Positions 1 to 51,199 of a stretch of DNA of 51,199 nucleotides are shown in pieces (the first letter of the stretch is position 1; every line of letters starts with the position of its first letter). Made by a program: the position numbers and the translations under genes. Source of the DNA: a candidate division WOR-3 bacterium (GTDB taxonomy: Bacteria > Hydrothermota > Tepidihabitantia > SM23-42); contig JACUUY010000003.1 in assembly GCA_014859085.1 (NCBI GenBank), positions 1-51,199 of the forward strand. Direction: 5' to 3'. The notes below the pieces were generated by a model that did no database searches, had not been told where the DNA came from, and worked only from the letters and a program-made list of their open reading frames with translations.

Positions 1-1
1 T

Positions 2-1192
2 GGAATGAAGGAAAGATTCCTCAGGCGGATCAAGGGTGAAGAAAAAATAGATTACCCCCACCCGAACCTGAAACAAACATTGGGCGACACCCTCGGCATA
101 CCCGTGTATCAGGAACAGATACTGCAGATCGCCCATGACTTCGCCCGTTTTTCCCTGAGCGACGGTGACATGCTGCGCCGGGCAATGACCAAGGCGCGCA
201 GCCCGGAGAACATGAAAGAGATCGAAGACCTGTTCTTTGCCAAGGCGGGTAACATGGGATACGACACGCAGGAGATCACACCGGTCTGGGATCGCATAAG
301 AGCATTCTCTTCTTTCGGTTTCAACAAAGCGCACAGCATAACCTATGCGACGCTCGCCTACCTGTCCGCCTACCAGAAGTATTATGAACCCATGAAATTC
401 TTCTGCCAGGTGATAAACAACAAGGGCGGCTACTATCCCACCATCGCCTATATCAACGAGGCGCGCCGGAGGGGGATCAGGATAATGGCGCCGGATGTCA
501 GCAAAAGCGCGGCGCGGTTCATGATCCAGGATTCATCGCTCCTTACCGGCCTGGATGAGATAAGGGAACTCTCGGCGGAAACGATCAGCCGGATCATGAG
601 AATGCGGCCGTTTGAGGACGCGCGGGATTTCTTCTACCGCGTCCGCCCCTCGATCGAAGAAGGCATCTCGCTCATAAAATCGGGCAGCCTGGACCCGTTC
701 AACCATACCTGGCCCGAACTGTATTTCCTGCTGCTCGATTCCAAGATCTTAAAAGAAACCATTCCCCACTTTGGCCGAAAAGTACCGAAATTGAGTGACT
801 TCAGCGACCGAGTTAAAGTATTGGGCCAACTGGGGACAATAGAGTTCATACCGGCATGCCATGTCCTGCAGGTATTCTACGGTCAGCGCCAGACACACAT
901 ATCAAGCCTGCATGACAAATCGAGAGCGCAACTGATCAGCAGCCTCATCACCCGCCGTACGATCCGTACCAGGAACAACAGATTAATGAGTTTTCTGACC
1001 ATGGACGATGAAACCGGTATCCTGGAAGTCGTAATATTCCCGGACAAATATGATCCGGGCCGGGTCGGCCCGGTAATGGAGATAACCGGCACCATGCAGG
1101 AAGATTCATTGATCGCAGACTACTACAAAAACCTGACTACCAGCAGAACAATAATTGCAGACCAGCGTACGGCATTTGGAGGACTTCGGTAG
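2..1192 (+). CDS. dnaE: DNA polymerase III alpha subunit, C-terminal part (5' end outside window); resembles the compact DnaE2-like group
   Basis: Motifs TLGIPVYQEQILQIA, GDMLRRAM, FGFNKAHS, INNKGGYY, INEARRRGI and a C-terminal OB fold (FLTMDDETGILEVVIFP). Frame is open to the window edge. Confidence 0.9.
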   Translation, partial: GMKERFLRRIKGEEKIDYPHPNLKQTLGDTLGIPVYQEQILQIAHDFARFSLSDGDMLRRAMTKARSPENMKEIEDLFFAKAGNMGYDTQEITPVWDRIRAFSSFGFNKAHSITYATLAYLSAYQKYYEPMKFFCQVINNKGGYYPTIAYINEARRRGIRIMAPDVSKSAARFMIQDSSLLTGLDEIRELSAETISRIMRMRPFEDARDFFYRVRPSIEEGISLIKSGSLDPFNHTWPELYFLLLDSKILKETIPHFGRKVPKLSDFSDRVKVLGQLGTIEFIPACHVLQVFYGQRQTHISSLHDKSRAQLISSLITRRTIRTRNNRLMSFLTMDDETGILEVVIFPDKYDPGRVGPVMEITGTMQEDSLIADYYKNLTTSRTIIADQRTAFGGLR

Positions 1193-1766
1193 CCGCATCG
1201 TCAGTACCATGAATTGCGGTCGGTAATGGAACATTACCGGTTAGACGTACAGCTACATGCCGGCGTTCATACGTAATACCCAACCCCGGGACAAATACCA
1301 CATTCCCTCCCTTACTTCCGGCAAGGTCATAGAACAAGTAGCCCGCTTTAATTGGCGCAAAAACACCAAAGTCATTGCGGAAGTAATAACCAAGAGCGCA
1401 TGTTCCGGTGAAACGCATTCCTGCGTACTCGTGTTCACTGTTGAAGAATATTTCAGTATCGGCGTAGCCGCTCGAGAACAAATGCGTACTTCTGGTTACC
1501 GACTTGCCAAGCCCGAGGTTAGCACCGAAGATATCGAGGCCGGAAAGCCCGGCACCGGCGCGCAGTTCGAGCCCTGACCTGAGGATTCCGCGGGCAATCG
1601 TGACATTGGCCGGTATGTGGACTCCGATTTCGTTCTTACCCTGCTCGAGCACCTTGCCGGTCTGGAACGTATACGGGTAAAACATCTTTGCCTGCCATGA
1701 GCACCGCACCGTGATGAATGAACACAGTAGTACGATCAGCGTGCAACATTTGGTTATGATCTTCAT
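1137..1766 (-). CDS. Hypothetical secreted/outer-membrane protein (possible lipoprotein or small beta-barrel)
   Basis: Signal-like N-terminus MKIITKCCTLIVLLCSFITVRC, amphipathic Gly/aromatic strands, aromatic C-terminus. Start set at ATG 1766, 7 nt after a -10 box. Overlaps the dnaE 3' end by 56 bp. Confidence 0.6.
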   Translation of the reverse strand: MKIITKCCTLIVLLCSFITVRCSWQAKMFYPYTFQTGKVLEQGKNEIGVHIPANVTIARGILRSGLELRAGAGLSGLDIFGANLGLGKSVTRSTHLFSSGYADTEIFFNSEHEYAGMRFTGTCALGYYFRNDFGVFAPIKAGYLFYDLAGSKGGNVVFVPGLGITYERRHVAVRLTGNVPLPTAIHGTDDAATEVLQMPYAGLQLLFCW

Positions 1767-1773
1767 GGAGAAT

Positions 1774-1801
1774 AATATACGCGTGCAGTGCACCTTGTCA
1801 A
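1774..1801 (-). promoter_or_regulatory. Sigma70-type promoter, predicted leaderless
   Basis: TTGACA(1801-1796)-N16-TATATT(1779-1774), ATG 7 nt downstream. Confidence 0.7.
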
Positions 1802-1896
1802 GCTGTTATTGTTCACACAACCAGCCAAGTTGGTTTCATCGATTTACTCCAAACCGGAAGTTAACTGCTCGCCGCCACCGATCCCGCATATCAATG

Positions 1897-1924
1897 TTGA
1901 CTCAAGACGCTCCAAGCATATAAT
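1897..1924 (+). promoter_or_regulatory. Sigma70-type promoter for uORF/EamA
   Basis: TTGACT(1897-1902)-N16-TATAAT(1919-1924). Confidence 0.7.
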
Positions 1925-1933
1925 CGTGTCCCT

Positions 1934-2005
1934 ATGAAATACGGACGCCGTACCGAAGAACCAGAAAAATACCGCGCATCAGCAGTAATAAGGAGAACGC
2001 ATTAG
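1934..2005 (+). CDS. Putative 23-aa upstream ORF (MKYGRRTEEPEKYRASAVIRRTH)
   Basis: ATG 9 nt after the -10 box. Its TAG (2003-2005) overlaps the proposed ATT start of EamA. Confidence 0.3.
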   Translation: MKYGRRTEEPEKYRASAVIRRTH

Positions 2006-2894
2006 TAGATTCGTAGGAGAGTTTGCGGCACTGGGCACGGCGCTGTGCTGGTCATTCGGCTCAATGTTCTTTACCGTGGCTTCCCGCCGGCTCGGCCACA
2101 ATGTCGTAAACCGCGTCCGGCTGGCAGTAGCGCTGATCCTATTGCTGCTTGCGCATCTGATCTCAACCGGCACTATCGTGCCCATGGATGTGATCGGTTA
2201 TCACTGGCTCTGGTTTGGGTTGTCCGGGATCGTCGGCTTTGCCCTGGGCGACATGCTGCTCTTCAAGGCCTTTGTAATGCTCGGTACCAGGCTGGCTATG
2301 CTGCTGATGGCCCTCGTGCCGGTCTTCAGCACGCTGATCGCCTGGATCTTCCTCTATGAATTGCTTGAAATGACCGATATCCTGGCCATGTCGGTCGTGA
2401 TCGCGGGGATTGTCTGGGTCGTCACCGGCCACAGGAACACCAGCCCGAATGGCAAACATGACACGATCGGTATCCTCTGCGGTATCGGCGGCGCAGCGGG
2501 CCAGGCCATCGGGTTGATCCTGTCAAAGAAAGGGCTGGCCGATGGTTATTCTGCTCTTTCCGGGAATATCATCCGGGTGTTCACGGCGACAAGCGTCCTA
2601 TGGGTGATCGCGCTCATCCGGGGACGCGTGCCCTATACGGTAAGAATGCTCCAGGACCGCCCGGGCAGCAGGGCGCTTCTTGCCGGCAGTATCTGCGGTC
2701 CGTTCCTGGGCGTCTGGCTGTCGCTCGTTGCGGTTCAGAATACGTATGTGGGCATTGCCTCGACACTGATGGCGCTGCCGCCGGTCTTTTTGATCCCCTT
2801 GTCCCACTGGATATTCAAGGAACGGATAAGTCTCGCCGCGATCATCGGCACGCTGGTGGCGATTGCCGGCGTCGCGCTGATATTCCTGCTGTAA
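2001..2894 (+). CDS. EamA/DMT family transporter, probable ATT start
   Basis: About 10 TM in two EamA repeats (SGIVGFALGD, GPFLGVWLSL, ERIS). First-helix motif GEFAALGTALCWS lies upstream of the first ATG (2064). In-frame TAA at 1989; TAAGGAG SD 5 nt before ATT 2001. Confidence 0.88.
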   Translation: MSRFVGEFAALGTALCWSFGSMFFTVASRRLGHNVVNRVRLAVALILLLLAHLISTGTIVPMDVIGYHWLWFGLSGIVGFALGDMLLFKAFVMLGTRLAMLLMALVPVFSTLIAWIFLYELLEMTDILAMSVVIAGIVWVVTGHRNTSPNGKHDTIGILCGIGGAAGQAIGLILSKKGLADGYSALSGNIIRVFTATSVLWVIALIRGRVPYTVRMLQDRPGSRALLAGSICGPFLGVWLSLVAVQNTYVGIASTLMALPPVFLIPLSHWIFKERISLAAIIGTLVAIAGVALIFLL

Positions 2895-2932
2895 AACGCA
2901 ACAATATATAGCAGGTTGGTTTGTTGCGTTTT
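2893..2932. terminator. Hairpin between convergent EamA and hydrogenase operon
   Basis: AAAACGCAACAA(2893-2904) and TTGTTGCGTTTT(2921-2932): perfect 12-bp inverted repeat, 16-nt loop. Confidence 0.55.
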
Positions 2933-2937
2933 GCCGC

Positions 2938-2979
2938 TTTCTGCTTTCTGTCTACTGTCTACTACCTACTACCTACTGC
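2938..2979. repeat. Degenerate heptamer tandem array (6 units)
   Basis: tttctgc tttctgt ctactgt ctactac ctactac ctactgc. Confidence 0.85.
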
Positions 2980-2983
2980 TGTA

Positions 2984-3589
2984 TCAGTATCCCCAGATCT
3001 CGTTCAGATAGACCGATCTGCGGCATGCGGGGCACAAGTACCTCAAGTGCTCACTGCGGTAGGGCGGCGTGTCCGCGCTCTTCGGGATCGACTCTTCACC
3101 GTATTCCCGGGATAGCACAAGGAAGAGGTTGGGGTTAGCATAGGCAAGCTCGCCGACTCTCCGGGCGATCCACAAGAGATGCGCCCGGGTCGTAATGACC
3201 TCACCGCACCGCTCGCAGCAGATCAACTCGTCCTCGATCGACTCCTCGTAGCCGTCCCGCGTTATCTGGGCCAGGTCGTATTCCTGGGTGTGCCTGATAC
3301 CTTCTTTTGTCGTGCAGTACGCAACACATTGCCCGCAATAGATACACCGCTCCGGATGGTATATCTCCTTGCGGACGCCCCTCGTGAGATCATCCTGCTG
3401 CTCGCGCGCGTTTGCCGGGCACACTTCAACACATGCACCGCAGAGCACGCACTTTTCGGCATCGAACTCTATCTTACCCCGGAAGCGCGGTGCGGCCGGC
3501 GAAGGTTTGAAGGGAAATTTCGACGTGTACGGGCCAAGGACAATCGCCCGGATCGCTTCGCCCAGTTCTCTCAATTTTGGCTTACGCAT
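2984..3589 (-). CDS. Hydrogenase 2x[4Fe-4S] subunit (NuoI/MbhN/HycF-like)
   Basis: YTSKFPF..RFRGK, CVLCGACVEVCP, CIYCGQCVAYC, plus extra C-terminal CERC...CPAC. Confidence 0.9.
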   Translation of the reverse strand: MRKPKLRELGEAIRAIVLGPYTSKFPFKPSPAAPRFRGKIEFDAEKCVLCGACVEVCPANAREQQDDLTRGVRKEIYHPERCIYCGQCVAYCTTKEGIRHTQEYDLAQITRDGYEESIEDELICCERCGEVITTRAHLLWIARRVGELAYANPNLFLVLSREYGEESIPKSADTPPYRSEHLRYLCPACRRSVYLNEIWGY

Positions 3590-3590
3590 T

Positions 3591-3947
3591 CTACCCGCCT
3601 CCTCTCTCGATCTGCTCGCTGCCGAGTTTGTCTTTTCCGTAGTTATCGACGATCGTGCCCTTCCACATCTTGACCCCGAAATGGAGTGAACCCTTCATCA
3701 GAGCGTGGGCGGCAACCGGGTTTGTCAACAAAAGGAATGCGCCGCATATGAGCGCCTTGATCCCCATCGCGGAAAAACCGTGTATCATAAAAATGCCGAC
3801 CATTATGCCGAACGTGCCGAGGGTGACGCATTTGGTCGAAGCCTGCAGGCGGTTGTAGACATCCGGGAACCGGACGAGACCGATCGCGCCGAGTACATCG
3901 AAGAGAACGCCGATCCAGATTATGATCCAGCCGATCGCGCTAATCAT
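3591..3947 (-). CDS. mrpG: Mrp antiporter subunit G (MbhC-like)
   Basis: GLVRFPDVYNRLQASTKCVTLG, LLTNPVAAHAL. Start reset to ATG 3947 (SD GAGGAG). Confidence 0.9.
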   Translation of the reverse strand: MISAIGWIIIWIGVLFDVLGAIGLVRFPDVYNRLQASTKCVTLGTFGIMVGIFMIHGFSAMGIKALICGAFLLLTNPVAAHALMKGSLHFGVKMWKGTIVDNYGKDKLGSEQIERGGG

Positions 3948-4194
3948 CGAGACTCCTCTTTTCCAGATACTTGGCAAGGGCGAGTGCACCAATGAAGCTG
4001 AAAAGCGCGAGTGATATCGAAAGGTCCATCAGATAAGGCAGATCGTAAAAGAGTGCGGCGAGTCCGGTGATGCCGACAAAAAGGATGCCCATGATGTCGA
4101 CGCCGACTGCCCGGTCCGATATCGAAGGACCCTGGTAGATCCGATAGATGCACAAAAAACTGCTGATCGCAAGGATACTAACTAAGACGCTCAT
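3940..4194 (-). CDS. mrpF: Mrp antiporter subunit F (MbhB-like)
   Basis: YRIYQGPSISDRAVGVD, 3 TM, FIGALALAKYL. Confidence 0.9.
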   Translation of the reverse strand: MSVLVSILAISSFLCIYRIYQGPSISDRAVGVDIMGILFVGITGLAALFYDLPYLMDLSISLALFSFIGALALAKYLEKRSLDD

Positions 4195-4676
4195 TCGAAA
4201 ATCCTCCTCAAGAATACTTCAAACCGCGAGGCGATGATCCTCGACGCCTCTTCGAGGTCCTCGGATTGTACCCAGATCCAGTGGATGTAGAGAATATCGC
4301 CGTCGATATCGCAGGTCATCGTGCCCGGGGTCAGAGTGATCGAATTCGCCAGGAAGACACGGGCAATATCCGTCTTCAGGGTCGTGCGGATCTTGACAAT
4401 ACCCGGTTTTATCGGCCTTTCTGGATGGAGCGCGCGATAGGCCACATCGATATTCGCTTTCACCATGTACCACACAAAGATCGGCACGTAGATCGCGAAA
4501 ACGACTATCCTGTGCAGTTGCAGGAATTTCAGGGGCCGGTCAGTGAAATAGCCGCCGAACAGGACCGTGCCGACGAGCACGACTGCGGCACCCGCGATCA
4601 GATGGTCGATGTTCGTGCTCCATGTCAGAAGAAGCAAGAGAATGAACCCGGTGATGAAATATATGATATACCTCAT
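4191..4676 (-). CDS. mrpE: Mrp antiporter subunit E (MbhA-like)
   Basis: ANIDVA..PIKPGIV..LANSITLTPGT..LYIHW. Confidence 0.92.
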   Translation of the reverse strand: MRYIIYFITGFILLLLLTWSTNIDHLIAGAAVVLVGTVLFGGYFTDRPLKFLQLHRIVVFAIYVPIFVWYMVKANIDVAYRALHPERPIKPGIVKIRTTLKTDIARVFLANSITLTPGTMTCDIDGDILYIHWIWVQSEDLEEASRIIASRFEVFLRRIFE

Positions 4677-4685
4677 TATGGCCTC

Positions 4686-6191
4686 CTAAAAACCCGTGGT
4701 GACGTATCCGAAAACAAGCTGCGAATACTCAAGACCGCGCAGCAGCGCATTCGCGGCCGGGCCGACAACGAAATCGATAACCTGCTGGAAACCGAGACCC
4801 AAAACCACGATCAAAACCACCAGGAAGACCATCGCGATGCGCATGGTAAACGGCGCCGGCTTAGCATCGACTTTGCCCTTTTTCAGGAACACGCTATTTT
4901 CGATCTTAAGATAGTAATACAACGTCAAGCCGCTCAACACGATCGCGGTAATTGCGAGCCATAACATACCGGCTTTCAACGCCCCGAGGATGATCCAGAA
5001 CTTTGCCCAGAACCCGACGAGCGGCGGTATGCCGATGAGCGACAACCCGCCGAAGCGGAAACTCCATGCCGTGGTCGGCATCTTCTCACCCAGACCCGCC
5101 AGTTTATTGAGATCGCGCGTCCCGGTCGCGTGCACCACCGCGCCGGAGGTCAAGAACAAGAGACCCTTTGCCAGCGCATGCGCCAGAATGAAGAATATCG
5201 CACCGGCCACGCCGTAGTAGTTACCGATACCGAATCCCAGCATAATGTACCCGATCTGCGACACGCTCGAATAACCGAGCAGGCGCTTGTAGTCCTTCTG
5301 ATTGAGCGCGGTCAACCCGGCGAACGTGATCGAGAGCAATCCGAGCACAATAAGGATATTGAAGAACATCGGCGCATTAGCGCGGCTCAGCCCGAATACA
5401 TTGAAGACCATCCTTGCTGTCGTGTAGATTCCGAGCACTTTGATGAAGATGCCGGAAAGGAGGCTGGATACCGGCGCCGGCGCCGCCGGATGAGCATCAG
5501 GCAGCCATGAATGGAACGGCACGAATGCGGCTTTGATCGAGAAAGCAAAGAGCATGAGGCCGAGCACGGTCCAGAAAAAAGTGGTCTGACCGAACATCTG
5601 CATGACATTCGATATATCGGCGAGGTTCAAGGTCGATGTCCTGGCGTAGATCAATGCGATCGCGAGCAGGAACGTCAGACCGCCGATCTCGCCCATGACC
5701 ATATATTTGAAGGATGCCTCCAGCTCCTCAGCATCGACCCCGAAAGCCACCAGCGCATAGGATGAGATCGCCGCGATCTCGAGGAAGACGAACATGTTGA
5801 ACAGATCACCGGTCAGCACGACACCCATCATGCCGGCCGTGATCAGCATATACAACGTGTAGAATTTCCATTGACCGGTGTAGTGCGAAAGATACCTGTA
5901 GGAGAAGAGCGCGCCGGCGAAGACGACGATCGAGATCACGAGCGCCATGAACGCCGAAAAAGCATCGAGGACCATGACTATTCCCAGCGGCGGCGCCCAT
6001 CTGCCCATCTTGCAGACGATCAGAGGAAACTCCTGCACGGCAGCGACACCGTACAGCGCGATCACAAAGAGCGCGAACGAAACGGCCGTTGTGAATAGCC
6101 AGGTGAATGTCTTCGCGAACTTGCCAATGACCGGGATCAAAAAGGCAGCCAGCAGCGGTATCGCAAAATACAGCGGAATTATGGTCACCAT
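4686..6191 (-). CDS. mrpD: Mrp antiporter subunit D / MbhH-like proton-translocating subunit
   Basis: About 14 TM; GDLFNMFVFLEI, IKAAFVPFHSWLPDAH, KRLLGYSSVSQIG, GFWAKF. Confidence 0.9.
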   Translation of the reverse strand: MVTIIPLYFAIPLLAAFLIPVIGKFAKTFTWLFTTAVSFALFVIALYGVAAVQEFPLIVCKMGRWAPPLGIVMVLDAFSAFMALVISIVVFAGALFSYRYLSHYTGQWKFYTLYMLITAGMMGVVLTGDLFNMFVFLEIAAISSYALVAFGVDAEELEASFKYMVMGEIGGLTFLLAIALIYARTSTLNLADISNVMQMFGQTTFFWTVLGLMLFAFSIKAAFVPFHSWLPDAHPAAPAPVSSLLSGIFIKVLGIYTTARMVFNVFGLSRANAPMFFNILIVLGLLSITFAGLTALNQKDYKRLLGYSSVSQIGYIMLGFGIGNYYGVAGAIFFILAHALAKGLLFLTSGAVVHATGTRDLNKLAGLGEKMPTTAWSFRFGGLSLIGIPPLVGFWAKFWIILGALKAGMLWLAITAIVLSGLTLYYYLKIENSVFLKKGKVDAKPAPFTMRIAMVFLVVLIVVLGLGFQQVIDFVVGPAANALLRGLEYSQLVFGYVTTGF

Positions 6192-6197
6192 GCCTCC

Positions 6198-6536
6198 TTA
6201 TCCTTTCAACTTCCTGATCTCGGCGATATCAAATGTCTTGTAGCGATTATAGATGCGCAGCGCAACCGCAAGCATGAGCGCGGTCGTTCCCAGGGCAATG
6301 ACGATGGCGGTGAGGACAAGCGCCTGCGGCACCGGATCCACGAACCTTCGAGGCATGTCGATCTGCGTGATGATCGGCGCAACGCTGCCATGACGGAAAC
6401 CGATGAGCGCGAAAAGCAGATTGATCCCGTATTCCATCAGCGCGAAACCGATCACGATCTTGATGAGATTACGCTTCGTGACAATTGCATAAAGACCGAT
6501 CAGGAACAAAACGATACACGCAAGAAAAGCAATCAT
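6198..6536 (-). CDS. mrpC: Mrp antiporter subunit C (MbhG/NuoK-like)
   Basis: KRNLIKIVIG, DPVPQALVLTAIVI. Confidence 0.92.
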   Translation of the reverse strand: MIAFLACIVLFLIGLYAIVTKRNLIKIVIGFALMEYGINLLFALIGFRHGSVAPIITQIDMPRRFVDPVPQALVLTAIVIALGTTALMLAVALRIYNRYKTFDIAEIRKLKG

Positions 6537-6540
6537 CTCT

Positions 6541-6975
6541 TCAATCCTCCATCACGTATTTTATTGCCGCAAGAGCGAGGAATATAGTGAACAAACCGGC
6601 TCCGACTTTTATTCCGATCGCGATGTTGCAGAGGGGAATAATGCCCCCGCTCAACAACCGCAGCGGTGTGCCCTGGGGCAGGAAATTAAGGAAGAAAGCC
6701 CCGCCGATGATCAACCCGGCAAACGCTATGCCGATGAAGAGCAGGGCGCCTAAACTCTCGAATGCCGAAGCGCGTTCTTCGGCCCGCTTCTCTGAGACGG
6801 GTTCAACACCGAAAGCGAGTATCCTCAGCACGAGCGCTCCCGCGATGATGACACCACCGGCAAAACCGCCGCCGGGCGTCAGGTGGCCGTGCAGGATTAT
6901 GTAGACACCGTATATGAATATGAAACCCACGACTATATTGGTGACAACTTTAACAACAAGACTCATACCCCTCAT
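6541..6975 (-). CDS. mrpB: Mrp antiporter subunit B (MbhF-like)
   Basis: HGHLTPGGGFAGG, NIAIGIKVG. Confidence 0.9.
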   Translation of the reverse strand: MRGMSLVVKVVTNIVVGFIFIYGVYIILHGHLTPGGGFAGGVIIAGALVLRILAFGVEPVSEKRAEERASAFESLGALLFIGIAFAGLIIGGAFFLNFLPQGTPLRLLSGGIIPLCNIAIGIKVGAGLFTIFLALAAIKYVMED

Positions 6976-7505
6976 CTTTTCCTCCCGATTTTGCGCATCA
7001 AAGCAAGCACGCCGATGACCGACGTGAAGAGAACGGTCGCTTCACCAAGGGTGTCGAGGGCACGGAAATCAAGGATCACGTCGGCGACGATATTCGCCCC
7101 GCCGCATTCAGAAAGACCCAGTCTGATGTATTCGCTGGCAACCCTCATGGTCGCATAGCCAAACCTCGGCAGTTCTCTCAGCGATTGAACGACTGCCGCC
7201 AGGAACAAGAACGCAAAGAGCGAGAACAGAACCATGGAAAGGATGTGGGTGCTGGCAAAACGCTTGCCGATCGTCTCGTCGATATGTGTCGTGCGGAAGA
7301 CCACGGCTACGAAGATCACGATCGTGAGGATTTCAACGACGATCTGGACGATGGCCAGGTCCGGCGCCTGCACGAGGATGAACATTATCGCAACCGAGAA
7401 CCCCACGGCGCCCAGCGAGATCACGGCGGCGAGCAAATCCTTGATCTCGGTCGCAATGACGGCCGCGATCAGCATGATGAAAAGGAAGAGATAAAGTTCA
7501 ATCAT
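6972..7505 (-). CDS. MbhD-MbhE-like fusion (equivalent to the C-terminal part of MrpA)
   Basis: QAPDLAIVQIVVE (DUF4040-like) and NIVADVILDFRALDTLGEATVLF. Confidence 0.85.
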   Translation of the reverse strand: MIELYLFLFIMLIAAVIATEIKDLLAAVISLGAVGFSVAIMFILVQAPDLAIVQIVVEILTIVIFVAVVFRTTHIDETIGKRFASTHILSMVLFSLFAFLFLAAVVQSLRELPRFGYATMRVASEYIRLGLSECGGANIVADVILDFRALDTLGEATVLFTSVIGVLALMRKIGRKR

Positions 7506-7517
7506 TCGTCCCTCCGG

Positions 7518-9422
7518 TTAGAAGACCAGCATCAGCAGGATGATGATACCGCCCAGGAAGATCCAGCCAATGTAACCGTATAGTTCGCCCGTGTGCAGCG
7601 CCGATGTCAGCCGGCCGAGATTCTGTATGATCTCTCCGATCACCCGGTAGAGAGTTGTTATCAATTTATCAACGACATCGCGCAGAAGAACACCGAGAGC
7701 ACCGGTCGCGCCCTTCAGGTAGTTGTAGAAATCGAACGCTCCACCCTCGCCAAAGCTGTAGGTCTTCTCGAGCATGTCAACGGTGTGCACCGAGGAGTAG
7801 AAATTGGGACCGGTAATCCTCGCGGCTTCCTCTTCCATTACCTCGCCACCGATAAAAACGCGCGCCCGGCGCGGCTTCATCGCGGTGCCGAGCAGATAGA
7901 CAAGCAGGCCGATCAGCAGACCCCCGATCATCAATATCGTCGCCAGTGCCGGAGTCCAGAACCCGATACCGCTGACCGGGAACGACAACGCCGGCAGTAT
8001 CAGATGCTTCAGGGGTATGGCCTGGGCAAACACGCCGAACAGGATGCACGCGGCGGCAAGGATCAACGTAGGTACGACCATCTCAAAACGCGCCTCGCGC
8101 ACCTTGTCGAGCTCTCGCGGCCGCTCGCCAAGGAAGAGGGAATGGATCATCTTCAGGAACGAAGCCAGGGTCAGCACGCTGCCGAACATCGCCGCGATGA
8201 GGAACACGGGCCAGAAGCTGATCTGGTCACCGAGTTCCACGACACCCTGGTACACCATCCACTTCGAATAGAAACCATTGAACGGAGGCACACCAGAGAT
8301 CGCGAAGGCGGCGACAATGAACGAGAGCATGGTGAGCGGCATCTTCACACCGAGCCCGCCGAGCCGGTCGAGTTCGGTTGCCCGGGCGCGGTATTCGACC
8401 GAACCTGCGGACAGAAAAAGGCATGTCTTATAGATTGTATTATTAATCATATGGAACATACCACCGGCAATGCCGACCGGGATGCCGGTCCCGATACCCA
8501 GGATCATGTACCCGACCTGGGACACGGCATGGAAAGAAAGCAGGCGCATCGCCTCCTTCTGGACCATGGCCATCATGACGGCCGCGATGATCGTGACCGA
8601 TCCGATGACCATCAAGACGATCCTGACCGAGGTGACGCCCGATATGTCAAAGATGAAGTACGAAACCCTCATGAGCAGATAGATACCGAGGAGTTTATCG
8701 AGGCTCGCCGGAAGGTAAGCCATCGTGGAAGCGGGCACGGACTTGGCGGCCTCAGGTATCCAGGAATGGAGGGGCATGGCACCGGCTTTGGCGAGCGCGC
8801 CGACCACGATCAGAACATATGAAGCGATAAGCCAGGGGTCGGCGAGCAATACCCTCGGTTCCACGGGGAAATTCGCTGTCCCTGCCCTGACGAGCAGAAG
8901 CACGATACCGAGCATCATCGCATAATCGGCGATACCGATGATCGTCAGCGCTTTTCGCGCCGCAAAAGTGCTGTCCGTTTTGCCGATCAGCAGCATTCCG
9001 TAGAGCGCGAAGACGAGGACATTCCAGAAGATCAGCAGAAAAATGAGATTACCGCTCAGCACGACGCCGTTTGCCGCCGCGAGCGTGATGGTCAGATACA
9101 TGTGGTACGTTCGTTCGCCCGGTTTCTTCGACATGAACCTGAGCGAATAGAACCAGATAAGAATGGCGAATATCGCATTGAAAAGCACAACTAATCCCGC
9201 CAGGCTATCCGCGTAGAATCTGAAATCGATGCCGAACATCGAAGCCAGGTTATATGATATTATGCCGGTCCGCGTGGCCACGAAGATCCGGATCGAAAGT
9301 ATCAGCGCTACCAGGAAAGCCACGAAATCCAATTCGGTGCGCAGGCGGTTGATCACGAACCCCAGCAAACCGATCGCGATCGGCAGCAAGATCACATAGA
9401 AGATCGCACTAATCTCACCCAT
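7518..9422 (-). CDS. NuoL/MrpA/HyfB-like antiporter subunit with lateral helix
   Basis: AKAGAMPLHSWIP, RLLSFHAVSQVGY, GVPPFNGFYSKW, long amphipathic C-terminal segment ending LHTGELYGY plus a last TM. Start at ATG 9422 (SD GGAGG). Confidence 0.88.
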   Translation of the reverse strand: MGEISAIFYVILLPIAIGLLGFVINRLRTELDFVAFLVALILSIRIFVATRTGIISYNLASMFGIDFRFYADSLAGLVVLFNAIFAILIWFYSLRFMSKKPGERTYHMYLTITLAAANGVVLSGNLIFLLIFWNVLVFALYGMLLIGKTDSTFAARKALTIIGIADYAMMLGIVLLLVRAGTANFPVEPRVLLADPWLIASYVLIVVGALAKAGAMPLHSWIPEAAKSVPASTMAYLPASLDKLLGIYLLMRVSYFIFDISGVTSVRIVLMVIGSVTIIAAVMMAMVQKEAMRLLSFHAVSQVGYMILGIGTGIPVGIAGGMFHMINNTIYKTCLFLSAGSVEYRARATELDRLGGLGVKMPLTMLSFIVAAFAISGVPPFNGFYSKWMVYQGVVELGDQISFWPVFLIAAMFGSVLTLASFLKMIHSLFLGERPRELDKVREARFEMVVPTLILAAACILFGVFAQAIPLKHLILPALSFPVSGIGFWTPALATILMIGGLLIGLLVYLLGTAMKPRRARVFIGGEVMEEEAARITGPNFYSSVHTVDMLEKTYSFGEGGAFDFYNYLKGATGALGVLLRDVVDKLITTLYRVIGEIIQNLGRLTSALHTGELYGYIGWIFLGGIIILLMLVF

Positions 9423-9423
9423 T

Positions 9424-10632
9424 TTATTGACCTCCGGCAATCAGAAAGCCAAGCGGCTCATAGAACATAACACCGAGTATCAGCGAGAGGAGCGCCAGCA
9501 TGAAAACCACGGCTACTGCCGCGTTACTCGGGCGTTTGTATCTCGACTTGGCGATATCGCACTTATCTCCGAAGAACACCTCATGGTAGAATCTCGTGAT
9601 GTAGAGCAGGGTAACAACGGCCGAGGCAATGGCGCCAATGCCCAGATATGGAGAATGCCCGACCGCGCTGACGATGACGGCCAGTTTTGAGAAGAATCCG
9701 ATAAGCGGAAAGAAACCGACGAGCGATCCGGCCAGCAATGCCATACCCAGGGTCAGCACCGGCGAAAGTCTGAACATGCAGGACATATTGGTCAGATCAT
9801 CCTCGCCCGTCACGTCCTCGATCAGGCCGACACCGTAGAAGAGCCCGGACTTGGCCAGGGCGTGGGCAAGTATGTATAATATGCCGCCGACCACGCCGTA
9901 CAGCCCGCCCACGGCAAAGGCCAGCAGGACAAAACCAACCTGGCTGATCGTAGAGAATGCGAGCATGTTCCTGAGCTTGTTCGACCGCAGGGCCACGCCG
10001 CCGCCCACGATGCTCGAGACAACGGCCAGCCACGCCACCATCTCCATGAAGGCAGGCGTACCATGCCCGCTCAAAGTGAAAAGACGGAGGAAGAGGATGA
10101 CCCCGATGTTCTCCGCAACCCCGGCAAGACTGCCGCCAAGCGCGGTCGGTATCGCACCGTAGGCCGGCGCCAGCCAGACGTGGAACGGAACGGTCACCGA
10201 CTTGGTCATGATGCCGACGAGCACGAACAAAGCGGCCGTTTCGCTGACCGTGGAGATATCGAATATGCTGAATGTCCCGTTGTCATTGTAGATCATCAAA
10301 ATTCCCACAAGGAGTATGCTTGCGGCGATGAAGTTGATGAGAAATGTCCAGGTCGAGGCCTCGATCTCGGGGGCTCTCCGGTAGTAAGCAACGGCGCGCC
10401 AGGCAGCAAAGGTCGAGACCTCCCAGAAGACGAAGATGAGAAGGATGTTGTACGAGAATGCAACACCCACGCCGGACCCGACGATCAGCAACAACATCAG
10501 GTAGTATTCGAGCCGGTGTCCTTTCTCATGCATCGTGCCGAGCGCGTATACGAATGACATCAGACCGACGAAAACGAAGAGCGCACCCAGCAGGAGACCG
10601 TAGTTATCAATGAAGAAATCGAGTCCGATCAT
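9424..10632 (-). CDS. Short NuoM/MrpD-like antiporter subunit (402 aa)
   Basis: FVFWEV, KSVTVPFHVWL, LAFSTISQVG, HALAKSGLF, GFFSK. Lacks the usual first TM helices. Confidence 0.85.
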   Translation of the reverse strand: MIGLDFFIDNYGLLLGALFVFVGLMSFVYALGTMHEKGHRLEYYLMLLLIVGSGVGVAFSYNILLIFVFWEVSTFAAWRAVAYYRRAPEIEASTWTFLINFIAASILLVGILMIYNDNGTFSIFDISTVSETAALFVLVGIMTKSVTVPFHVWLAPAYGAIPTALGGSLAGVAENIGVILFLRLFTLSGHGTPAFMEMVAWLAVVSSIVGGGVALRSNKLRNMLAFSTISQVGFVLLAFAVGGLYGVVGGILYILAHALAKSGLFYGVGLIEDVTGEDDLTNMSCMFRLSPVLTLGMALLAGSLVGFFPLIGFFSKLAVIVSAVGHSPYLGIGAIASAVVTLLYITRFYHEVFFGDKCDIAKSRYKRPSNAAVAVVFMLALLSLILGVMFYEPLGFLIAGGQ

Positions 10633-11804
10633 CGCTTATATCTCCTTCTTAGTGTCTCGGTTTTCTGCCAGGACAATCGCAGCAGGTCGGCGCCCGAGTA
10701 CTTCGGCTTCCTGTCTTCGTATACCACGGTCCGCTCGGTGCAGCAGTAGCAGGGATCGACCGCGGCCAGGACGAGCGCCGCGTCAGCGATTGAGTATCCC
10801 CTCACCGCCACTTCATTCGACGGAATGTTCATGAAACTGGGCGCTCTTATCTTGTGCCGTATCGGGTAGTTTGAGCCGTCGGAACGGACATAGTGGAAGA
10901 CCTCGCCCCGCGGTGCCTCATGACGCCCGATGCCCTCGCCGGCCGGGATCTCCTCGACCCTGTTCTCGATAGGTCCGTCCGGCATGTTCTTCAGACACTG
11001 TCTCACGATCTTTATCGACTCGAAACATTCCAGCAATCTGACTTTCGCCTTGGCCAGCACATCACCCTCTTCACACACGATCATGTCCCAGGAAATCTTG
11101 TCGTACGCATCATAGGGTTCGTCTTTGCGGACATCTATCGCATACCCGGACCCCCGGGCCGTGGGACCCAGCACGGCGTACGCGACCGCATCCTCCCGGG
11201 ACAGAATGCCCACGCCTTCGAGCCGGGCACGGATCACCGGATCGTCGAGCACGGCTTTCGTGAACATCGTATTCTTTTCCTCGAGCAGATCCAGGTACTT
11301 CTCGATCTTTGGATAATCCTCGGGCAGGATATCCCGGCGCGCGCCGCCGGCCTTATTGATCGCGTAATGGTTCCGGTTGCCCATTATCAATTCGAATAGA
11401 TCGAGCAACGGCTCGCGGTAACGCCAGACCCACATCCAGACCGTGTTGTAACCGATGAAATGACCGGCAAGACCCAACCACAGATAGTGCGAGTGGATAC
11501 GTTCCAGCTCGCCGATGATCGTTCTTATGTATTGCGCACGTAGCGGCACCTCGATGTGTGCCGCATCCTCGATCGCCATAACACAGGCATAGGGGTGGGA
11601 ATCAGAGCAGATCCCGCAGATCCTTTCCACCAGGAAGGGGATCTGGTCCCAGGTGAGCTTCTGAGCGATGAATTCGTGACCCCGGTGGTTGTAACCGATA
11701 TTTATCTCAAGATCGATCACCTTCTCGCCTTCGACGATCAGTTTGAAGAACTCAGGTTCTTCCTGCAGTGGATGGTATGGACCGATCGGTACGATTCTCT
11801 TCAA
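10629..11804 (-). CDS. Group 4 [NiFe]-hydrogenase large subunit (MbhL/EchE/NuoD-like)
   Basis: GPYHP..EEP, HRGHE, L1 ERICGICSDSH, EAPRGE, L2 DPCYCCTER followed by a 33-aa cleavable extension. TTG start with SD. Confidence 0.95.
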   Translation of the reverse strand: MKRIVPIGPYHPLQEEPEFFKLIVEGEKVIDLEINIGYNHRGHEFIAQKLTWDQIPFLVERICGICSDSHPYACVMAIEDAAHIEVPLRAQYIRTIIGELERIHSHYLWLGLAGHFIGYNTVWMWVWRYREPLLDLFELIMGNRNHYAINKAGGARRDILPEDYPKIEKYLDLLEEKNTMFTKAVLDDPVIRARLEGVGILSREDAVAYAVLGPTARGSGYAIDVRKDEPYDAYDKISWDMIVCEEGDVLAKAKVRLLECFESIKIVRQCLKNMPDGPIENRVEEIPAGEGIGRHEAPRGEVFHYVRSDGSNYPIRHKIRAPSFMNIPSNEVAVRGYSIADAALVLAAVDPCYCCTERTVVYEDRKPKYSGADLLRLSWQKTETLRRRYKR

Positions 11805-12289
11805 TGCCCCCTCCTTGATCTGCCTTCGTCCATTTTCTCATGCTCATCGCGGTAATCACGGCGCAGAGGGTGAAGGTCCGCAGGCCAGGTTTCGGCGGTC
11901 AGGAGCGGCACAAGATTCGGATGGCCGGTGAAATCCACGCCGAGCAACTCGTGGACCTCGCGTTCGATCCAGTTTGCCGCCGGCAGGAAATCGGCAAGAC
12001 TCTTTATCTTCGGATCGTCTTTGGGCACGACGGTCTTCAGACTGTAGAATGTACCTGCCTTATCGTGCGAAAAATGATACAAAATCTCGATCCCGTCCCG
12101 GGTGTCAATGCCGGTTGCGATCGAAAACCGGAAGCCCAGTTCGCAATGAAGGAAGCGCGCCAGATCGTATAACTGCTCCCGCGGTATCCTGATGTAAACG
12201 CGCCGGGGTCCATGCACCTTCACCAAGATCTCGGGGAACTTCTCGCTTATTTGATCCAGAATCTCTCTTGAATATTCTTTCTTCATCAT
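11801..12289 (-). CDS. Hydrogenase subunit, NuoC/MbhK/EchD-like
   Basis: SIATGID, AANWIEREVHELLGVDFTGHP, HPLRRD. Start reset to ATG 12289 (ATGA overlap). Confidence 0.9.
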   Translation of the reverse strand: MMKKEYSREILDQISEKFPEILVKVHGPRRVYIRIPREQLYDLARFLHCELGFRFSIATGIDTRDGIEILYHFSHDKAGTFYSLKTVVPKDDPKIKSLADFLPAANWIEREVHELLGVDFTGHPNLVPLLTAETWPADLHPLRRDYRDEHEKMDEGRSRRGH

Positions 12290-12702
12290 AGCCTCTTCAG
12301 TGCTTTCACGACACCGCTGATGATCGCCTCGGGTTTGGGCGGGCACCCGGGTATGTAGACATCGACCGGAATGTGTTTGTCGTATGGCCCGACCGCATTG
12401 TAGGAAGGCCTGAATATGTGATTGTCGCACGTGCAGCTGCCCACAGCTATGACCAGGCACGGTTTAGGTGTTTGTTCATAGACGTGTATCACGCGCGGCA
12501 GTGATTTCCGGTTGAGGACACCGGTCACGAGCAACGCATCGGCATGCCGGGGTGAACCGACAAGCACGATCCCGAAGCGTTCAACGTCCCAGCGCGGTGT
12601 GATCACGTCGAGTATTTCAATATCGCAGTTGTTGCAGGACGCCGCAGCCACGTGGAAGACCCATGGTGATTTCTTCAGGCCCCAGAGTTTTGCATTCGTC
12701 AT
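12286..12702 (-). CDS. Hydrogenase small subunit (NuoB/MbhJ/EchC-like)
   Basis: SCNNCDIE, SPRHADALLVTG, GSC, PGCPPKPE. Confidence 0.95.
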   Translation of the reverse strand: MTNAKLWGLKKSPWVFHVAAASCNNCDIEILDVITPRWDVERFGIVLVGSPRHADALLVTGVLNRKSLPRVIHVYEQTPKPCLVIAVGSCTCDNHIFRPSYNAVGPYDKHIPVDVYIPGCPPKPEAIISGVVKALKRL

Positions 12703-12717
12703 AGATACTCCTTCTCC

Positions 12718-13638
12718 TTATAGACCGTAGAATGTCAGAACCAGACCGATGATCGACAGGATACCGGTGCCGATCCAGAAGAATCTCAGTGACTGGTCGA
12801 TACGCAGCCTCGGATTGGTGTTCTTGATCAATATAACGAGCACGACTATGACCAGGAATTTCAATACTGCCCACCAGTCAGCAAAACCACCCCACAGCAG
12901 GGAAATGGTGAAGAGCGGAAGGACAAACAACATCATCGCCCTGGTCAGCTTGAACAATGCCAGACTCACGCCGGAATACTCGATGAAGGGACCGGCCATG
13001 ATCTCCTGCTCGGCTTCGGGCGCGTCGAACGGCACATAACCCAATTTCGCCTGCATAGTAAGGAGCATGACGACCCCGGCAATCGCGCCGGAGAACGAGT
13101 AAAGAAAAGGACCCTGAGCCGCCTGCGCGCTTATTATCTCGCCGATCCGGATCGTACCGCCCGCCTTGATAATGATACTTGTGATCACGATCAGAAAAGG
13201 GAGTTCGTAGGCAAAATACTGGGTCATCTCCCGCGATGCGCCGACGCTGGCCAGGGGATTTTTGGATGCCGAGCCGCCGATGATGATACCGATGGGCGGC
13301 AGGGCAAGCAAGTAAATGATGACGATCAGATCGCCAACGAACGTCACTTGCGGGTTGAAATTCATTGAGAACAGCATCACGGCCAGGATCGTCATGGCCA
13401 CGACGCCCAGCACCGGTCCGAGCAGGAAAAGGACTTTGGATGCGCCCTCAGGCACTATCGTTTCTTTCAAAAGCAGTTTCAGAAAATCCGCATACGGCTG
13501 GTACCACGGCGGACCGACCCGCCAGTGGATCCGCGCGGTGACTTTCCGGTCGATCCATGTGAGAAAAAGACCTACGACCGAAGTGAACAGAAATCCGGGG
13601 AACACTAGATATGCGACGATGATCCTTAGTATGCTCAT
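12718..13638 (-). CDS. Membrane anchor subunit (NuoH/MbhM/HycD-like)
   Basis: DRKVTARIHWRVGPPWYQPYADFLKL, PFDAPEAEQEIMAGPFIEYSG, PRLRIDQ. Confidence 0.93.
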   Translation of the reverse strand: MSILRIIVAYLVFPGFLFTSVVGLFLTWIDRKVTARIHWRVGPPWYQPYADFLKLLLKETIVPEGASKVLFLLGPVLGVVAMTILAVMLFSMNFNPQVTFVGDLIVIIYLLALPPIGIIIGGSASKNPLASVGASREMTQYFAYELPFLIVITSIIIKAGGTIRIGEIISAQAAQGPFLYSFSGAIAGVVMLLTMQAKLGYVPFDAPEAEQEIMAGPFIEYSGVSLALFKLTRAMMLFVLPLFTISLLWGGFADWWAVLKFLVIVVLVILIKNTNPRLRIDQSLRFFWIGTGILSIIGLVLTFYGL

Positions 13639-14105
13639 GACCTTCTCCTGAAGAATTGATCTTTGGAAACTAGTCTCATACCGATCTCGTGGCGCCCTAT
13701 GTCCTCATCACTCAGCCACTGCAAAGCACCCGAGGAACATGCGGCAACACAGCGGGGACCCTGTTCCCGGTCTGAGCACAGATTACACTTCTGCGATACA
13801 TGCCTTATCAAAGGAGCATCAATAACGCCAAAGGAGCAGGCGAACGCACAGCTCCTGCATCCGATGCAGGTGAATGCAGAACGGACCACCAGACCATTCA
13901 CTTCATCCTTGGTTATCGCCTCGACCGGACAAGCAGCAAGACAGAGCGGCTGTTTGCAGTGCTTGCAGGCAAGTGGTAGATAGGCAACGCCGCTGATATC
14001 GCCATGCCGGATGCGCGCCTCACCCTTGAATGCCGCCCGGCAGGCCGCTTCACATGAGCGGCATCCACAACATAGATCAAGATCCAGGACTATTCTTCTC
14101 TGCAT
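13635..14105 (-). CDS. 4x[4Fe-4S] electron-transfer protein (HycB/HyfA/DmsB-like)
   Basis: CCGCRSCEAAC, CKHCKQPLCLAACP, CIGCRSCAFAC, CNLC..PRCVAAC. Confidence 0.9.
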   Translation of the reverse strand: MQRRIVLDLDLCCGCRSCEAACRAAFKGEARIRHGDISGVAYLPLACKHCKQPLCLAACPVEAITKDEVNGLVVRSAFTCIGCRSCAFACSFGVIDAPLIRHVSQKCNLCSDREQGPRCVAACSSGALQWLSDEDIGRHEIGMRLVSKDQFFRRRS

Positions 14106-15667
14106 ATTTTAACCTCGGTTGGCACAAAGCTGATTGCCCGGTTGTCTTCTTCAATCACGTAATCGAAAAGTCCCCGCACCTCCGGACTCTCGGCCGGCAC
14201 GGCGACGACACCGGGGTCGACGTCGCTGGTCAGCGTGACTCTCAGACCGTGACTCCCTCTTTTCGACTCCACGGCCACCATATCACCCTGACGCAGGGTG
14301 AGCATGGCTCCATCCGCAGGGTTCATTTTAAGCATCTCTTTATCGAGGAGATTCAGGTAATAAAACGCGATCTTTTCACCGATCAGCCGGAAATGATCCT
14401 TCTTCGGCTTGATGGACATGTCAAGGATCCGGCCGATGCGCGAATCGATATCAACCCTGGGTTCTTGCGTTTCAGCCACCTTGAGCTTTTCACTCTTCGC
14501 CTCGCACATGGAAAGCATCTCACTGACCGTCTTGGCACCGCTTGCCGGTTTGACCGAGCCCGTGAGTTTCCTCGGTCCGAAAGTGGTCATGATGGTGCCG
14601 CTCTTCTCGATATTGAGAGCGGCAGGCAATGCGGTGCAGCCGTCGTACTTCAAGGTCGATGTAGCAAAGACATCCACATTCTTCAAAGCCGGCAGCAGTT
14701 GGGGATAATAGAACGGGAACAGTTCGCCGAAATTGATCAGGTACTTGATCCCTTTCTTCTTTATCGCATCAAGGATCCCGGCAAAACTCATCTTCCCCTT
14801 ATAACCCGCAAATTCGACATAGGGAACGACGGCCTTCCCGCTGTAGTCGCTGAGCACCCTCAACCCCTCGGTCAATAAAACAGGATCATAGGTGTGTGCG
14901 AATGGCAGGCATGCGATTATGAGGCCCTTCCCGGCTCTCCGGAAGGACTCGGCAAGTTCGCTGATCCGGGCGCCGGGAATACCCGTGGCCTTGGCGATAT
15001 CAACCCCGGACAGTTCGCGTTGCGCGAGTGCCAGGAGCAGGAGCGGTTCGGTGCCGACGCGGACCTTCAAGAATTCATGGGCATACGCCGCGGTATGGGT
15101 GCGTATCGAGTCAATGACATAAAGTCTCCGGTCACGGCTGCCCAGCCGCCAGTTGATGATCGACTTCGAAGACACCGGCGCCTGATTGAATGGATCGCCC
15201 AGGATGACAATGGTCTGTGCCGACTCCATCTCTTTCTCGGAAAAATCACTCCGGAGAAAATCCGACAAACAGGTTTCCGGTTCAAGATACGAAGAGGCAA
15301 ACTGCTTTATGCCCGCGCCCTGGCAGAAACCGGCGATCGACTGGTATTCTTCAAGTGTTATATTCCGGTCGAACGTCACGGCCACGGTTTCGGGGCTGGC
15401 AAGCGCTTTTTTTAGTTCGGCGGTGATCTTTGTCCACTCTACGGCCCGGCCGCCCCGGCTCGGAGAACAAAGCCGGCGCGGATGATCGAGATACAATCCC
15501 GCCGCGCTGCCTCTTGGACAGAGCCTGCCCCCGCTGCAGCCGTCTTTGAGATATTCAACACCCTTTATGCCGAAGTCATCGAAGACCACACCGAATTCAC
15601 AACCATAACTGCAGAACGGGCAGAGCACCGGCTTCGTGGTCGTGGTTTTGGGATCGATCGTATTCAT
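14090..15667 (-). CDS. Molybdopterin-oxidoreductase-fold protein, probably non-catalytic (FdhF/NuoG C-terminal-like)
   Basis: N-terminal CPFCSYGC...LCPRG [4Fe-4S] motif, LPAALNIEKSGT, C-terminal MNPADG..GDMVAVESKRG. No recognisable Cys/Sec metal-ligand segment. Start reset to ATG 15667 (ATGA overlap), 525 aa. Confidence 0.8.
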   Translation of the reverse strand: MNTIDPKTTTTKPVLCPFCSYGCEFGVVFDDFGIKGVEYLKDGCSGGRLCPRGSAAGLYLDHPRRLCSPSRGGRAVEWTKITAELKKALASPETVAVTFDRNITLEEYQSIAGFCQGAGIKQFASSYLEPETCLSDFLRSDFSEKEMESAQTIVILGDPFNQAPVSSKSIINWRLGSRDRRLYVIDSIRTHTAAYAHEFLKVRVGTEPLLLLALAQRELSGVDIAKATGIPGARISELAESFRRAGKGLIIACLPFAHTYDPVLLTEGLRVLSDYSGKAVVPYVEFAGYKGKMSFAGILDAIKKKGIKYLINFGELFPFYYPQLLPALKNVDVFATSTLKYDGCTALPAALNIEKSGTIMTTFGPRKLTGSVKPASGAKTVSEMLSMCEAKSEKLKVAETQEPRVDIDSRIGRILDMSIKPKKDHFRLIGEKIAFYYLNLLDKEMLKMNPADGAMLTLRQGDMVAVESKRGSHGLRVTLTSDVDPGVVAVPAESPEVRGLFDYVIEEDNRAISFVPTEVKICREE

Positions 15668-16479
15668 AGGAATGGCTCCTCTATATCCTTGATATCCTTC
15701 CAGGTCAGTACCGGTCCATCCTTGCACACGTAGTATTTTCCCAGCCGGCAGTGATTGCACTTGCCCAAACCGCATGACATATTCTGTTCCATGGACAGGT
15801 ATACGTTCGCATCGTTGAAGCCTGCCGCGAGCAGCTTCTGGGTCGTGAATTTCATCATCAGCGGCGGACCGCAGACCACGGTCGGTGCAGTCTTAACGTT
15901 GACCGGGATCTCGTCCAGGATCACGGTCACGACACCGACCCTGCCCTTCCACGATTCGTCATCGACATCGACCGTCATCAGTATGTCGACACTCGGCAGC
16001 TTCTCCCACGTCGGGATCAACTGTCTATACACGATGTCTTTTGGCGTGCGGGCTCCATATCGGATATAGATCTTCCTGTATTTGTCGATGTTATGCACGA
16101 GTGCCAGGAACAGCGAACGCAGCGGAGCAAAACCGACACCGCCGCCAACAATGAATATATCCTTGCCCTCAAAATCCCTCAATGGATAAGGCTTTCCGAA
16201 CGGCCCCCGGACACCGAGCAGGTCACCCTCTTTGAGCGCGCACAGGGCGCCGGTCACGCGACCGACCTGCATGATCGTGAATTCAAGGTCTCCGCCGTAG
16301 GGTGATGATGAGGGAGTGAAGGGTGCTTCGCCCACGCCTGGGATCGTCAGTTCGGCAAATTGCCCAGCCTCAAATTCGATCGGTTTGCCATCGAGGATGA
16401 AGGTCGTAATGTTAGGCGTCTCGGGTATGATCTTCTTGATCCTGGCGGGAATGGGATAATAAGGATTCACGCGTTCCAT
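15664..16479 (-). CDS. FAD/NAD(P)-binding [2Fe-2S] subunit (AsrB / sulfhydrogenase gamma / PyrK family)
   Basis: GEAPFTPSS, RGPFG, GGGVGFAP, CGPP, MSCGLGKCNHC..VCKDGP. Confidence 0.92.
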   Translation of the reverse strand: MERVNPYYPIPARIKKIIPETPNITTFILDGKPIEFEAGQFAELTIPGVGEAPFTPSSSPYGGDLEFTIMQVGRVTGALCALKEGDLLGVRGPFGKPYPLRDFEGKDIFIVGGGVGFAPLRSLFLALVHNIDKYRKIYIRYGARTPKDIVYRQLIPTWEKLPSVDILMTVDVDDESWKGRVGVVTVILDEIPVNVKTAPTVVCGPPLMMKFTTQKLLAAGFNDANVYLSMEQNMSCGLGKCNHCRLGKYYVCKDGPVLTWKDIKDIEEPFL

Positions 16480-17471
16480 AGGATCTCCCTTATGTCAATC
16501 TTTGCCGAACAACCGAGCCAGCAGCGGCCGCAGCCCGAACAGGAATAAATACTCTCATACTGATAGAAATAGTTGAACTTGCACTGAAACCGGTTCCAGA
16601 ACCGCTCGTCGAGCCGGCTGCGCGGATTCGCGCCGCCGCCCACCCGAGCGTAGGCAGCGTAGTAGCAGGCATCCCATGCTCTGACCCTTTCGATATCACT
16701 CCCCCGCTTGTAATCGCTGAGCAGGAAACAATAACACGTGGGACAACCGTGCAGGCATGCGTGGCATTCGACGCACTCACCCCGGGCGTCACGGATCCGG
16801 CTTTTTTCGGCTGAGGCAATGCGGTCGGGAAGATTCTTTTTCAAGGACTTCTCGTTTATCTTTCTGACCTTGCTCAAGGCCTCCTTACGGATCAGCGCGC
16901 GTTCTTTCTCGTCTTCGCCGCCGGCCTCGGTGAAGAGACCCTGATGCTTCTTTATTATCTCCTCGCCCTTCTCGGTGAAGACCTCGAATAACAGACCGCG
17001 GGAGACCACGGTAAAATTGACATCACCAACGCCTTCACCGTATGGATTCAACCCGACGAGACTGCAAAAACAGGATTCCTCAGGCACCGGACAATCCGCT
17101 GAGATCAAAAAAACATTTTTCCGGCGCTCCCGGTACACAGGATCCACTGGTTCCCACTTCAAGAAAACCCGATCATACACGTCAACGCCGCGGAGATCGC
17201 AGTTCTTGATGCCGAACAGATATGTCACCGGGAATTCTTTCTTTTCATCATTAGGGAACCGTGCCACGGTGTGACGACTGGGAAAGAAGAAATGCTTGAC
17301 GTTCTCGGCGGTCCTTATTCTTCTGAAATCGGGTTTGAATGGCTTGCCTTCAGCGTATTTCTGCAGGTGCGTCTTGCCATTCTCGAGATAAGGGTAAAAA
17401 ACAGCACCGTCCGCAGACAGTGCCTGAACAAAATCTGATATTTTTTCTGCGGGGAGAAGAGTGAATTTCAT
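16467..17471 (-). CDS. Fe-S subunit (AsrA / sulfhydrogenase beta family)
   Basis: FGIKNCD, CFC, CVECHACLHGCPTCYC, R.WDAC, CSGCGRCWLGC. Confidence 0.9.
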   Translation of the reverse strand: MKFTLLPAEKISDFVQALSADGAVFYPYLENGKTHLQKYAEGKPFKPDFRRIRTAENVKHFFFPSRHTVARFPNDEKKEFPVTYLFGIKNCDLRGVDVYDRVFLKWEPVDPVYRERRKNVFLISADCPVPEESCFCSLVGLNPYGEGVGDVNFTVVSRGLLFEVFTEKGEEIIKKHQGLFTEAGGEDEKERALIRKEALSKVRKINEKSLKKNLPDRIASAEKSRIRDARGECVECHACLHGCPTCYCFLLSDYKRGSDIERVRAWDACYYAAYARVGGGANPRSRLDERFWNRFQCKFNYFYQYESIYSCSGCGRCWLGCSAKIDIREILWNA

Positions 17472-17478
17472 AGCTTTG

Positions 17479-17506
17479 ATTATACTGTTAATTGCTACTG
17501 TGTCAA
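17479..17506 (-). promoter_or_regulatory. Consensus sigma70 promoter of the hydrogenase operon, predicted leaderless
   Basis: TTGACA(17506-17501)-N16-TATAAT(17484-17479), ATG 7 nt downstream, no SD. Confidence 0.8.
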
Positions 17507-17626
17507 CACTCTCTGGACGCGAGAGTATTGAACAGTATACTTGACATGACGGCGTGTCCTGCCGGAGGCAGGCATCCGAAAAACATCCAGAATGTAGGCA
17601 CGCACGCGGGAAAGTAATTTCGGAGA

Positions 17627-18103
17627 TTATCTGAGTTGTTCAGATAATGCCTCATATATTTTGATTATATCAAAATCATTCATCTTGTCAATATCGTTAA
17701 GTAGTGTAATCAAGCGTTCCGCGACGGTTCTGACCGGTGGTGAGAACTCTGCGTAGGAACGCACGGGCACGCCCACGAAACAGACTTCCTTCACGCCGCT
17801 GCCCTTGAGGAACCCGTATAATGCGGCAAGCGACAGATTGTGGGTGGACACGGACAAGAAACTCCGGCCCAGGATTTCATCGTTTTTCAGCAGCACGCTC
17901 GTTTTATCGGGTCCGCGCACGGTATCGAGGAAGATCACCATATCCGGCGCCAGCGAAACGATCTCGTTGAGGTAGTTCTCCGGGTATAACCCGCAATCGA
18001 TCTTTTTCAGTCTCTCCCCTTCGTTCAGGCGCGCGACAACGAACGGGCCGAACATGTCATCACCCCGCTCAACATTGCCTATCCCGCATACTACAACACG
18101 CAT
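17627..18103 (-). CDS. hycI: Hydrogenase maturation endopeptidase
   Basis: GIGNVERGDDMFG, PEN, STHNLSL. Start at ATG 18103. Confidence 0.9.
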   Translation of the reverse strand: MRVVVCGIGNVERGDDMFGPFVVARLNEGERLKKIDCGLYPENYLNEIVSLAPDMVIFLDTVRGPDKTSVLLKNDEILGRSFLSVSTHNLSLAALYGFLKGSGVKEVCFVGVPVRSYAEFSPPVRTVAERLITLLNDIDKMNDFDIIKIYEALSEQLR

Positions 18104-18109
18104 CAGAAC

Positions 18110-18137
18110 ATTATAGCCGCCACGCATGTACTGTCAA
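18110..18137 (-). promoter_or_regulatory. Consensus sigma70 promoter of hycI, predicted leaderless
   Basis: TTGACA(18137-18132)-N16-TATAAT(18115-18110), ATG 6 nt downstream. Confidence 0.8.
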
Positions 18138-18150
18138 CGACATTACCCCA

Positions 18151-18185
18151 ATGATCCTGGATTCTTGATACTGGATACTGGATAT
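18151..18185. repeat. Heptamer array, (TGGATAC)n family
   Basis: atgatcc tggattc ttgatac tggatac tggatat. An inverted copy lies at 18330-18347 and resumes at 18518-18531. Confidence 0.8.
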
Positions 18186-18347
18186 GAAATCCTGAATACA
18201 AAAACCAACGTTCTAGACCGTGGCAACGATGGGAAGAATTGTGTCGCGCAACCGTCGTTCCAATCATCCACGGCTTTCAGTCTCATCCACTGTTTTGGTC
18301 ATTTGTGTTTTGGTGATTCGGATTTGTCATCCAGTATCCAGCATCTG

Positions 18348-18517
18348 CTGATTTCGGCAAAAATACGTTTACCTTTCAGAAAAAAACGAATATCAAACCA
18401 TTGTAGTTGCTTGATTTATCAAGCATTTTATAGCCCAATGAATCTCCGAAGAGATATGCTCTTCAGGAGCAGGTGGGCAACTACAATTATTTGACAATTG
18501 ATTAATGCCGAAATCAG
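18348..18517. mobile_element. 170-bp MITE-like element with 12-bp terminal inverted repeats
   Basis: CTGATTTCGGCA(18348-18359) and TGCCGAAATCAG(18506-18517), flanked by TG / TA. Removing it restores a phased heptamer array. Confidence 0.65.
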
Positions 18518-18547
18518 TAGTATCAAGTATCTTCGTTATGATGCATA

Positions 18548-18575
18548 TTGACACTCCATTCGATATGGCTATAGT
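18548..18575 (+). promoter_or_regulatory. Sigma70 promoter of the cupin operon, predicted leaderless
   Basis: TTGACA(18548-18553)-N16-TATAGT(18570-18575), GTG 5 nt downstream. Confidence 0.7.
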
Positions 18576-18580
18576 TGCTT

Positions 18581-18967
18581 GTGCTGGTCAAGAGGCTGAG
18601 CAAGATAACGCCGTTCGTTGCCGGCGATGGCTCGCTGCTAATTGAAATCCTGCATCCAAGACTGAAAACGGCCGATGTCCGCTTCAGTCTTGCCCATGCT
18701 ACAGTGAAACCGAAACAGAAAACACGACAACATGTCCTTGAACATGCCGAAGTGTACTACATCCTATCGGGCAGGGGATTAATGCATGTCAATGATGAGA
18801 CAGAAGAAATCAGCAAGGACGACACGATATACATCCCGCCCGGTCATAGCCAATTCATCGAAAACACGGCTCAAGAAGACATTGAGTTCCTCTGTATCGT
18901 CGACCCGGCATGGGAACCCGGGATCGAACACGTCATCAACGGTGAGCAGAAAGACACACGCCGATAA
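18581..18967 (+). CDS. Cupin domain protein
   Basis: SLAHATV..HVLEHAEVYYILSGRG..IYIPPGHSQFIEN..FLCIVDPAW. GTG start. Confidence 0.85.
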   Translation: MLVKRLSKITPFVAGDGSLLIEILHPRLKTADVRFSLAHATVKPKQKTRQHVLEHAEVYYILSGRGLMHVNDETEEISKDDTIYIPPGHSQFIENTAQEDIEFLCIVDPAWEPGIEHVINGEQKDTRR

Positions 18968-19736
18968 CCGCGCCTTGGGTCAGAGGCTGCTAATGGCGGC
19001 GCTTTTCGCGATGCCGTTCGCATTGCACGCGGGCGCGTCCGAATCCTGCGACTCGATCGTCCTGGAAAGAAGACTCTGCCGGATCGAATATTTCGAGGGA
19101 ACCCTGTATGGCGCACCATGCATCGGGACGAGCATATTCAGGTTTTCTGCACTGGATGAAAGCAACCCGATATCCTTTACCGACGACGTGAACTACCGCA
19201 TACGCGGATTCAAACCAACGCCATTTGCTCTGTACATAAACCGGGGTACGAGCATCGAGAAGTATTATCCGGCAGCGGGCGTGAGGGAAACTGTCTACGC
19301 GGCAGGAGATATCGTTTCCTTTGACCTGACCGATGCCGAAGAGGTGATCCTGGCGGACCGCCAGAAACAGGAACTGATCTTCCTCGACTTCGCGTTCCAG
19401 AAGAAATACGTGATCGCAAACATCGCCGTCGAGGACCTGCAATGGCGCGATGGTCTGCTCTACGTCTTGGCGAAGAACAGGATCCATCTATATGATGAAC
19501 ATGGGAATCTCGTCGAGACCAAAGCGATCCCGGAACGCTGCAATCGAATACGTGCCACCACTGACGAGCTGCTGATATTCTCGGAAAAAGCACGCTGCGT
19601 CTTCAAATCAGATACGGCCTGGTCGAGAATAGAACTTCCATTTACGGTGCTCGACATCTGCGAGAAAAATGATGGCTTCCTGATCCTCGATGGACCTGGC
19701 GCTACTTTATATATTTGCCGTCGCAGCAGTTTCTGA
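18942..19736 (+). CDS. Hypothetical secreted protein (beta-propeller-like); start uncertain
   Basis: Signal-like LLMAALFAMPFALHA, short beta-strand repeats (VILADR, IHLYDEHG). Overlap-coupled to both neighbours. Confidence 0.6.
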   Translation: MSRKTHADNRALGQRLLMAALFAMPFALHAGASESCDSIVLERRLCRIEYFEGTLYGAPCIGTSIFRFSALDESNPISFTDDVNYRIRGFKPTPFALYINRGTSIEKYYPAAGVRETVYAAGDIVSFDLTDAEEVILADRQKQELIFLDFAFQKKYVIANIAVEDLQWRDGLLYVLAKNRIHLYDEHGNLVETKAIPERCNRIRATTDELLIFSEKARCVFKSDTAWSRIELPFTVLDICEKNDGFLILDGPGATLYICRRSSF

Positions 19737-22407
19737 ACCGACTGCGTTCGATCTCGATTCCTCATACTACAGGTATGAACCCATGCCTTATGACACGTCG
19801 CTTGATACAACCAGAACAGTGCTGACCATGGATTCCGCGGCGGGCGATCAGACTACATTGAGGATAAGTGGCGCCAAGGACTTCTCATTCGATGCCAAGC
19901 AGGGGTTTAACCAGGGATTGAAGGTCGATATCTCAGGCGAGGTCGAAGGCGTCGGTATCGAAGGCAGCCTTTCTGACAAAGCAACACCTTCATCGACCGT
20001 CCGGATATCCGAGGTCGAGCGGGTCAGTCTCCGGGTATTTACGAGGAATCTCACAGGCGGTCTTGGCAATCTTACGCTCGACCTGCCTTTCGGTATTACC
20101 GACGAGATCCGCGGCGGGCGGCTCGGTCTCCGCACCGCAGACGAAAAGAACAAGGTGAATGCTTCCTACGCGATCAACCGGGGCGCTCACCGCAGGCTGC
20201 AATTCACCGGCGAAGAAGGCAAGCAGAGCCCGTATTTTTTTCAGGGCGCCGTGATCCCCGGAAGCGAACGCGTCTATATTACGCATGGATTGGAGCGGCC
20301 GGTGTTGTTGGAACGCGATACCGACTATAAGGTCGACTACATGAGCGGCATACTCTCCTTCACCAACAGACAGATCATCACGAGCCACACCCGTATTGAA
20401 GTTGAATACCAGGAAGCGATCGAGGATTACGTCAATACCTACCAGCAGATCGACGGCAGATCCGGTTTTGGCGGTATTGATCTCCACGGCCTGTACCGCG
20501 CGACGGCTGACGAGAAAGACGACCCGCTGACTTTCACGCTCAGCCCGGCCGAGAGCGAAAGTCTGATCCTCGCCGGAGACAGCGCCCGCGTGCAGCACAC
20601 CTATGCCGACACGACATCCGAGGGAAGTTATGTCCGGCAGAATGATCATTTTGTCTACGTGGGACAGGGCAATGGCGATTACGATGTCACTTTCTTCTAT
20701 GTCGGCGAAGGGAACGGCGAATACGTGTACGATCCAGCACTCAGCGCATTTACCTATCTGGGTCCCGGCCTCGGCAACTATTCACCGACCAGGCCATTGC
20801 CGCTGCCGCGACGCGAGGAATTCTATGCACTGAGCGGCGAATTCTACAAGACGTTGACACTGCACGTGTACGGATCGCGGCTCGACCAGAATATCTTCTC
20901 GCCGGTTGACGACGGCGACAACAGCGGCCACGGGTACCGCGCCCGCGTCGATCGCAGGATCGGGTTCGCCTCGGTCAAAGCCGAATACGTGCGTTACGGG
21001 GAAACATTCTATTCACCGGCACGCCGCGAGGAGATCGGCCACCGGCATATCTGGAATACCGAGGTACCCCTTTCTGAGCTGGCGGACATTTCGGTCGGCC
21101 TGGCGCCGGCCGCTTTCTTCAAGATGGACATGGGCTACGGCTTGCTCAACCGGCGGCACAGACGCCGTTTCGTGACGGTCCACCCGTATTTCCTCTCCTT
21201 CGGTTACGAAACCGTCGATACCAGCGAAAAGTACTTCGCCGGATTCACCAAGCAATGGACGCGTCTCATGTTGATGGGTCGGTATGAGAAATACGGAACC
21301 GTGCAGATCGTGCGGTACGGAACAGACATCGCGATCACCAAGGGAATCAGCGTTGGGATGCGCGGCACCGTTGACCGGGACAGCACATCGTTCGGAATAA
21401 TGAACACGTTCAATCTCAGCACGTCTCCCCTGTCACTGTCTTTCGGTCACCGTTCATTAAACGATACCACGTTCTTCTTCGGCAACGCCGGTATCCGTTA
21501 TTCAGGTCACGGACTGGCGCTCTTCGCCGACGTGCAACAGACCCAGCGGTACTCGCAGAAACGTGACGAGACATACGTGAAAGTCGGCGAGGGCAACGGC
21601 GACTATGTGTATGACCCGGTGACCAATACCTATATAAAGAAAGAAGGCGGCGACTATGCGCGTAAGGTATTCCTGCTGCCCGATTTCACGCGGGTTATCA
21701 CCAGGAATTATGCCGCCGAAGCCGGATATGCAAGAGGGTTCTACAGCTTGAACGGGCGCTTTTACTATGTTGACGAAGAAAATTTCCGCAACCACAGCGA
21801 GGATGCTGTTCTGAACTTCAACGCGGCCGATCACGACATAACACTCCTTCTCCGCCAGAATTTCCAGGAAGATCGACGGTATGCCCTCGCCGGGAGTTCA
21901 ATGCGTGAGCGGTCGGTGGCTCTGGCGCCCTCGATCCACGCTTTTTCGGGACGGGCTGAAATCCAGAACTCGGTCGAGGAGACCGGAGAGATAGAAAGAG
22001 AACGGAAGAACACATACCGCACAGAAGTATCGTATGAGATTCTCCGCCGGCCGGTCCTGCGGCCAAAGGCCGGCTACGCCTACAGCATCATAAGTTCCGG
22101 GTACTTCGATGACCTCGACATAAGACAGCATGCACCCGGGACCGGTATCCTGCTGGGCATACCCCTGAAGCGGATCCAGGGCAAGGTGGAAACGACGGCG
22201 GATTTCGTATATCGTCGGTACAATATTGATGAGATACCTTATTTGTTCACGGCCAATGAACCAAAAGGGTTGACCACGATCCTCGGCGCGTTCATAAGTT
22301 TCGGGGTCGGTGCAAACACGGTATTCAATCTGGTCTACCGGGTCGAATTCCGGTCTGATGAAAAACCAAAACAGAACATGCGACTGCAATCAAGGATAAA
22401 ATTCTGA
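19690..22407 (+). CDS. Large outer-membrane protein with an SprA-like motif
   Basis: 905 aa, signal peptide, PGSERVY..LERDTDYKVDYMSGILSF motif, amphipathic strands, terminal Phe (LQSRIKF). Confidence 0.7.
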   Translation: MDLALLYIFAVAAVSEPTAFDLDSSYYRYEPMPYDTSLDTTRTVLTMDSAAGDQTTLRISGAKDFSFDAKQGFNQGLKVDISGEVEGVGIEGSLSDKATPSSTVRISEVERVSLRVFTRNLTGGLGNLTLDLPFGITDEIRGGRLGLRTADEKNKVNASYAINRGAHRRLQFTGEEGKQSPYFFQGAVIPGSERVYITHGLERPVLLERDTDYKVDYMSGILSFTNRQIITSHTRIEVEYQEAIEDYVNTYQQIDGRSGFGGIDLHGLYRATADEKDDPLTFTLSPAESESLILAGDSARVQHTYADTTSEGSYVRQNDHFVYVGQGNGDYDVTFFYVGEGNGEYVYDPALSAFTYLGPGLGNYSPTRPLPLPRREEFYALSGEFYKTLTLHVYGSRLDQNIFSPVDDGDNSGHGYRARVDRRIGFASVKAEYVRYGETFYSPARREEIGHRHIWNTEVPLSELADISVGLAPAAFFKMDMGYGLLNRRHRRRFVTVHPYFLSFGYETVDTSEKYFAGFTKQWTRLMLMGRYEKYGTVQIVRYGTDIAITKGISVGMRGTVDRDSTSFGIMNTFNLSTSPLSLSFGHRSLNDTTFFFGNAGIRYSGHGLALFADVQQTQRYSQKRDETYVKVGEGNGDYVYDPVTNTYIKKEGGDYARKVFLLPDFTRVITRNYAAEAGYARGFYSLNGRFYYVDEENFRNHSEDAVLNFNAADHDITLLLRQNFQEDRRYALAGSSMRERSVALAPSIHAFSGRAEIQNSVEETGEIERERKNTYRTEVSYEILRRPVLRPKAGYAYSIISSGYFDDLDIRQHAPGTGILLGIPLKRIQGKVETTADFVYRRYNIDEIPYLFTANEPKGLTTILGAFISFGVGANTVFNLVYRVEFRSDEKPKQNMRLQSRIKF

Positions 22408-23225
22408 TGACAGACCGTTTTCGGGAATTCTACGAGTCGGTCGGCGCGCGATATCCTGAAGATGCCAGCGTGTACCGCACGTTGAGCGGTCAAATCAGAA
22501 AGAAATGGATAACGCGCAAACTCCGGGAATTGCCCGCCGGGACGCTGCTCGACTGCGGCTGCAACATGGGTACTCTTTCCAAAGACTGGCACCGCGGTGC
22601 GGTTTTCGGCATCGACATCGCATACGCACCGCTGCATCGAGGCAGAAGGCGCGCTCCCCGCACGACTTTCATCCAGGCCGACCTGCGCGACCTGAGTATG
22701 CTCCGGAATGGATGTATCGATAATGCGATCGCATGCGAGGTTATCGAACACCTGGACCGGCCAGGCCTGTTCCTCGGGCACCTCTACCGCATCCTGACCC
22801 GGGGCGGTAACGTTCTTGTCACTTCACCCAATTTTGTGCATTCCCGGCCGCGTGAAGTCGGCCTGGGTGTCCTGCGCAGTTTCGGCATTGACAAAGGAAC
22901 GGCCGATGACCGGTACCTGCACACGGCATACAAGCCACAGGAGCTGGCGGCCATGGCGCAGGAAGCCGGTTTCACGGTTCTCGAGCAGGGCAGTTTTGAG
23001 TTCGAATTGCGCGGCTGGTTGAAACCGGTGACAGAAATCGAACGGATCATGAACGCGCTCATCATGGATCACGCACCGGCATCGCGATTGAATCGCCTGA
23101 GAGAACAAGGTTTCCGCCGATTGGAGATCGGCCTGTTCTGCGTGCTGGACATATTCAACTTCGGCCGATTATTGAGCGGGATCTTCAAGGAGGGACGGAG
23201 ATCCTATATTGTGGCACGGAAATGA
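22407..23225 (+). CDS. Class I SAM-dependent methyltransferase
   Basis: LLDCGCNMG, GIDI, EVIEHL, LTRGG.VLVTSPN. Confidence 0.88.
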   Translation: MTDRFREFYESVGARYPEDASVYRTLSGQIRKKWITRKLRELPAGTLLDCGCNMGTLSKDWHRGAVFGIDIAYAPLHRGRRRAPRTTFIQADLRDLSMLRNGCIDNAIACEVIEHLDRPGLFLGHLYRILTRGGNVLVTSPNFVHSRPREVGLGVLRSFGIDKGTADDRYLHTAYKPQELAAMAQEAGFTVLEQGSFEFELRGWLKPVTEIERIMNALIMDHAPASRLNRLREQGFRRLEIGLFCVLDIFNFGRLLSGIFKEGRRSYIVARK

Positions 23226-24211
23226 AACTGAACGGATTCAAGTACGATCTCCCTGAAGAACTCATTGCTCAGTTCCCGGCCGGGGAGCGCGCCGCCGCGC
23301 GGCTGTTGACCGTCGACCGCAGCACCAGGCAGATCTCGCATTCGGTTTTCAGCCGGATCGGCGATCTCCTGGACAAAGATGATGTCCTCGTCCTCAATAA
23401 CACAAAAGTCTTCAAGGCACGGCTCTTCGCGCACAAAGCAACCGGCGGCAGGGTCGAGCTGCTGCTGATCAGGCAGGCGGGCAAGGACACATGGGAATCG
23501 ATGATCTCGCATTCAAAGCGTGTCACACAGGGCACGAGGCTATTGCTGGACCGGGATACTTACGTGACCATAGAAGAAAAAATGGCTGACGCGCGGGTCA
23601 TGATCAGGTTCAGCGACCCCGCAATGACCATCGAGCGCTACGGGATCGTCCCGCTTCCGCCCTATATCAGGCGCCAGCCGGCACCCGGTGACGAAGAACG
23701 ATACCAAACAGTGTTTGCCAGCGAAGCTGGTTCCATCGCCGCACCGACCGCGGGTCTGCACTTCACCGCGGAGCTGCTCGAAGAGATCGGCCGGAAGGTG
23801 AGGATCGCCAGGATCACCCTCCACATCGGGCCGGGTACGTTCAAACCCGTGCGCGGCGAGAGTGTTGAAGAACATAGAATGGACGCGGAGTATTTTGAGA
23901 TCCCACCGGAAGCCATCTCGATGGTCACCGGAGCTAAGCGCGTCGTTGCCGTGGGCACATCGACCTGCCGCGCCCTGGAAACCTGCGCGATGACCGGTCA
24001 ATCCAGGGGATGGGCTGACCTGTTCATCTATCCTGGATTTCGATTCCAGGTCGTGGACCGCCTGCTCACCAACTTTCACCTTCCGTGTTCGACGCCGCTC
24101 CTGCTGGTCTGCGCGTTCGCCGGTAAGGACTTGGTTTTCCAAGCGTATAAAGAGGCAATCAATAGGAAATACCTCTTTCTGTCGTACGGTGATGCAATGC
24201 TGATCACCTGA
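23222..24211 (+). CDS. queA: S-adenosylmethionine:tRNA ribosyltransferase-isomerase
   Basis: YDLPEELIAQ.P, PLPPYI, YQTVFA, GSIAAPTAGLHF, TNFHLP.ST, SYGDAMLI. Confidence 0.97.
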   Translation: MKLNGFKYDLPEELIAQFPAGERAAARLLTVDRSTRQISHSVFSRIGDLLDKDDVLVLNNTKVFKARLFAHKATGGRVELLLIRQAGKDTWESMISHSKRVTQGTRLLLDRDTYVTIEEKMADARVMIRFSDPAMTIERYGIVPLPPYIRRQPAPGDEERYQTVFASEAGSIAAPTAGLHFTAELLEEIGRKVRIARITLHIGPGTFKPVRGESVEEHRMDAEYFEIPPEAISMVTGAKRVVAVGTSTCRALETCAMTGQSRGWADLFIYPGFRFQVVDRLLTNFHLPCSTPLLLVCAFAGKDLVFQAYKEAINRKYLFLSYGDAMLIT

Positions 24212-24299
24212 AACTCGATCCGGCCCCGCGTCGTCTGAGGTCGGTTGCCGCTGCCTGCAGTGGATCCGGATAAGTCGCAAGCAAGCCGGAGCGCAAGGA

Positions 24300-24327
24300 T
24301 TGACACAGCCGGTGTACTATGTATAAT
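24300..24327 (+). promoter_or_regulatory. Consensus sigma70 promoter, predicted leaderless
   Basis: TTGACA(24300-24305)-N16-TATAAT(24322-24327), ATG 7 nt downstream. Confidence 0.8.
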
Positions 24328-24334
24328 AATTCGT

Positions 24335-25066
24335 ATGCCGAAGGGACTGATCATCATCCCGACCTATAACGAATCAGCCAACATAGAAAAGATCATCAAT
24401 GTCATCCTTGCCGTTTCGCCGCTGCTGGATGTCTTCGTAATCGATGACAATTCTCCGGACAAGACCGCGGACATCATCAGAAGAATGAAGGCAAAGAATT
24501 CACGGCTGCACCTCCAGACCAGACCAAGAAAGATGGGACTGGGCACGGCATATGTCCTGGGCTTTGATTACGCCCTCAAGAACGACTACGATTTTGCCTT
24601 TGAAATGGATGCGGATTTCTCGCACGATCCGATCGAACTCCCCAACTTCATCAGTCTCTTGAAAGAATACGACCTCGTGATCGGATCCCGCTACATCAAA
24701 GGAGTGAGCGTCGTTAATTGGCCGATGAAGCGGCTGATCCTATCATACCTTGCCTGTGTTTTTGCCCGTGTCGTTACCGGGGTACCGGTTAAAGACCTCA
24801 CGAGCGGTTTCAAGTGCTACTCGAGGAGTGCGCTGGCGCGTGTCGACTGGCAGAAATTCAATGTCGGCGGTTACGGCTTTCAGATACAGAGCGTCTATTC
24901 TGTTTACAGGACAGGGATGAAAATAAAAGAGATACCCATCATCTTCGTCGAACGGCGTTCCGGTGAATCGAAGATGTCCAGGCGGATAATATGGGAAGCA
25001 TTCTGGCTCGTATGGAAACTGCGCTTGCTGTCCATTTTCAACCGCGAAAGATACACCAGGAAGTAG
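24335..25066 (+). CDS. Polyprenol-phosphate mannose synthase-like GT2 glycosyltransferase
   Basis: IIPTYNE, DDNSPD.T, GLGTAY, EMDADFSHDP, DLTSGFK, FVERRSGESK. Start at ATG 24335. Confidence 0.92.
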   Translation: MPKGLIIIPTYNESANIEKIINVILAVSPLLDVFVIDDNSPDKTADIIRRMKAKNSRLHLQTRPRKMGLGTAYVLGFDYALKNDYDFAFEMDADFSHDPIELPNFISLLKEYDLVIGSRYIKGVSVVNWPMKRLILSYLACVFARVVTGVPVKDLTSGFKCYSRSALARVDWQKFNVGGYGFQIQSVYSVYRTGMKIKEIPIIFVERRSGESKMSRRIIWEAFWLVWKLRLLSIFNRERYTRK

Positions 25067-25081
25067 CACGGAGAATATTTC

Positions 25082-27262
25082 TTGACCATCATTATCTTGA
25101 TCACGGCCGCGATCGACATCACGGCCACGTACTACACCAATACGAATTACATATACGATATGACCGGCCGCGACAACGCGGTATATTGCGCGACCAATGG
25201 CGGTATCGCCGCGTTCAATACGATAACCGGTGAATTCGCCGTACTGACCAATACCGACGGCCTTCAGACGAACGCCCAGAACTGTGTTGGCCTGGACAGT
25301 TCGGGGAGCATCTGGACCGGCAGTGACCTGGGGCTCGCCTTGATCGCAAGCGATCTAAGCGCCGTCCACCTCTACCCGGTCGAATGCCTCACATCCACGC
25401 GGATAACGGACATCGCATGTCGCAAGGATTCGGTCTATGTCGGGTCATCGAACGGCCTGCTTTTCATCGATACCAAAGGAACACCCGCCGATTTCAGCGA
25501 TGATACGCAGATCAAGATCTTCGAGCAGCTGCCCTGCAACAGCATCCGTTCGATCGCGGTTGACGACACGTCGGTGTGGGTCGGGACTGCAACCGGCGGC
25601 ATTGCGCATTTTTCTAAGAACATGACACTCACAGCTACTTACACGATGAGCCACGGTCTCCTGAGTAACGAGATCAACAAGCTGGCAATCATCGACTCGC
25701 ACCTGTACGTTGCCTCAGGTCTGGGCTTGAACCGGTTTGTGAACGATCATTTCGACACTCTGCTGACGGGCTACGCGGTCAACGACATAAGCCGACTGGG
25801 CGATACGCTCGTCCTCGGTCTCGATCCGAGCCTGCAGGTCGGCACTTTCCACGACGGCAGCCTGACGGTAATCAAGAACGGCCTGCCGAATTACAGCCGG
25901 GTCATGTGCTTGCTGAACCTCGGCGGTGAACTGCTCTGCGGTCTGGGCAACCGCTACGCGACGTCTTATTACGGCGACGGCATCGGCCGCTACGAGGCCG
26001 CCGCCGGCCAATGGACGGTCACGAAGAACCGCGGCCTGCCCTCGAACCACATCGCCGAGATCACCGCGAACGAGCACGGCGTCTTCATCGCCCACGGACA
26101 GCGGACAAGCGCCAGTGAGTCGCGCGGCCTGGGCTGGTTGAACAACGAGAATGAATGGCTCAGCTTCTCGACCGACTCGGTGCTCTGGTCGAATTACGTC
26201 CACCGGGTCACGACCGACCCCCAGGGCCGCGTGTGGCTCGGATTTAATACGTTCCCGAACCAGGATTCATCGATCATGCTCTCCTGCCTTGATCCGCGGG
26301 ACAAGACCTGGTTCTCGCTTTACAACCGCTACAACGGCATGGAAGGAACCGAGGCGGTCTGGGACATTGAATTCGACCGAGAAGGCAACATGTACCTGTC
26401 GCTGGCCCGGCCGACGAACAAGGTATGGCTCATGGACCCGGCGCTCGAGCAGGTCTACTACCTGAACCCGCAGCTTACGGATCTGAGATATCAGGTGGAG
26501 ATCGCGCTCGACTCGACAGGCCGGATCTGGCAGACCCATCCCGATGCCGGACTGTCCATGACCGACACCCGCAATACGCTCTTTGACCGCAGCGACGATA
26601 TCTACCGCAATTATACCACGGCCGATGGTTTGATCTCGAACTACATGCGCGGGTGCATTGTCGACCGGGACAACACGCTCTACGCGTGCACTGACCAGGG
26701 CCTGGTCGTGCGCGACAGCGTGGGGTTCTCGAACCGGACGGATATCTCGGATTCGGAACTGCTCGACGGAGTCATCGATTCACAGGGCAGAATATGGCTG
26801 CTCGCCCGCGACGGTATTCATTCACTCGATCCGGTGGCAAACACCATTCTCCACTGGCGCTTCAGAGACCACAATATCGACATAAGCTTCATCGAATCGA
26901 TCGCTGAAATGACGCAGGTGCAGGGTTTCGAATTCGACCCGGTCCGGCGTTGCTTCTGGGTTGGCGGCGAGACTGGACTGCTCAAATTAGCCATTGAGTA
27001 CGATCCCCTGATGCAGCTCGCGGCGAAGATCTATCCCAACCCGGTAACCGGAAACACGGTCAGGATCAAAGACCTGCCAGCCGATGCACGGGTCGATATA
27101 TACACGATATCGGGTCGCAGGGTTGCCCGCGACCTTGCCCCGGACAGCGTTTTCGGCGAAGTGGTCTGGCAGATCCCGCAGGGCGTCGCCAGTGGCATGT
27201 ATTTCGCGCTCGTGCGCTCGGGGCAGGGCAACCATACATACAAATTTGCCATCGTCCGTTAG
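25082..27262 (+). CDS. PorZ-like double beta-propeller protein with T9SS-like C-terminal domain
   Basis: Reg_prop-type repeats (GLPSNHI, GLISNYM, GRIW). CTD IYPNP..VDIYTISGR..ASGMYF..KFAIVR. Confidence 0.75.
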   Translation: MTIIILITAAIDITATYYTNTNYIYDMTGRDNAVYCATNGGIAAFNTITGEFAVLTNTDGLQTNAQNCVGLDSSGSIWTGSDLGLALIASDLSAVHLYPVECLTSTRITDIACRKDSVYVGSSNGLLFIDTKGTPADFSDDTQIKIFEQLPCNSIRSIAVDDTSVWVGTATGGIAHFSKNMTLTATYTMSHGLLSNEINKLAIIDSHLYVASGLGLNRFVNDHFDTLLTGYAVNDISRLGDTLVLGLDPSLQVGTFHDGSLTVIKNGLPNYSRVMCLLNLGGELLCGLGNRYATSYYGDGIGRYEAAAGQWTVTKNRGLPSNHIAEITANEHGVFIAHGQRTSASESRGLGWLNNENEWLSFSTDSVLWSNYVHRVTTDPQGRVWLGFNTFPNQDSSIMLSCLDPRDKTWFSLYNRYNGMEGTEAVWDIEFDREGNMYLSLARPTNKVWLMDPALEQVYYLNPQLTDLRYQVEIALDSTGRIWQTHPDAGLSMTDTRNTLFDRSDDIYRNYTTADGLISNYMRGCIVDRDNTLYACTDQGLVVRDSVGFSNRTDISDSELLDGVIDSQGRIWLLARDGIHSLDPVANTILHWRFRDHNIDISFIESIAEMTQVQGFEFDPVRRCFWVGGETGLLKLAIEYDPLMQLAAKIYPNPVTGNTVRIKDLPADARVDIYTISGRRVARDLAPDSVFGEVVWQIPQGVASGMYFALVRSGQGNHTYKFAIVR

Positions 27263-27308
27263 CACAACTCCGGTCCCCAGATCATGGCCCTTCTAATGAG
27301 GAACCCAA

Positions 27309-27650
27309 ATGCATGAATTCAGTGTGACGAGATCCCTCGTCGAACTCTGCGAACAGGAAGCAAGCCGGAACAACATGAAGACCGTACGCAGAATAAATCT
27401 CAAGGTCGGGAAATTCACGGGATTTTCGCCGGACTCGATCAACTTCTACTTCGAACACCTCAAGGCCGATACGAGATGCCACAGCGCCTGTCTCGTGTTC
27501 GAAGAAATACCGATCAAGATCGCATGCCGCGACTGCCATGGGCAGCACGTGATCGAAGAACCCACACTTCTGTGCCCGAAGTGCGGCAGTGACAAGATCG
27601 AGCTGGTATCGGGCCGTGAATTCTTTGTCGCATCAATTGAGGGAGAATGA
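27309..27650 (+). CDS. hypA: Hydrogenase nickel insertion protein HypA
   Basis: MHEFS, CRDC, CPKCGS, SGREF. Confidence 0.96.
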   Translation: MHEFSVTRSLVELCEQEASRNNMKTVRRINLKVGKFTGFSPDSINFYFEHLKADTRCHSACLVFEEIPIKIACRDCHGQHVIEEPTLLCPKCGSDKIELVSGREFFVASIEGE

Positions 27651-27692
27651 AGAAACCAACTGAGCGAACCATCTTGAAAAGGAGCAATAATA

Positions 27693-28361
27693 ATGAAAAA
27701 AATCAATGTCCTCAAACCGGTGCTCGTCTCGAACCAGCAGCGGGCAAGAGAAAATCGAAAGGTCTTCGACAAGATGAACAGCCTCGTGATCAATATTATC
27801 GGGTCGCCGGGTGCCGGCAAGACATCGTTCATCAAGAACATCGTCACGAACTTGAAAACGAAGTACAAGATACTCGTCATCGAAGGCGACATAAAAGGCC
27901 AGATCGACAGCAAGACCATCTCCCGGTTGGGCGTGGACGTCATTCAGATAAACACCGTGACCGAATGCCACCTCGATGCTTTCATGACCGCTCAAGCCCT
28001 GGGCCGGATCAAAAAAAAGTATGACCTCGTGCTGGTCGAGAATGTGGGAAATCTCGTGTGCCCGGCCGAGTTCGAGATCGGCGAGGACTATAAACTGGCG
28101 ATACTCTCGACACCCGAGGGCGATGATAAGCCATTGAAGTATCCGCTGCTCTTCCATCTCGCCCGGGTCATCGTGATCAACAAGTGCGATCTCCTGCCCT
28201 ATGTCGATTTCGGCGTCGGCGATGCAATAAGGAACATCCGGAAGGAGAATCCTGGAGCAACGATATTCGAGGTTGCGGCAAAGACCGGAGCGGGATTTGA
28301 CAAGGTGTGCAAGCACCTCGAAAAAGAGATACATGCCAGGAAGAAGAAGAATACACGTTAG
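27693..28361 (+). CDS. hypB: Hydrogenase nickel-insertion GTPase HypB (no His-rich N-terminus)
   Basis: GSPGAGKT, ECHLDA, ENVGNLVCPAEF, EGDDKPLKYP, NKCD. Confidence 0.96.
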   Translation: MKKINVLKPVLVSNQQRARENRKVFDKMNSLVINIIGSPGAGKTSFIKNIVTNLKTKYKILVIEGDIKGQIDSKTISRLGVDVIQINTVTECHLDAFMTAQALGRIKKKYDLVLVENVGNLVCPAEFEIGEDYKLAILSTPEGDDKPLKYPLLFHLARVIVINKCDLLPYVDFGVGDAIRNIRKENPGATIFEVAAKTGAGFDKVCKHLEKEIHARKKKNTR

Positions 28362-30603
28362 GGGTATTGTTCAGGGTGTCGGTTTCCGGCCCTTTATCTA
28401 CCGTCTCGCCCGTGAATCGGGACTCAAGGGTATGGTCCGTAACACGACGACCGGCGTCGAGATCGAGATCGAAGGCCCGCTACCGAGTACCGAACGTTTC
28501 ATTGCCGCGATCCGGGGGCAAGCGCCGCCAGCCGCGCGCATCGATGGAATTACGGCTGATTCACTTCCTTACAGAGGCTACGCGGATTTTTCGATCCGCG
28601 AGAGCAAAAGATCCCGGGGGTTCACACAGATATCGCCGGATATTGCTACGTGCCGGGACTGCCTGCGCGAAATGGAAGACCCGGCCGACCGGCGTTATGA
28701 ATTCCCTTTCATCAACTGCACGAACTGCGGCCCGCGTTATTCAATTATTAAGGGTACGCCATACGACCGGCAGCGCACTTCAATGCGCGAATTCAGGATG
28801 TGCCAGAACTGCCGCCGCGAATTCGACGATGTCGCTGACCGGCGATTCCATGCGCAGCCCGATTGCTGCCCGGCATGCGGGCCTACGTACCGGTTATATT
28901 CAATAACCGGCCGCGAGATCGCAGCGCGCGAACCGATCAAAGAAACCGCTGCACTGCTCAAAAAGGGTAGGATCGTAGCGATCAAGGGCATCGGCGGATT
29001 TCATATCGCCTGTGACGCGCAGAATTGCGAGACTGTCGCACAATTACGGCGTTTGAAAGACCGGCCGTCCAAACCGCTGGCCGTCATGGTCAGACCCGGC
29101 CTCGTCCCCGGACTCGTCCACGCCACGAAAGCCGAAATGAAAACGCTGACGTCGCCGTCGGCGCCGATCGTGCTCATGAAGAAGAAGGGTGACCGGTTGT
29201 GCGCACAGATCGCACCGGGTAACCCTTATCTCGGCGTGATGATCCCTTACTCGCCCGCCCACCATCTGCTGCTGCGGCAGATACCGTACCTCGTCATGAC
29301 GAGCGCCAATGTTCAGGACGAACCGATCGTGGACAATGCCCAAGAGGTCAGGCAACGCTTGGGTTCGCTCGTATCTTTCTATCTCGATCATGACCGGTCC
29401 ATTGAGAACCGGTGCGATGATTCGGTAGGGTTCTCTTTACCCGGCCGGGGTTTTTCGATAATCCGACGTTCCCGCGGATACGCTCCGCTGCCGGTCGAGC
29501 TGCCGGTATTGGTGAGTCCCACCCTGGCGGTCGGTCCCTATCTGAAGAACACGTTCACCCTGGCCACGGGCCGGGCTGCGTATGTCTCGCCCCATATCGG
29601 CGACCTCGACAATCTCGAGACCATGCGATTTTACGGCGACATGGTGGAAAAATACAGACGCTGGTTCCGGATCGAACCGCGCATCATCGCTCACGACCTG
29701 CACCCGGATTATCTCTCAACGAAGATCGCCCGGAGCATGGACGGTGTGAAGAAAGGCGTTCAGCATCATGCCGCGCATTTCACTTCATGTCTGGGCGAGA
29801 ACGGTATAACCGGCAATGCCATCGGTATCATCTTCGACGGCACGGGTTTTGGCACGGACGGCAGGATATGGGGCGGTGAGTTTTTTACCGGCAACCTGCA
29901 GGAACAGACACGGGTTGCGCACCTGCAGTATCTACCGCTTCCCGGCGGCGAGTCGAGCATCCGAAAACCTTATCGCATCGCTATCGCCTACGCATACGCC
30001 CTGCTGCGGAAACGGCTGGCGCCCGCCGGTGATGATGAAACGGAAATCATCCGGCAGATGATCGATACCGGGCACAACATAGTCCATACATCGAGCATGG
30101 GCCGGCTCTTCGACTGCATATCGGCGCTGCTCGGCATAACGACAGAAATAACGTATGAAGCAGAAGCGGCGATCAACCTTGAACATGTTGCCGACCAGAA
30201 GACGAAGGGCCATTTTCCCTTTGTAGTAAGAGACGGCCGACCCATGACCATCGAGGTCGAGGACACGCTGCGCGCGATAGTCGGCGCGATAAATAAGAAT
30301 GTTCCCAAAGCGAAGATAGCCGCCAGATTCCATAACACGATAGCCGAATTCTCCTGCAACGTTGCCAACCGGCTGAGAAAGATGCACGGTCTGACAACGG
30401 TCTGCCTTTCGGGCGGTGTATTCCAGAACCGCTATCTCCTGACCCTGATGATCGAACGCCTGGAAAAAGACGGATTCCGGGTTCACACGCACCGGCAGCT
30501 CCCGACCAACGACGGTTGCATATCATACGGACAGGTGCTCGCCGCCAATGCAGAAACAGAAGACAAAATGACATTACAGCGCCCGTGCACGAACACCAAC
30601 TGA
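28333..30603 (+). CDS. hypF: Carbamoyltransferase HypF
   Basis: GIVQGVGFRPF, CTNCGPRY, RRFHAQP, KGIGGFH, HDLHPDY, QHH.AH, DGTGFG, NDGCISYGQ. Start at ATG 28333. Confidence 0.96.
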   Translation: MPGRRRIHVRGIVQGVGFRPFIYRLARESGLKGMVRNTTTGVEIEIEGPLPSTERFIAAIRGQAPPAARIDGITADSLPYRGYADFSIRESKRSRGFTQISPDIATCRDCLREMEDPADRRYEFPFINCTNCGPRYSIIKGTPYDRQRTSMREFRMCQNCRREFDDVADRRFHAQPDCCPACGPTYRLYSITGREIAAREPIKETAALLKKGRIVAIKGIGGFHIACDAQNCETVAQLRRLKDRPSKPLAVMVRPGLVPGLVHATKAEMKTLTSPSAPIVLMKKKGDRLCAQIAPGNPYLGVMIPYSPAHHLLLRQIPYLVMTSANVQDEPIVDNAQEVRQRLGSLVSFYLDHDRSIENRCDDSVGFSLPGRGFSIIRRSRGYAPLPVELPVLVSPTLAVGPYLKNTFTLATGRAAYVSPHIGDLDNLETMRFYGDMVEKYRRWFRIEPRIIAHDLHPDYLSTKIARSMDGVKKGVQHHAAHFTSCLGENGITGNAIGIIFDGTGFGTDGRIWGGEFFTGNLQEQTRVAHLQYLPLPGGESSIRKPYRIAIAYAYALLRKRLAPAGDDETEIIRQMIDTGHNIVHTSSMGRLFDCISALLGITTEITYEAEAAINLEHVADQKTKGHFPFVVRDGRPMTIEVEDTLRAIVGAINKNVPKAKIAARFHNTIAEFSCNVANRLRKMHGLTTVCLSGGVFQNRYLLTLMIERLEKDGFRVHTHRQLPTNDGCISYGQVLAANAETEDKMTLQRPCTNTN

Positions 30604-31997
30604 CCAGGATCCGCGAATCCGGTCCGACGCAAGTGTGGTACATGCTCGTCCTTGCCGCGTGTTTTGTCGGTTCACGCTTGCCCATGCTCTTTCTGGGGTT
30701 TGGGCTGGATCCCGATGCCTGGCGTATCGCAAATACCTCATTCGATCTGAGATACCATCTAGCCTACCATACGTCCCGCTTCCCCGGTTATCCGGTACCC
30801 GAATTCGTGAACTCATTAGCCATTACCCGCGGCTGGGCTGCAACCAATACCCTGACCATGCTTCTATCGCTTGTTTCAGTCTTCATTCTCGAGCGTATCG
30901 CCGGGATCCTGGCCATCCGGAACCGGAACCTCTTGATATTCACCTACGCTTTTCTGCCCATACTCTGGATCAACAGCACGAATACCATGGATTACATGTG
31001 GTCGCTCTGTTTCATACTGCTCACCTGGCTCCTCATTTTGAAGCACAGGTGGCTTGTGGCCGGCATCGCAATGGGACTGGCAATAGGTTCCCGTCCGCAG
31101 GCTGCGATACTTGCTCTACCCTTCATCTACCTGTGCTACAGTATCAGCGGCGGCAAGAGAAGAACCATTGAATTTCTCGTGTCATCCGTGATCACGACAT
31201 TCTTGCTCTTTGCGCCGCTGGTATCAACCTATGGACTCTCGTTCGTCAAAGCGTATCCGGTAAGTACCGACGTGTTACAAATAGGCTACATGGCGATCAG
31301 ACATTTCGGGTTACCGGCGATCTCCATGTTGATATTAACCGTTCTGCTGTCCTACAGGGATCTGCACAACACCGTTGCGCAGCATAACACAAGAGATGTC
31401 TTTTTCCTACTCGCTCTCCTGCTGGCGCTCGCTTCCTTCATCGCCATAGACGGCCATGTCGAGTACGTGATAATCTTCATTCCCTTCGCACTCATGTTCA
31501 TCTATCAGACCTGCAGAAGGCCGCTGCTGATCATCCTGAGCGTGCTGCTCATATCTCACGCGTTCATCACGGTCGGGAGCTTCAAACACCTCGGCGAAAA
31601 ACGGCTGCAAGTCAGGATTTTCGGTCCAGGCGCGATATTCAACAACATCGAAGCGCGCCGGACGCAGCTATCCTATGGACGCGAACTCGCGAATACAGAT
31701 ATTCCCGCGCGGAGCGTGGTAATTGCCGGCACATGGCTGCCGGTCCTGGCAAATCTTGACGCGGACGTATCATCATGCGCCGGGGCAAAGCGGATGTACG
31801 ACTGCAACCGGCCGCGCGCCGGCGTGCGGGACTTCAACCGCGACGTCTGTTACAGATACCTGGCCGGCATCGACGAGATCGCGGCGATGAAGAACGATAA
31901 CTATCATATTTTCTACATTGACGGCGCAGTGGAACTCACGGCGCGCACATACGGGTTCGACCTCGCTCTCCACGCGATGCGTCTGTCAACAGAATAA
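30585..31997 (+). CDS. Polytopic membrane protein, GT-C (ArnT/PMT-like) glycosyltransferase candidate; start uncertain
   Basis: About 10 TM, luminal DPDA after TM1, RFPGYP, GLAIGSR, soluble C-terminal tail. Confidence 0.6.
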   Translation: MHEHQLTRIRESGPTQVWYMLVLAACFVGSRLPMLFLGFGLDPDAWRIANTSFDLRYHLAYHTSRFPGYPVPEFVNSLAITRGWAATNTLTMLLSLVSVFILERIAGILAIRNRNLLIFTYAFLPILWINSTNTMDYMWSLCFILLTWLLILKHRWLVAGIAMGLAIGSRPQAAILALPFIYLCYSISGGKRRTIEFLVSSVITTFLLFAPLVSTYGLSFVKAYPVSTDVLQIGYMAIRHFGLPAISMLILTVLLSYRDLHNTVAQHNTRDVFFLLALLLALASFIAIDGHVEYVIIFIPFALMFIYQTCRRPLLIILSVLLISHAFITVGSFKHLGEKRLQVRIFGPGAIFNNIEARRTQLSYGRELANTDIPARSVVIAGTWLPVLANLDADVSSCAGAKRMYDCNRPRAGVRDFNRDVCYRYLAGIDEIAAMKNDNYHIFYIDGAVELTARTYGFDLALHAMRLSTE

Positions 31998-32005
31998 CGC
32001 AACCG

Positions 32006-32033
32006 TTGATTCATGAGAATGAATGTGTATAAT
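32006..32033 (+). promoter_or_regulatory. Sigma70-type promoter for hypC and the downstream gene
   Basis: TTGATT(32006-32011)-N16-TATAAT(32028-32033). GGAG SD at 32045. Confidence 0.65.
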
Positions 32034-32056
32034 ATACGGACTATGGAGTCTGCGAC

Positions 32057-32275
32057 ATGTGTTTAGGCGTGGTCGGCCGGATCGACGAGATCCGCGGCGA
32101 TACCGCAATGGCCGAGATCCTCGGGGTCAGGCGCGAGATCTCCATTGTCCTTGTCCCGGAAGCAAAGATCAATGACTACGTGATGATCCACGCCGGTTTT
32201 GCGATCAACCTGATGGACGAGGAAGATGCCCGTGAAACCGAAAAATTGATCATCGAAGTATTGAAACATTCGTGA
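32057..32275 (+). CDS. hypC: Hydrogenase assembly chaperone HypC
   Basis: MCLGV.G, DYVMIHAGFAI, DEEDARET. Confidence 0.96.
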   Translation: MCLGVVGRIDEIRGDTAMAEILGVRREISIVLVPEAKINDYVMIHAGFAINLMDEEDARETEKLIIEVLKHS

Positions 32276-32306
32276 TGGACTGGCACCCCCGGCCCGTCTT
32301 CGGCAT

Positions 32307-33593
32307 ATGAACAGCACGCTGGCTTCAATCCTGCTCCTGCTGAGCAGCGACTTCCCGATCTCCGCGCAGATCGAATCCCAGCACCGCCCGGTCGTCCTCT
32401 TCGCAGACGATCTATTCTATGCGTTCTGGCAGGACCTCCGCTTCTACCCTTCTGACCGTTCAACATTTGGAGCGCGCGTCACCCAGCAAGGAGGTGTCCT
32501 CGATACGAACGGCGTTCTCATAATGCGGGACCGGACGATCAGTGCCGATGCCGCTTACGACGGCACGAATTTCCTTATCGTCGTCCAGGACAGTTGTTGA
32601 AACATGTCCGATGTATTCGGCGTGCGGGTCACGGCCGATCTCAATATTCTCGATTCCCTGATAATCATCTGCAACAACGCCAGCGGGCAGACCGAGCCGG
32701 CCGTGGTCTGGGCCGGCCAGAACTACTTCGTGACCTATCTCGATGCTGTTTTTGAGAACCGCGGCGGGACGGTTATGGTCCAACGCGTGAGCCCGCAGGG
32801 AGTGGTCCTCGGCAGCGGCGCGAACATCGGCCAGGGCGATTACCGTCCAGGGATCGCATATGACGGAGTTCGCTGTCTCATTGTCTGGTGCCCGGAGTAC
32901 CTTGGGGTGAAGGGACGGTTCGTCAATACAGGTGGCGAGCCCGACGGTCCCGTGTTCGATATCACCGCATTGCAGGCAAGTTCAGCTATGCCCGCCGTGA
33001 AATTCGGCAGTCAGGGCTATCTTGTCGTCTGGGCCGATTTCTCTCCCGGCGGTACGGACCTGGATATTTACGGCCAGATCATCACGGCCAGTGGAATGCT
33101 CGCCGGCGACCGGTTCCGGATCGCCGATGGGCAAGCGATTCAGAGTTCGCCGGCCATTGCCTTCGACGGAACGACCGGCGAATTCTTCGTTGTCTGGGTG
33201 GAGAACAACGAGCATATCTGCGGCCGCGCTGTATCCGCAAACGGGGTATTGACCGGTACGGTGTTCACCGTATCGAACACCACGCCGTACCCGCGCCAGT
33301 ATCCTTCGGCCGTTGCCGGCATGGCGTCGTTCCTCGTCGCCTGGAGCGAATTCCACGTCGATTTTGATGTCTACGGCAATGTGGATATAAACGTCGGCAT
33401 AGGTGAAGGCGAACCGGAGCGTCGCGTGGAGACCCTGCCCGCCACAAGCAGCCTGTTACGGGATCACCTGAGCGGTGAGAAGACACTGTACGACATCATG
33501 GGCCGGCGCGTGACCGGCGCGTATATCGGTCCGGGCGTATATTTCCTGGAAGACGAGAACTGCCGGCTGCAGAAAGTGATCGTGATCCGGTAA
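32307..33593 (+). CDS. Secreted beta-repeat protein with T9SS-like CTD and an in-frame UGA at codon 98 (candidate Cys-Sec selenoprotein, 428 aa)
   Basis: ORFs 32307-32600 and 32604-33593 share one frame, separated only by TGA-AAC. The repeat unit (P.[IV]A[FY]DG..[FY]LVVW....D[IV][FY]G) runs straight through the stop. SECIS-like hairpin follows. Confidence 0.7.
32617..32638 (+). promoter_or_regulatory. Putative bacterial SECIS element
   Basis: UCGGCGUG-CGGGU-CACG(G)CCGA: 8-bp stem with one bulge and a G-rich apical loop starting 24 nt after the UGA. Confidence 0.55.
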
Positions 33594-33603
33594 CGGCCGA
33601 TCG

Positions 33604-34356
33604 TCAACCCGGCTCGATGATCCGGCGTACGATCTCGGGCAAGGCCTTGCCCGCTTTTGCCCGAAGCGACAGGTCAACGATGGACGTGATGGGCGTGGGT
33701 TCGGGGTTTATCTCTATGGTCTTTATCCCCTGTTCCCTGACAAATCCGGGGATCGCGGCCGCGGGCCAGACCACACCCGACGTTCCACAGAACAATGCGG
33801 CCTGCGCCTCCTTCAGGAAATCGACGCTTTCCTGCCAGACGTCGGAAGGTATCGCTTCGCCGAACCAGACCACATCGGGCCGCAAGAGTCCGCCGCACGC
33901 GCACTCAGGGAGTGAACGCGCGGCGTCTTCCTCGATCGTATGCGGGACCTTCCGGCCGCACCTGCAGCATCTTGCGCGGAAAATATTCCCGTGAAGTTCG
34001 AGCACGCGGCGCGAGCCGGCGCGAAAGTGAAGGTTATCCACGTTCTGGGTCAGAAGAAGAAACCGCTCAAAGCGCGCTTCCAATGCAACGAGGGCACGGT
34101 GCGCGGCATTGGGCTGCGCTTTCAGAATGATCCCCTGTCGCCAGTGATACCATGCCCAGACGAGAGCCGGGTCCTTGCTGAATGCTTCCGGCGTGGCAAG
34201 ATCCGCGGCCGAGTAATTGCGCCACAGGCCATCCGCGCCGCGGAACGTCGGAACGCCGCTCTCAGCCGACACCCCGGCGCCGGTCATTACGAATAAAGAA
34301 AGGGCCTGCCGCAGGACCTCAGCGGCCCGCTCGTATTGCTCGCTGGTCGTATCCAA
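33604..34356 (-). CDS. cobB: NAD-dependent deacylase (class III sirtuin)
   Basis: GAGVSAESGVPTFRG, PNAAH, TQNVDNLH, ELHGNI, RPDVVWFGE, GTSGVVWPAA. Confidence 0.95.
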   Translation of the reverse strand: MDTTSEQYERAAEVLRQALSLFVMTGAGVSAESGVPTFRGADGLWRNYSAADLATPEAFSKDPALVWAWYHWRQGIILKAQPNAAHRALVALEARFERFLLLTQNVDNLHFRAGSRRVLELHGNIFRARCCRCGRKVPHTIEEDAARSLPECACGGLLRPDVVWFGEAIPSDVWQESVDFLKEAQAALFCGTSGVVWPAAAIPGFVREQGIKTIEINPEPTPITSIVDLSLRAKAGKALPEIVRRIIEPG

Positions 34357-34392
34357 GATGTACCGCGCCGCCTGACTGCGGCAGTGTGGACG

Positions 34393-34986
34393 TTAAAACT
34401 TGTAGTACAAGCCGATCCGGTTGCCACCGGTATCGAAGCCGAACCTTTCCTGCCGGCTGAAGAGAAGGATGTCGACCACGGACACGACCCGGTTTATGAT
34501 GGCGAATCCCGGCATGAACGAAGCGCGCCTCCAGTGCTCGCGCGCCTGCCTGCGCTTCTCCCAGTACTGGCTGCGGCTGGCCAGGCTGTCCCACAGCCAT
34601 TCGTCTTCGCCGTAATATGAATTGGCTTCAATGTATTCCTGCTGCAGTTCTAGATTGTTCGGGAAAAACCAGCTCGCGTACCTTTCGACCATTAGATTGT
34701 GGTCGGCGGCCGACAGATAGGTTTCGAGGTCGTCGAAATAACGGTCATCACGGCGCGCGGGGTTGGCGCCGGCATGGTCGATGGCATACACCCGCGCCGA
34801 ACCGTCGATCCGGTCTCCCCAGTAATTGAAGCCGAAATACGATAACCAGATCGCCCCTTCGACCGCGAAGAAAGTCTGGGCCCTGGAACGGTCGCCCTGG
34901 ATCATTTGTCCCAGACCGGGGACCATGACCGATGCGATCACCGGATTTAAGCCCTGGACCACGATGAGTGAGATGCCTAAAAGCAC
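34393..34986 (-). CDS. Hypothetical membrane/secreted protein
   Basis: SVMVPGLGQ helix-entry motif, C-terminal IGLYYKF. In operon between the M6 protease and cobB. Confidence 0.6.
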   Translation of the reverse strand: MLLGISLIVVQGLNPVIASVMVPGLGQMIQGDRSRAQTFFAVEGAIWLSYFGFNYWGDRIDGSARVYAIDHAGANPARRDDRYFDDLETYLSAADHNLMVERYASWFFPNNLELQQEYIEANSYYGEDEWLWDSLASRSQYWEKRRQAREHWRRASFMPGFAIINRVVSVVDILLFSRQERFGFDTGGNRIGLYYKF

Positions 34987-34995
34987 AAGACCCCC

Positions 34996-37900
34996 TTATT
35001 TGAGAACGGCAAATTTCTTGAATTTAACTTCGCTCTTGCCCGCATTCTGCGCTTTGACGCGGAGTATGTACAATCCATTCGATTGTCTCGTGAAGTCGAA
35101 TTCCACTTCATTGTATTCGTTATGCGTCGTGTTGGACAACGTGACCTCCCCGAGCGAGCGGCCCGTTATGTCAAGGATCTCGACCGTAACGTCGGCCGCT
35201 TGATTCAGGAAGAACCGCGCGCGGCCTGTGTTCTTGACCGGTGAAGGATACATCTGGATCACGCCCAGTAAGGTGCTGGCGATCTGGACCGGTGACAGTT
35301 CACCCTCAAAATACCCCGCATTGTTCGGCGCGTTCATATACCCTTTCCATGACGCGCGTGTTCCGGGAAAATCATAGGCATAGAGTTTGCCGTGATCACT
35401 GCCGCAAATGAGTTCCATGTCGCCGTCGCCGTCTAGGTCCACGATCACGCCCGGGCTGGAGAACCCGCCCGCTCCAAAGAGTGGCGAGAAATTGAACTCG
35501 GTCTTTCGGTCATTGATGATCTTTATGCACCCGGTGGACAGCGGATCTGAATTCGCGAGGCCGAAGATGATCTCCTCCCGGCCGCTGTTGTCCAGGTCCG
35601 CGACCAGCAGCGGGTACAGTATGTGGTCATCGTAGTGCACGGGGAATTCATTCACCAGGGTGCCGTTCCGGTTCGTAACATAAAGCGTCCGGCTGCTGTT
35701 GGGCATGATGATCTCGAGGTACCCGTCGTTATCGATATCGGCCAGCGCCGGAGTGTAGTAGAAAACAGTATCGATCAGGATATCGAACTTCGTCTTCAAC
35801 TCGTTCTCGCCGAAGATGTATATCGTCCCGTAGCCGTTGATGATCACTGCCTCGTTCTCGCCGTCCCGGTCAAGATCACCGACGACCGGCGACGCATATG
35901 TCAGCATGTTGTGACTTGCCTCGGTGAACTCGCGGATAATACCCTGGCCATCGAGCAACCAGAACCGGCCGTCTGAACCCAACACGCCCACCTTGCGGCC
36001 AGCCGCGCTGAAGACGCAGGGCGTCGAGAGCAACTCGGTATTGAGAAAGACCGGATAATAGGGTATGTTGCTGCCGTTGTCGGTAAGAGCATAGAGATTG
36101 CGGTCCTTGCTGCCGAATATTATCTCCGACTTGCCATCACCGTCGAGGTCAAAGATGAGCGGCGCGCCAGTGATCGCGTTCCCGGCCGTGAAAGGGAAGC
36201 TTGGCAGCGGCACGAGGTCCAGGCCGCTCAGGCACACCATGTTCAGACCCGAGCCGAAAGCGATGTCATCGGCGTTGTCACCATTGACGTCACCGACCGC
36301 GAGGAAGGTCGTGATCGAGCCGACGTAGCGGCTGGCGTAGAGCGTACCATCGTTCCGGTACGCATGGACCCGGCCACCGGCCGTGGCGACGATGATCTCC
36401 ATATCGCCGTCACCGTCCAGGTCACCGTAGGTCACATCCGTGATCGCAACACCGTTCTGCACCACGAGCGGAAATCCGGCCTGATAGATGTCGAACCCGA
36501 CCGAGATCCGCATCATCGTATCGAGCGGCGACAGCACTTCGATATTGAGCATCGATTTGCCGTAGTAGGAGTCGGAGTTCGGAATGGTGAACGGCCCGAA
36601 TTTGCGGTTCGCCTTGTTGCTGTCGTCGGCAAAAAAGAGGTCATACCTGGAACCGTAGTATTCCAGCGAGTCGCCGAAGTAATAAGCATCGAAGTGCTGT
36701 ATGCCGTCGGCTTCTTCCAGATCTATCCCCTTGTGCTGGGGGTTGATCTGTATCGTGTTCGTCGCGTAGTGGGCATTGATGACATTGTCGTCGATATGCC
36801 AGATCGCGATGCCGCTCGCCGGCAGGAAGAAATCGAACTCGCCGTCCTCGACATAGATCGGAACACCGTCCTCGGCATCGATGATGATCGTGTCCTTGCG
36901 TGTCACGTCCTGCTGGCGGTTCTCAATGAGGAAAAATTCGGTCGGTGAGATCGGTACCTTGATCATGGTCTGGTCCACGACGCCGTACTGCGTGGTGTCG
37001 ATGGACGATGCGCGGATCGCAAGCAGGCTCTCAGGGCTCGTGACGACCAGGGGATTGACCCAGCCCAGCGCGTACCTTGTCCAGGCGCCCATGTTGGCGG
37101 GTATCGACCCCTCTGGAGCACCGGCTGCCGGGCTGCCGACCCAGCCACCTGTACCCATCAGATCGAAGGCACCGACGCCGTTCGACCATCCCGTGATATC
37201 GTAAAGATCGGGCAGATTGAGGATATGCCCGAACTCATGGATCACCGTGCCCGCGGCGCCGACCATGTACTGGTCGACGCGTGCCATCTCCGCATTGATA
37301 CTGACCGGAAAGTCGATCGTGTCCGCGCCCCCGTTTGCCAGGATATACGGCACGCCGAGGTAGAACTCGAGCGCACCGGGGGGTATCGTCGCCGAGGGTA
37401 TATCGCAGAATCTCATAAAATTGATGCTGGTCTGCCACTGGGTTCCGGCGTGGAAGATTACGATCGCGTCGTACGCGGAGAAATCGACCGTCTCGTCCTG
37501 GTCCGCGGCGGCGACCGCGTCGGCGAGGATCCGGACGAGGCCCATTTCCATGGCGTATACATTGTAGTAGACGAAGCCATTGTCCGCGTCGTATTCGACG
37601 AACCCGCTGTAGTAGCGCATCTCGTGCGGTAACTGGTAGCTTGCCAGGTTATGATCGGGTTTGACCGTGCAGGTGACGTTGCAGTTGCCGAATGAATTGA
37701 CCTTGTAATAGTTGCTCAGGAATTGCATCTGCCGCTCGAAATAAACGCCGGTATGCGGCGGATCGTAATAGAGACCGTCATCGGATGTGCCGTATCCGGT
37801 CAGGTCCATTTTGCCGTTTCCGGTCGTATACGTATGATCATCCTCTACGAATTCGACCTTCAAGACCAGGATATTAAGGTCCTGCCGGCCCCTCGTGGGC

Positions 37901-38106
37901 GAGGGCAAAGGAAAATCGCGGAACAACCTGAGATTCGTAAACCGCTGAACCGGTATGCTGCGGCTCCCCAACTCCGAAGAGAATTGCAGCGTGAGATTCG
38001 CAACGGGCGGCGTTTGCGGCACCGGATGCTGCCCATCCCGCGTCAAAAGGACCGGCGCGGCATAACCCGTCCACGACACCAGCACCAAAGCCAATGCTAC
38101 CTTCAA
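34996..38106 (-). CDS. M6 (immune inhibitor A-like) metalloprotease with FG-GAP repeats and T9SS-like CTD
   Basis: IFHAG, HEFGHILNLPDLYD, FDLMGTG, FLIENRQ, multiple DLDGDG repeats, CTD YPSP..ILDITGR..GLYILRV..KFAVLK. TTG start with GGAGG SD. Confidence 0.9.
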   Translation of the reverse strand: MKVALALVLVSWTGYAAPVLLTRDGQHPVPQTPPVANLTLQFSSELGSRSIPVQRFTNLRLFRDFPLPSPTRGRQDLNILVLKVEFVEDDHTYTTGNGKMDLTGYGTSDDGLYYDPPHTGVYFERQMQFLSNYYKVNSFGNCNVTCTVKPDHNLASYQLPHEMRYYSGFVEYDADNGFVYYNVYAMEMGLVRILADAVAAADQDETVDFSAYDAIVIFHAGTQWQTSINFMRFCDIPSATIPPGALEFYLGVPYILANGGADTIDFPVSINAEMARVDQYMVGAAGTVIHEFGHILNLPDLYDITGWSNGVGAFDLMGTGGWVGSPAAGAPEGSIPANMGAWTRYALGWVNPLVVTSPESLLAIRASSIDTTQYGVVDQTMIKVPISPTEFFLIENRQQDVTRKDTIIIDAEDGVPIYVEDGEFDFFLPASGIAIWHIDDNVINAHYATNTIQINPQHKGIDLEEADGIQHFDAYYFGDSLEYYGSRYDLFFADDSNKANRKFGPFTIPNSDSYYGKSMLNIEVLSPLDTMMRISVGFDIYQAGFPLVVQNGVAITDVTYGDLDGDGDMEIIVATAGGRVHAYRNDGTLYASRYVGSITTFLAVGDVNGDNADDIAFGSGLNMVCLSGLDLVPLPSFPFTAGNAITGAPLIFDLDGDGKSEIIFGSKDRNLYALTDNGSNIPYYPVFLNTELLSTPCVFSAAGRKVGVLGSDGRFWLLDGQGIIREFTEASHNMLTYASPVVGDLDRDGENEAVIINGYGTIYIFGENELKTKFDILIDTVFYYTPALADIDNDGYLEIIMPNSSRTLYVTNRNGTLVNEFPVHYDDHILYPLLVADLDNSGREEIIFGLANSDPLSTGCIKIINDRKTEFNFSPLFGAGGFSSPGVIVDLDGDGDMELICGSDHGKLYAYDFPGTRASWKGYMNAPNNAGYFEGELSPVQIASTLLGVIQMYPSPVKNTGRARFFLNQAADVTVEILDITGRSLGEVTLSNTTHNEYNEVEFDFTRQSNGLYILRVKAQNAGKSEVKFKKFAVLK

Positions 38107-38240
38107 GATTACCTCCAGCCTGTTACACAGTAAACTAATAGAATCCTGATCAATTCTTCGCCCACCAACACTTTCCCATTATCACCGACGGTCGAGTTGT
38201 GCTAACCACTCCCCTCTTGCGGAGCGTTTCGCCCGGAACA

Positions 38241-38268
38241 ATTATAGATACAAACTCTTTCATGTCAA
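38241..38268 (-). promoter_or_regulatory. Consensus sigma70 promoter of the M6 operon (about 125-nt leader)
   Basis: TTGACA(38268-38263)-N16-TATAAT(38246-38241). Confidence 0.75.
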
Positions 38269-38290
38269 TACGAAGACCGCATCCGGTTGG

Positions 38291-41200
38291 TCAGAACCGC
38301 ACACGGTACTGGTACTGGACGCTGTACTCGCCGGCTTCGTCGCGTTCGACATGTATCTTGTTCCTGTCGTCAATGTAGTATTCGACGTTGAATTCATTGG
38401 AAAAAGTTGTTATGTCATAGGTGTAAGTAACAAAGAGATTCCGCGAGATGTACTTGCCAACCGTCAACCTTGTCTTCTCATCACTCTCGAAGAAAGGCGT
38501 CTCGATATGAAAGTAGTCGAGTCCGGTGTACTGCCGGATCGCTCGCGAGATATCACCCTCCAGCCACGAAAGCAGGCTGCGCGGAATGACCCGGCTCATG
38601 TATTCGCCGCGCTTGATCTGTTCCAGTTCCTGCCAGGTAATATTGAGATTCAGATAAGTAACGATATCTTGCTCGGTATACCTGCCCGGCGGGTCAGTGT
38701 AGAACTCGAATATCGGCTCGGAGATCGGGCCGAACATGTGGAGGATTATCTTGACCCCTTCCCGGGTATCCATTTCCGCCCAGAAATCCACCTCCGGGTC
38801 TATTTCGTCCTGGGGCATGAAAGTCACCTTACCCTGCGTTATCGAGAGGATGTGGTTCAGCCAGTAGTAGTTGCCCCGGCGGGTCTCCATGACGCCGGAA
38901 AGGCGCACCGGACCGGTTTCCTTGACGATCGACAGATCACCGCCGAACTCGATATCCGCGTCACGGTTCCTCAGCCAGACATCCCGTTCTCCCCTCACGG
39001 TCAGATTGAGACGCCAATCTTCATCCTGCACGGCTTGCTCCTCTTCGATCTTCATGCCGAATTCGAGCGGTATGACGGCTTCCTTGACCGTTATGCTGCC
39101 GTTATAGTGCATCACGCGATCGCGCATATTCAATGAAAAATTGCCGCTTCCGAGACCATAGGCAAACGGTGGAAATTGAACCGGCGCATCGATGAAGCTG
39201 AAATCGAAGTTCAGGTTGTTAACGCGGAAACGCTTCTCGAGTTTCACGACCCCGCCGCCACTTATCCACTTGCCGGGCAACCGGCGGCCGTTAGTCGGCG
39301 ACATGACCCCCCGGCCTGAGACGAACACTATCCGGGTGCCTTCAAATACGACTTCCGTGTTCACCGAATCGAGCCGGGAGGCGATGACCGCCACGGTAAA
39401 GGCCCCCTCGTGGATCGTACCACCGCCGTTGAATTCGAACTGCTCGATGTTCCCCTTGAAGCCCACTTCGCCGGTCATCAAACCCGTCGGGTCGCCCAGA
39501 AATTTCGAAAGGAACGGCAGAACCCAGATACCGACGTTATGGAATTTCGCGGTCAGATCAGAATGCTGCCAGGAAACGACACCGCGCGCGTCCAGTACTT
39601 GTCCAAGGTCATCATGGACGTGTAGCGAATCAATGGCGACGCCGAGCTCTGACCGCCGGCCCGTCAAAGCAAGCATTCCGTTCTTCATTCCGATGAAATC
39701 GACGTTGCGCGCGCTGAGGTTGATGGAATCCCGGGTGAAACTCAATTCAAGCATGCCCTGCAATTCCTCCCTGATGCCCAGCAATCGGCCCAATTTGTGC
39801 AGGTCGATGGCCTCGAGTTTCAAACTCAACGGCACCCTTGAGAACTCCAGAACACCATCGGCAAGCATGAGATTGACGCTGCTGATCATGCCGGTCAAGA
39901 TATCGAATTCGATCGGCCTCGTATTCTTCGTAAGCACCCGGTTGTAGTTCACGGCCAAGGAGCTGATCGTGCCGCGCAGACCGGCGCGCAACATTCCTTC
40001 CGCGATGATGCTGTCCGCCTTATCAAAGGCGATAAAAGTGAACAGGCTGTCGCGGATCGCCAGACGGGCGTGTTCCATACGGTGATCCTTGTACTCCAAG
40101 CCGGCGATCGCGATCGAGAGTTCCTGTCTCGTGCCGTCGCGCTGGAAATTCTCGCTCCTTATCGCGATCGTGTCCGCCGCGATCCCGTAGACCGACGGTT
40201 CTCTGACCAGTAAGTTCGAACTGATGCTCAGACCGAGCAGATCATCGGGCTTGCCGGCCAGCCGGGCCGAACCGCTCAACCGACCGGCCGCGTGAGAATA
40301 CTTGGAGAAGCGCGTGAAATCAAAATCCGCGAAAGCAAAATACAGGTCGATCTGCGGTAAAACCGTACCCCGGGCCCGCATCGTCTCAACACCCTCGAGG
40401 ACAAGAAGTGAATCGACGTGCAAACCGGAACCGGAATATGACCCGTAACACCACACCGAATCGAGACCCAGACCAGGACCGGCGGGCGAACTGATGAATC
40501 CGGTGAAATTGCTGTCCTTGAATGTGACGTGCCCGTTGACAAGGACCGGCTCGTCAAGACCCAGTAATGCGCCGGCATCAAGATCCGTGAAGTCGCCGGC
40601 GAAGGCGATCCGGCGCAGACCCACCAGCCTCAGTTGACCGGACACCGATCCACCGTATGCCCCGGCATCGAACACGTCCGCCCAGACCGTATCGGCCGCG
40701 GCCCTTGTCTCAAAGCCGAATCCTGTAAAAGGACCGAGGCCCGTGACTTTGCCGCGGATCTGCGGCAGCAGATTGCCCTCAGAGTAAACAACCTTGCCGC
40801 CAAAATCTGCTTCGCCTTCGGGAACGCCTACTTTCTTCAGATCGATCCGTGCGTCCTCGAATTCAAAAGCGGCATGGGGCGGCTCGAAGAAATAGGAACC
40901 TTTGCCCCTGAAGACCAAGCCCTCGCCGTTCACCCTCAAGGAATTGACCTTGACCTTCTCGTTGTCAATGTCGACATCGAGATCGATCGTTCTGAGGTCT
41001 AACGAGTATTCTTCGGAGCGCAGAGAAAGATTTTTTGTCAGGAAATGCATCCGGGAACCGATGAAATCCGCGAAGACGATACCGGATATGCCATCGGCCA
41101 TGTAGATCTTCTCTGCCTTGTATGTTATCTGCCCGTTTTTCACACTCATCCTCAAACCCAGCCGTATGTTGGGCACGCCCGGAACAGGGGTCTTCGCAAC

Positions 41201-41536
41201 GTGCTTCTTCGCTTCGATCGTGACCCTCGGCTCGAGCAGGTTGATCTCAAACAGATTGGGCAACTGGAGCATGAACGGGTTGAAGCGATAGTGGAGCTCC
41301 GCGGCCGCGCCGCAGGCGCGGTCGCCGTCCGACAACCGTACGCAGTATTCTTCGATCCGAAATCCCTGGAGTATGTTACCCTTGATAGCCCGGTACTCGA
41401 TACTGACACCGGTTACGCGCTCCAATATGTTGAGCGTCAGTTTGCCGAATTCAACACTGGTCACGAACCGGACCGCGGCGGCAATGATCAGAACAAAAGC
41501 GACGGGTCCGATGATATGCCTGAAATAACGCTTCAT
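38291..41536 (-). CDS. tamB: Translocation and assembly module TamB (AsmA-like, DUF490)
   Basis: N-terminal TM anchor, long beta-taco-type repeats, C-terminal LTVGKYISRNLFVTY..VEY..YRVRF. Directly follows an Omp85 gene. Start at ATG 41536. Confidence 0.85.
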   Translation of the reverse strand: MKRYFRHIIGPVAFVLIIAAAVRFVTSVEFGKLTLNILERVTGVSIEYRAIKGNILQGFRIEEYCVRLSDGDRACGAAAELHYRFNPFMLQLPNLFEINLLEPRVTIEAKKHVAKTPVPGVPNIRLGLRMSVKNGQITYKAEKIYMADGISGIVFADFIGSRMHFLTKNLSLRSEEYSLDLRTIDLDVDIDNEKVKVNSLRVNGEGLVFRGKGSYFFEPPHAAFEFEDARIDLKKVGVPEGEADFGGKVVYSEGNLLPQIRGKVTGLGPFTGFGFETRAAADTVWADVFDAGAYGGSVSGQLRLVGLRRIAFAGDFTDLDAGALLGLDEPVLVNGHVTFKDSNFTGFISSPAGPGLGLDSVWCYGSYSGSGLHVDSLLVLEGVETMRARGTVLPQIDLYFAFADFDFTRFSKYSHAAGRLSGSARLAGKPDDLLGLSISSNLLVREPSVYGIAADTIAIRSENFQRDGTRQELSIAIAGLEYKDHRMEHARLAIRDSLFTFIAFDKADSIIAEGMLRAGLRGTISSLAVNYNRVLTKNTRPIEFDILTGMISSVNLMLADGVLEFSRVPLSLKLEAIDLHKLGRLLGIREELQGMLELSFTRDSINLSARNVDFIGMKNGMLALTGRRSELGVAIDSLHVHDDLGQVLDARGVVSWQHSDLTAKFHNVGIWVLPFLSKFLGDPTGLMTGEVGFKGNIEQFEFNGGGTIHEGAFTVAVIASRLDSVNTEVVFEGTRIVFVSGRGVMSPTNGRRLPGKWISGGGVVKLEKRFRVNNLNFDFSFIDAPVQFPPFAYGLGSGNFSLNMRDRVMHYNGSITVKEAVIPLEFGMKIEEEQAVQDEDWRLNLTVRGERDVWLRNRDADIEFGGDLSIVKETGPVRLSGVMETRRGNYYWLNHILSITQGKVTFMPQDEIDPEVDFWAEMDTREGVKIILHMFGPISEPIFEFYTDPPGRYTEQDIVTYLNLNITWQELEQIKRGEYMSRVIPRSLLSWLEGDISRAIRQYTGLDYFHIETPFFESDEKTRLTVGKYISRNLFVTYTYDITTFSNEFNVEYYIDDRNKIHVERDEAGEYSVQYQYRVRF

Positions 41537-41541
41537 CTGGG

Positions 41542-43209
41542 CTAGAAAGTATGATAAATACCGAGATACAGCTCGCTTCCCTTCTCCTGGAGCGGAAAGC
41601 CCCAATCGAGCCGTATTGGGCCGATCGGCGTGAAATAACGGATGCCGACGCCCGCGGTCGTTTTCAGGTATTCGCTGTCTGAAAAATCAATCTCATTGTC
41701 AATGTATCCGGCATCGAAGAATCCAACCAGACCAAAATTCAGCGGCAAGCCGATCCGATATTCAAGGTTCAGGTTCAACAGTATCCTTCCGTACCGCTCG
41801 TCGGCAAATGAATCAGGGCCCAGCGACCGTTCGGGATAGCCGCGCAGCGAATACTGACCTCCGAGGTAGTACATCTCGTAGACCGACACTCCGTTGGTCG
41901 GGATGAGAACGCCGGATTTGAAACGCTGCGCGATCACCTGGCCGAGGAACTCCACAAAAACGCGTTCTTCGCTCTCCAGACGCACGAAATGATTCTCCCC
42001 CCCGAATATTCCGCCCGCGTATTCCAGCGCAGGCACCATATAGAATCCTTTTCTGGGATTGAAGAACTCGTCCCGGAAGTCGAGCAGGAATTGCATTTTT
42101 GCGCTGTTGGTTGCACCTCTGATCGTATCGGGCAGAGTGACCCTCGGCTCGAGCCGCATGTACTTGTACTGGTGTGCAACATTCAATGCGGCATGTTCGG
42201 TGAATACCTTGGTCACCCTGAATTCATTGCCTCTCGTGTAGCGGAAAAAGTCACTCTTGTCTTCAAACCAGACGAACGGCAGCGTCGAAATACTGAGACG
42301 CAGGGGGGTGATATGGGGCAACGTGTACCTCCCCTCAACCTTCACCTCCCATTCCCGTTCGATATTCACCTTGAAAAGCGGCGTGACGTTGACGCGGTGG
42401 CCGATATTGGCAAGATTCAATTCCTCAATGCCGATGGAAAGCAAGAAGCTGAACGGCAGCGTCATGCCGATCCCGAAATTGAGGATGCGCGACTTCAGTT
42501 CTCTTACGTTAAAGATCAGATCAAGACTGTCCGGCTCGACCTTTGTCATTTCGACCTGGAGCGTACTGAAAAATCCAAGCGCGTAGATCCTGCGCTGGCT
42601 GTTGTAGACCCTGGATTTGTTGTAGATATCGCCGGGTGCGAGTTCAACCTCACGCCGCACGAGGTGGGGTCGGGTCCTCGTCACACCGCGCACCTCGATC
42701 TTCCTTATATAATACAGCCCGCCCTTTTGGACTTTGAAGACGAGAATGCCGGAATCGGGCAGCGCCGAGTGTTCAACTTCGGCGAACGGGTATCCCCGGT
42801 CTTTGAAGTGATCCTCCAGCGCGCGAGCGCTCTCATTGAGCCGGGACTGGATGTAGTGATCGCCGGTCCGCGCGCGCAGGTAGTTCTTGACATCCGGTAC
42901 GGTCTCACCGACAACGACGATCTCCTCGATGCGCGGTCTGAAGCCTTCTTCAACGTGAAATACGATGGACACGAGATCGCGGTGTATCGCGACCTCGGGC
43001 GTCACTTTGGTCGCAAAAAAACCCCGAGCGCGATAGAACCAACCTATACGCTCGACATCGTAACTGATGTCGAGATCGCTGTATTCCTCACCGACCCTGG
43101 AGACGATCTCCTTACGCAGATTGCGCGCCGGTACCGACTCGTTACCCGTAAATTCTATCTCGGTTATTGGAAGACTAATGAGGAATAAAGACAGAAACAA
43201 ACCCGCCAA
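41542..43209 (-). CDS. tamA: Omp85-family protein with about 3 POTRA domains (TamA-like)
   Basis: IEFTGN, Y..RGFF, GYPFAEV, YLGGQYSLRGY, GIRYFTPIGPIRLDWG, terminal Phe. 555 aa. Confidence 0.85.
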   Translation of the reverse strand: MAGLFLSLFLISLPITEIEFTGNESVPARNLRKEIVSRVGEEYSDLDISYDVERIGWFYRARGFFATKVTPEVAIHRDLVSIVFHVEEGFRPRIEEIVVVGETVPDVKNYLRARTGDHYIQSRLNESARALEDHFKDRGYPFAEVEHSALPDSGILVFKVQKGGLYYIRKIEVRGVTRTRPHLVRREVELAPGDIYNKSRVYNSQRRIYALGFFSTLQVEMTKVEPDSLDLIFNVRELKSRILNFGIGMTLPFSFLLSIGIEELNLANIGHRVNVTPLFKVNIEREWEVKVEGRYTLPHITPLRLSISTLPFVWFEDKSDFFRYTRGNEFRVTKVFTEHAALNVAHQYKYMRLEPRVTLPDTIRGATNSAKMQFLLDFRDEFFNPRKGFYMVPALEYAGGIFGGENHFVRLESEERVFVEFLGQVIAQRFKSGVLIPTNGVSVYEMYYLGGQYSLRGYPERSLGPDSFADERYGRILLNLNLEYRIGLPLNFGLVGFFDAGYIDNEIDFSDSEYLKTTAGVGIRYFTPIGPIRLDWGFPLQEKGSELYLGIYHTF

Positions 43210-43215
43210 GTGCGT

Positions 43216-44169
43216 TCAGATCAAAAACTGGCCCTTCTTGATGATCGGCATGTCGTCAAGCCACACACTTGGTTTTCGTATCACACCATCGAGGTGAATG
43301 CGCGCCTTGTTGCGGCCGCCGAAAGCCAGATTATTACCAAAGGCAACGTGTATCGTGCCGAGGACCTTCTCGTCCTCGAGCACATTGCCGGTAACTGCGG
43401 CCCTGTAATTCGTACCGATGCCAAACTCGCAGAGCGTTCGCTCGTTGCGTCCGTAGCGGTTGAAAAGGGAATTCATTTGACGGTTGCCCTTGAGATTCTT
43501 GATCCTGCCCTTTTCTATCTCGAGGATGACCGGTTCAGCAAGGGCGCCGACCGGCGCGAAGGAACCGTCAACAACGATCCGGCCGTGACTCTTTTCCTCA
43601 ACCGGTGCGACATACGCCTCGCCGGCCGGTAGGTTCGAAAACCCGCCTGTGTGTTTGACGATCCCCGTGTCCAGGTAGCACCGTCGCCGGGTAAGATCAA
43701 GTTCCAGTATGGATCCGTTGTCCGATTCAATGCAGACATGTCGGGCGACGTCGACGATTCTGCCCAGTTTCTTTGTCAGCCGGGCGATCCTCGAGTAATC
43801 GGCATTGAGCGTCCGGAGCATCATTTCAACCGTGATGCCGGGCATGGTCGCGCCCCGGGCGCCGCCCTTGTTTGCTTCGATCCTTGCCCGGGTATGTGTC
43901 AGTGAACAACTGGTCGGCATGATGAAAACATCGCAGGCCCGGATCGCCTCGGCAACGGTCCGCGGCGGTTCTTCGCCGTGAATGGAGCGCGGCTTCATTT
44001 CGATAAGCAGGGGGTCGTTCTTCGCGAGCAAAGCGGTCCAGATCGAAACGCCGACGGCGCGACATGGTTCATCCGTGACAACGACAACCTTCTCGCCAGC
44101 CCTGACCGCCAGGCATTTGTCGATGACGACTCTGGCCGCGCTAAGTAGTCCTCGCTCCAGGTCTTTCAT
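43216..44169 (-). CDS. M29-family (AmpS / aminopeptidase T-like) metallo-aminopeptidase, short type
   Basis: NLPAGEAYVAP, EFGIGTN, EDEKVLGTIHVAFGNN, HLDG. Confidence 0.88.
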   Translation of the reverse strand: MKDLERGLLSAARVVIDKCLAVRAGEKVVVVTDEPCRAVGVSIWTALLAKNDPLLIEMKPRSIHGEEPPRTVAEAIRACDVFIMPTSCSLTHTRARIEANKGGARGATMPGITVEMMLRTLNADYSRIARLTKKLGRIVDVARHVCIESDNGSILELDLTRRRCYLDTGIVKHTGGFSNLPAGEAYVAPVEEKSHGRIVVDGSFAPVGALAEPVILEIEKGRIKNLKGNRQMNSLFNRYGRNERTLCEFGIGTNYRAAVTGNVLEDEKVLGTIHVAFGNNLAFGGRNKARIHLDGVIRKPSVWLDDMPIIKKGQFLI

Positions 44170-44192
44170 GTGAGTCTATTGGGGGGTTTTTG

Positions 44193-44663
44193 CTACCAGC
44201 GGAAATGAGCGAACGCGCGATTCGCCTCAGCCATCTTGTGTACTTCTTCCCGTTTCTTGATGGCGCCGCCCTCGTTCTTGCTTGCGGCGATGATCTCCTG
44301 CGCCAGCCTGTCTTCCATCCGGTACTCAGCCCGGCCACGGGCAATGCGGATCAACCACCTTATGGCGAGACTTTCCTTCCTTGCCGGACGGACCTCCATC
44401 GGGATCTGATACGTTGCGCCGCCAACGCGTCGCGGTCTCACCTCGAGCACGGGTTTGACATTATTCAGCGCTTTTTCGAAAACCGCAAGGCCGTCTTCTT
44501 TGGTCTGTTTCTCGATGGCTGCAATTGCACCATAGAGGATCTTCTGGGCAACGCTTCTCTTCCCGTCCCACATGAGGTTATTGATGAACTTGCTGACGAC
44601 CATGCTGTTGAATTTCGGATCCGGCTGCACTTTCCTTACCTGGGCTCTTCTCCTTCTTCCCAT
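44193..44663 (-). CDS. rpsG: 30S ribosomal protein S7
   Basis: [33 protein letters not shown]. Confidence 0.99.
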
Positions 44664-44673
44664 ATCTCCTCCG

Positions 44674-45063
44674 CTATGACGTTGCCTGTGTTTCCTTGGG
44701 CCGCTTCACGCCGTAGAGCGAACGGCTCTTCTTCCTGCCTTCAACACCGGCCGTATCGTATTTGCCGCGCACGATGTGGTAGCGCACACCCGGCAGGTCT
44801 TTGACCCTGCCGCCGCGCACGAGCACGATCGAGTGTTCCTGCAGGTTGTGGCCCTCACCCGGTATGTACGAAGTCACTTCATAACCATTGGTCAACCTGA
44901 CCTTGCATACCTTGCGCAACGCTGAATTCGGTTTCTTGGGCGTCGTCGTGTAAACGCGCGTGCAAACGCCGCGACGCTGGGGATTTTGCTGCAAAGCCGG
45001 CGCCTTGCTCTTCGACGCCGCCCGCTTCCGGCCTCTCCTAATTAACTGATTGATTGTCGGCAT
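44674..45063 (-). CDS. rpsL: 30S ribosomal protein S12
   Basis: [34 protein letters not shown]. Confidence 0.99.
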
Positions 45064-45100
45064 TAGCCTCCTTCATTAAAAGCCATGAACATAACGTTCT

Positions 45101-45128
45101 ATTATATCCACCAGCGACGATTTGTCAA
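45101..45128 (-). promoter_or_regulatory. rpsL promoter (short leader with AAGGAGG SD)
   Basis: TTGACA(45128-45123)-N16-TATAAT(45106-45101). Confidence 0.8.
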
Positions 45129-45138
45129 CCCATAATGC

Positions 45139-45166
45139 TTGACTTTGTCCCGGGGGTAGGTATATT
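45139..45166 (+). promoter_or_regulatory. asnS promoter, predicted leaderless; back-to-back with the rpsL promoter
   Basis: TTGACT(45139-45144)-N16-TATATT(45161-45166), ATG 6 nt downstream. Confidence 0.7.
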
Positions 45167-45172
45167 TGACCC

Positions 45173-46462
<1,290 letters not shown>

Positions 46463-46465
46463 AGG

Positions 46466-46496
46466 GGGACGGTGCTTGACAATTTGACAATTTTCA
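46466..46496 (+). repeat. 31-bp direct repeat, copy 1
   Basis: GGGACGGTGCTTGACAATTTGACAATTTTCA, identical to 47980-48010. Confidence 0.95.
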
Positions 46497-46530
46497 AGAC
46501 ATCTTCAGGGCCCGGCACATAATGATCTGG

Positions 46531-46590
46531 CAAATTACAAAGCACAAGCACCGGATTCCAAACAAATCACAAAATTCAAACTCCAAACAA
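46531..46590. repeat. A/C-rich degenerate heptamer array
   Basis: aaattac aaagcac aagcacc ggattcc aaac aaatcac aaaattc aaactcc aaac. Confidence 0.65.
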
Positions 46591-46768
46591 GTCGTAAGTA
46601 CCATAGATTCCCGACCTCTGCACAGAAGAAGACGGTGGTTGACAATACGACTGCAGGAAGCCGGCAAATTATGGCACAGCCCGCAATATCCGGGGCAATG
46701 TCCAAGATGCCGTCCTGGCACCGACATTGATCTCTCATTTCGAGGGCCGACCCTGGAAGGAGTCTATC

Positions 46769-47980
46769 ATGTTTGAAAGAACGATCGTTCCAGCGGCTGC
46801 AGTTTTATTGTACATGAGCTGCGGATCAGCGGTGCCAAGAGCCAACGAGAATCCTGTGCCCAGGCAAGATATGAACGTCGTCGCCGCCGCGAATCAATTC
46901 TGCCTGGATCTCTATGCCCGGCTCAGCGAGAAACAGGAGAACATTTTCTTTTCTCCGTACAGCATATGGACGGCTCTGGCCATGACCTATGAAGGCGCGC
47001 GTGCAGGAACGGCCGAGCAGATGGAGCGAACACTCCATGCGCCAGATGACCCTGACATGCGGAAGACTGCTATCAAGGACCTGTTGACCATCATAAACTC
47101 TCCTGATGCTGAATATGAGCTCAATACGGCAAATGCGCTCTGGGCGCAGCACGATCACGGCTTTCTGCGGGAGTACATAGCCATCATCGAAGAATACTAC
47201 ATGGGCCGGGCGGCGAATCTCGATTTCAAGACCGATGCCGAAGGAGCGCGCAAGACGATCAATGACTGGGTCGCCGATCAGACCCGGCAGAAGATCAAGG
47301 ACTTGATCCCGTCCGGCGCACTCTCGGTCCTGACCCGGCTCGTGCTCACCAATGCCATCTATTTCAAGGCGGACTGGCAGCAGCGGTTCGAAGAAGCGCA
47401 GACGACTGACCAGCCTTTCTTTACAAGCACCGGGGATACCGTATCCGTGCCCATGATGACCATGATGAACGCGCGGTTTCCGTATACCGAAACCCCTGAG
47501 GTGCAGGTTCTGGAACTACCCTACAGCGGCGATTCGCTCGCCATGCTCGTCATGCTGCCGCGCACGCGCGACGCCCAGACGCTCGAAGCGCGGCTCGACA
47601 CCGCGCACCTGTATGCGTGGACCAGGCAACTCAGCCGGCAAGAAGTTGATGTCTTCATGCCGCGTTTCAAGCTTGAGACAAAATATAACCTCAATGCCAC
47701 CCTCAGCGATATGGGTATGGCGATCGCATTTTCTCCCCGGGCCGATTTCTCCGGCATGAACGGCAGAGGTGATCTCTTCATCAGTGCGGTCATTCACCAG
47801 GCATTTGTCGAGGTCAATGAAGAAGGGACTGAGGCCGCGGCCGCGACCGGCGTTATGATGGAGACGGTGTCGGTACGGCCGAGGATCGAATTCCGCGCCG
47901 ATCACCCATTTGTCTTCATGATCCGGGACAAGAGAACCCAGGCCATCCTGTTCATGGGCCGGGTTAGCGATCCGAGCTAG
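46769..47980 (+). CDS. Serpin (inhibitory type), probable lipoprotein
   Basis: NIFFSPYSI, INDWV, LTNAIYFKADW, hinge EEGTEAAAATG, FRADHPF. Signal peptide ending LLYMSC. ATG 46769 with AAGGAG SD. Confidence 0.95.
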   Translation: MFERTIVPAAAVLLYMSCGSAVPRANENPVPRQDMNVVAAANQFCLDLYARLSEKQENIFFSPYSIWTALAMTYEGARAGTAEQMERTLHAPDDPDMRKTAIKDLLTIINSPDAEYELNTANALWAQHDHGFLREYIAIIEEYYMGRAANLDFKTDAEGARKTINDWVADQTRQKIKDLIPSGALSVLTRLVLTNAIYFKADWQQRFEEAQTTDQPFFTSTGDTVSVPMMTMMNARFPYTETPEVQVLELPYSGDSLAMLVMLPRTRDAQTLEARLDTAHLYAWTRQLSRQEVDVFMPRFKLETKYNLNATLSDMGMAIAFSPRADFSGMNGRGDLFISAVIHQAFVEVNEEGTEAAAATGVMMETVSVRPRIEFRADHPFVFMIRDKRTQAILFMGRVSDPS

Positions 47981-48010
47981 GGACGGTGCTTGACAATTTG
48001 ACAATTTTCA
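47980..48010 (+). repeat. 31-bp direct repeat, copy 2
   Basis: Identical to 46466-46496; begins on the last base of the serpin stop codon. Confidence 0.95.
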
Positions 48011-48112
48011 GGCCATAGATTCACACCCGCTGTAACCTCTATTTCTTCACTGAGACCCTGTTTCTGGCATACTCTCTGCCGCCACGCAAAGGCCCGCAAT
48101 TACGATGATTTC

Positions 48113-48147
48113 CATATCATGGATCATGTATCGTGGATCATATCTCG
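48113..48147. repeat. Heptamer array, (TGGATCA)n-like
   Basis: catatca tggatca tgtatcg tggatca tatctcg. Confidence 0.7.
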
Positions 48148-48198
48148 TAAATTACTTACGGAATATCAACATATATTGATTTTCTTTCATTTTACCCA

Positions 48199-48226
48199 TT
48201 GACAAATTGAAATTATTGATTATAAT
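48199..48226 (+). promoter_or_regulatory. Consensus sigma70 promoter of the DUF2089 operon, predicted leaderless
   Basis: TTGACA(48199-48204)-N16-TATAAT(48221-48226), ATG 5 nt downstream. Confidence 0.8.
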
Positions 48227-48231
48227 GTATC

Positions 48232-48597
48232 ATGAAAGTTAAATTATTCAATTGTCCATCGTGTAGCGAAAGGATGGTCATCAGCGAGCTGAAGTGCCCG
48301 AAGTGCGACCTGAAGATCAAGAAGGAATTTGAGGTCTGTGAATTCTGCCGTCTGTCTGAAGAGGACCACGAATTCCTCATTATATTTTTGCGCACCCAGG
48401 GCCGGATAACCGACATGGAGAAAGTGCTGGGCGTCTCGTACCCGACGATCAAGTCCCGGATCGAAAACCTGCTCAAGAACCTCGGCCTCTCCCCGGTCGC
48501 CGGAGATACGGATACTGATCCGCTCGAAGCGCTCGCGCGCGGCGAGATGTCGGTCGACGAAGCGATCGCGATATTGAAGCAGCGAAAAAGAAAGTAG
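48232..48597 (+). CDS. DUF2089-family zinc-ribbon/HTH regulator
   Basis: CPSC..CPKC, HTH MEKVLGVSYPTIKSR, C-terminal SHOCT-like GEMSVDEAI. Confidence 0.88.
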   Translation: MKVKLFNCPSCSERMVISELKCPKCDLKIKKEFEVCEFCRLSEEDHEFLIIFLRTQGRITDMEKVLGVSYPTIKSRIENLLKNLGLSPVAGDTDTDPLEALARGEMSVDEAIAILKQRKRK

Positions 48598-48630
48598 GGA
48601 TGAAGGAAAGTTGATTGAAAGGAGAGAAAC

Positions 48631-49029
48631 ATGTCTGAAGAAAAGAAGAAGATCCTGCAAATGGTCGCCGATGGCAAACTGACGCCTGAAGAAGCCGACC
48701 GCCTGCTCGATGCGGTAAAGGACGCGCGCGGCAAGAAGCGTTTCTTCAAGGTCCGGGTGTACGACCGCTCCAGCGGCGACAAACCCACGGTGAACGTGAA
48801 CATACCGATCGCGGTATTGAAACTGGCCTCGAAGCTCGGTCGGGCATTCAAGGGCATGGTGCCCGAGGGCATGAAGGTCAACATGCACGGCCGGGAGATC
48901 GCGCTCGACGAATTCACACCGGAGATGATCGACGAGGTCATTGACAGCCTCGGTGAAGGAGAGAAATTCGTGCTCGCCGAGGTGACCGACGAAACCAAAG
49001 GCGAGTACGTGGAGGTGTACATTGAATGA
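48631..49029 (+). CDS. SHOCT-like domain protein
   Basis: EEKKKILQMVADGKLTPEEADRLL, KVRV..VNVNIPI, VEVYIE. Confidence 0.8.
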   Translation: MSEEKKKILQMVADGKLTPEEADRLLDAVKDARGKKRFFKVRVYDRSSGDKPTVNVNIPIAVLKLASKLGRAFKGMVPEGMKVNMHGREIALDEFTPEMIDEVIDSLGEGEKFVLAEVTDETKGEYVEVYIE

Positions 49030-49804
49030 ACGGCTAAAGATCCTGACCCTCCTCGAAGAGGGCAAGATCAACGCACAAGAGGCCGAGCGGCTGCTCGAAG
49101 CGATCTCCGGCTCCGGGTCGGCCGAAAAAGGAGGCCGGCACAAGATATGGACTTCGCTCGAAGGATTGCCAAGGGTGATCAGCGTCGCGCTTGGCGACGC
49201 TTTTTCCGAAACGGCTGAAGCCGCATCCCAGGAATATCCGGGCAAGAAGGTGATCGTCTTCAAGGGAATCAGCGGCGATCTGGAAGTCCGGGGCACGGAC
49301 CGGGAAAACATCCTGATCGAGAAGGACGGTTTTGCCAGGATCAAAGAGCACGGCGATTCGATCGCCATAAAAGCGCTGAGCGGCAACGTGAAGATCGCCG
49401 CACCGAAGAAGATAGACCTCGTCATTGCCGGTGTCTCCGGCGATATCAGTCTGGCGAACGTCAATGGCGCCATAGATATCGAATCCGTATCCGGCGACGT
49501 GACCGGCAAGGATCTATCAGGCTCGCTCAAAGGCGAGATCGTTTCGGGCGATATCGATCTTGACTACGAGACCGTGGATAAGCTGAAGATCAAATCCAAG
49601 AACGGCAACGTGATCCTGCGGCTCGACGAGAAGATCGAAGCCGAGGTCGAGATCGAAACCGAGGACGGCACGGCCACCTGCGACTTCACCCTGATCGACC
49701 GCAAAAAAGAAGGCGATAAATTATGCGGCATCGTAAATAAGGCAGGCGCCAAGATCAAGATCGCCAGCGCGCACGGCGACGTTGAAATAAAGAAGCGACA
49801 GTAA
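49022..49804 (+). CDS. SHOCT-like plus DUF4097 beta-strand repeat protein (YvlB/LiaX-like)
   Basis: ERLKILTLLEEGKINAQEAERLL followed by repeated [IV]SGD[ILV] strands. Confidence 0.85.
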   Translation: MNERLKILTLLEEGKINAQEAERLLEAISGSGSAEKGGRHKIWTSLEGLPRVISVALGDAFSETAEAASQEYPGKKVIVFKGISGDLEVRGTDRENILIEKDGFARIKEHGDSIAIKALSGNVKIAAPKKIDLVIAGVSGDISLANVNGAIDIESVSGDVTGKDLSGSLKGEIVSGDIDLDYETVDKLKIKSKNGNVILRLDEKIEAEVEIETEDGTATCDFTLIDRKKEGDKLCGIVNKAGAKIKIASAHGDVEIKKRQ

Positions 49805-49839
49805 GATACCAACCCGGGCCCGGGCTGATCATGAAAAGA

Positions 49840-49871
49840 GATTCTTGATGCTGGATACTTGATACTGGATA
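49840..49871. repeat. Heptamer array, (TGGATAC)n family; inverted partner at 50735-50776
   Basis: gattct tgatgct ggatact tgatact ggata. Confidence 0.8.
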
Positions 49872-49909
49872 TAAGAGTAGTTTTTCGTCAGGGCGCGCTG
49901 CTACCCGAT

Positions 49910-50494
49910 CTATTGGGATGTGCTGCTTTGATTCGTGCCTTTTGGTTTGAACCAGGGGATGAACAACGGGTGCCTGGTTCTTACACCGTACAGGGGCATG
50001 ACTTTCTGCGCAATGAGTTCCCGGTTCACCAAAAGCACGACGAAGAATAATGACTGAACAGCGTACCGGTTGATCCCGAACCCCCGGACAATTCCGTTGA
50101 TGTCCCCTCCGTAAATGAAGGGACCGATCGAGAGATTGAAAGCATCGACCAGCAAGAAGATGATCGTCGCGTAATAACCCAGCGTTCTCATCGAGAAGTG
50201 CGGCAACGAGCGTATCCTGTTCCTGGAGATGAACAGCACATAGCCGATCAAGATGGTGACCATGTTGCTCGTGCCCGAGATGAAACCCCACGCCACGCCC
50301 TGCCGAGCGGCCGGCTCGGTTTTGAATATTACCTCCAATCCATAGGGATGGACCACAAACCACTGGTATTCGTCGAATGCCAGGGCGACAAGCACGTGCA
50401 GGCTTTCGTGGATGACGGCGAATATCACGATCGCCACGATGAAGCAAAGATACTTCAAAAACGTCTGCCGCCGGCCAGCCATATTCTCCATCAT
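49910..50494 (-). CDS. Membrane protein with HExxH motif (M50-like zinc metalloprotease candidate)
   Basis: 4-5 TM, IHESLH at the end of TM1, later GGD. Start at ATG 50494. Confidence 0.65.
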   Translation of the reverse strand: MMENMAGRRQTFLKYLCFIVAIVIFAVIHESLHVLVALAFDEYQWFVVHPYGLEVIFKTEPAARQGVAWGFISGTSNMVTILIGYVLFISRNRIRSLPHFSMRTLGYYATIIFLLVDAFNLSIGPFIYGGDINGIVRGFGINRYAVQSLFFVVLLVNRELIAQKVMPLYGVRTRHPLFIPWFKPKGTNQSSTSQ

Positions 50495-50500
50495 GGACGG

Positions 50501-50529
50501 ATTATACCCGTAACCATCTACTCCGTCAA
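50501..50529 (-). promoter_or_regulatory. Sigma70 promoter, predicted leaderless
   Basis: TTGACG(50529-50524)-N17-TATAAT(50506-50501), ATG 6 nt downstream. Confidence 0.7.
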
Positions 50530-50564
50530 TGCGCTGCAAGACGCTACCCAAGAACATTCAAAAT

Positions 50565-50942
50565 CCTAAATACCTAAATGACTAAATACCTAAACCGGCG
50601 CCGCGATCATATGTTCTGGCAGGTGCCGGATTTCTCAACCTTTTATCTTCTTGAAAGAACACGCAGGTTGGTTTGTTCCACAGGATACAGATAGTCTGGA
50701 TTCTCCGGCTAAACCGGAGAATGACCGTGCTCTAATCCAGCATCGAGAATCTAGGATCGAGTATCCAGTATCAAGTTGCGATATTCGGATTTCGTATTTG
50801 TCCCGTTCCGGCACTGCCAGAACGAGGTCCGACGACTCTCGTAGAGTCGCCGAGACTCTACGGAGATTCTCGCAAATTCGTACAAATCAAAGATTTGTGA
50901 ATTTGCGGAATTTCGTATTTCATGCTTCGGATTTCGAATTTG
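50565..50942. repeat. Composite intergenic region of short tandem arrays and hairpins
   Basis: 8-mer CCTAAATA-like x4 (50565-50596); hairpins at 50700-50722, 50833-50861 and 50871-50907; heptamer arrays at 50735-50776, 50785-50800 and 50906-50942. Confidence 0.75.
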
Positions 50943-51028
50943 TTGTATGGGGCATACCTTCAGGTCTTTGAAAAGTCAACAAAGTATGGCCCCTGGACGG
51001 AATCTACGACCGGTTGGTCTGTTGAGTA

Positions 51029-51056
51029 TTGACGGGGCACGGTTTCTGTATATAAT
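51029..51056 (+). promoter_or_regulatory. Sigma70 promoter firing out of the window
   Basis: TTGACG(51029-51034)-N16-TATAAT(51051-51056). Confidence 0.65.
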
Positions 51057-51199
51057 AAGCAATTAAGTCGGCGAGCAACAAGACCAGGGCTGCCTCTAAC
51101 AGCACGGCCAGGGCAGATTTCTGCTGTGGCAATATCCCATTTCACCTACGTCTTTCATCAAAATAAAATCTAACCCAAGGTGATGTGGTGTTTTTGAGG

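Follow-up and report, generated by a model that had tools for sequence, protein, structure and literature searches.

Gene locus and reading frame

The window (the entire 51,199-nt stretch of DNA that was analyzed) displays two successive open reading frames on the forward strand that are in the identical frame. The first, at positions 32307–32600, encodes 97 aa and is closed by a TGA at positions 32598–32600. The second, at positions 32604–33593, encodes 329 aa. When the TGA is read through, the translation is a single chain of 428 aa (...QDSC-U-NMSD...) that ends at a TAA at positions 33591–33593. A first-pass annotation of this DNA had proposed that the two called open reading frames are one frame split by the TGA, and this is confirmed. 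Alignments with homologues cover residues 1–428, with exactly one TGA within this span. The features of the locus are listed in Table 1.

Table 1. Features of the predicted selenoprotein locus and its upstream neighbor, in window coordinates.
Feature	Positions	Strand	Remarks
hypC, conserved upstream neighbor (context only)	32057–32275	+	PF01455, E-value 4.8e-24
Single selenoprotein gene (predicted)	32307–33593	+	428 codons and TAA stop; the two called open reading frames are its halves
Sec-type signal peptide (predicted), residues 1 to about 14	32307–32348	+	inferred from the N-terminus
Seven-bladed beta-propeller (predicted), residues about 15–362	32349–33392	+	AlphaFold2 on alignment A1
Cys97 (TGT) and Sec98 (TGA, predicted)	32595–32600	+	invariant vicinal pair, blade 2, loop between strands B and C
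SECIS-type hairpin	32617–32638	+	core 6-bp stem GGNGUG/CACNCC; 5-nt loop CGGGU at 32625–32629; UGA to loop 24 nt
C-terminal beta-sandwich tail, residues about 379–428	33441–33590	+	probably homologous to T9SS type A sorting domains

Conservation of the TGA codon

In all 42 homologues that were extracted as sharing the architecture and bearing a TGA (28%–63% identity, about 40 genomes), the TGA is in the identical column and is always preceded by Cys. These consist of 20 best orthologues (40%–63% identity; 20 out of 20), 19 more distant paralogues (28%–40% identity) and three members that belong to other families within the class or phylum. Among the matches listed, every one that lies in a frame of about 420–500 aa has exactly one TGA; these account for at least ~115 rows by hand count, with 328 further matches outside that list. 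The alignment termed A1 comprises 35 read-through proteins of full length. Neither C97 nor position 98 varies in any of the 35, and conservation at the protein level is evident in both halves, on either side of the TGA.

The motif TGY-TGA-N18-GGNGTNCGKGTNAC has 111 matches, found in 42 of the 49 genomes of the order, and the reversed motif, used as a control, has 0 matches in the 49 genomes. Thus the feature is far beyond chance. The number of copies per genome within the order ranges from 1 to at least 8. One relative is labelled Candidatus Stahlbacteria (WOR-3).

A TGA conserved in several genomes had been proposed at the outset as support for a selenoprotein, and the counts given above bear this out. 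They also bear on the possibility of a pseudogene created by a nonsense mutation, or of a sequencing error at the TGA. From one sequence alone either could be envisaged, and the one sequencing run that a search turned up probably represents the source sample. A TGA in the same column in every one of the 42 homologues, the conservation of both halves and the 111 motif copies in the order refute this explanation, and its probability is negligible.

Most known selenoprotein families have Cys-containing homologues, and a Cys-Cys form had been anticipated in other genomes. It was not found in the protein databases or in the 49 genomes of the order. A pattern of TGY-TGY followed by the hairpin is present in 0 of the 49 genomes, none of 14 matches among 5.8 billion proteins spans the TGA site, and full-length forms of ~430 aa are absent among the best 150 of 13,565 matches from 1.84 billion representatives. 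The family thus seems to be without a Cys form; this is uncommon among selenoprotein families but does not refute the proposal.

The SECIS-type hairpin

The hairpin that the first-pass annotation had placed at positions 32617–32638 is confirmed at these coordinates. In the window, the local fold has a stem of 8 bp in which a single G is bulged (−9.5 kcal/mol), and this 8-bp extension with its bulged G is the register of the window's genus. Its apical loop presumably resembles that of the E. coli fdhF SECIS.

In 39 homologues, 93.6% of the cells of the SECIS-type stem are paired, compared with 85.0% in shuffled sequences, and 0 out of 500 shuffles are as high. Local minimum free energy folds show a hairpin at the same place in 39 out of 39 sequences, with the exact 6-bp core in 26 and an MFE of −7.5 kcal/mol or lower in 38. 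The hairpin stretch encodes G-V-R-V-T-P. This peptide is strongly conserved and part of the hairpin conservation could stem from it; because of this, conservation of the peptide and of the RNA can be separated only through covariation at synonymous sites. Such covariation, which had been named as a check, was found. The pair 24–36, formed by the third base of a Gly codon and the third base of a Thr codon, is AU in 16 sequences, CG in 11, GC in 4, GU in 3 and UA in 2. In addition, the closing pair changes from G-C to A-U in one paralogue through two synonymous Val changes, and is flipped to C-G in distant-family members, again through synonymous Val codons.

A competing hairpin at positions 32608–32620, to which attention had also been drawn, is real and wins in the single-sequence MFE of the window. 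The single-sequence 48-nt fold prefers it, with a stability that is not above that of shuffled sequences (z = −0.38). It was rejected as a conserved element: 71.2% of its cells are paired in the 39 homologues versus 70.3% in shuffles, and 131 of 500 shuffles are as high.

The published bSECIS model describes a loop of 3–9 nt, a stem of 4–16 bp, a G in the first two loop positions, a spacing of 16–37 nt and an MFE of −7.5 or lower (PMC13188914, section 5). The family hairpin lies within these ranges, with a loop of 5 nt, a stem of 6–9 bp and a spacing of 24 nt; the loop reads C-G-G/U-G-U, i.e. positions 2 and 3 are G and then G/U. An Rfam scan of positions 32560–32700 at E ≤ 10 gave a chance snoRNA match only and no family, in a collection that may lack a bacterial SECIS model.

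Selenocysteine machinery and the genetic code

The genome of the window has selA (479 bits), an adjoining selB (335 bits) and a tRNA-Sec on the same contig, as well as selD, which is itself interrupted by an in-frame TGA that is followed, at a similar distance, by a 6-bp/5-nt hairpin. Thus the search for selA, selB, selC and selD that had been proposed found selA, selB, selD and the tRNA-Sec in the genome. SelA is near full-length in 35 of 41 relatives. The match to selA is partial in one further genome, and in two others selD, itself TGA-bearing, is the only Sec gene detected. In one genome where the TGA form is present (96% complete, 300 contigs), no selA, selB or selD was matched with the queries used. 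Within the window, a molybdopterin protein (561 aa, positions 14093–15775) was considered as a second selenoprotein and rejected, as it has no TGA interruption.

Several uncultured bacterial lineages reassign TGA. If the codon were reassigned in the present lineage, e.g. to Trp or Gly, the residue at position 98 would not be selenocysteine. However, as the first-pass annotation had pointed out, TGA is an ordinary stop elsewhere: of the genome's 1359 long open frames, 701 close with it, more than with any other stop. Eight of 39 genes of the family themselves end in TGA, selA and selB show no internal stop, and the full Sec machinery is present. Furthermore, each family gene has one internal TGA, at a fixed site and followed by the SECIS-type hairpin. 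The chance that reassignment accounts for the TGA is therefore minute.

Predicted fold and the Cys-Sec loop

The read-through protein, modelled by AlphaFold2 with A1 as input (pLDDT 87.4, pTM 0.80), forms a predicted seven-bladed beta-propeller, in line with the propeller type of fold that had been suggested. The model shows 27 strands of three or more residues between positions 25 and 359, and a two-residue strand at positions 16–17. It is probably the N-terminal DFPI strand that completes blade 7. Using VIA-align, the best match is the CylK propeller (PDB 7ron; Z = 36.7, rmsd 2.5 Å over 332 residues), followed by seven-bladed lectins, YncE and integrin alpha (Z = 28–30). Foldseek and VIA-align searches with the model yielded generic propellers only, and no function is indicated by the fold.

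The Cys-Sec pair replaces the Arg of the repeat motif WxDxR. In the model, the strands flanking its loop are at positions 88–94 and 103–109. In canonical propellers, the loop between strands B and C is on the ligand-binding “top” face. Inspection of A1 revealed no other invariant Cys or His that might make up the rest of a metal site.

Export and the C-terminal tail

The N-terminus is hydrophobic, with small residues ahead of the DFPI motif (which starts at residue 15 and includes an F16 that is invariant in A1), and the model shows a low-confidence helix at positions 3–13. The C-terminal tail has a pLDDT of 67–84. A sorting domain had been assigned to this tail in the first-pass annotation. 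Six of the 35 aligned family members match Por_Secre_tail (PF18962), with a best E-value of 6.4e-8. The window protein itself, tail included, gives no match in Pfam or NCBIfam (PF18962, TIGR04183) at E ≤ 1; since its own tail is below these thresholds, export is inferred from the relatives. A protein-atlas query with a database relative of the protein yielded T9SS-tail clusters and nothing else.

Genes for a T9SS are found in the genome, i.e. a PorU-like sortase found as two fragments where contigs end (225 and 197 bits) and SprA (301 bits summed), and about 45 other frames carry matching tails. The presence of PorU and SprA makes the proposed export plausible. Because the protein has a predicted signal peptide and a T9SS-type C-terminal tail, the product (signal peptide, seven-bladed propeller and tail) would most likely be exported by the Sec translocon and then by the T9SS to the cell surface or the medium.

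A probable single product

A different explanation is that of two genes, where the TGA is a true stop. There would be a 97-aa exported peptide and a 329-aa protein that restarts at the ATG at position 32604 or at a conserved GTG, and the hairpin would function in translational coupling or mRNA stability. This is exactly what the gene callers of the public databases predict. There the sequence is present only as a truncated 327-aa half annotated as a “hypothetical protein”, and all 14 matches among the 5.8 billion proteins are about 320–333 aa in length and start just past the TGA, as are and do the closest matches among the 1.84 billion representatives. A GTG codon (Val106) is also conserved downstream. 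However, the ATG that follows the TGA is missing in most paralogues, and the second product would carry a T9SS tail but lack a signal peptide. The AlphaFold2 model is one closed propeller in which the TGA would halve blade 2 and the N-terminal strand belongs to the first open reading frame; blade 2 and the closing strand would thus be split over two polypeptides. TAA and TAG do not occur as the internal stop, which is TGA throughout, whereas the same family genes terminate in all three (TAA 19, TAG 12, TGA 8; n = 39). Further points against two genes are the invariant Cys codon ahead of the TGA, the agreement of the hairpin with the SECIS model and the presence of the Sec machinery. An origin as two genes is thus improbable.

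The comparative, hairpin, Sec-machinery and model data support the main proposal of the first-pass annotation, an exported beta-propeller-type selenoprotein. The sequence data make it very likely that the locus encodes a genuine selenoprotein with Sec predicted at the TGA. The complete reading, that positions 32307–33593 are one selenoprotein gene in which UGA is recoded to selenocysteine and which encodes an exported propeller with a T9SS-type tail, is given a probability of about 0.88. As in other bacterial selenoprotein genes, the hairpin would recruit SelB with Sec-tRNA(Sec) to the UGA.

Genomic neighborhood

hypC ends 31 bp upstream of the gene, as had been stated, and is directly upstream and on the same strand at 19 of 20 orthologue loci. 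The two genes are probably co-transcribed. The sole promoter-like site nearby is at positions 32006–32033, ahead of hypC, and no terminator-like site is present in the 31-bp gap; for both types of site the number is not above chance. A search of sequencing runs showed no RNA sequencing run containing the sequence, the sole run being the probable source DNA sample.

A role with Ni or in hydrogenase maturation is not supported, because the paralogues lie elsewhere and the protein is predicted to be exported. Five paralogue loci are heterogeneous, with genes for a C25 peptidase, esterases, TPR proteins, FG-GAP cargo and housekeeping functions, and no recurrent partner that would explain function was found across these five neighborhoods.

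Possible functions of the Cys-Sec pair

The favored interpretation is that the Cys-Sec pair would form a surface-exposed centre, on the blade 2 loop, that is redox-active or binds soft metals or chalcogens. The pair may cycle through a selenenylsulfide, as does the Cys-Sec centre of thioredoxin reductase; redox or chalcogen chemistry is tentatively proposed, at somewhat less than even odds. Alternatively, it may grip a soft ligand, examples being polysulfide or elemental sulfur, Hg, Cu(I), As and Ni.

Given a selenoprotein, the pair could also bind a soft metal or metalloid (Hg, Cu(I), Cd, As or Ni) with high affinity, for extracellular capture or detoxification and not for catalytic redox reactions. 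Among the listed bacterial families that have a CU motif, the majority are linked with metals or organometals, i.e. HgcA, the MerB-like SaoL, SaoB, SaoC, the metal-binding double selenoprotein MbdU and the CopZ-like form (PMC13188914, Table 1). The position of the orthologue behind hypC at 19 of 20 loci and the label of the source run, a volcano metagenome, are in keeping with such a site. On the other hand, HypC acts in the cytoplasm and the window protein is predicted to be exported, metal-transport or resistance genes do not recur beside the paralogues, A1 shows no further invariant Cys or His, and the family matches none of the NCBIfam models of the CU families. Soft-metal binding is possible, with a likelihood of around one third. 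Some other function of the pair is rather unlikely.

A more far-reaching proposal is doubtful at present. This would be a strictly Sec-requiring, T9SS-secreted family with no Cys form anywhere and at least eight paralogues per small genome, which by number would be the dominant selenoprotein class of a WOR-3 lineage. Its Cys-Sec loop on the propeller face would perform extracellular chalcogen or metal chemistry beyond that of sulfur alone, and its SECIS would have been made in place by recoding of a repeat strand. If this is true, it could represent, e.g. the surface handling of elemental sulfur or polysulfide, or the capture of selenium or soft metals, in organisms without canonical sulfur-reduction genes.

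A probable new selenoprotein family

Selenoproteins are rare, and most have thioredoxin-like folds and Cys-containing relatives, on which the standard discovery pipelines rely. According to a statement in its own description, deep-Sep may miss families without Cys relatives (PMC12013277). The gene appears to found a large new selenoprotein family. The 119 prokaryotic selenoprotein families listed in 2026 do not include it. No description of it was found in the literature, although it might be among the unnamed candidates in the supplements of deep-Sep, BSepDB and the 2026 review. The family departs from the usual in its predicted propeller fold, its predicted location as T9SS cargo, the apparent lack of a Cys form and the many copies per genome. 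Once it is recognized, well over a hundred genes could be annotated correctly, and the known selenoproteome of an uncultured phylum would grow. The family would also provide a clean natural example of a SECIS carved from a repeat coding sequence, and would hint at extracellular chemistry that depends on selenium. A WOR-3 strain is reportedly in culture; if it carries a member, the prediction is directly testable.

Comparison with known systems

The nearest solved structure, the C-terminal beta-propeller of CylK (PDB 7ron), also has seven blades, with 12% identity. This likeness is one of fold alone, catalytic residues not having been compared, and no function is transferable.

Adjacent Cys and Sec residues are present in thioredoxin reductase as well. 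In that cytosolic animal flavoenzyme, a C-terminal Gly-Cys-Sec-Gly on a flexible tail can form a selenenylsulfide ring for electron transfer. The pair of the present family occupies an internal loop of a propeller that is predicted to be exported, and no flavin or other redox partner was identified.

The hairpin is similar to bacterial SECIS elements (the consensus bSECIS, with E. coli fdhF as the classic case) in that it is in the coding sequence just 3′ of the UGA and has a small apical loop with G and then G/U, a 24-nt spacing and a GC-rich stem. It differs in its family-specific sequence, GGNGUG-CGKGU-CACNCC, whose codons spell the fixed peptide G-V-R-V-T-P.

The selenoprotein families with a CU motif are HgcA, SaoL, SaoB, SaoC, MbdU, KCU-star and CopZ-like form 2, whose CU pairs probably act as sites for soft ligands or for redox reactions (PMC13188914, Table 1). 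These share with the present family a Cys that is directly followed by Sec. There is no sequence relationship, as the window protein matches no NCBIfam or Pfam model at E ≤ 1, and the present family differs in being a predicted beta-propeller, exported with a T9SS tail and multi-copy. Sec in proteins that leave the cytoplasm is also predicted for the FCYXU-type TonB-dependent receptor, the GSU2204 outer-membrane barrel and the SaoB/SaoX binding proteins (PMC13188914, Table 1). These have other folds and motifs, and none is T9SS cargo or a propeller.

The parent family is made up of non-Sec beta-propeller repeat proteins (13,565 matches at E ≤ 1e-3 among the 1.84 billion representatives). These have confirmed Por_Secre_tail and FlgD_ig tails, and one member is above the cut-off of TIGR04275, “beta-propeller repeat protein”. 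They share with the Sec family a ~50-residue repeat (...FDGTNYLVVWxDxR...DIYGARVS...) and the same tail, but are mostly 800–7000 aa in length, with many repeats and no TGA. One 462-aa non-Sec homologue retains the ordinary repeat at the place in question. In the Sec family, blade 2 has Cys-Sec in place of the repeat Arg, and the strand that follows has been recoded to form the hairpin; the GVRVTP stretch resembles an altered version of the ...YGARVS... strand found in the repeat itself.

Conservation of the in-frame TGA

The predicted selenoprotein gene was annotated as two open reading frames, which share one frame and are found, with the features described for them, where the first-pass annotation placed them (Table). 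Reading through the intervening TGA gives a 428-residue product with the junction QDSC-U-NMSD. It is very probable (about 0.9) that this gene encodes a genuine selenoprotein; it belongs to a family of predicted selenoproteins.

Table. Positions of the predicted selenoprotein gene and other loci (window coordinates unless a contig of the same genome, G000, is named)
Feature	Position	Strand	Remarks
ORF 1	32307–32600	+	97 aa; stop is TGA at 32598–32600
ORF 2	32604–33593	+	329 aa; same frame as ORF 1
SECIS-type hairpin	32617–32638	+	8-bp stem with bulged G (window's genus); loop 32625–32629
hypC	31 bp upstream of selenoprotein gene	+	PF01455, E 4.8e-24
Sir2-family gene	downstream of selenoprotein gene	convergent	
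hypF	28273–30600	+	complete, five-domain
Membrane protein	30516–31997	+	493 aa; between hypF and hypC; no Pfam family
Membrane complex cluster	2987–15775	-	Mrp/Mbh-type membrane subunits, ferredoxins, 561-aa molybdopterin-binding protein
T9SS cargo protein	34996–38106	-	1036 aa; M6-like (immune inhibitor A) peptidase, FG-GAP propeller repeats, Por_Secre_tail
Serpin, bacterial	46727–47977	+	full-length; PF00079, E 1.5e-126
selD	G000:C244:4022–4927	-	outside window; itself a selenoprotein; in-frame TGA, U-x-x-K motif
Second Cys-Sec family member	G000:C174:6570–7856	-	outside window; 38–40% identity; hairpin GGAGUG-CGGGU-CACUCC

A six-frame search of 41 related genomes with the read-through protein gives matches in 40. 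Among the matches listed, every one with a frame of about 420–500 aa displays exactly one TGA (at least about 115 rows, counted by hand; 328 more matches lie beyond those listed), and stop-free matches are fragments or proteins of about 800–1500 aa that share the repeat alone. The expected conservation of the TGA at one column is borne out: Cys-TGA is at the same place in all of the best 20 loci and in 19 of 20 more distant paralogues. The twentieth (L038), which has an extra TAG, was omitted from extraction and alignment. Four more sequences, which start calls or contig ends leave below 400 aa in length, are likewise absent from the alignment. Across the 35 full-length read-through proteins aligned, neither C97 nor position 98 varies. 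No internal stop other than TGA occurs; at their true ends these genes have TAA (19), TAG (12) or TGA (8).

A strict DNA motif (Cys codon, TGA, 18 nt, GGNGTNCGKGTNAC) was scanned for in 49 genomes of the order. It is matched 111 times in 42 of these, at most eight times per genome, and the reversed motif gives no match in the 49 genomes. In a phylum-wide search of 201 genomes, the TGA form is present all through the window's order and, outside it, in a single genome from a different family of the class and in two from yet another family of the phylum, again as Cys-TGA. A 462-aa homologue without the TGA (genome G108) displays an ordinary repeat at this spot.

The Cys-Cys homologues anticipated in the first-pass annotation did not appear. 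None of the 49 genomes of the order contains the DNA motif with Cys-Cys in place of Cys-TGA. A search of 5.8 billion proteins with residues 60–140 yields 14 matches, all of about 327 aa and starting past the TGA, and none spans the TGA site. Among the matches listed from 1.84 billion representatives, the closest are truncated gene calls too. The parent repeat is very common in that set (13,565 matches at E ≤ 1e-3), mostly in long T9SS cargo proteins without a described function. Pfam has no model dedicated to this propeller repeat, which is about 50 residues long (...FDGTNYLVVWxDxR...DIYGARVS..., related proteins P0003–P0151); it gives only spurious partial DUF3659 matches and a weak likeness to TIGR04275.

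The SECIS-type hairpin

The hairpin has a 6-bp stem (GGNGUG/CACNCC) and a 5-nt loop (CGKGU), with 24 nt between the UGA and the loop. It agrees with the published bacterial SECIS model in all criteria as set out in section 5 of PMC13188914. In 39 sequences 93.6% of stem cells are paired, as compared with 85.0% in shuffles (0 of 500 as high), and pairing drops to 43–63% when the partner is slid by 1–3 columns. The covariation suggested earlier as a check is displayed by the middle pair, between the third bases of a Gly and a Thr codon; this pair occurs in all four Watson-Crick forms (AU 16, CG 11, GC 4, UA 2; also GU 3, non-pairs 3). These positions are synonymous, thus the peptide cannot account for the covariation. 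The closing G-C pair is changed to A-U in one paralogue by two synonymous Val changes, and is flipped to C-G in distant-family members, likewise via synonymous Val. The eleven non-pairs at columns 23–37 belong to the window's genus, where the bulged register is used instead. In 38 of the 39 sequences the local MFE is at or below -7.5 kcal/mol. A competing hairpin flagged previously is favoured in the single-sequence fold, but has no comparative support.

Sec machinery and genetic code

The sel genes sought in the genome are all present: selA with selB directly downstream, tRNA-Sec on the same contig, and selD. The selD TGA is followed at a similar distance by a 6-bp/5-nt hairpin (CUGCGC-AGUUG-GCGCAG, beginning 16 nt past the UGA). 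Of the 1359 open frames with 300 codons or more, 701 end in TGA, which is therefore the normal and commonest stop, in line with the earlier reading. Of the 41 relatives, 35 have a SelA of nearly full length and 2 a partial one; 2 more give only a weak match and the last 2 none. Of the four genomes with a doubtful SelA, three (G016, G018, G024) have a Sec-containing selD, accompanied in G016 by selB; in G021 (300 contigs) none of selA, selB and selD was found. The route used by the predicted family would be the ordinary bacterial Sec-insertion mechanism.

Predicted fold and export

The AlphaFold2 model from the 35-sequence alignment (pLDDT 87.4, pTM 0.80) shows 27 strands of at least 3 residues within positions 25–359, a short strand at 16–17, a disordered linker (362–378) and a small C-terminal domain. 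Of 48,161 chains compared by VIA-align, the CylK propeller ranks first (12% identity and rmsd 2.5 over 332 residues, Z 36.7), followed by seven-bladed lectins, YncE and integrin alpha propellers (Z 28–30). Foldseek agrees in giving generic propellers, and the beta-propeller proposed at first is thus upheld. As the structural alignment begins at residue 11–12, the invariant DFPI strand just past the predicted signal peptide probably completes blade 7.

In the model the Cys-Sec pair is in blade 2, between strands 88–94 and 103–109, in the slot of the WxDxR Arg of other blades. By the usual convention this B–C loop would lie on the propeller top face. A surface-exposed Cys-Sec centre for redox chemistry or a soft ligand is the favoured candidate function.

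As to the sorting CTD claimed in the first-pass annotation, Por_Secre_tail matches are found in the tails of 6 of the 35 members, but none in the window protein's own tail (Pfam, NCBIfam, E ≤ 1). A PorU-like sortase, split across two contig ends, and SprA are encoded in the genome, which also holds dozens of frames bearing T9SS-type tails.

Genomic context

hypC lies ahead of the orthologue in 19 of 20 loci, and Sir2 comes after the orthologue in 16 of 20. No promoter-like site other than one upstream of hypC lies nearby, and paralogues have unrelated neighbourhoods. The short gap to hypC noted earlier is confirmed and syntenic; the link is read as inherited gene order, possibly with the co-transcription then proposed, rather than a functional tie. 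The 493-aa membrane protein precedes hypC in 10 of the 20 loci, the window's own included.

Family members frequently lie close together (G028:C28, with three copies in 11 kb; G014:C1:948766–953502; G008:C1:2084505–2091689), and this proximity suggests local duplication. A "putative esterase" (PF00756) adjoins a member in two genomes of different genera (L075:3110–4291, L076:7240–8457), which may be due to common descent of the locus or may mark a functional partner.

The membrane complex cluster also encodes 49-kDa and 30-kDa subunits that are complex-I-like and carry a NiFe-hydrogenase signature. It resembles a group-4 membrane-bound hydrogenase or a complex of the formate-hydrogenlyase type; its molybdopterin protein has no TGA interruption.

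Comparison with known selenoproteins

The read-through protein has no match in NCBIfam release 20 or Pfam at E ≤ 1, and the literature searched gave no description of a Cys-Sec propeller family. The family is apparently so far undescribed. Of the 119 prokaryotic selenoprotein families tabulated in a 2026 review (PMC13188914, section 7), none is a propeller or a T9SS cargo protein. The families with a CU motif listed there are mostly associated with metals or organometals (PMC13188914).
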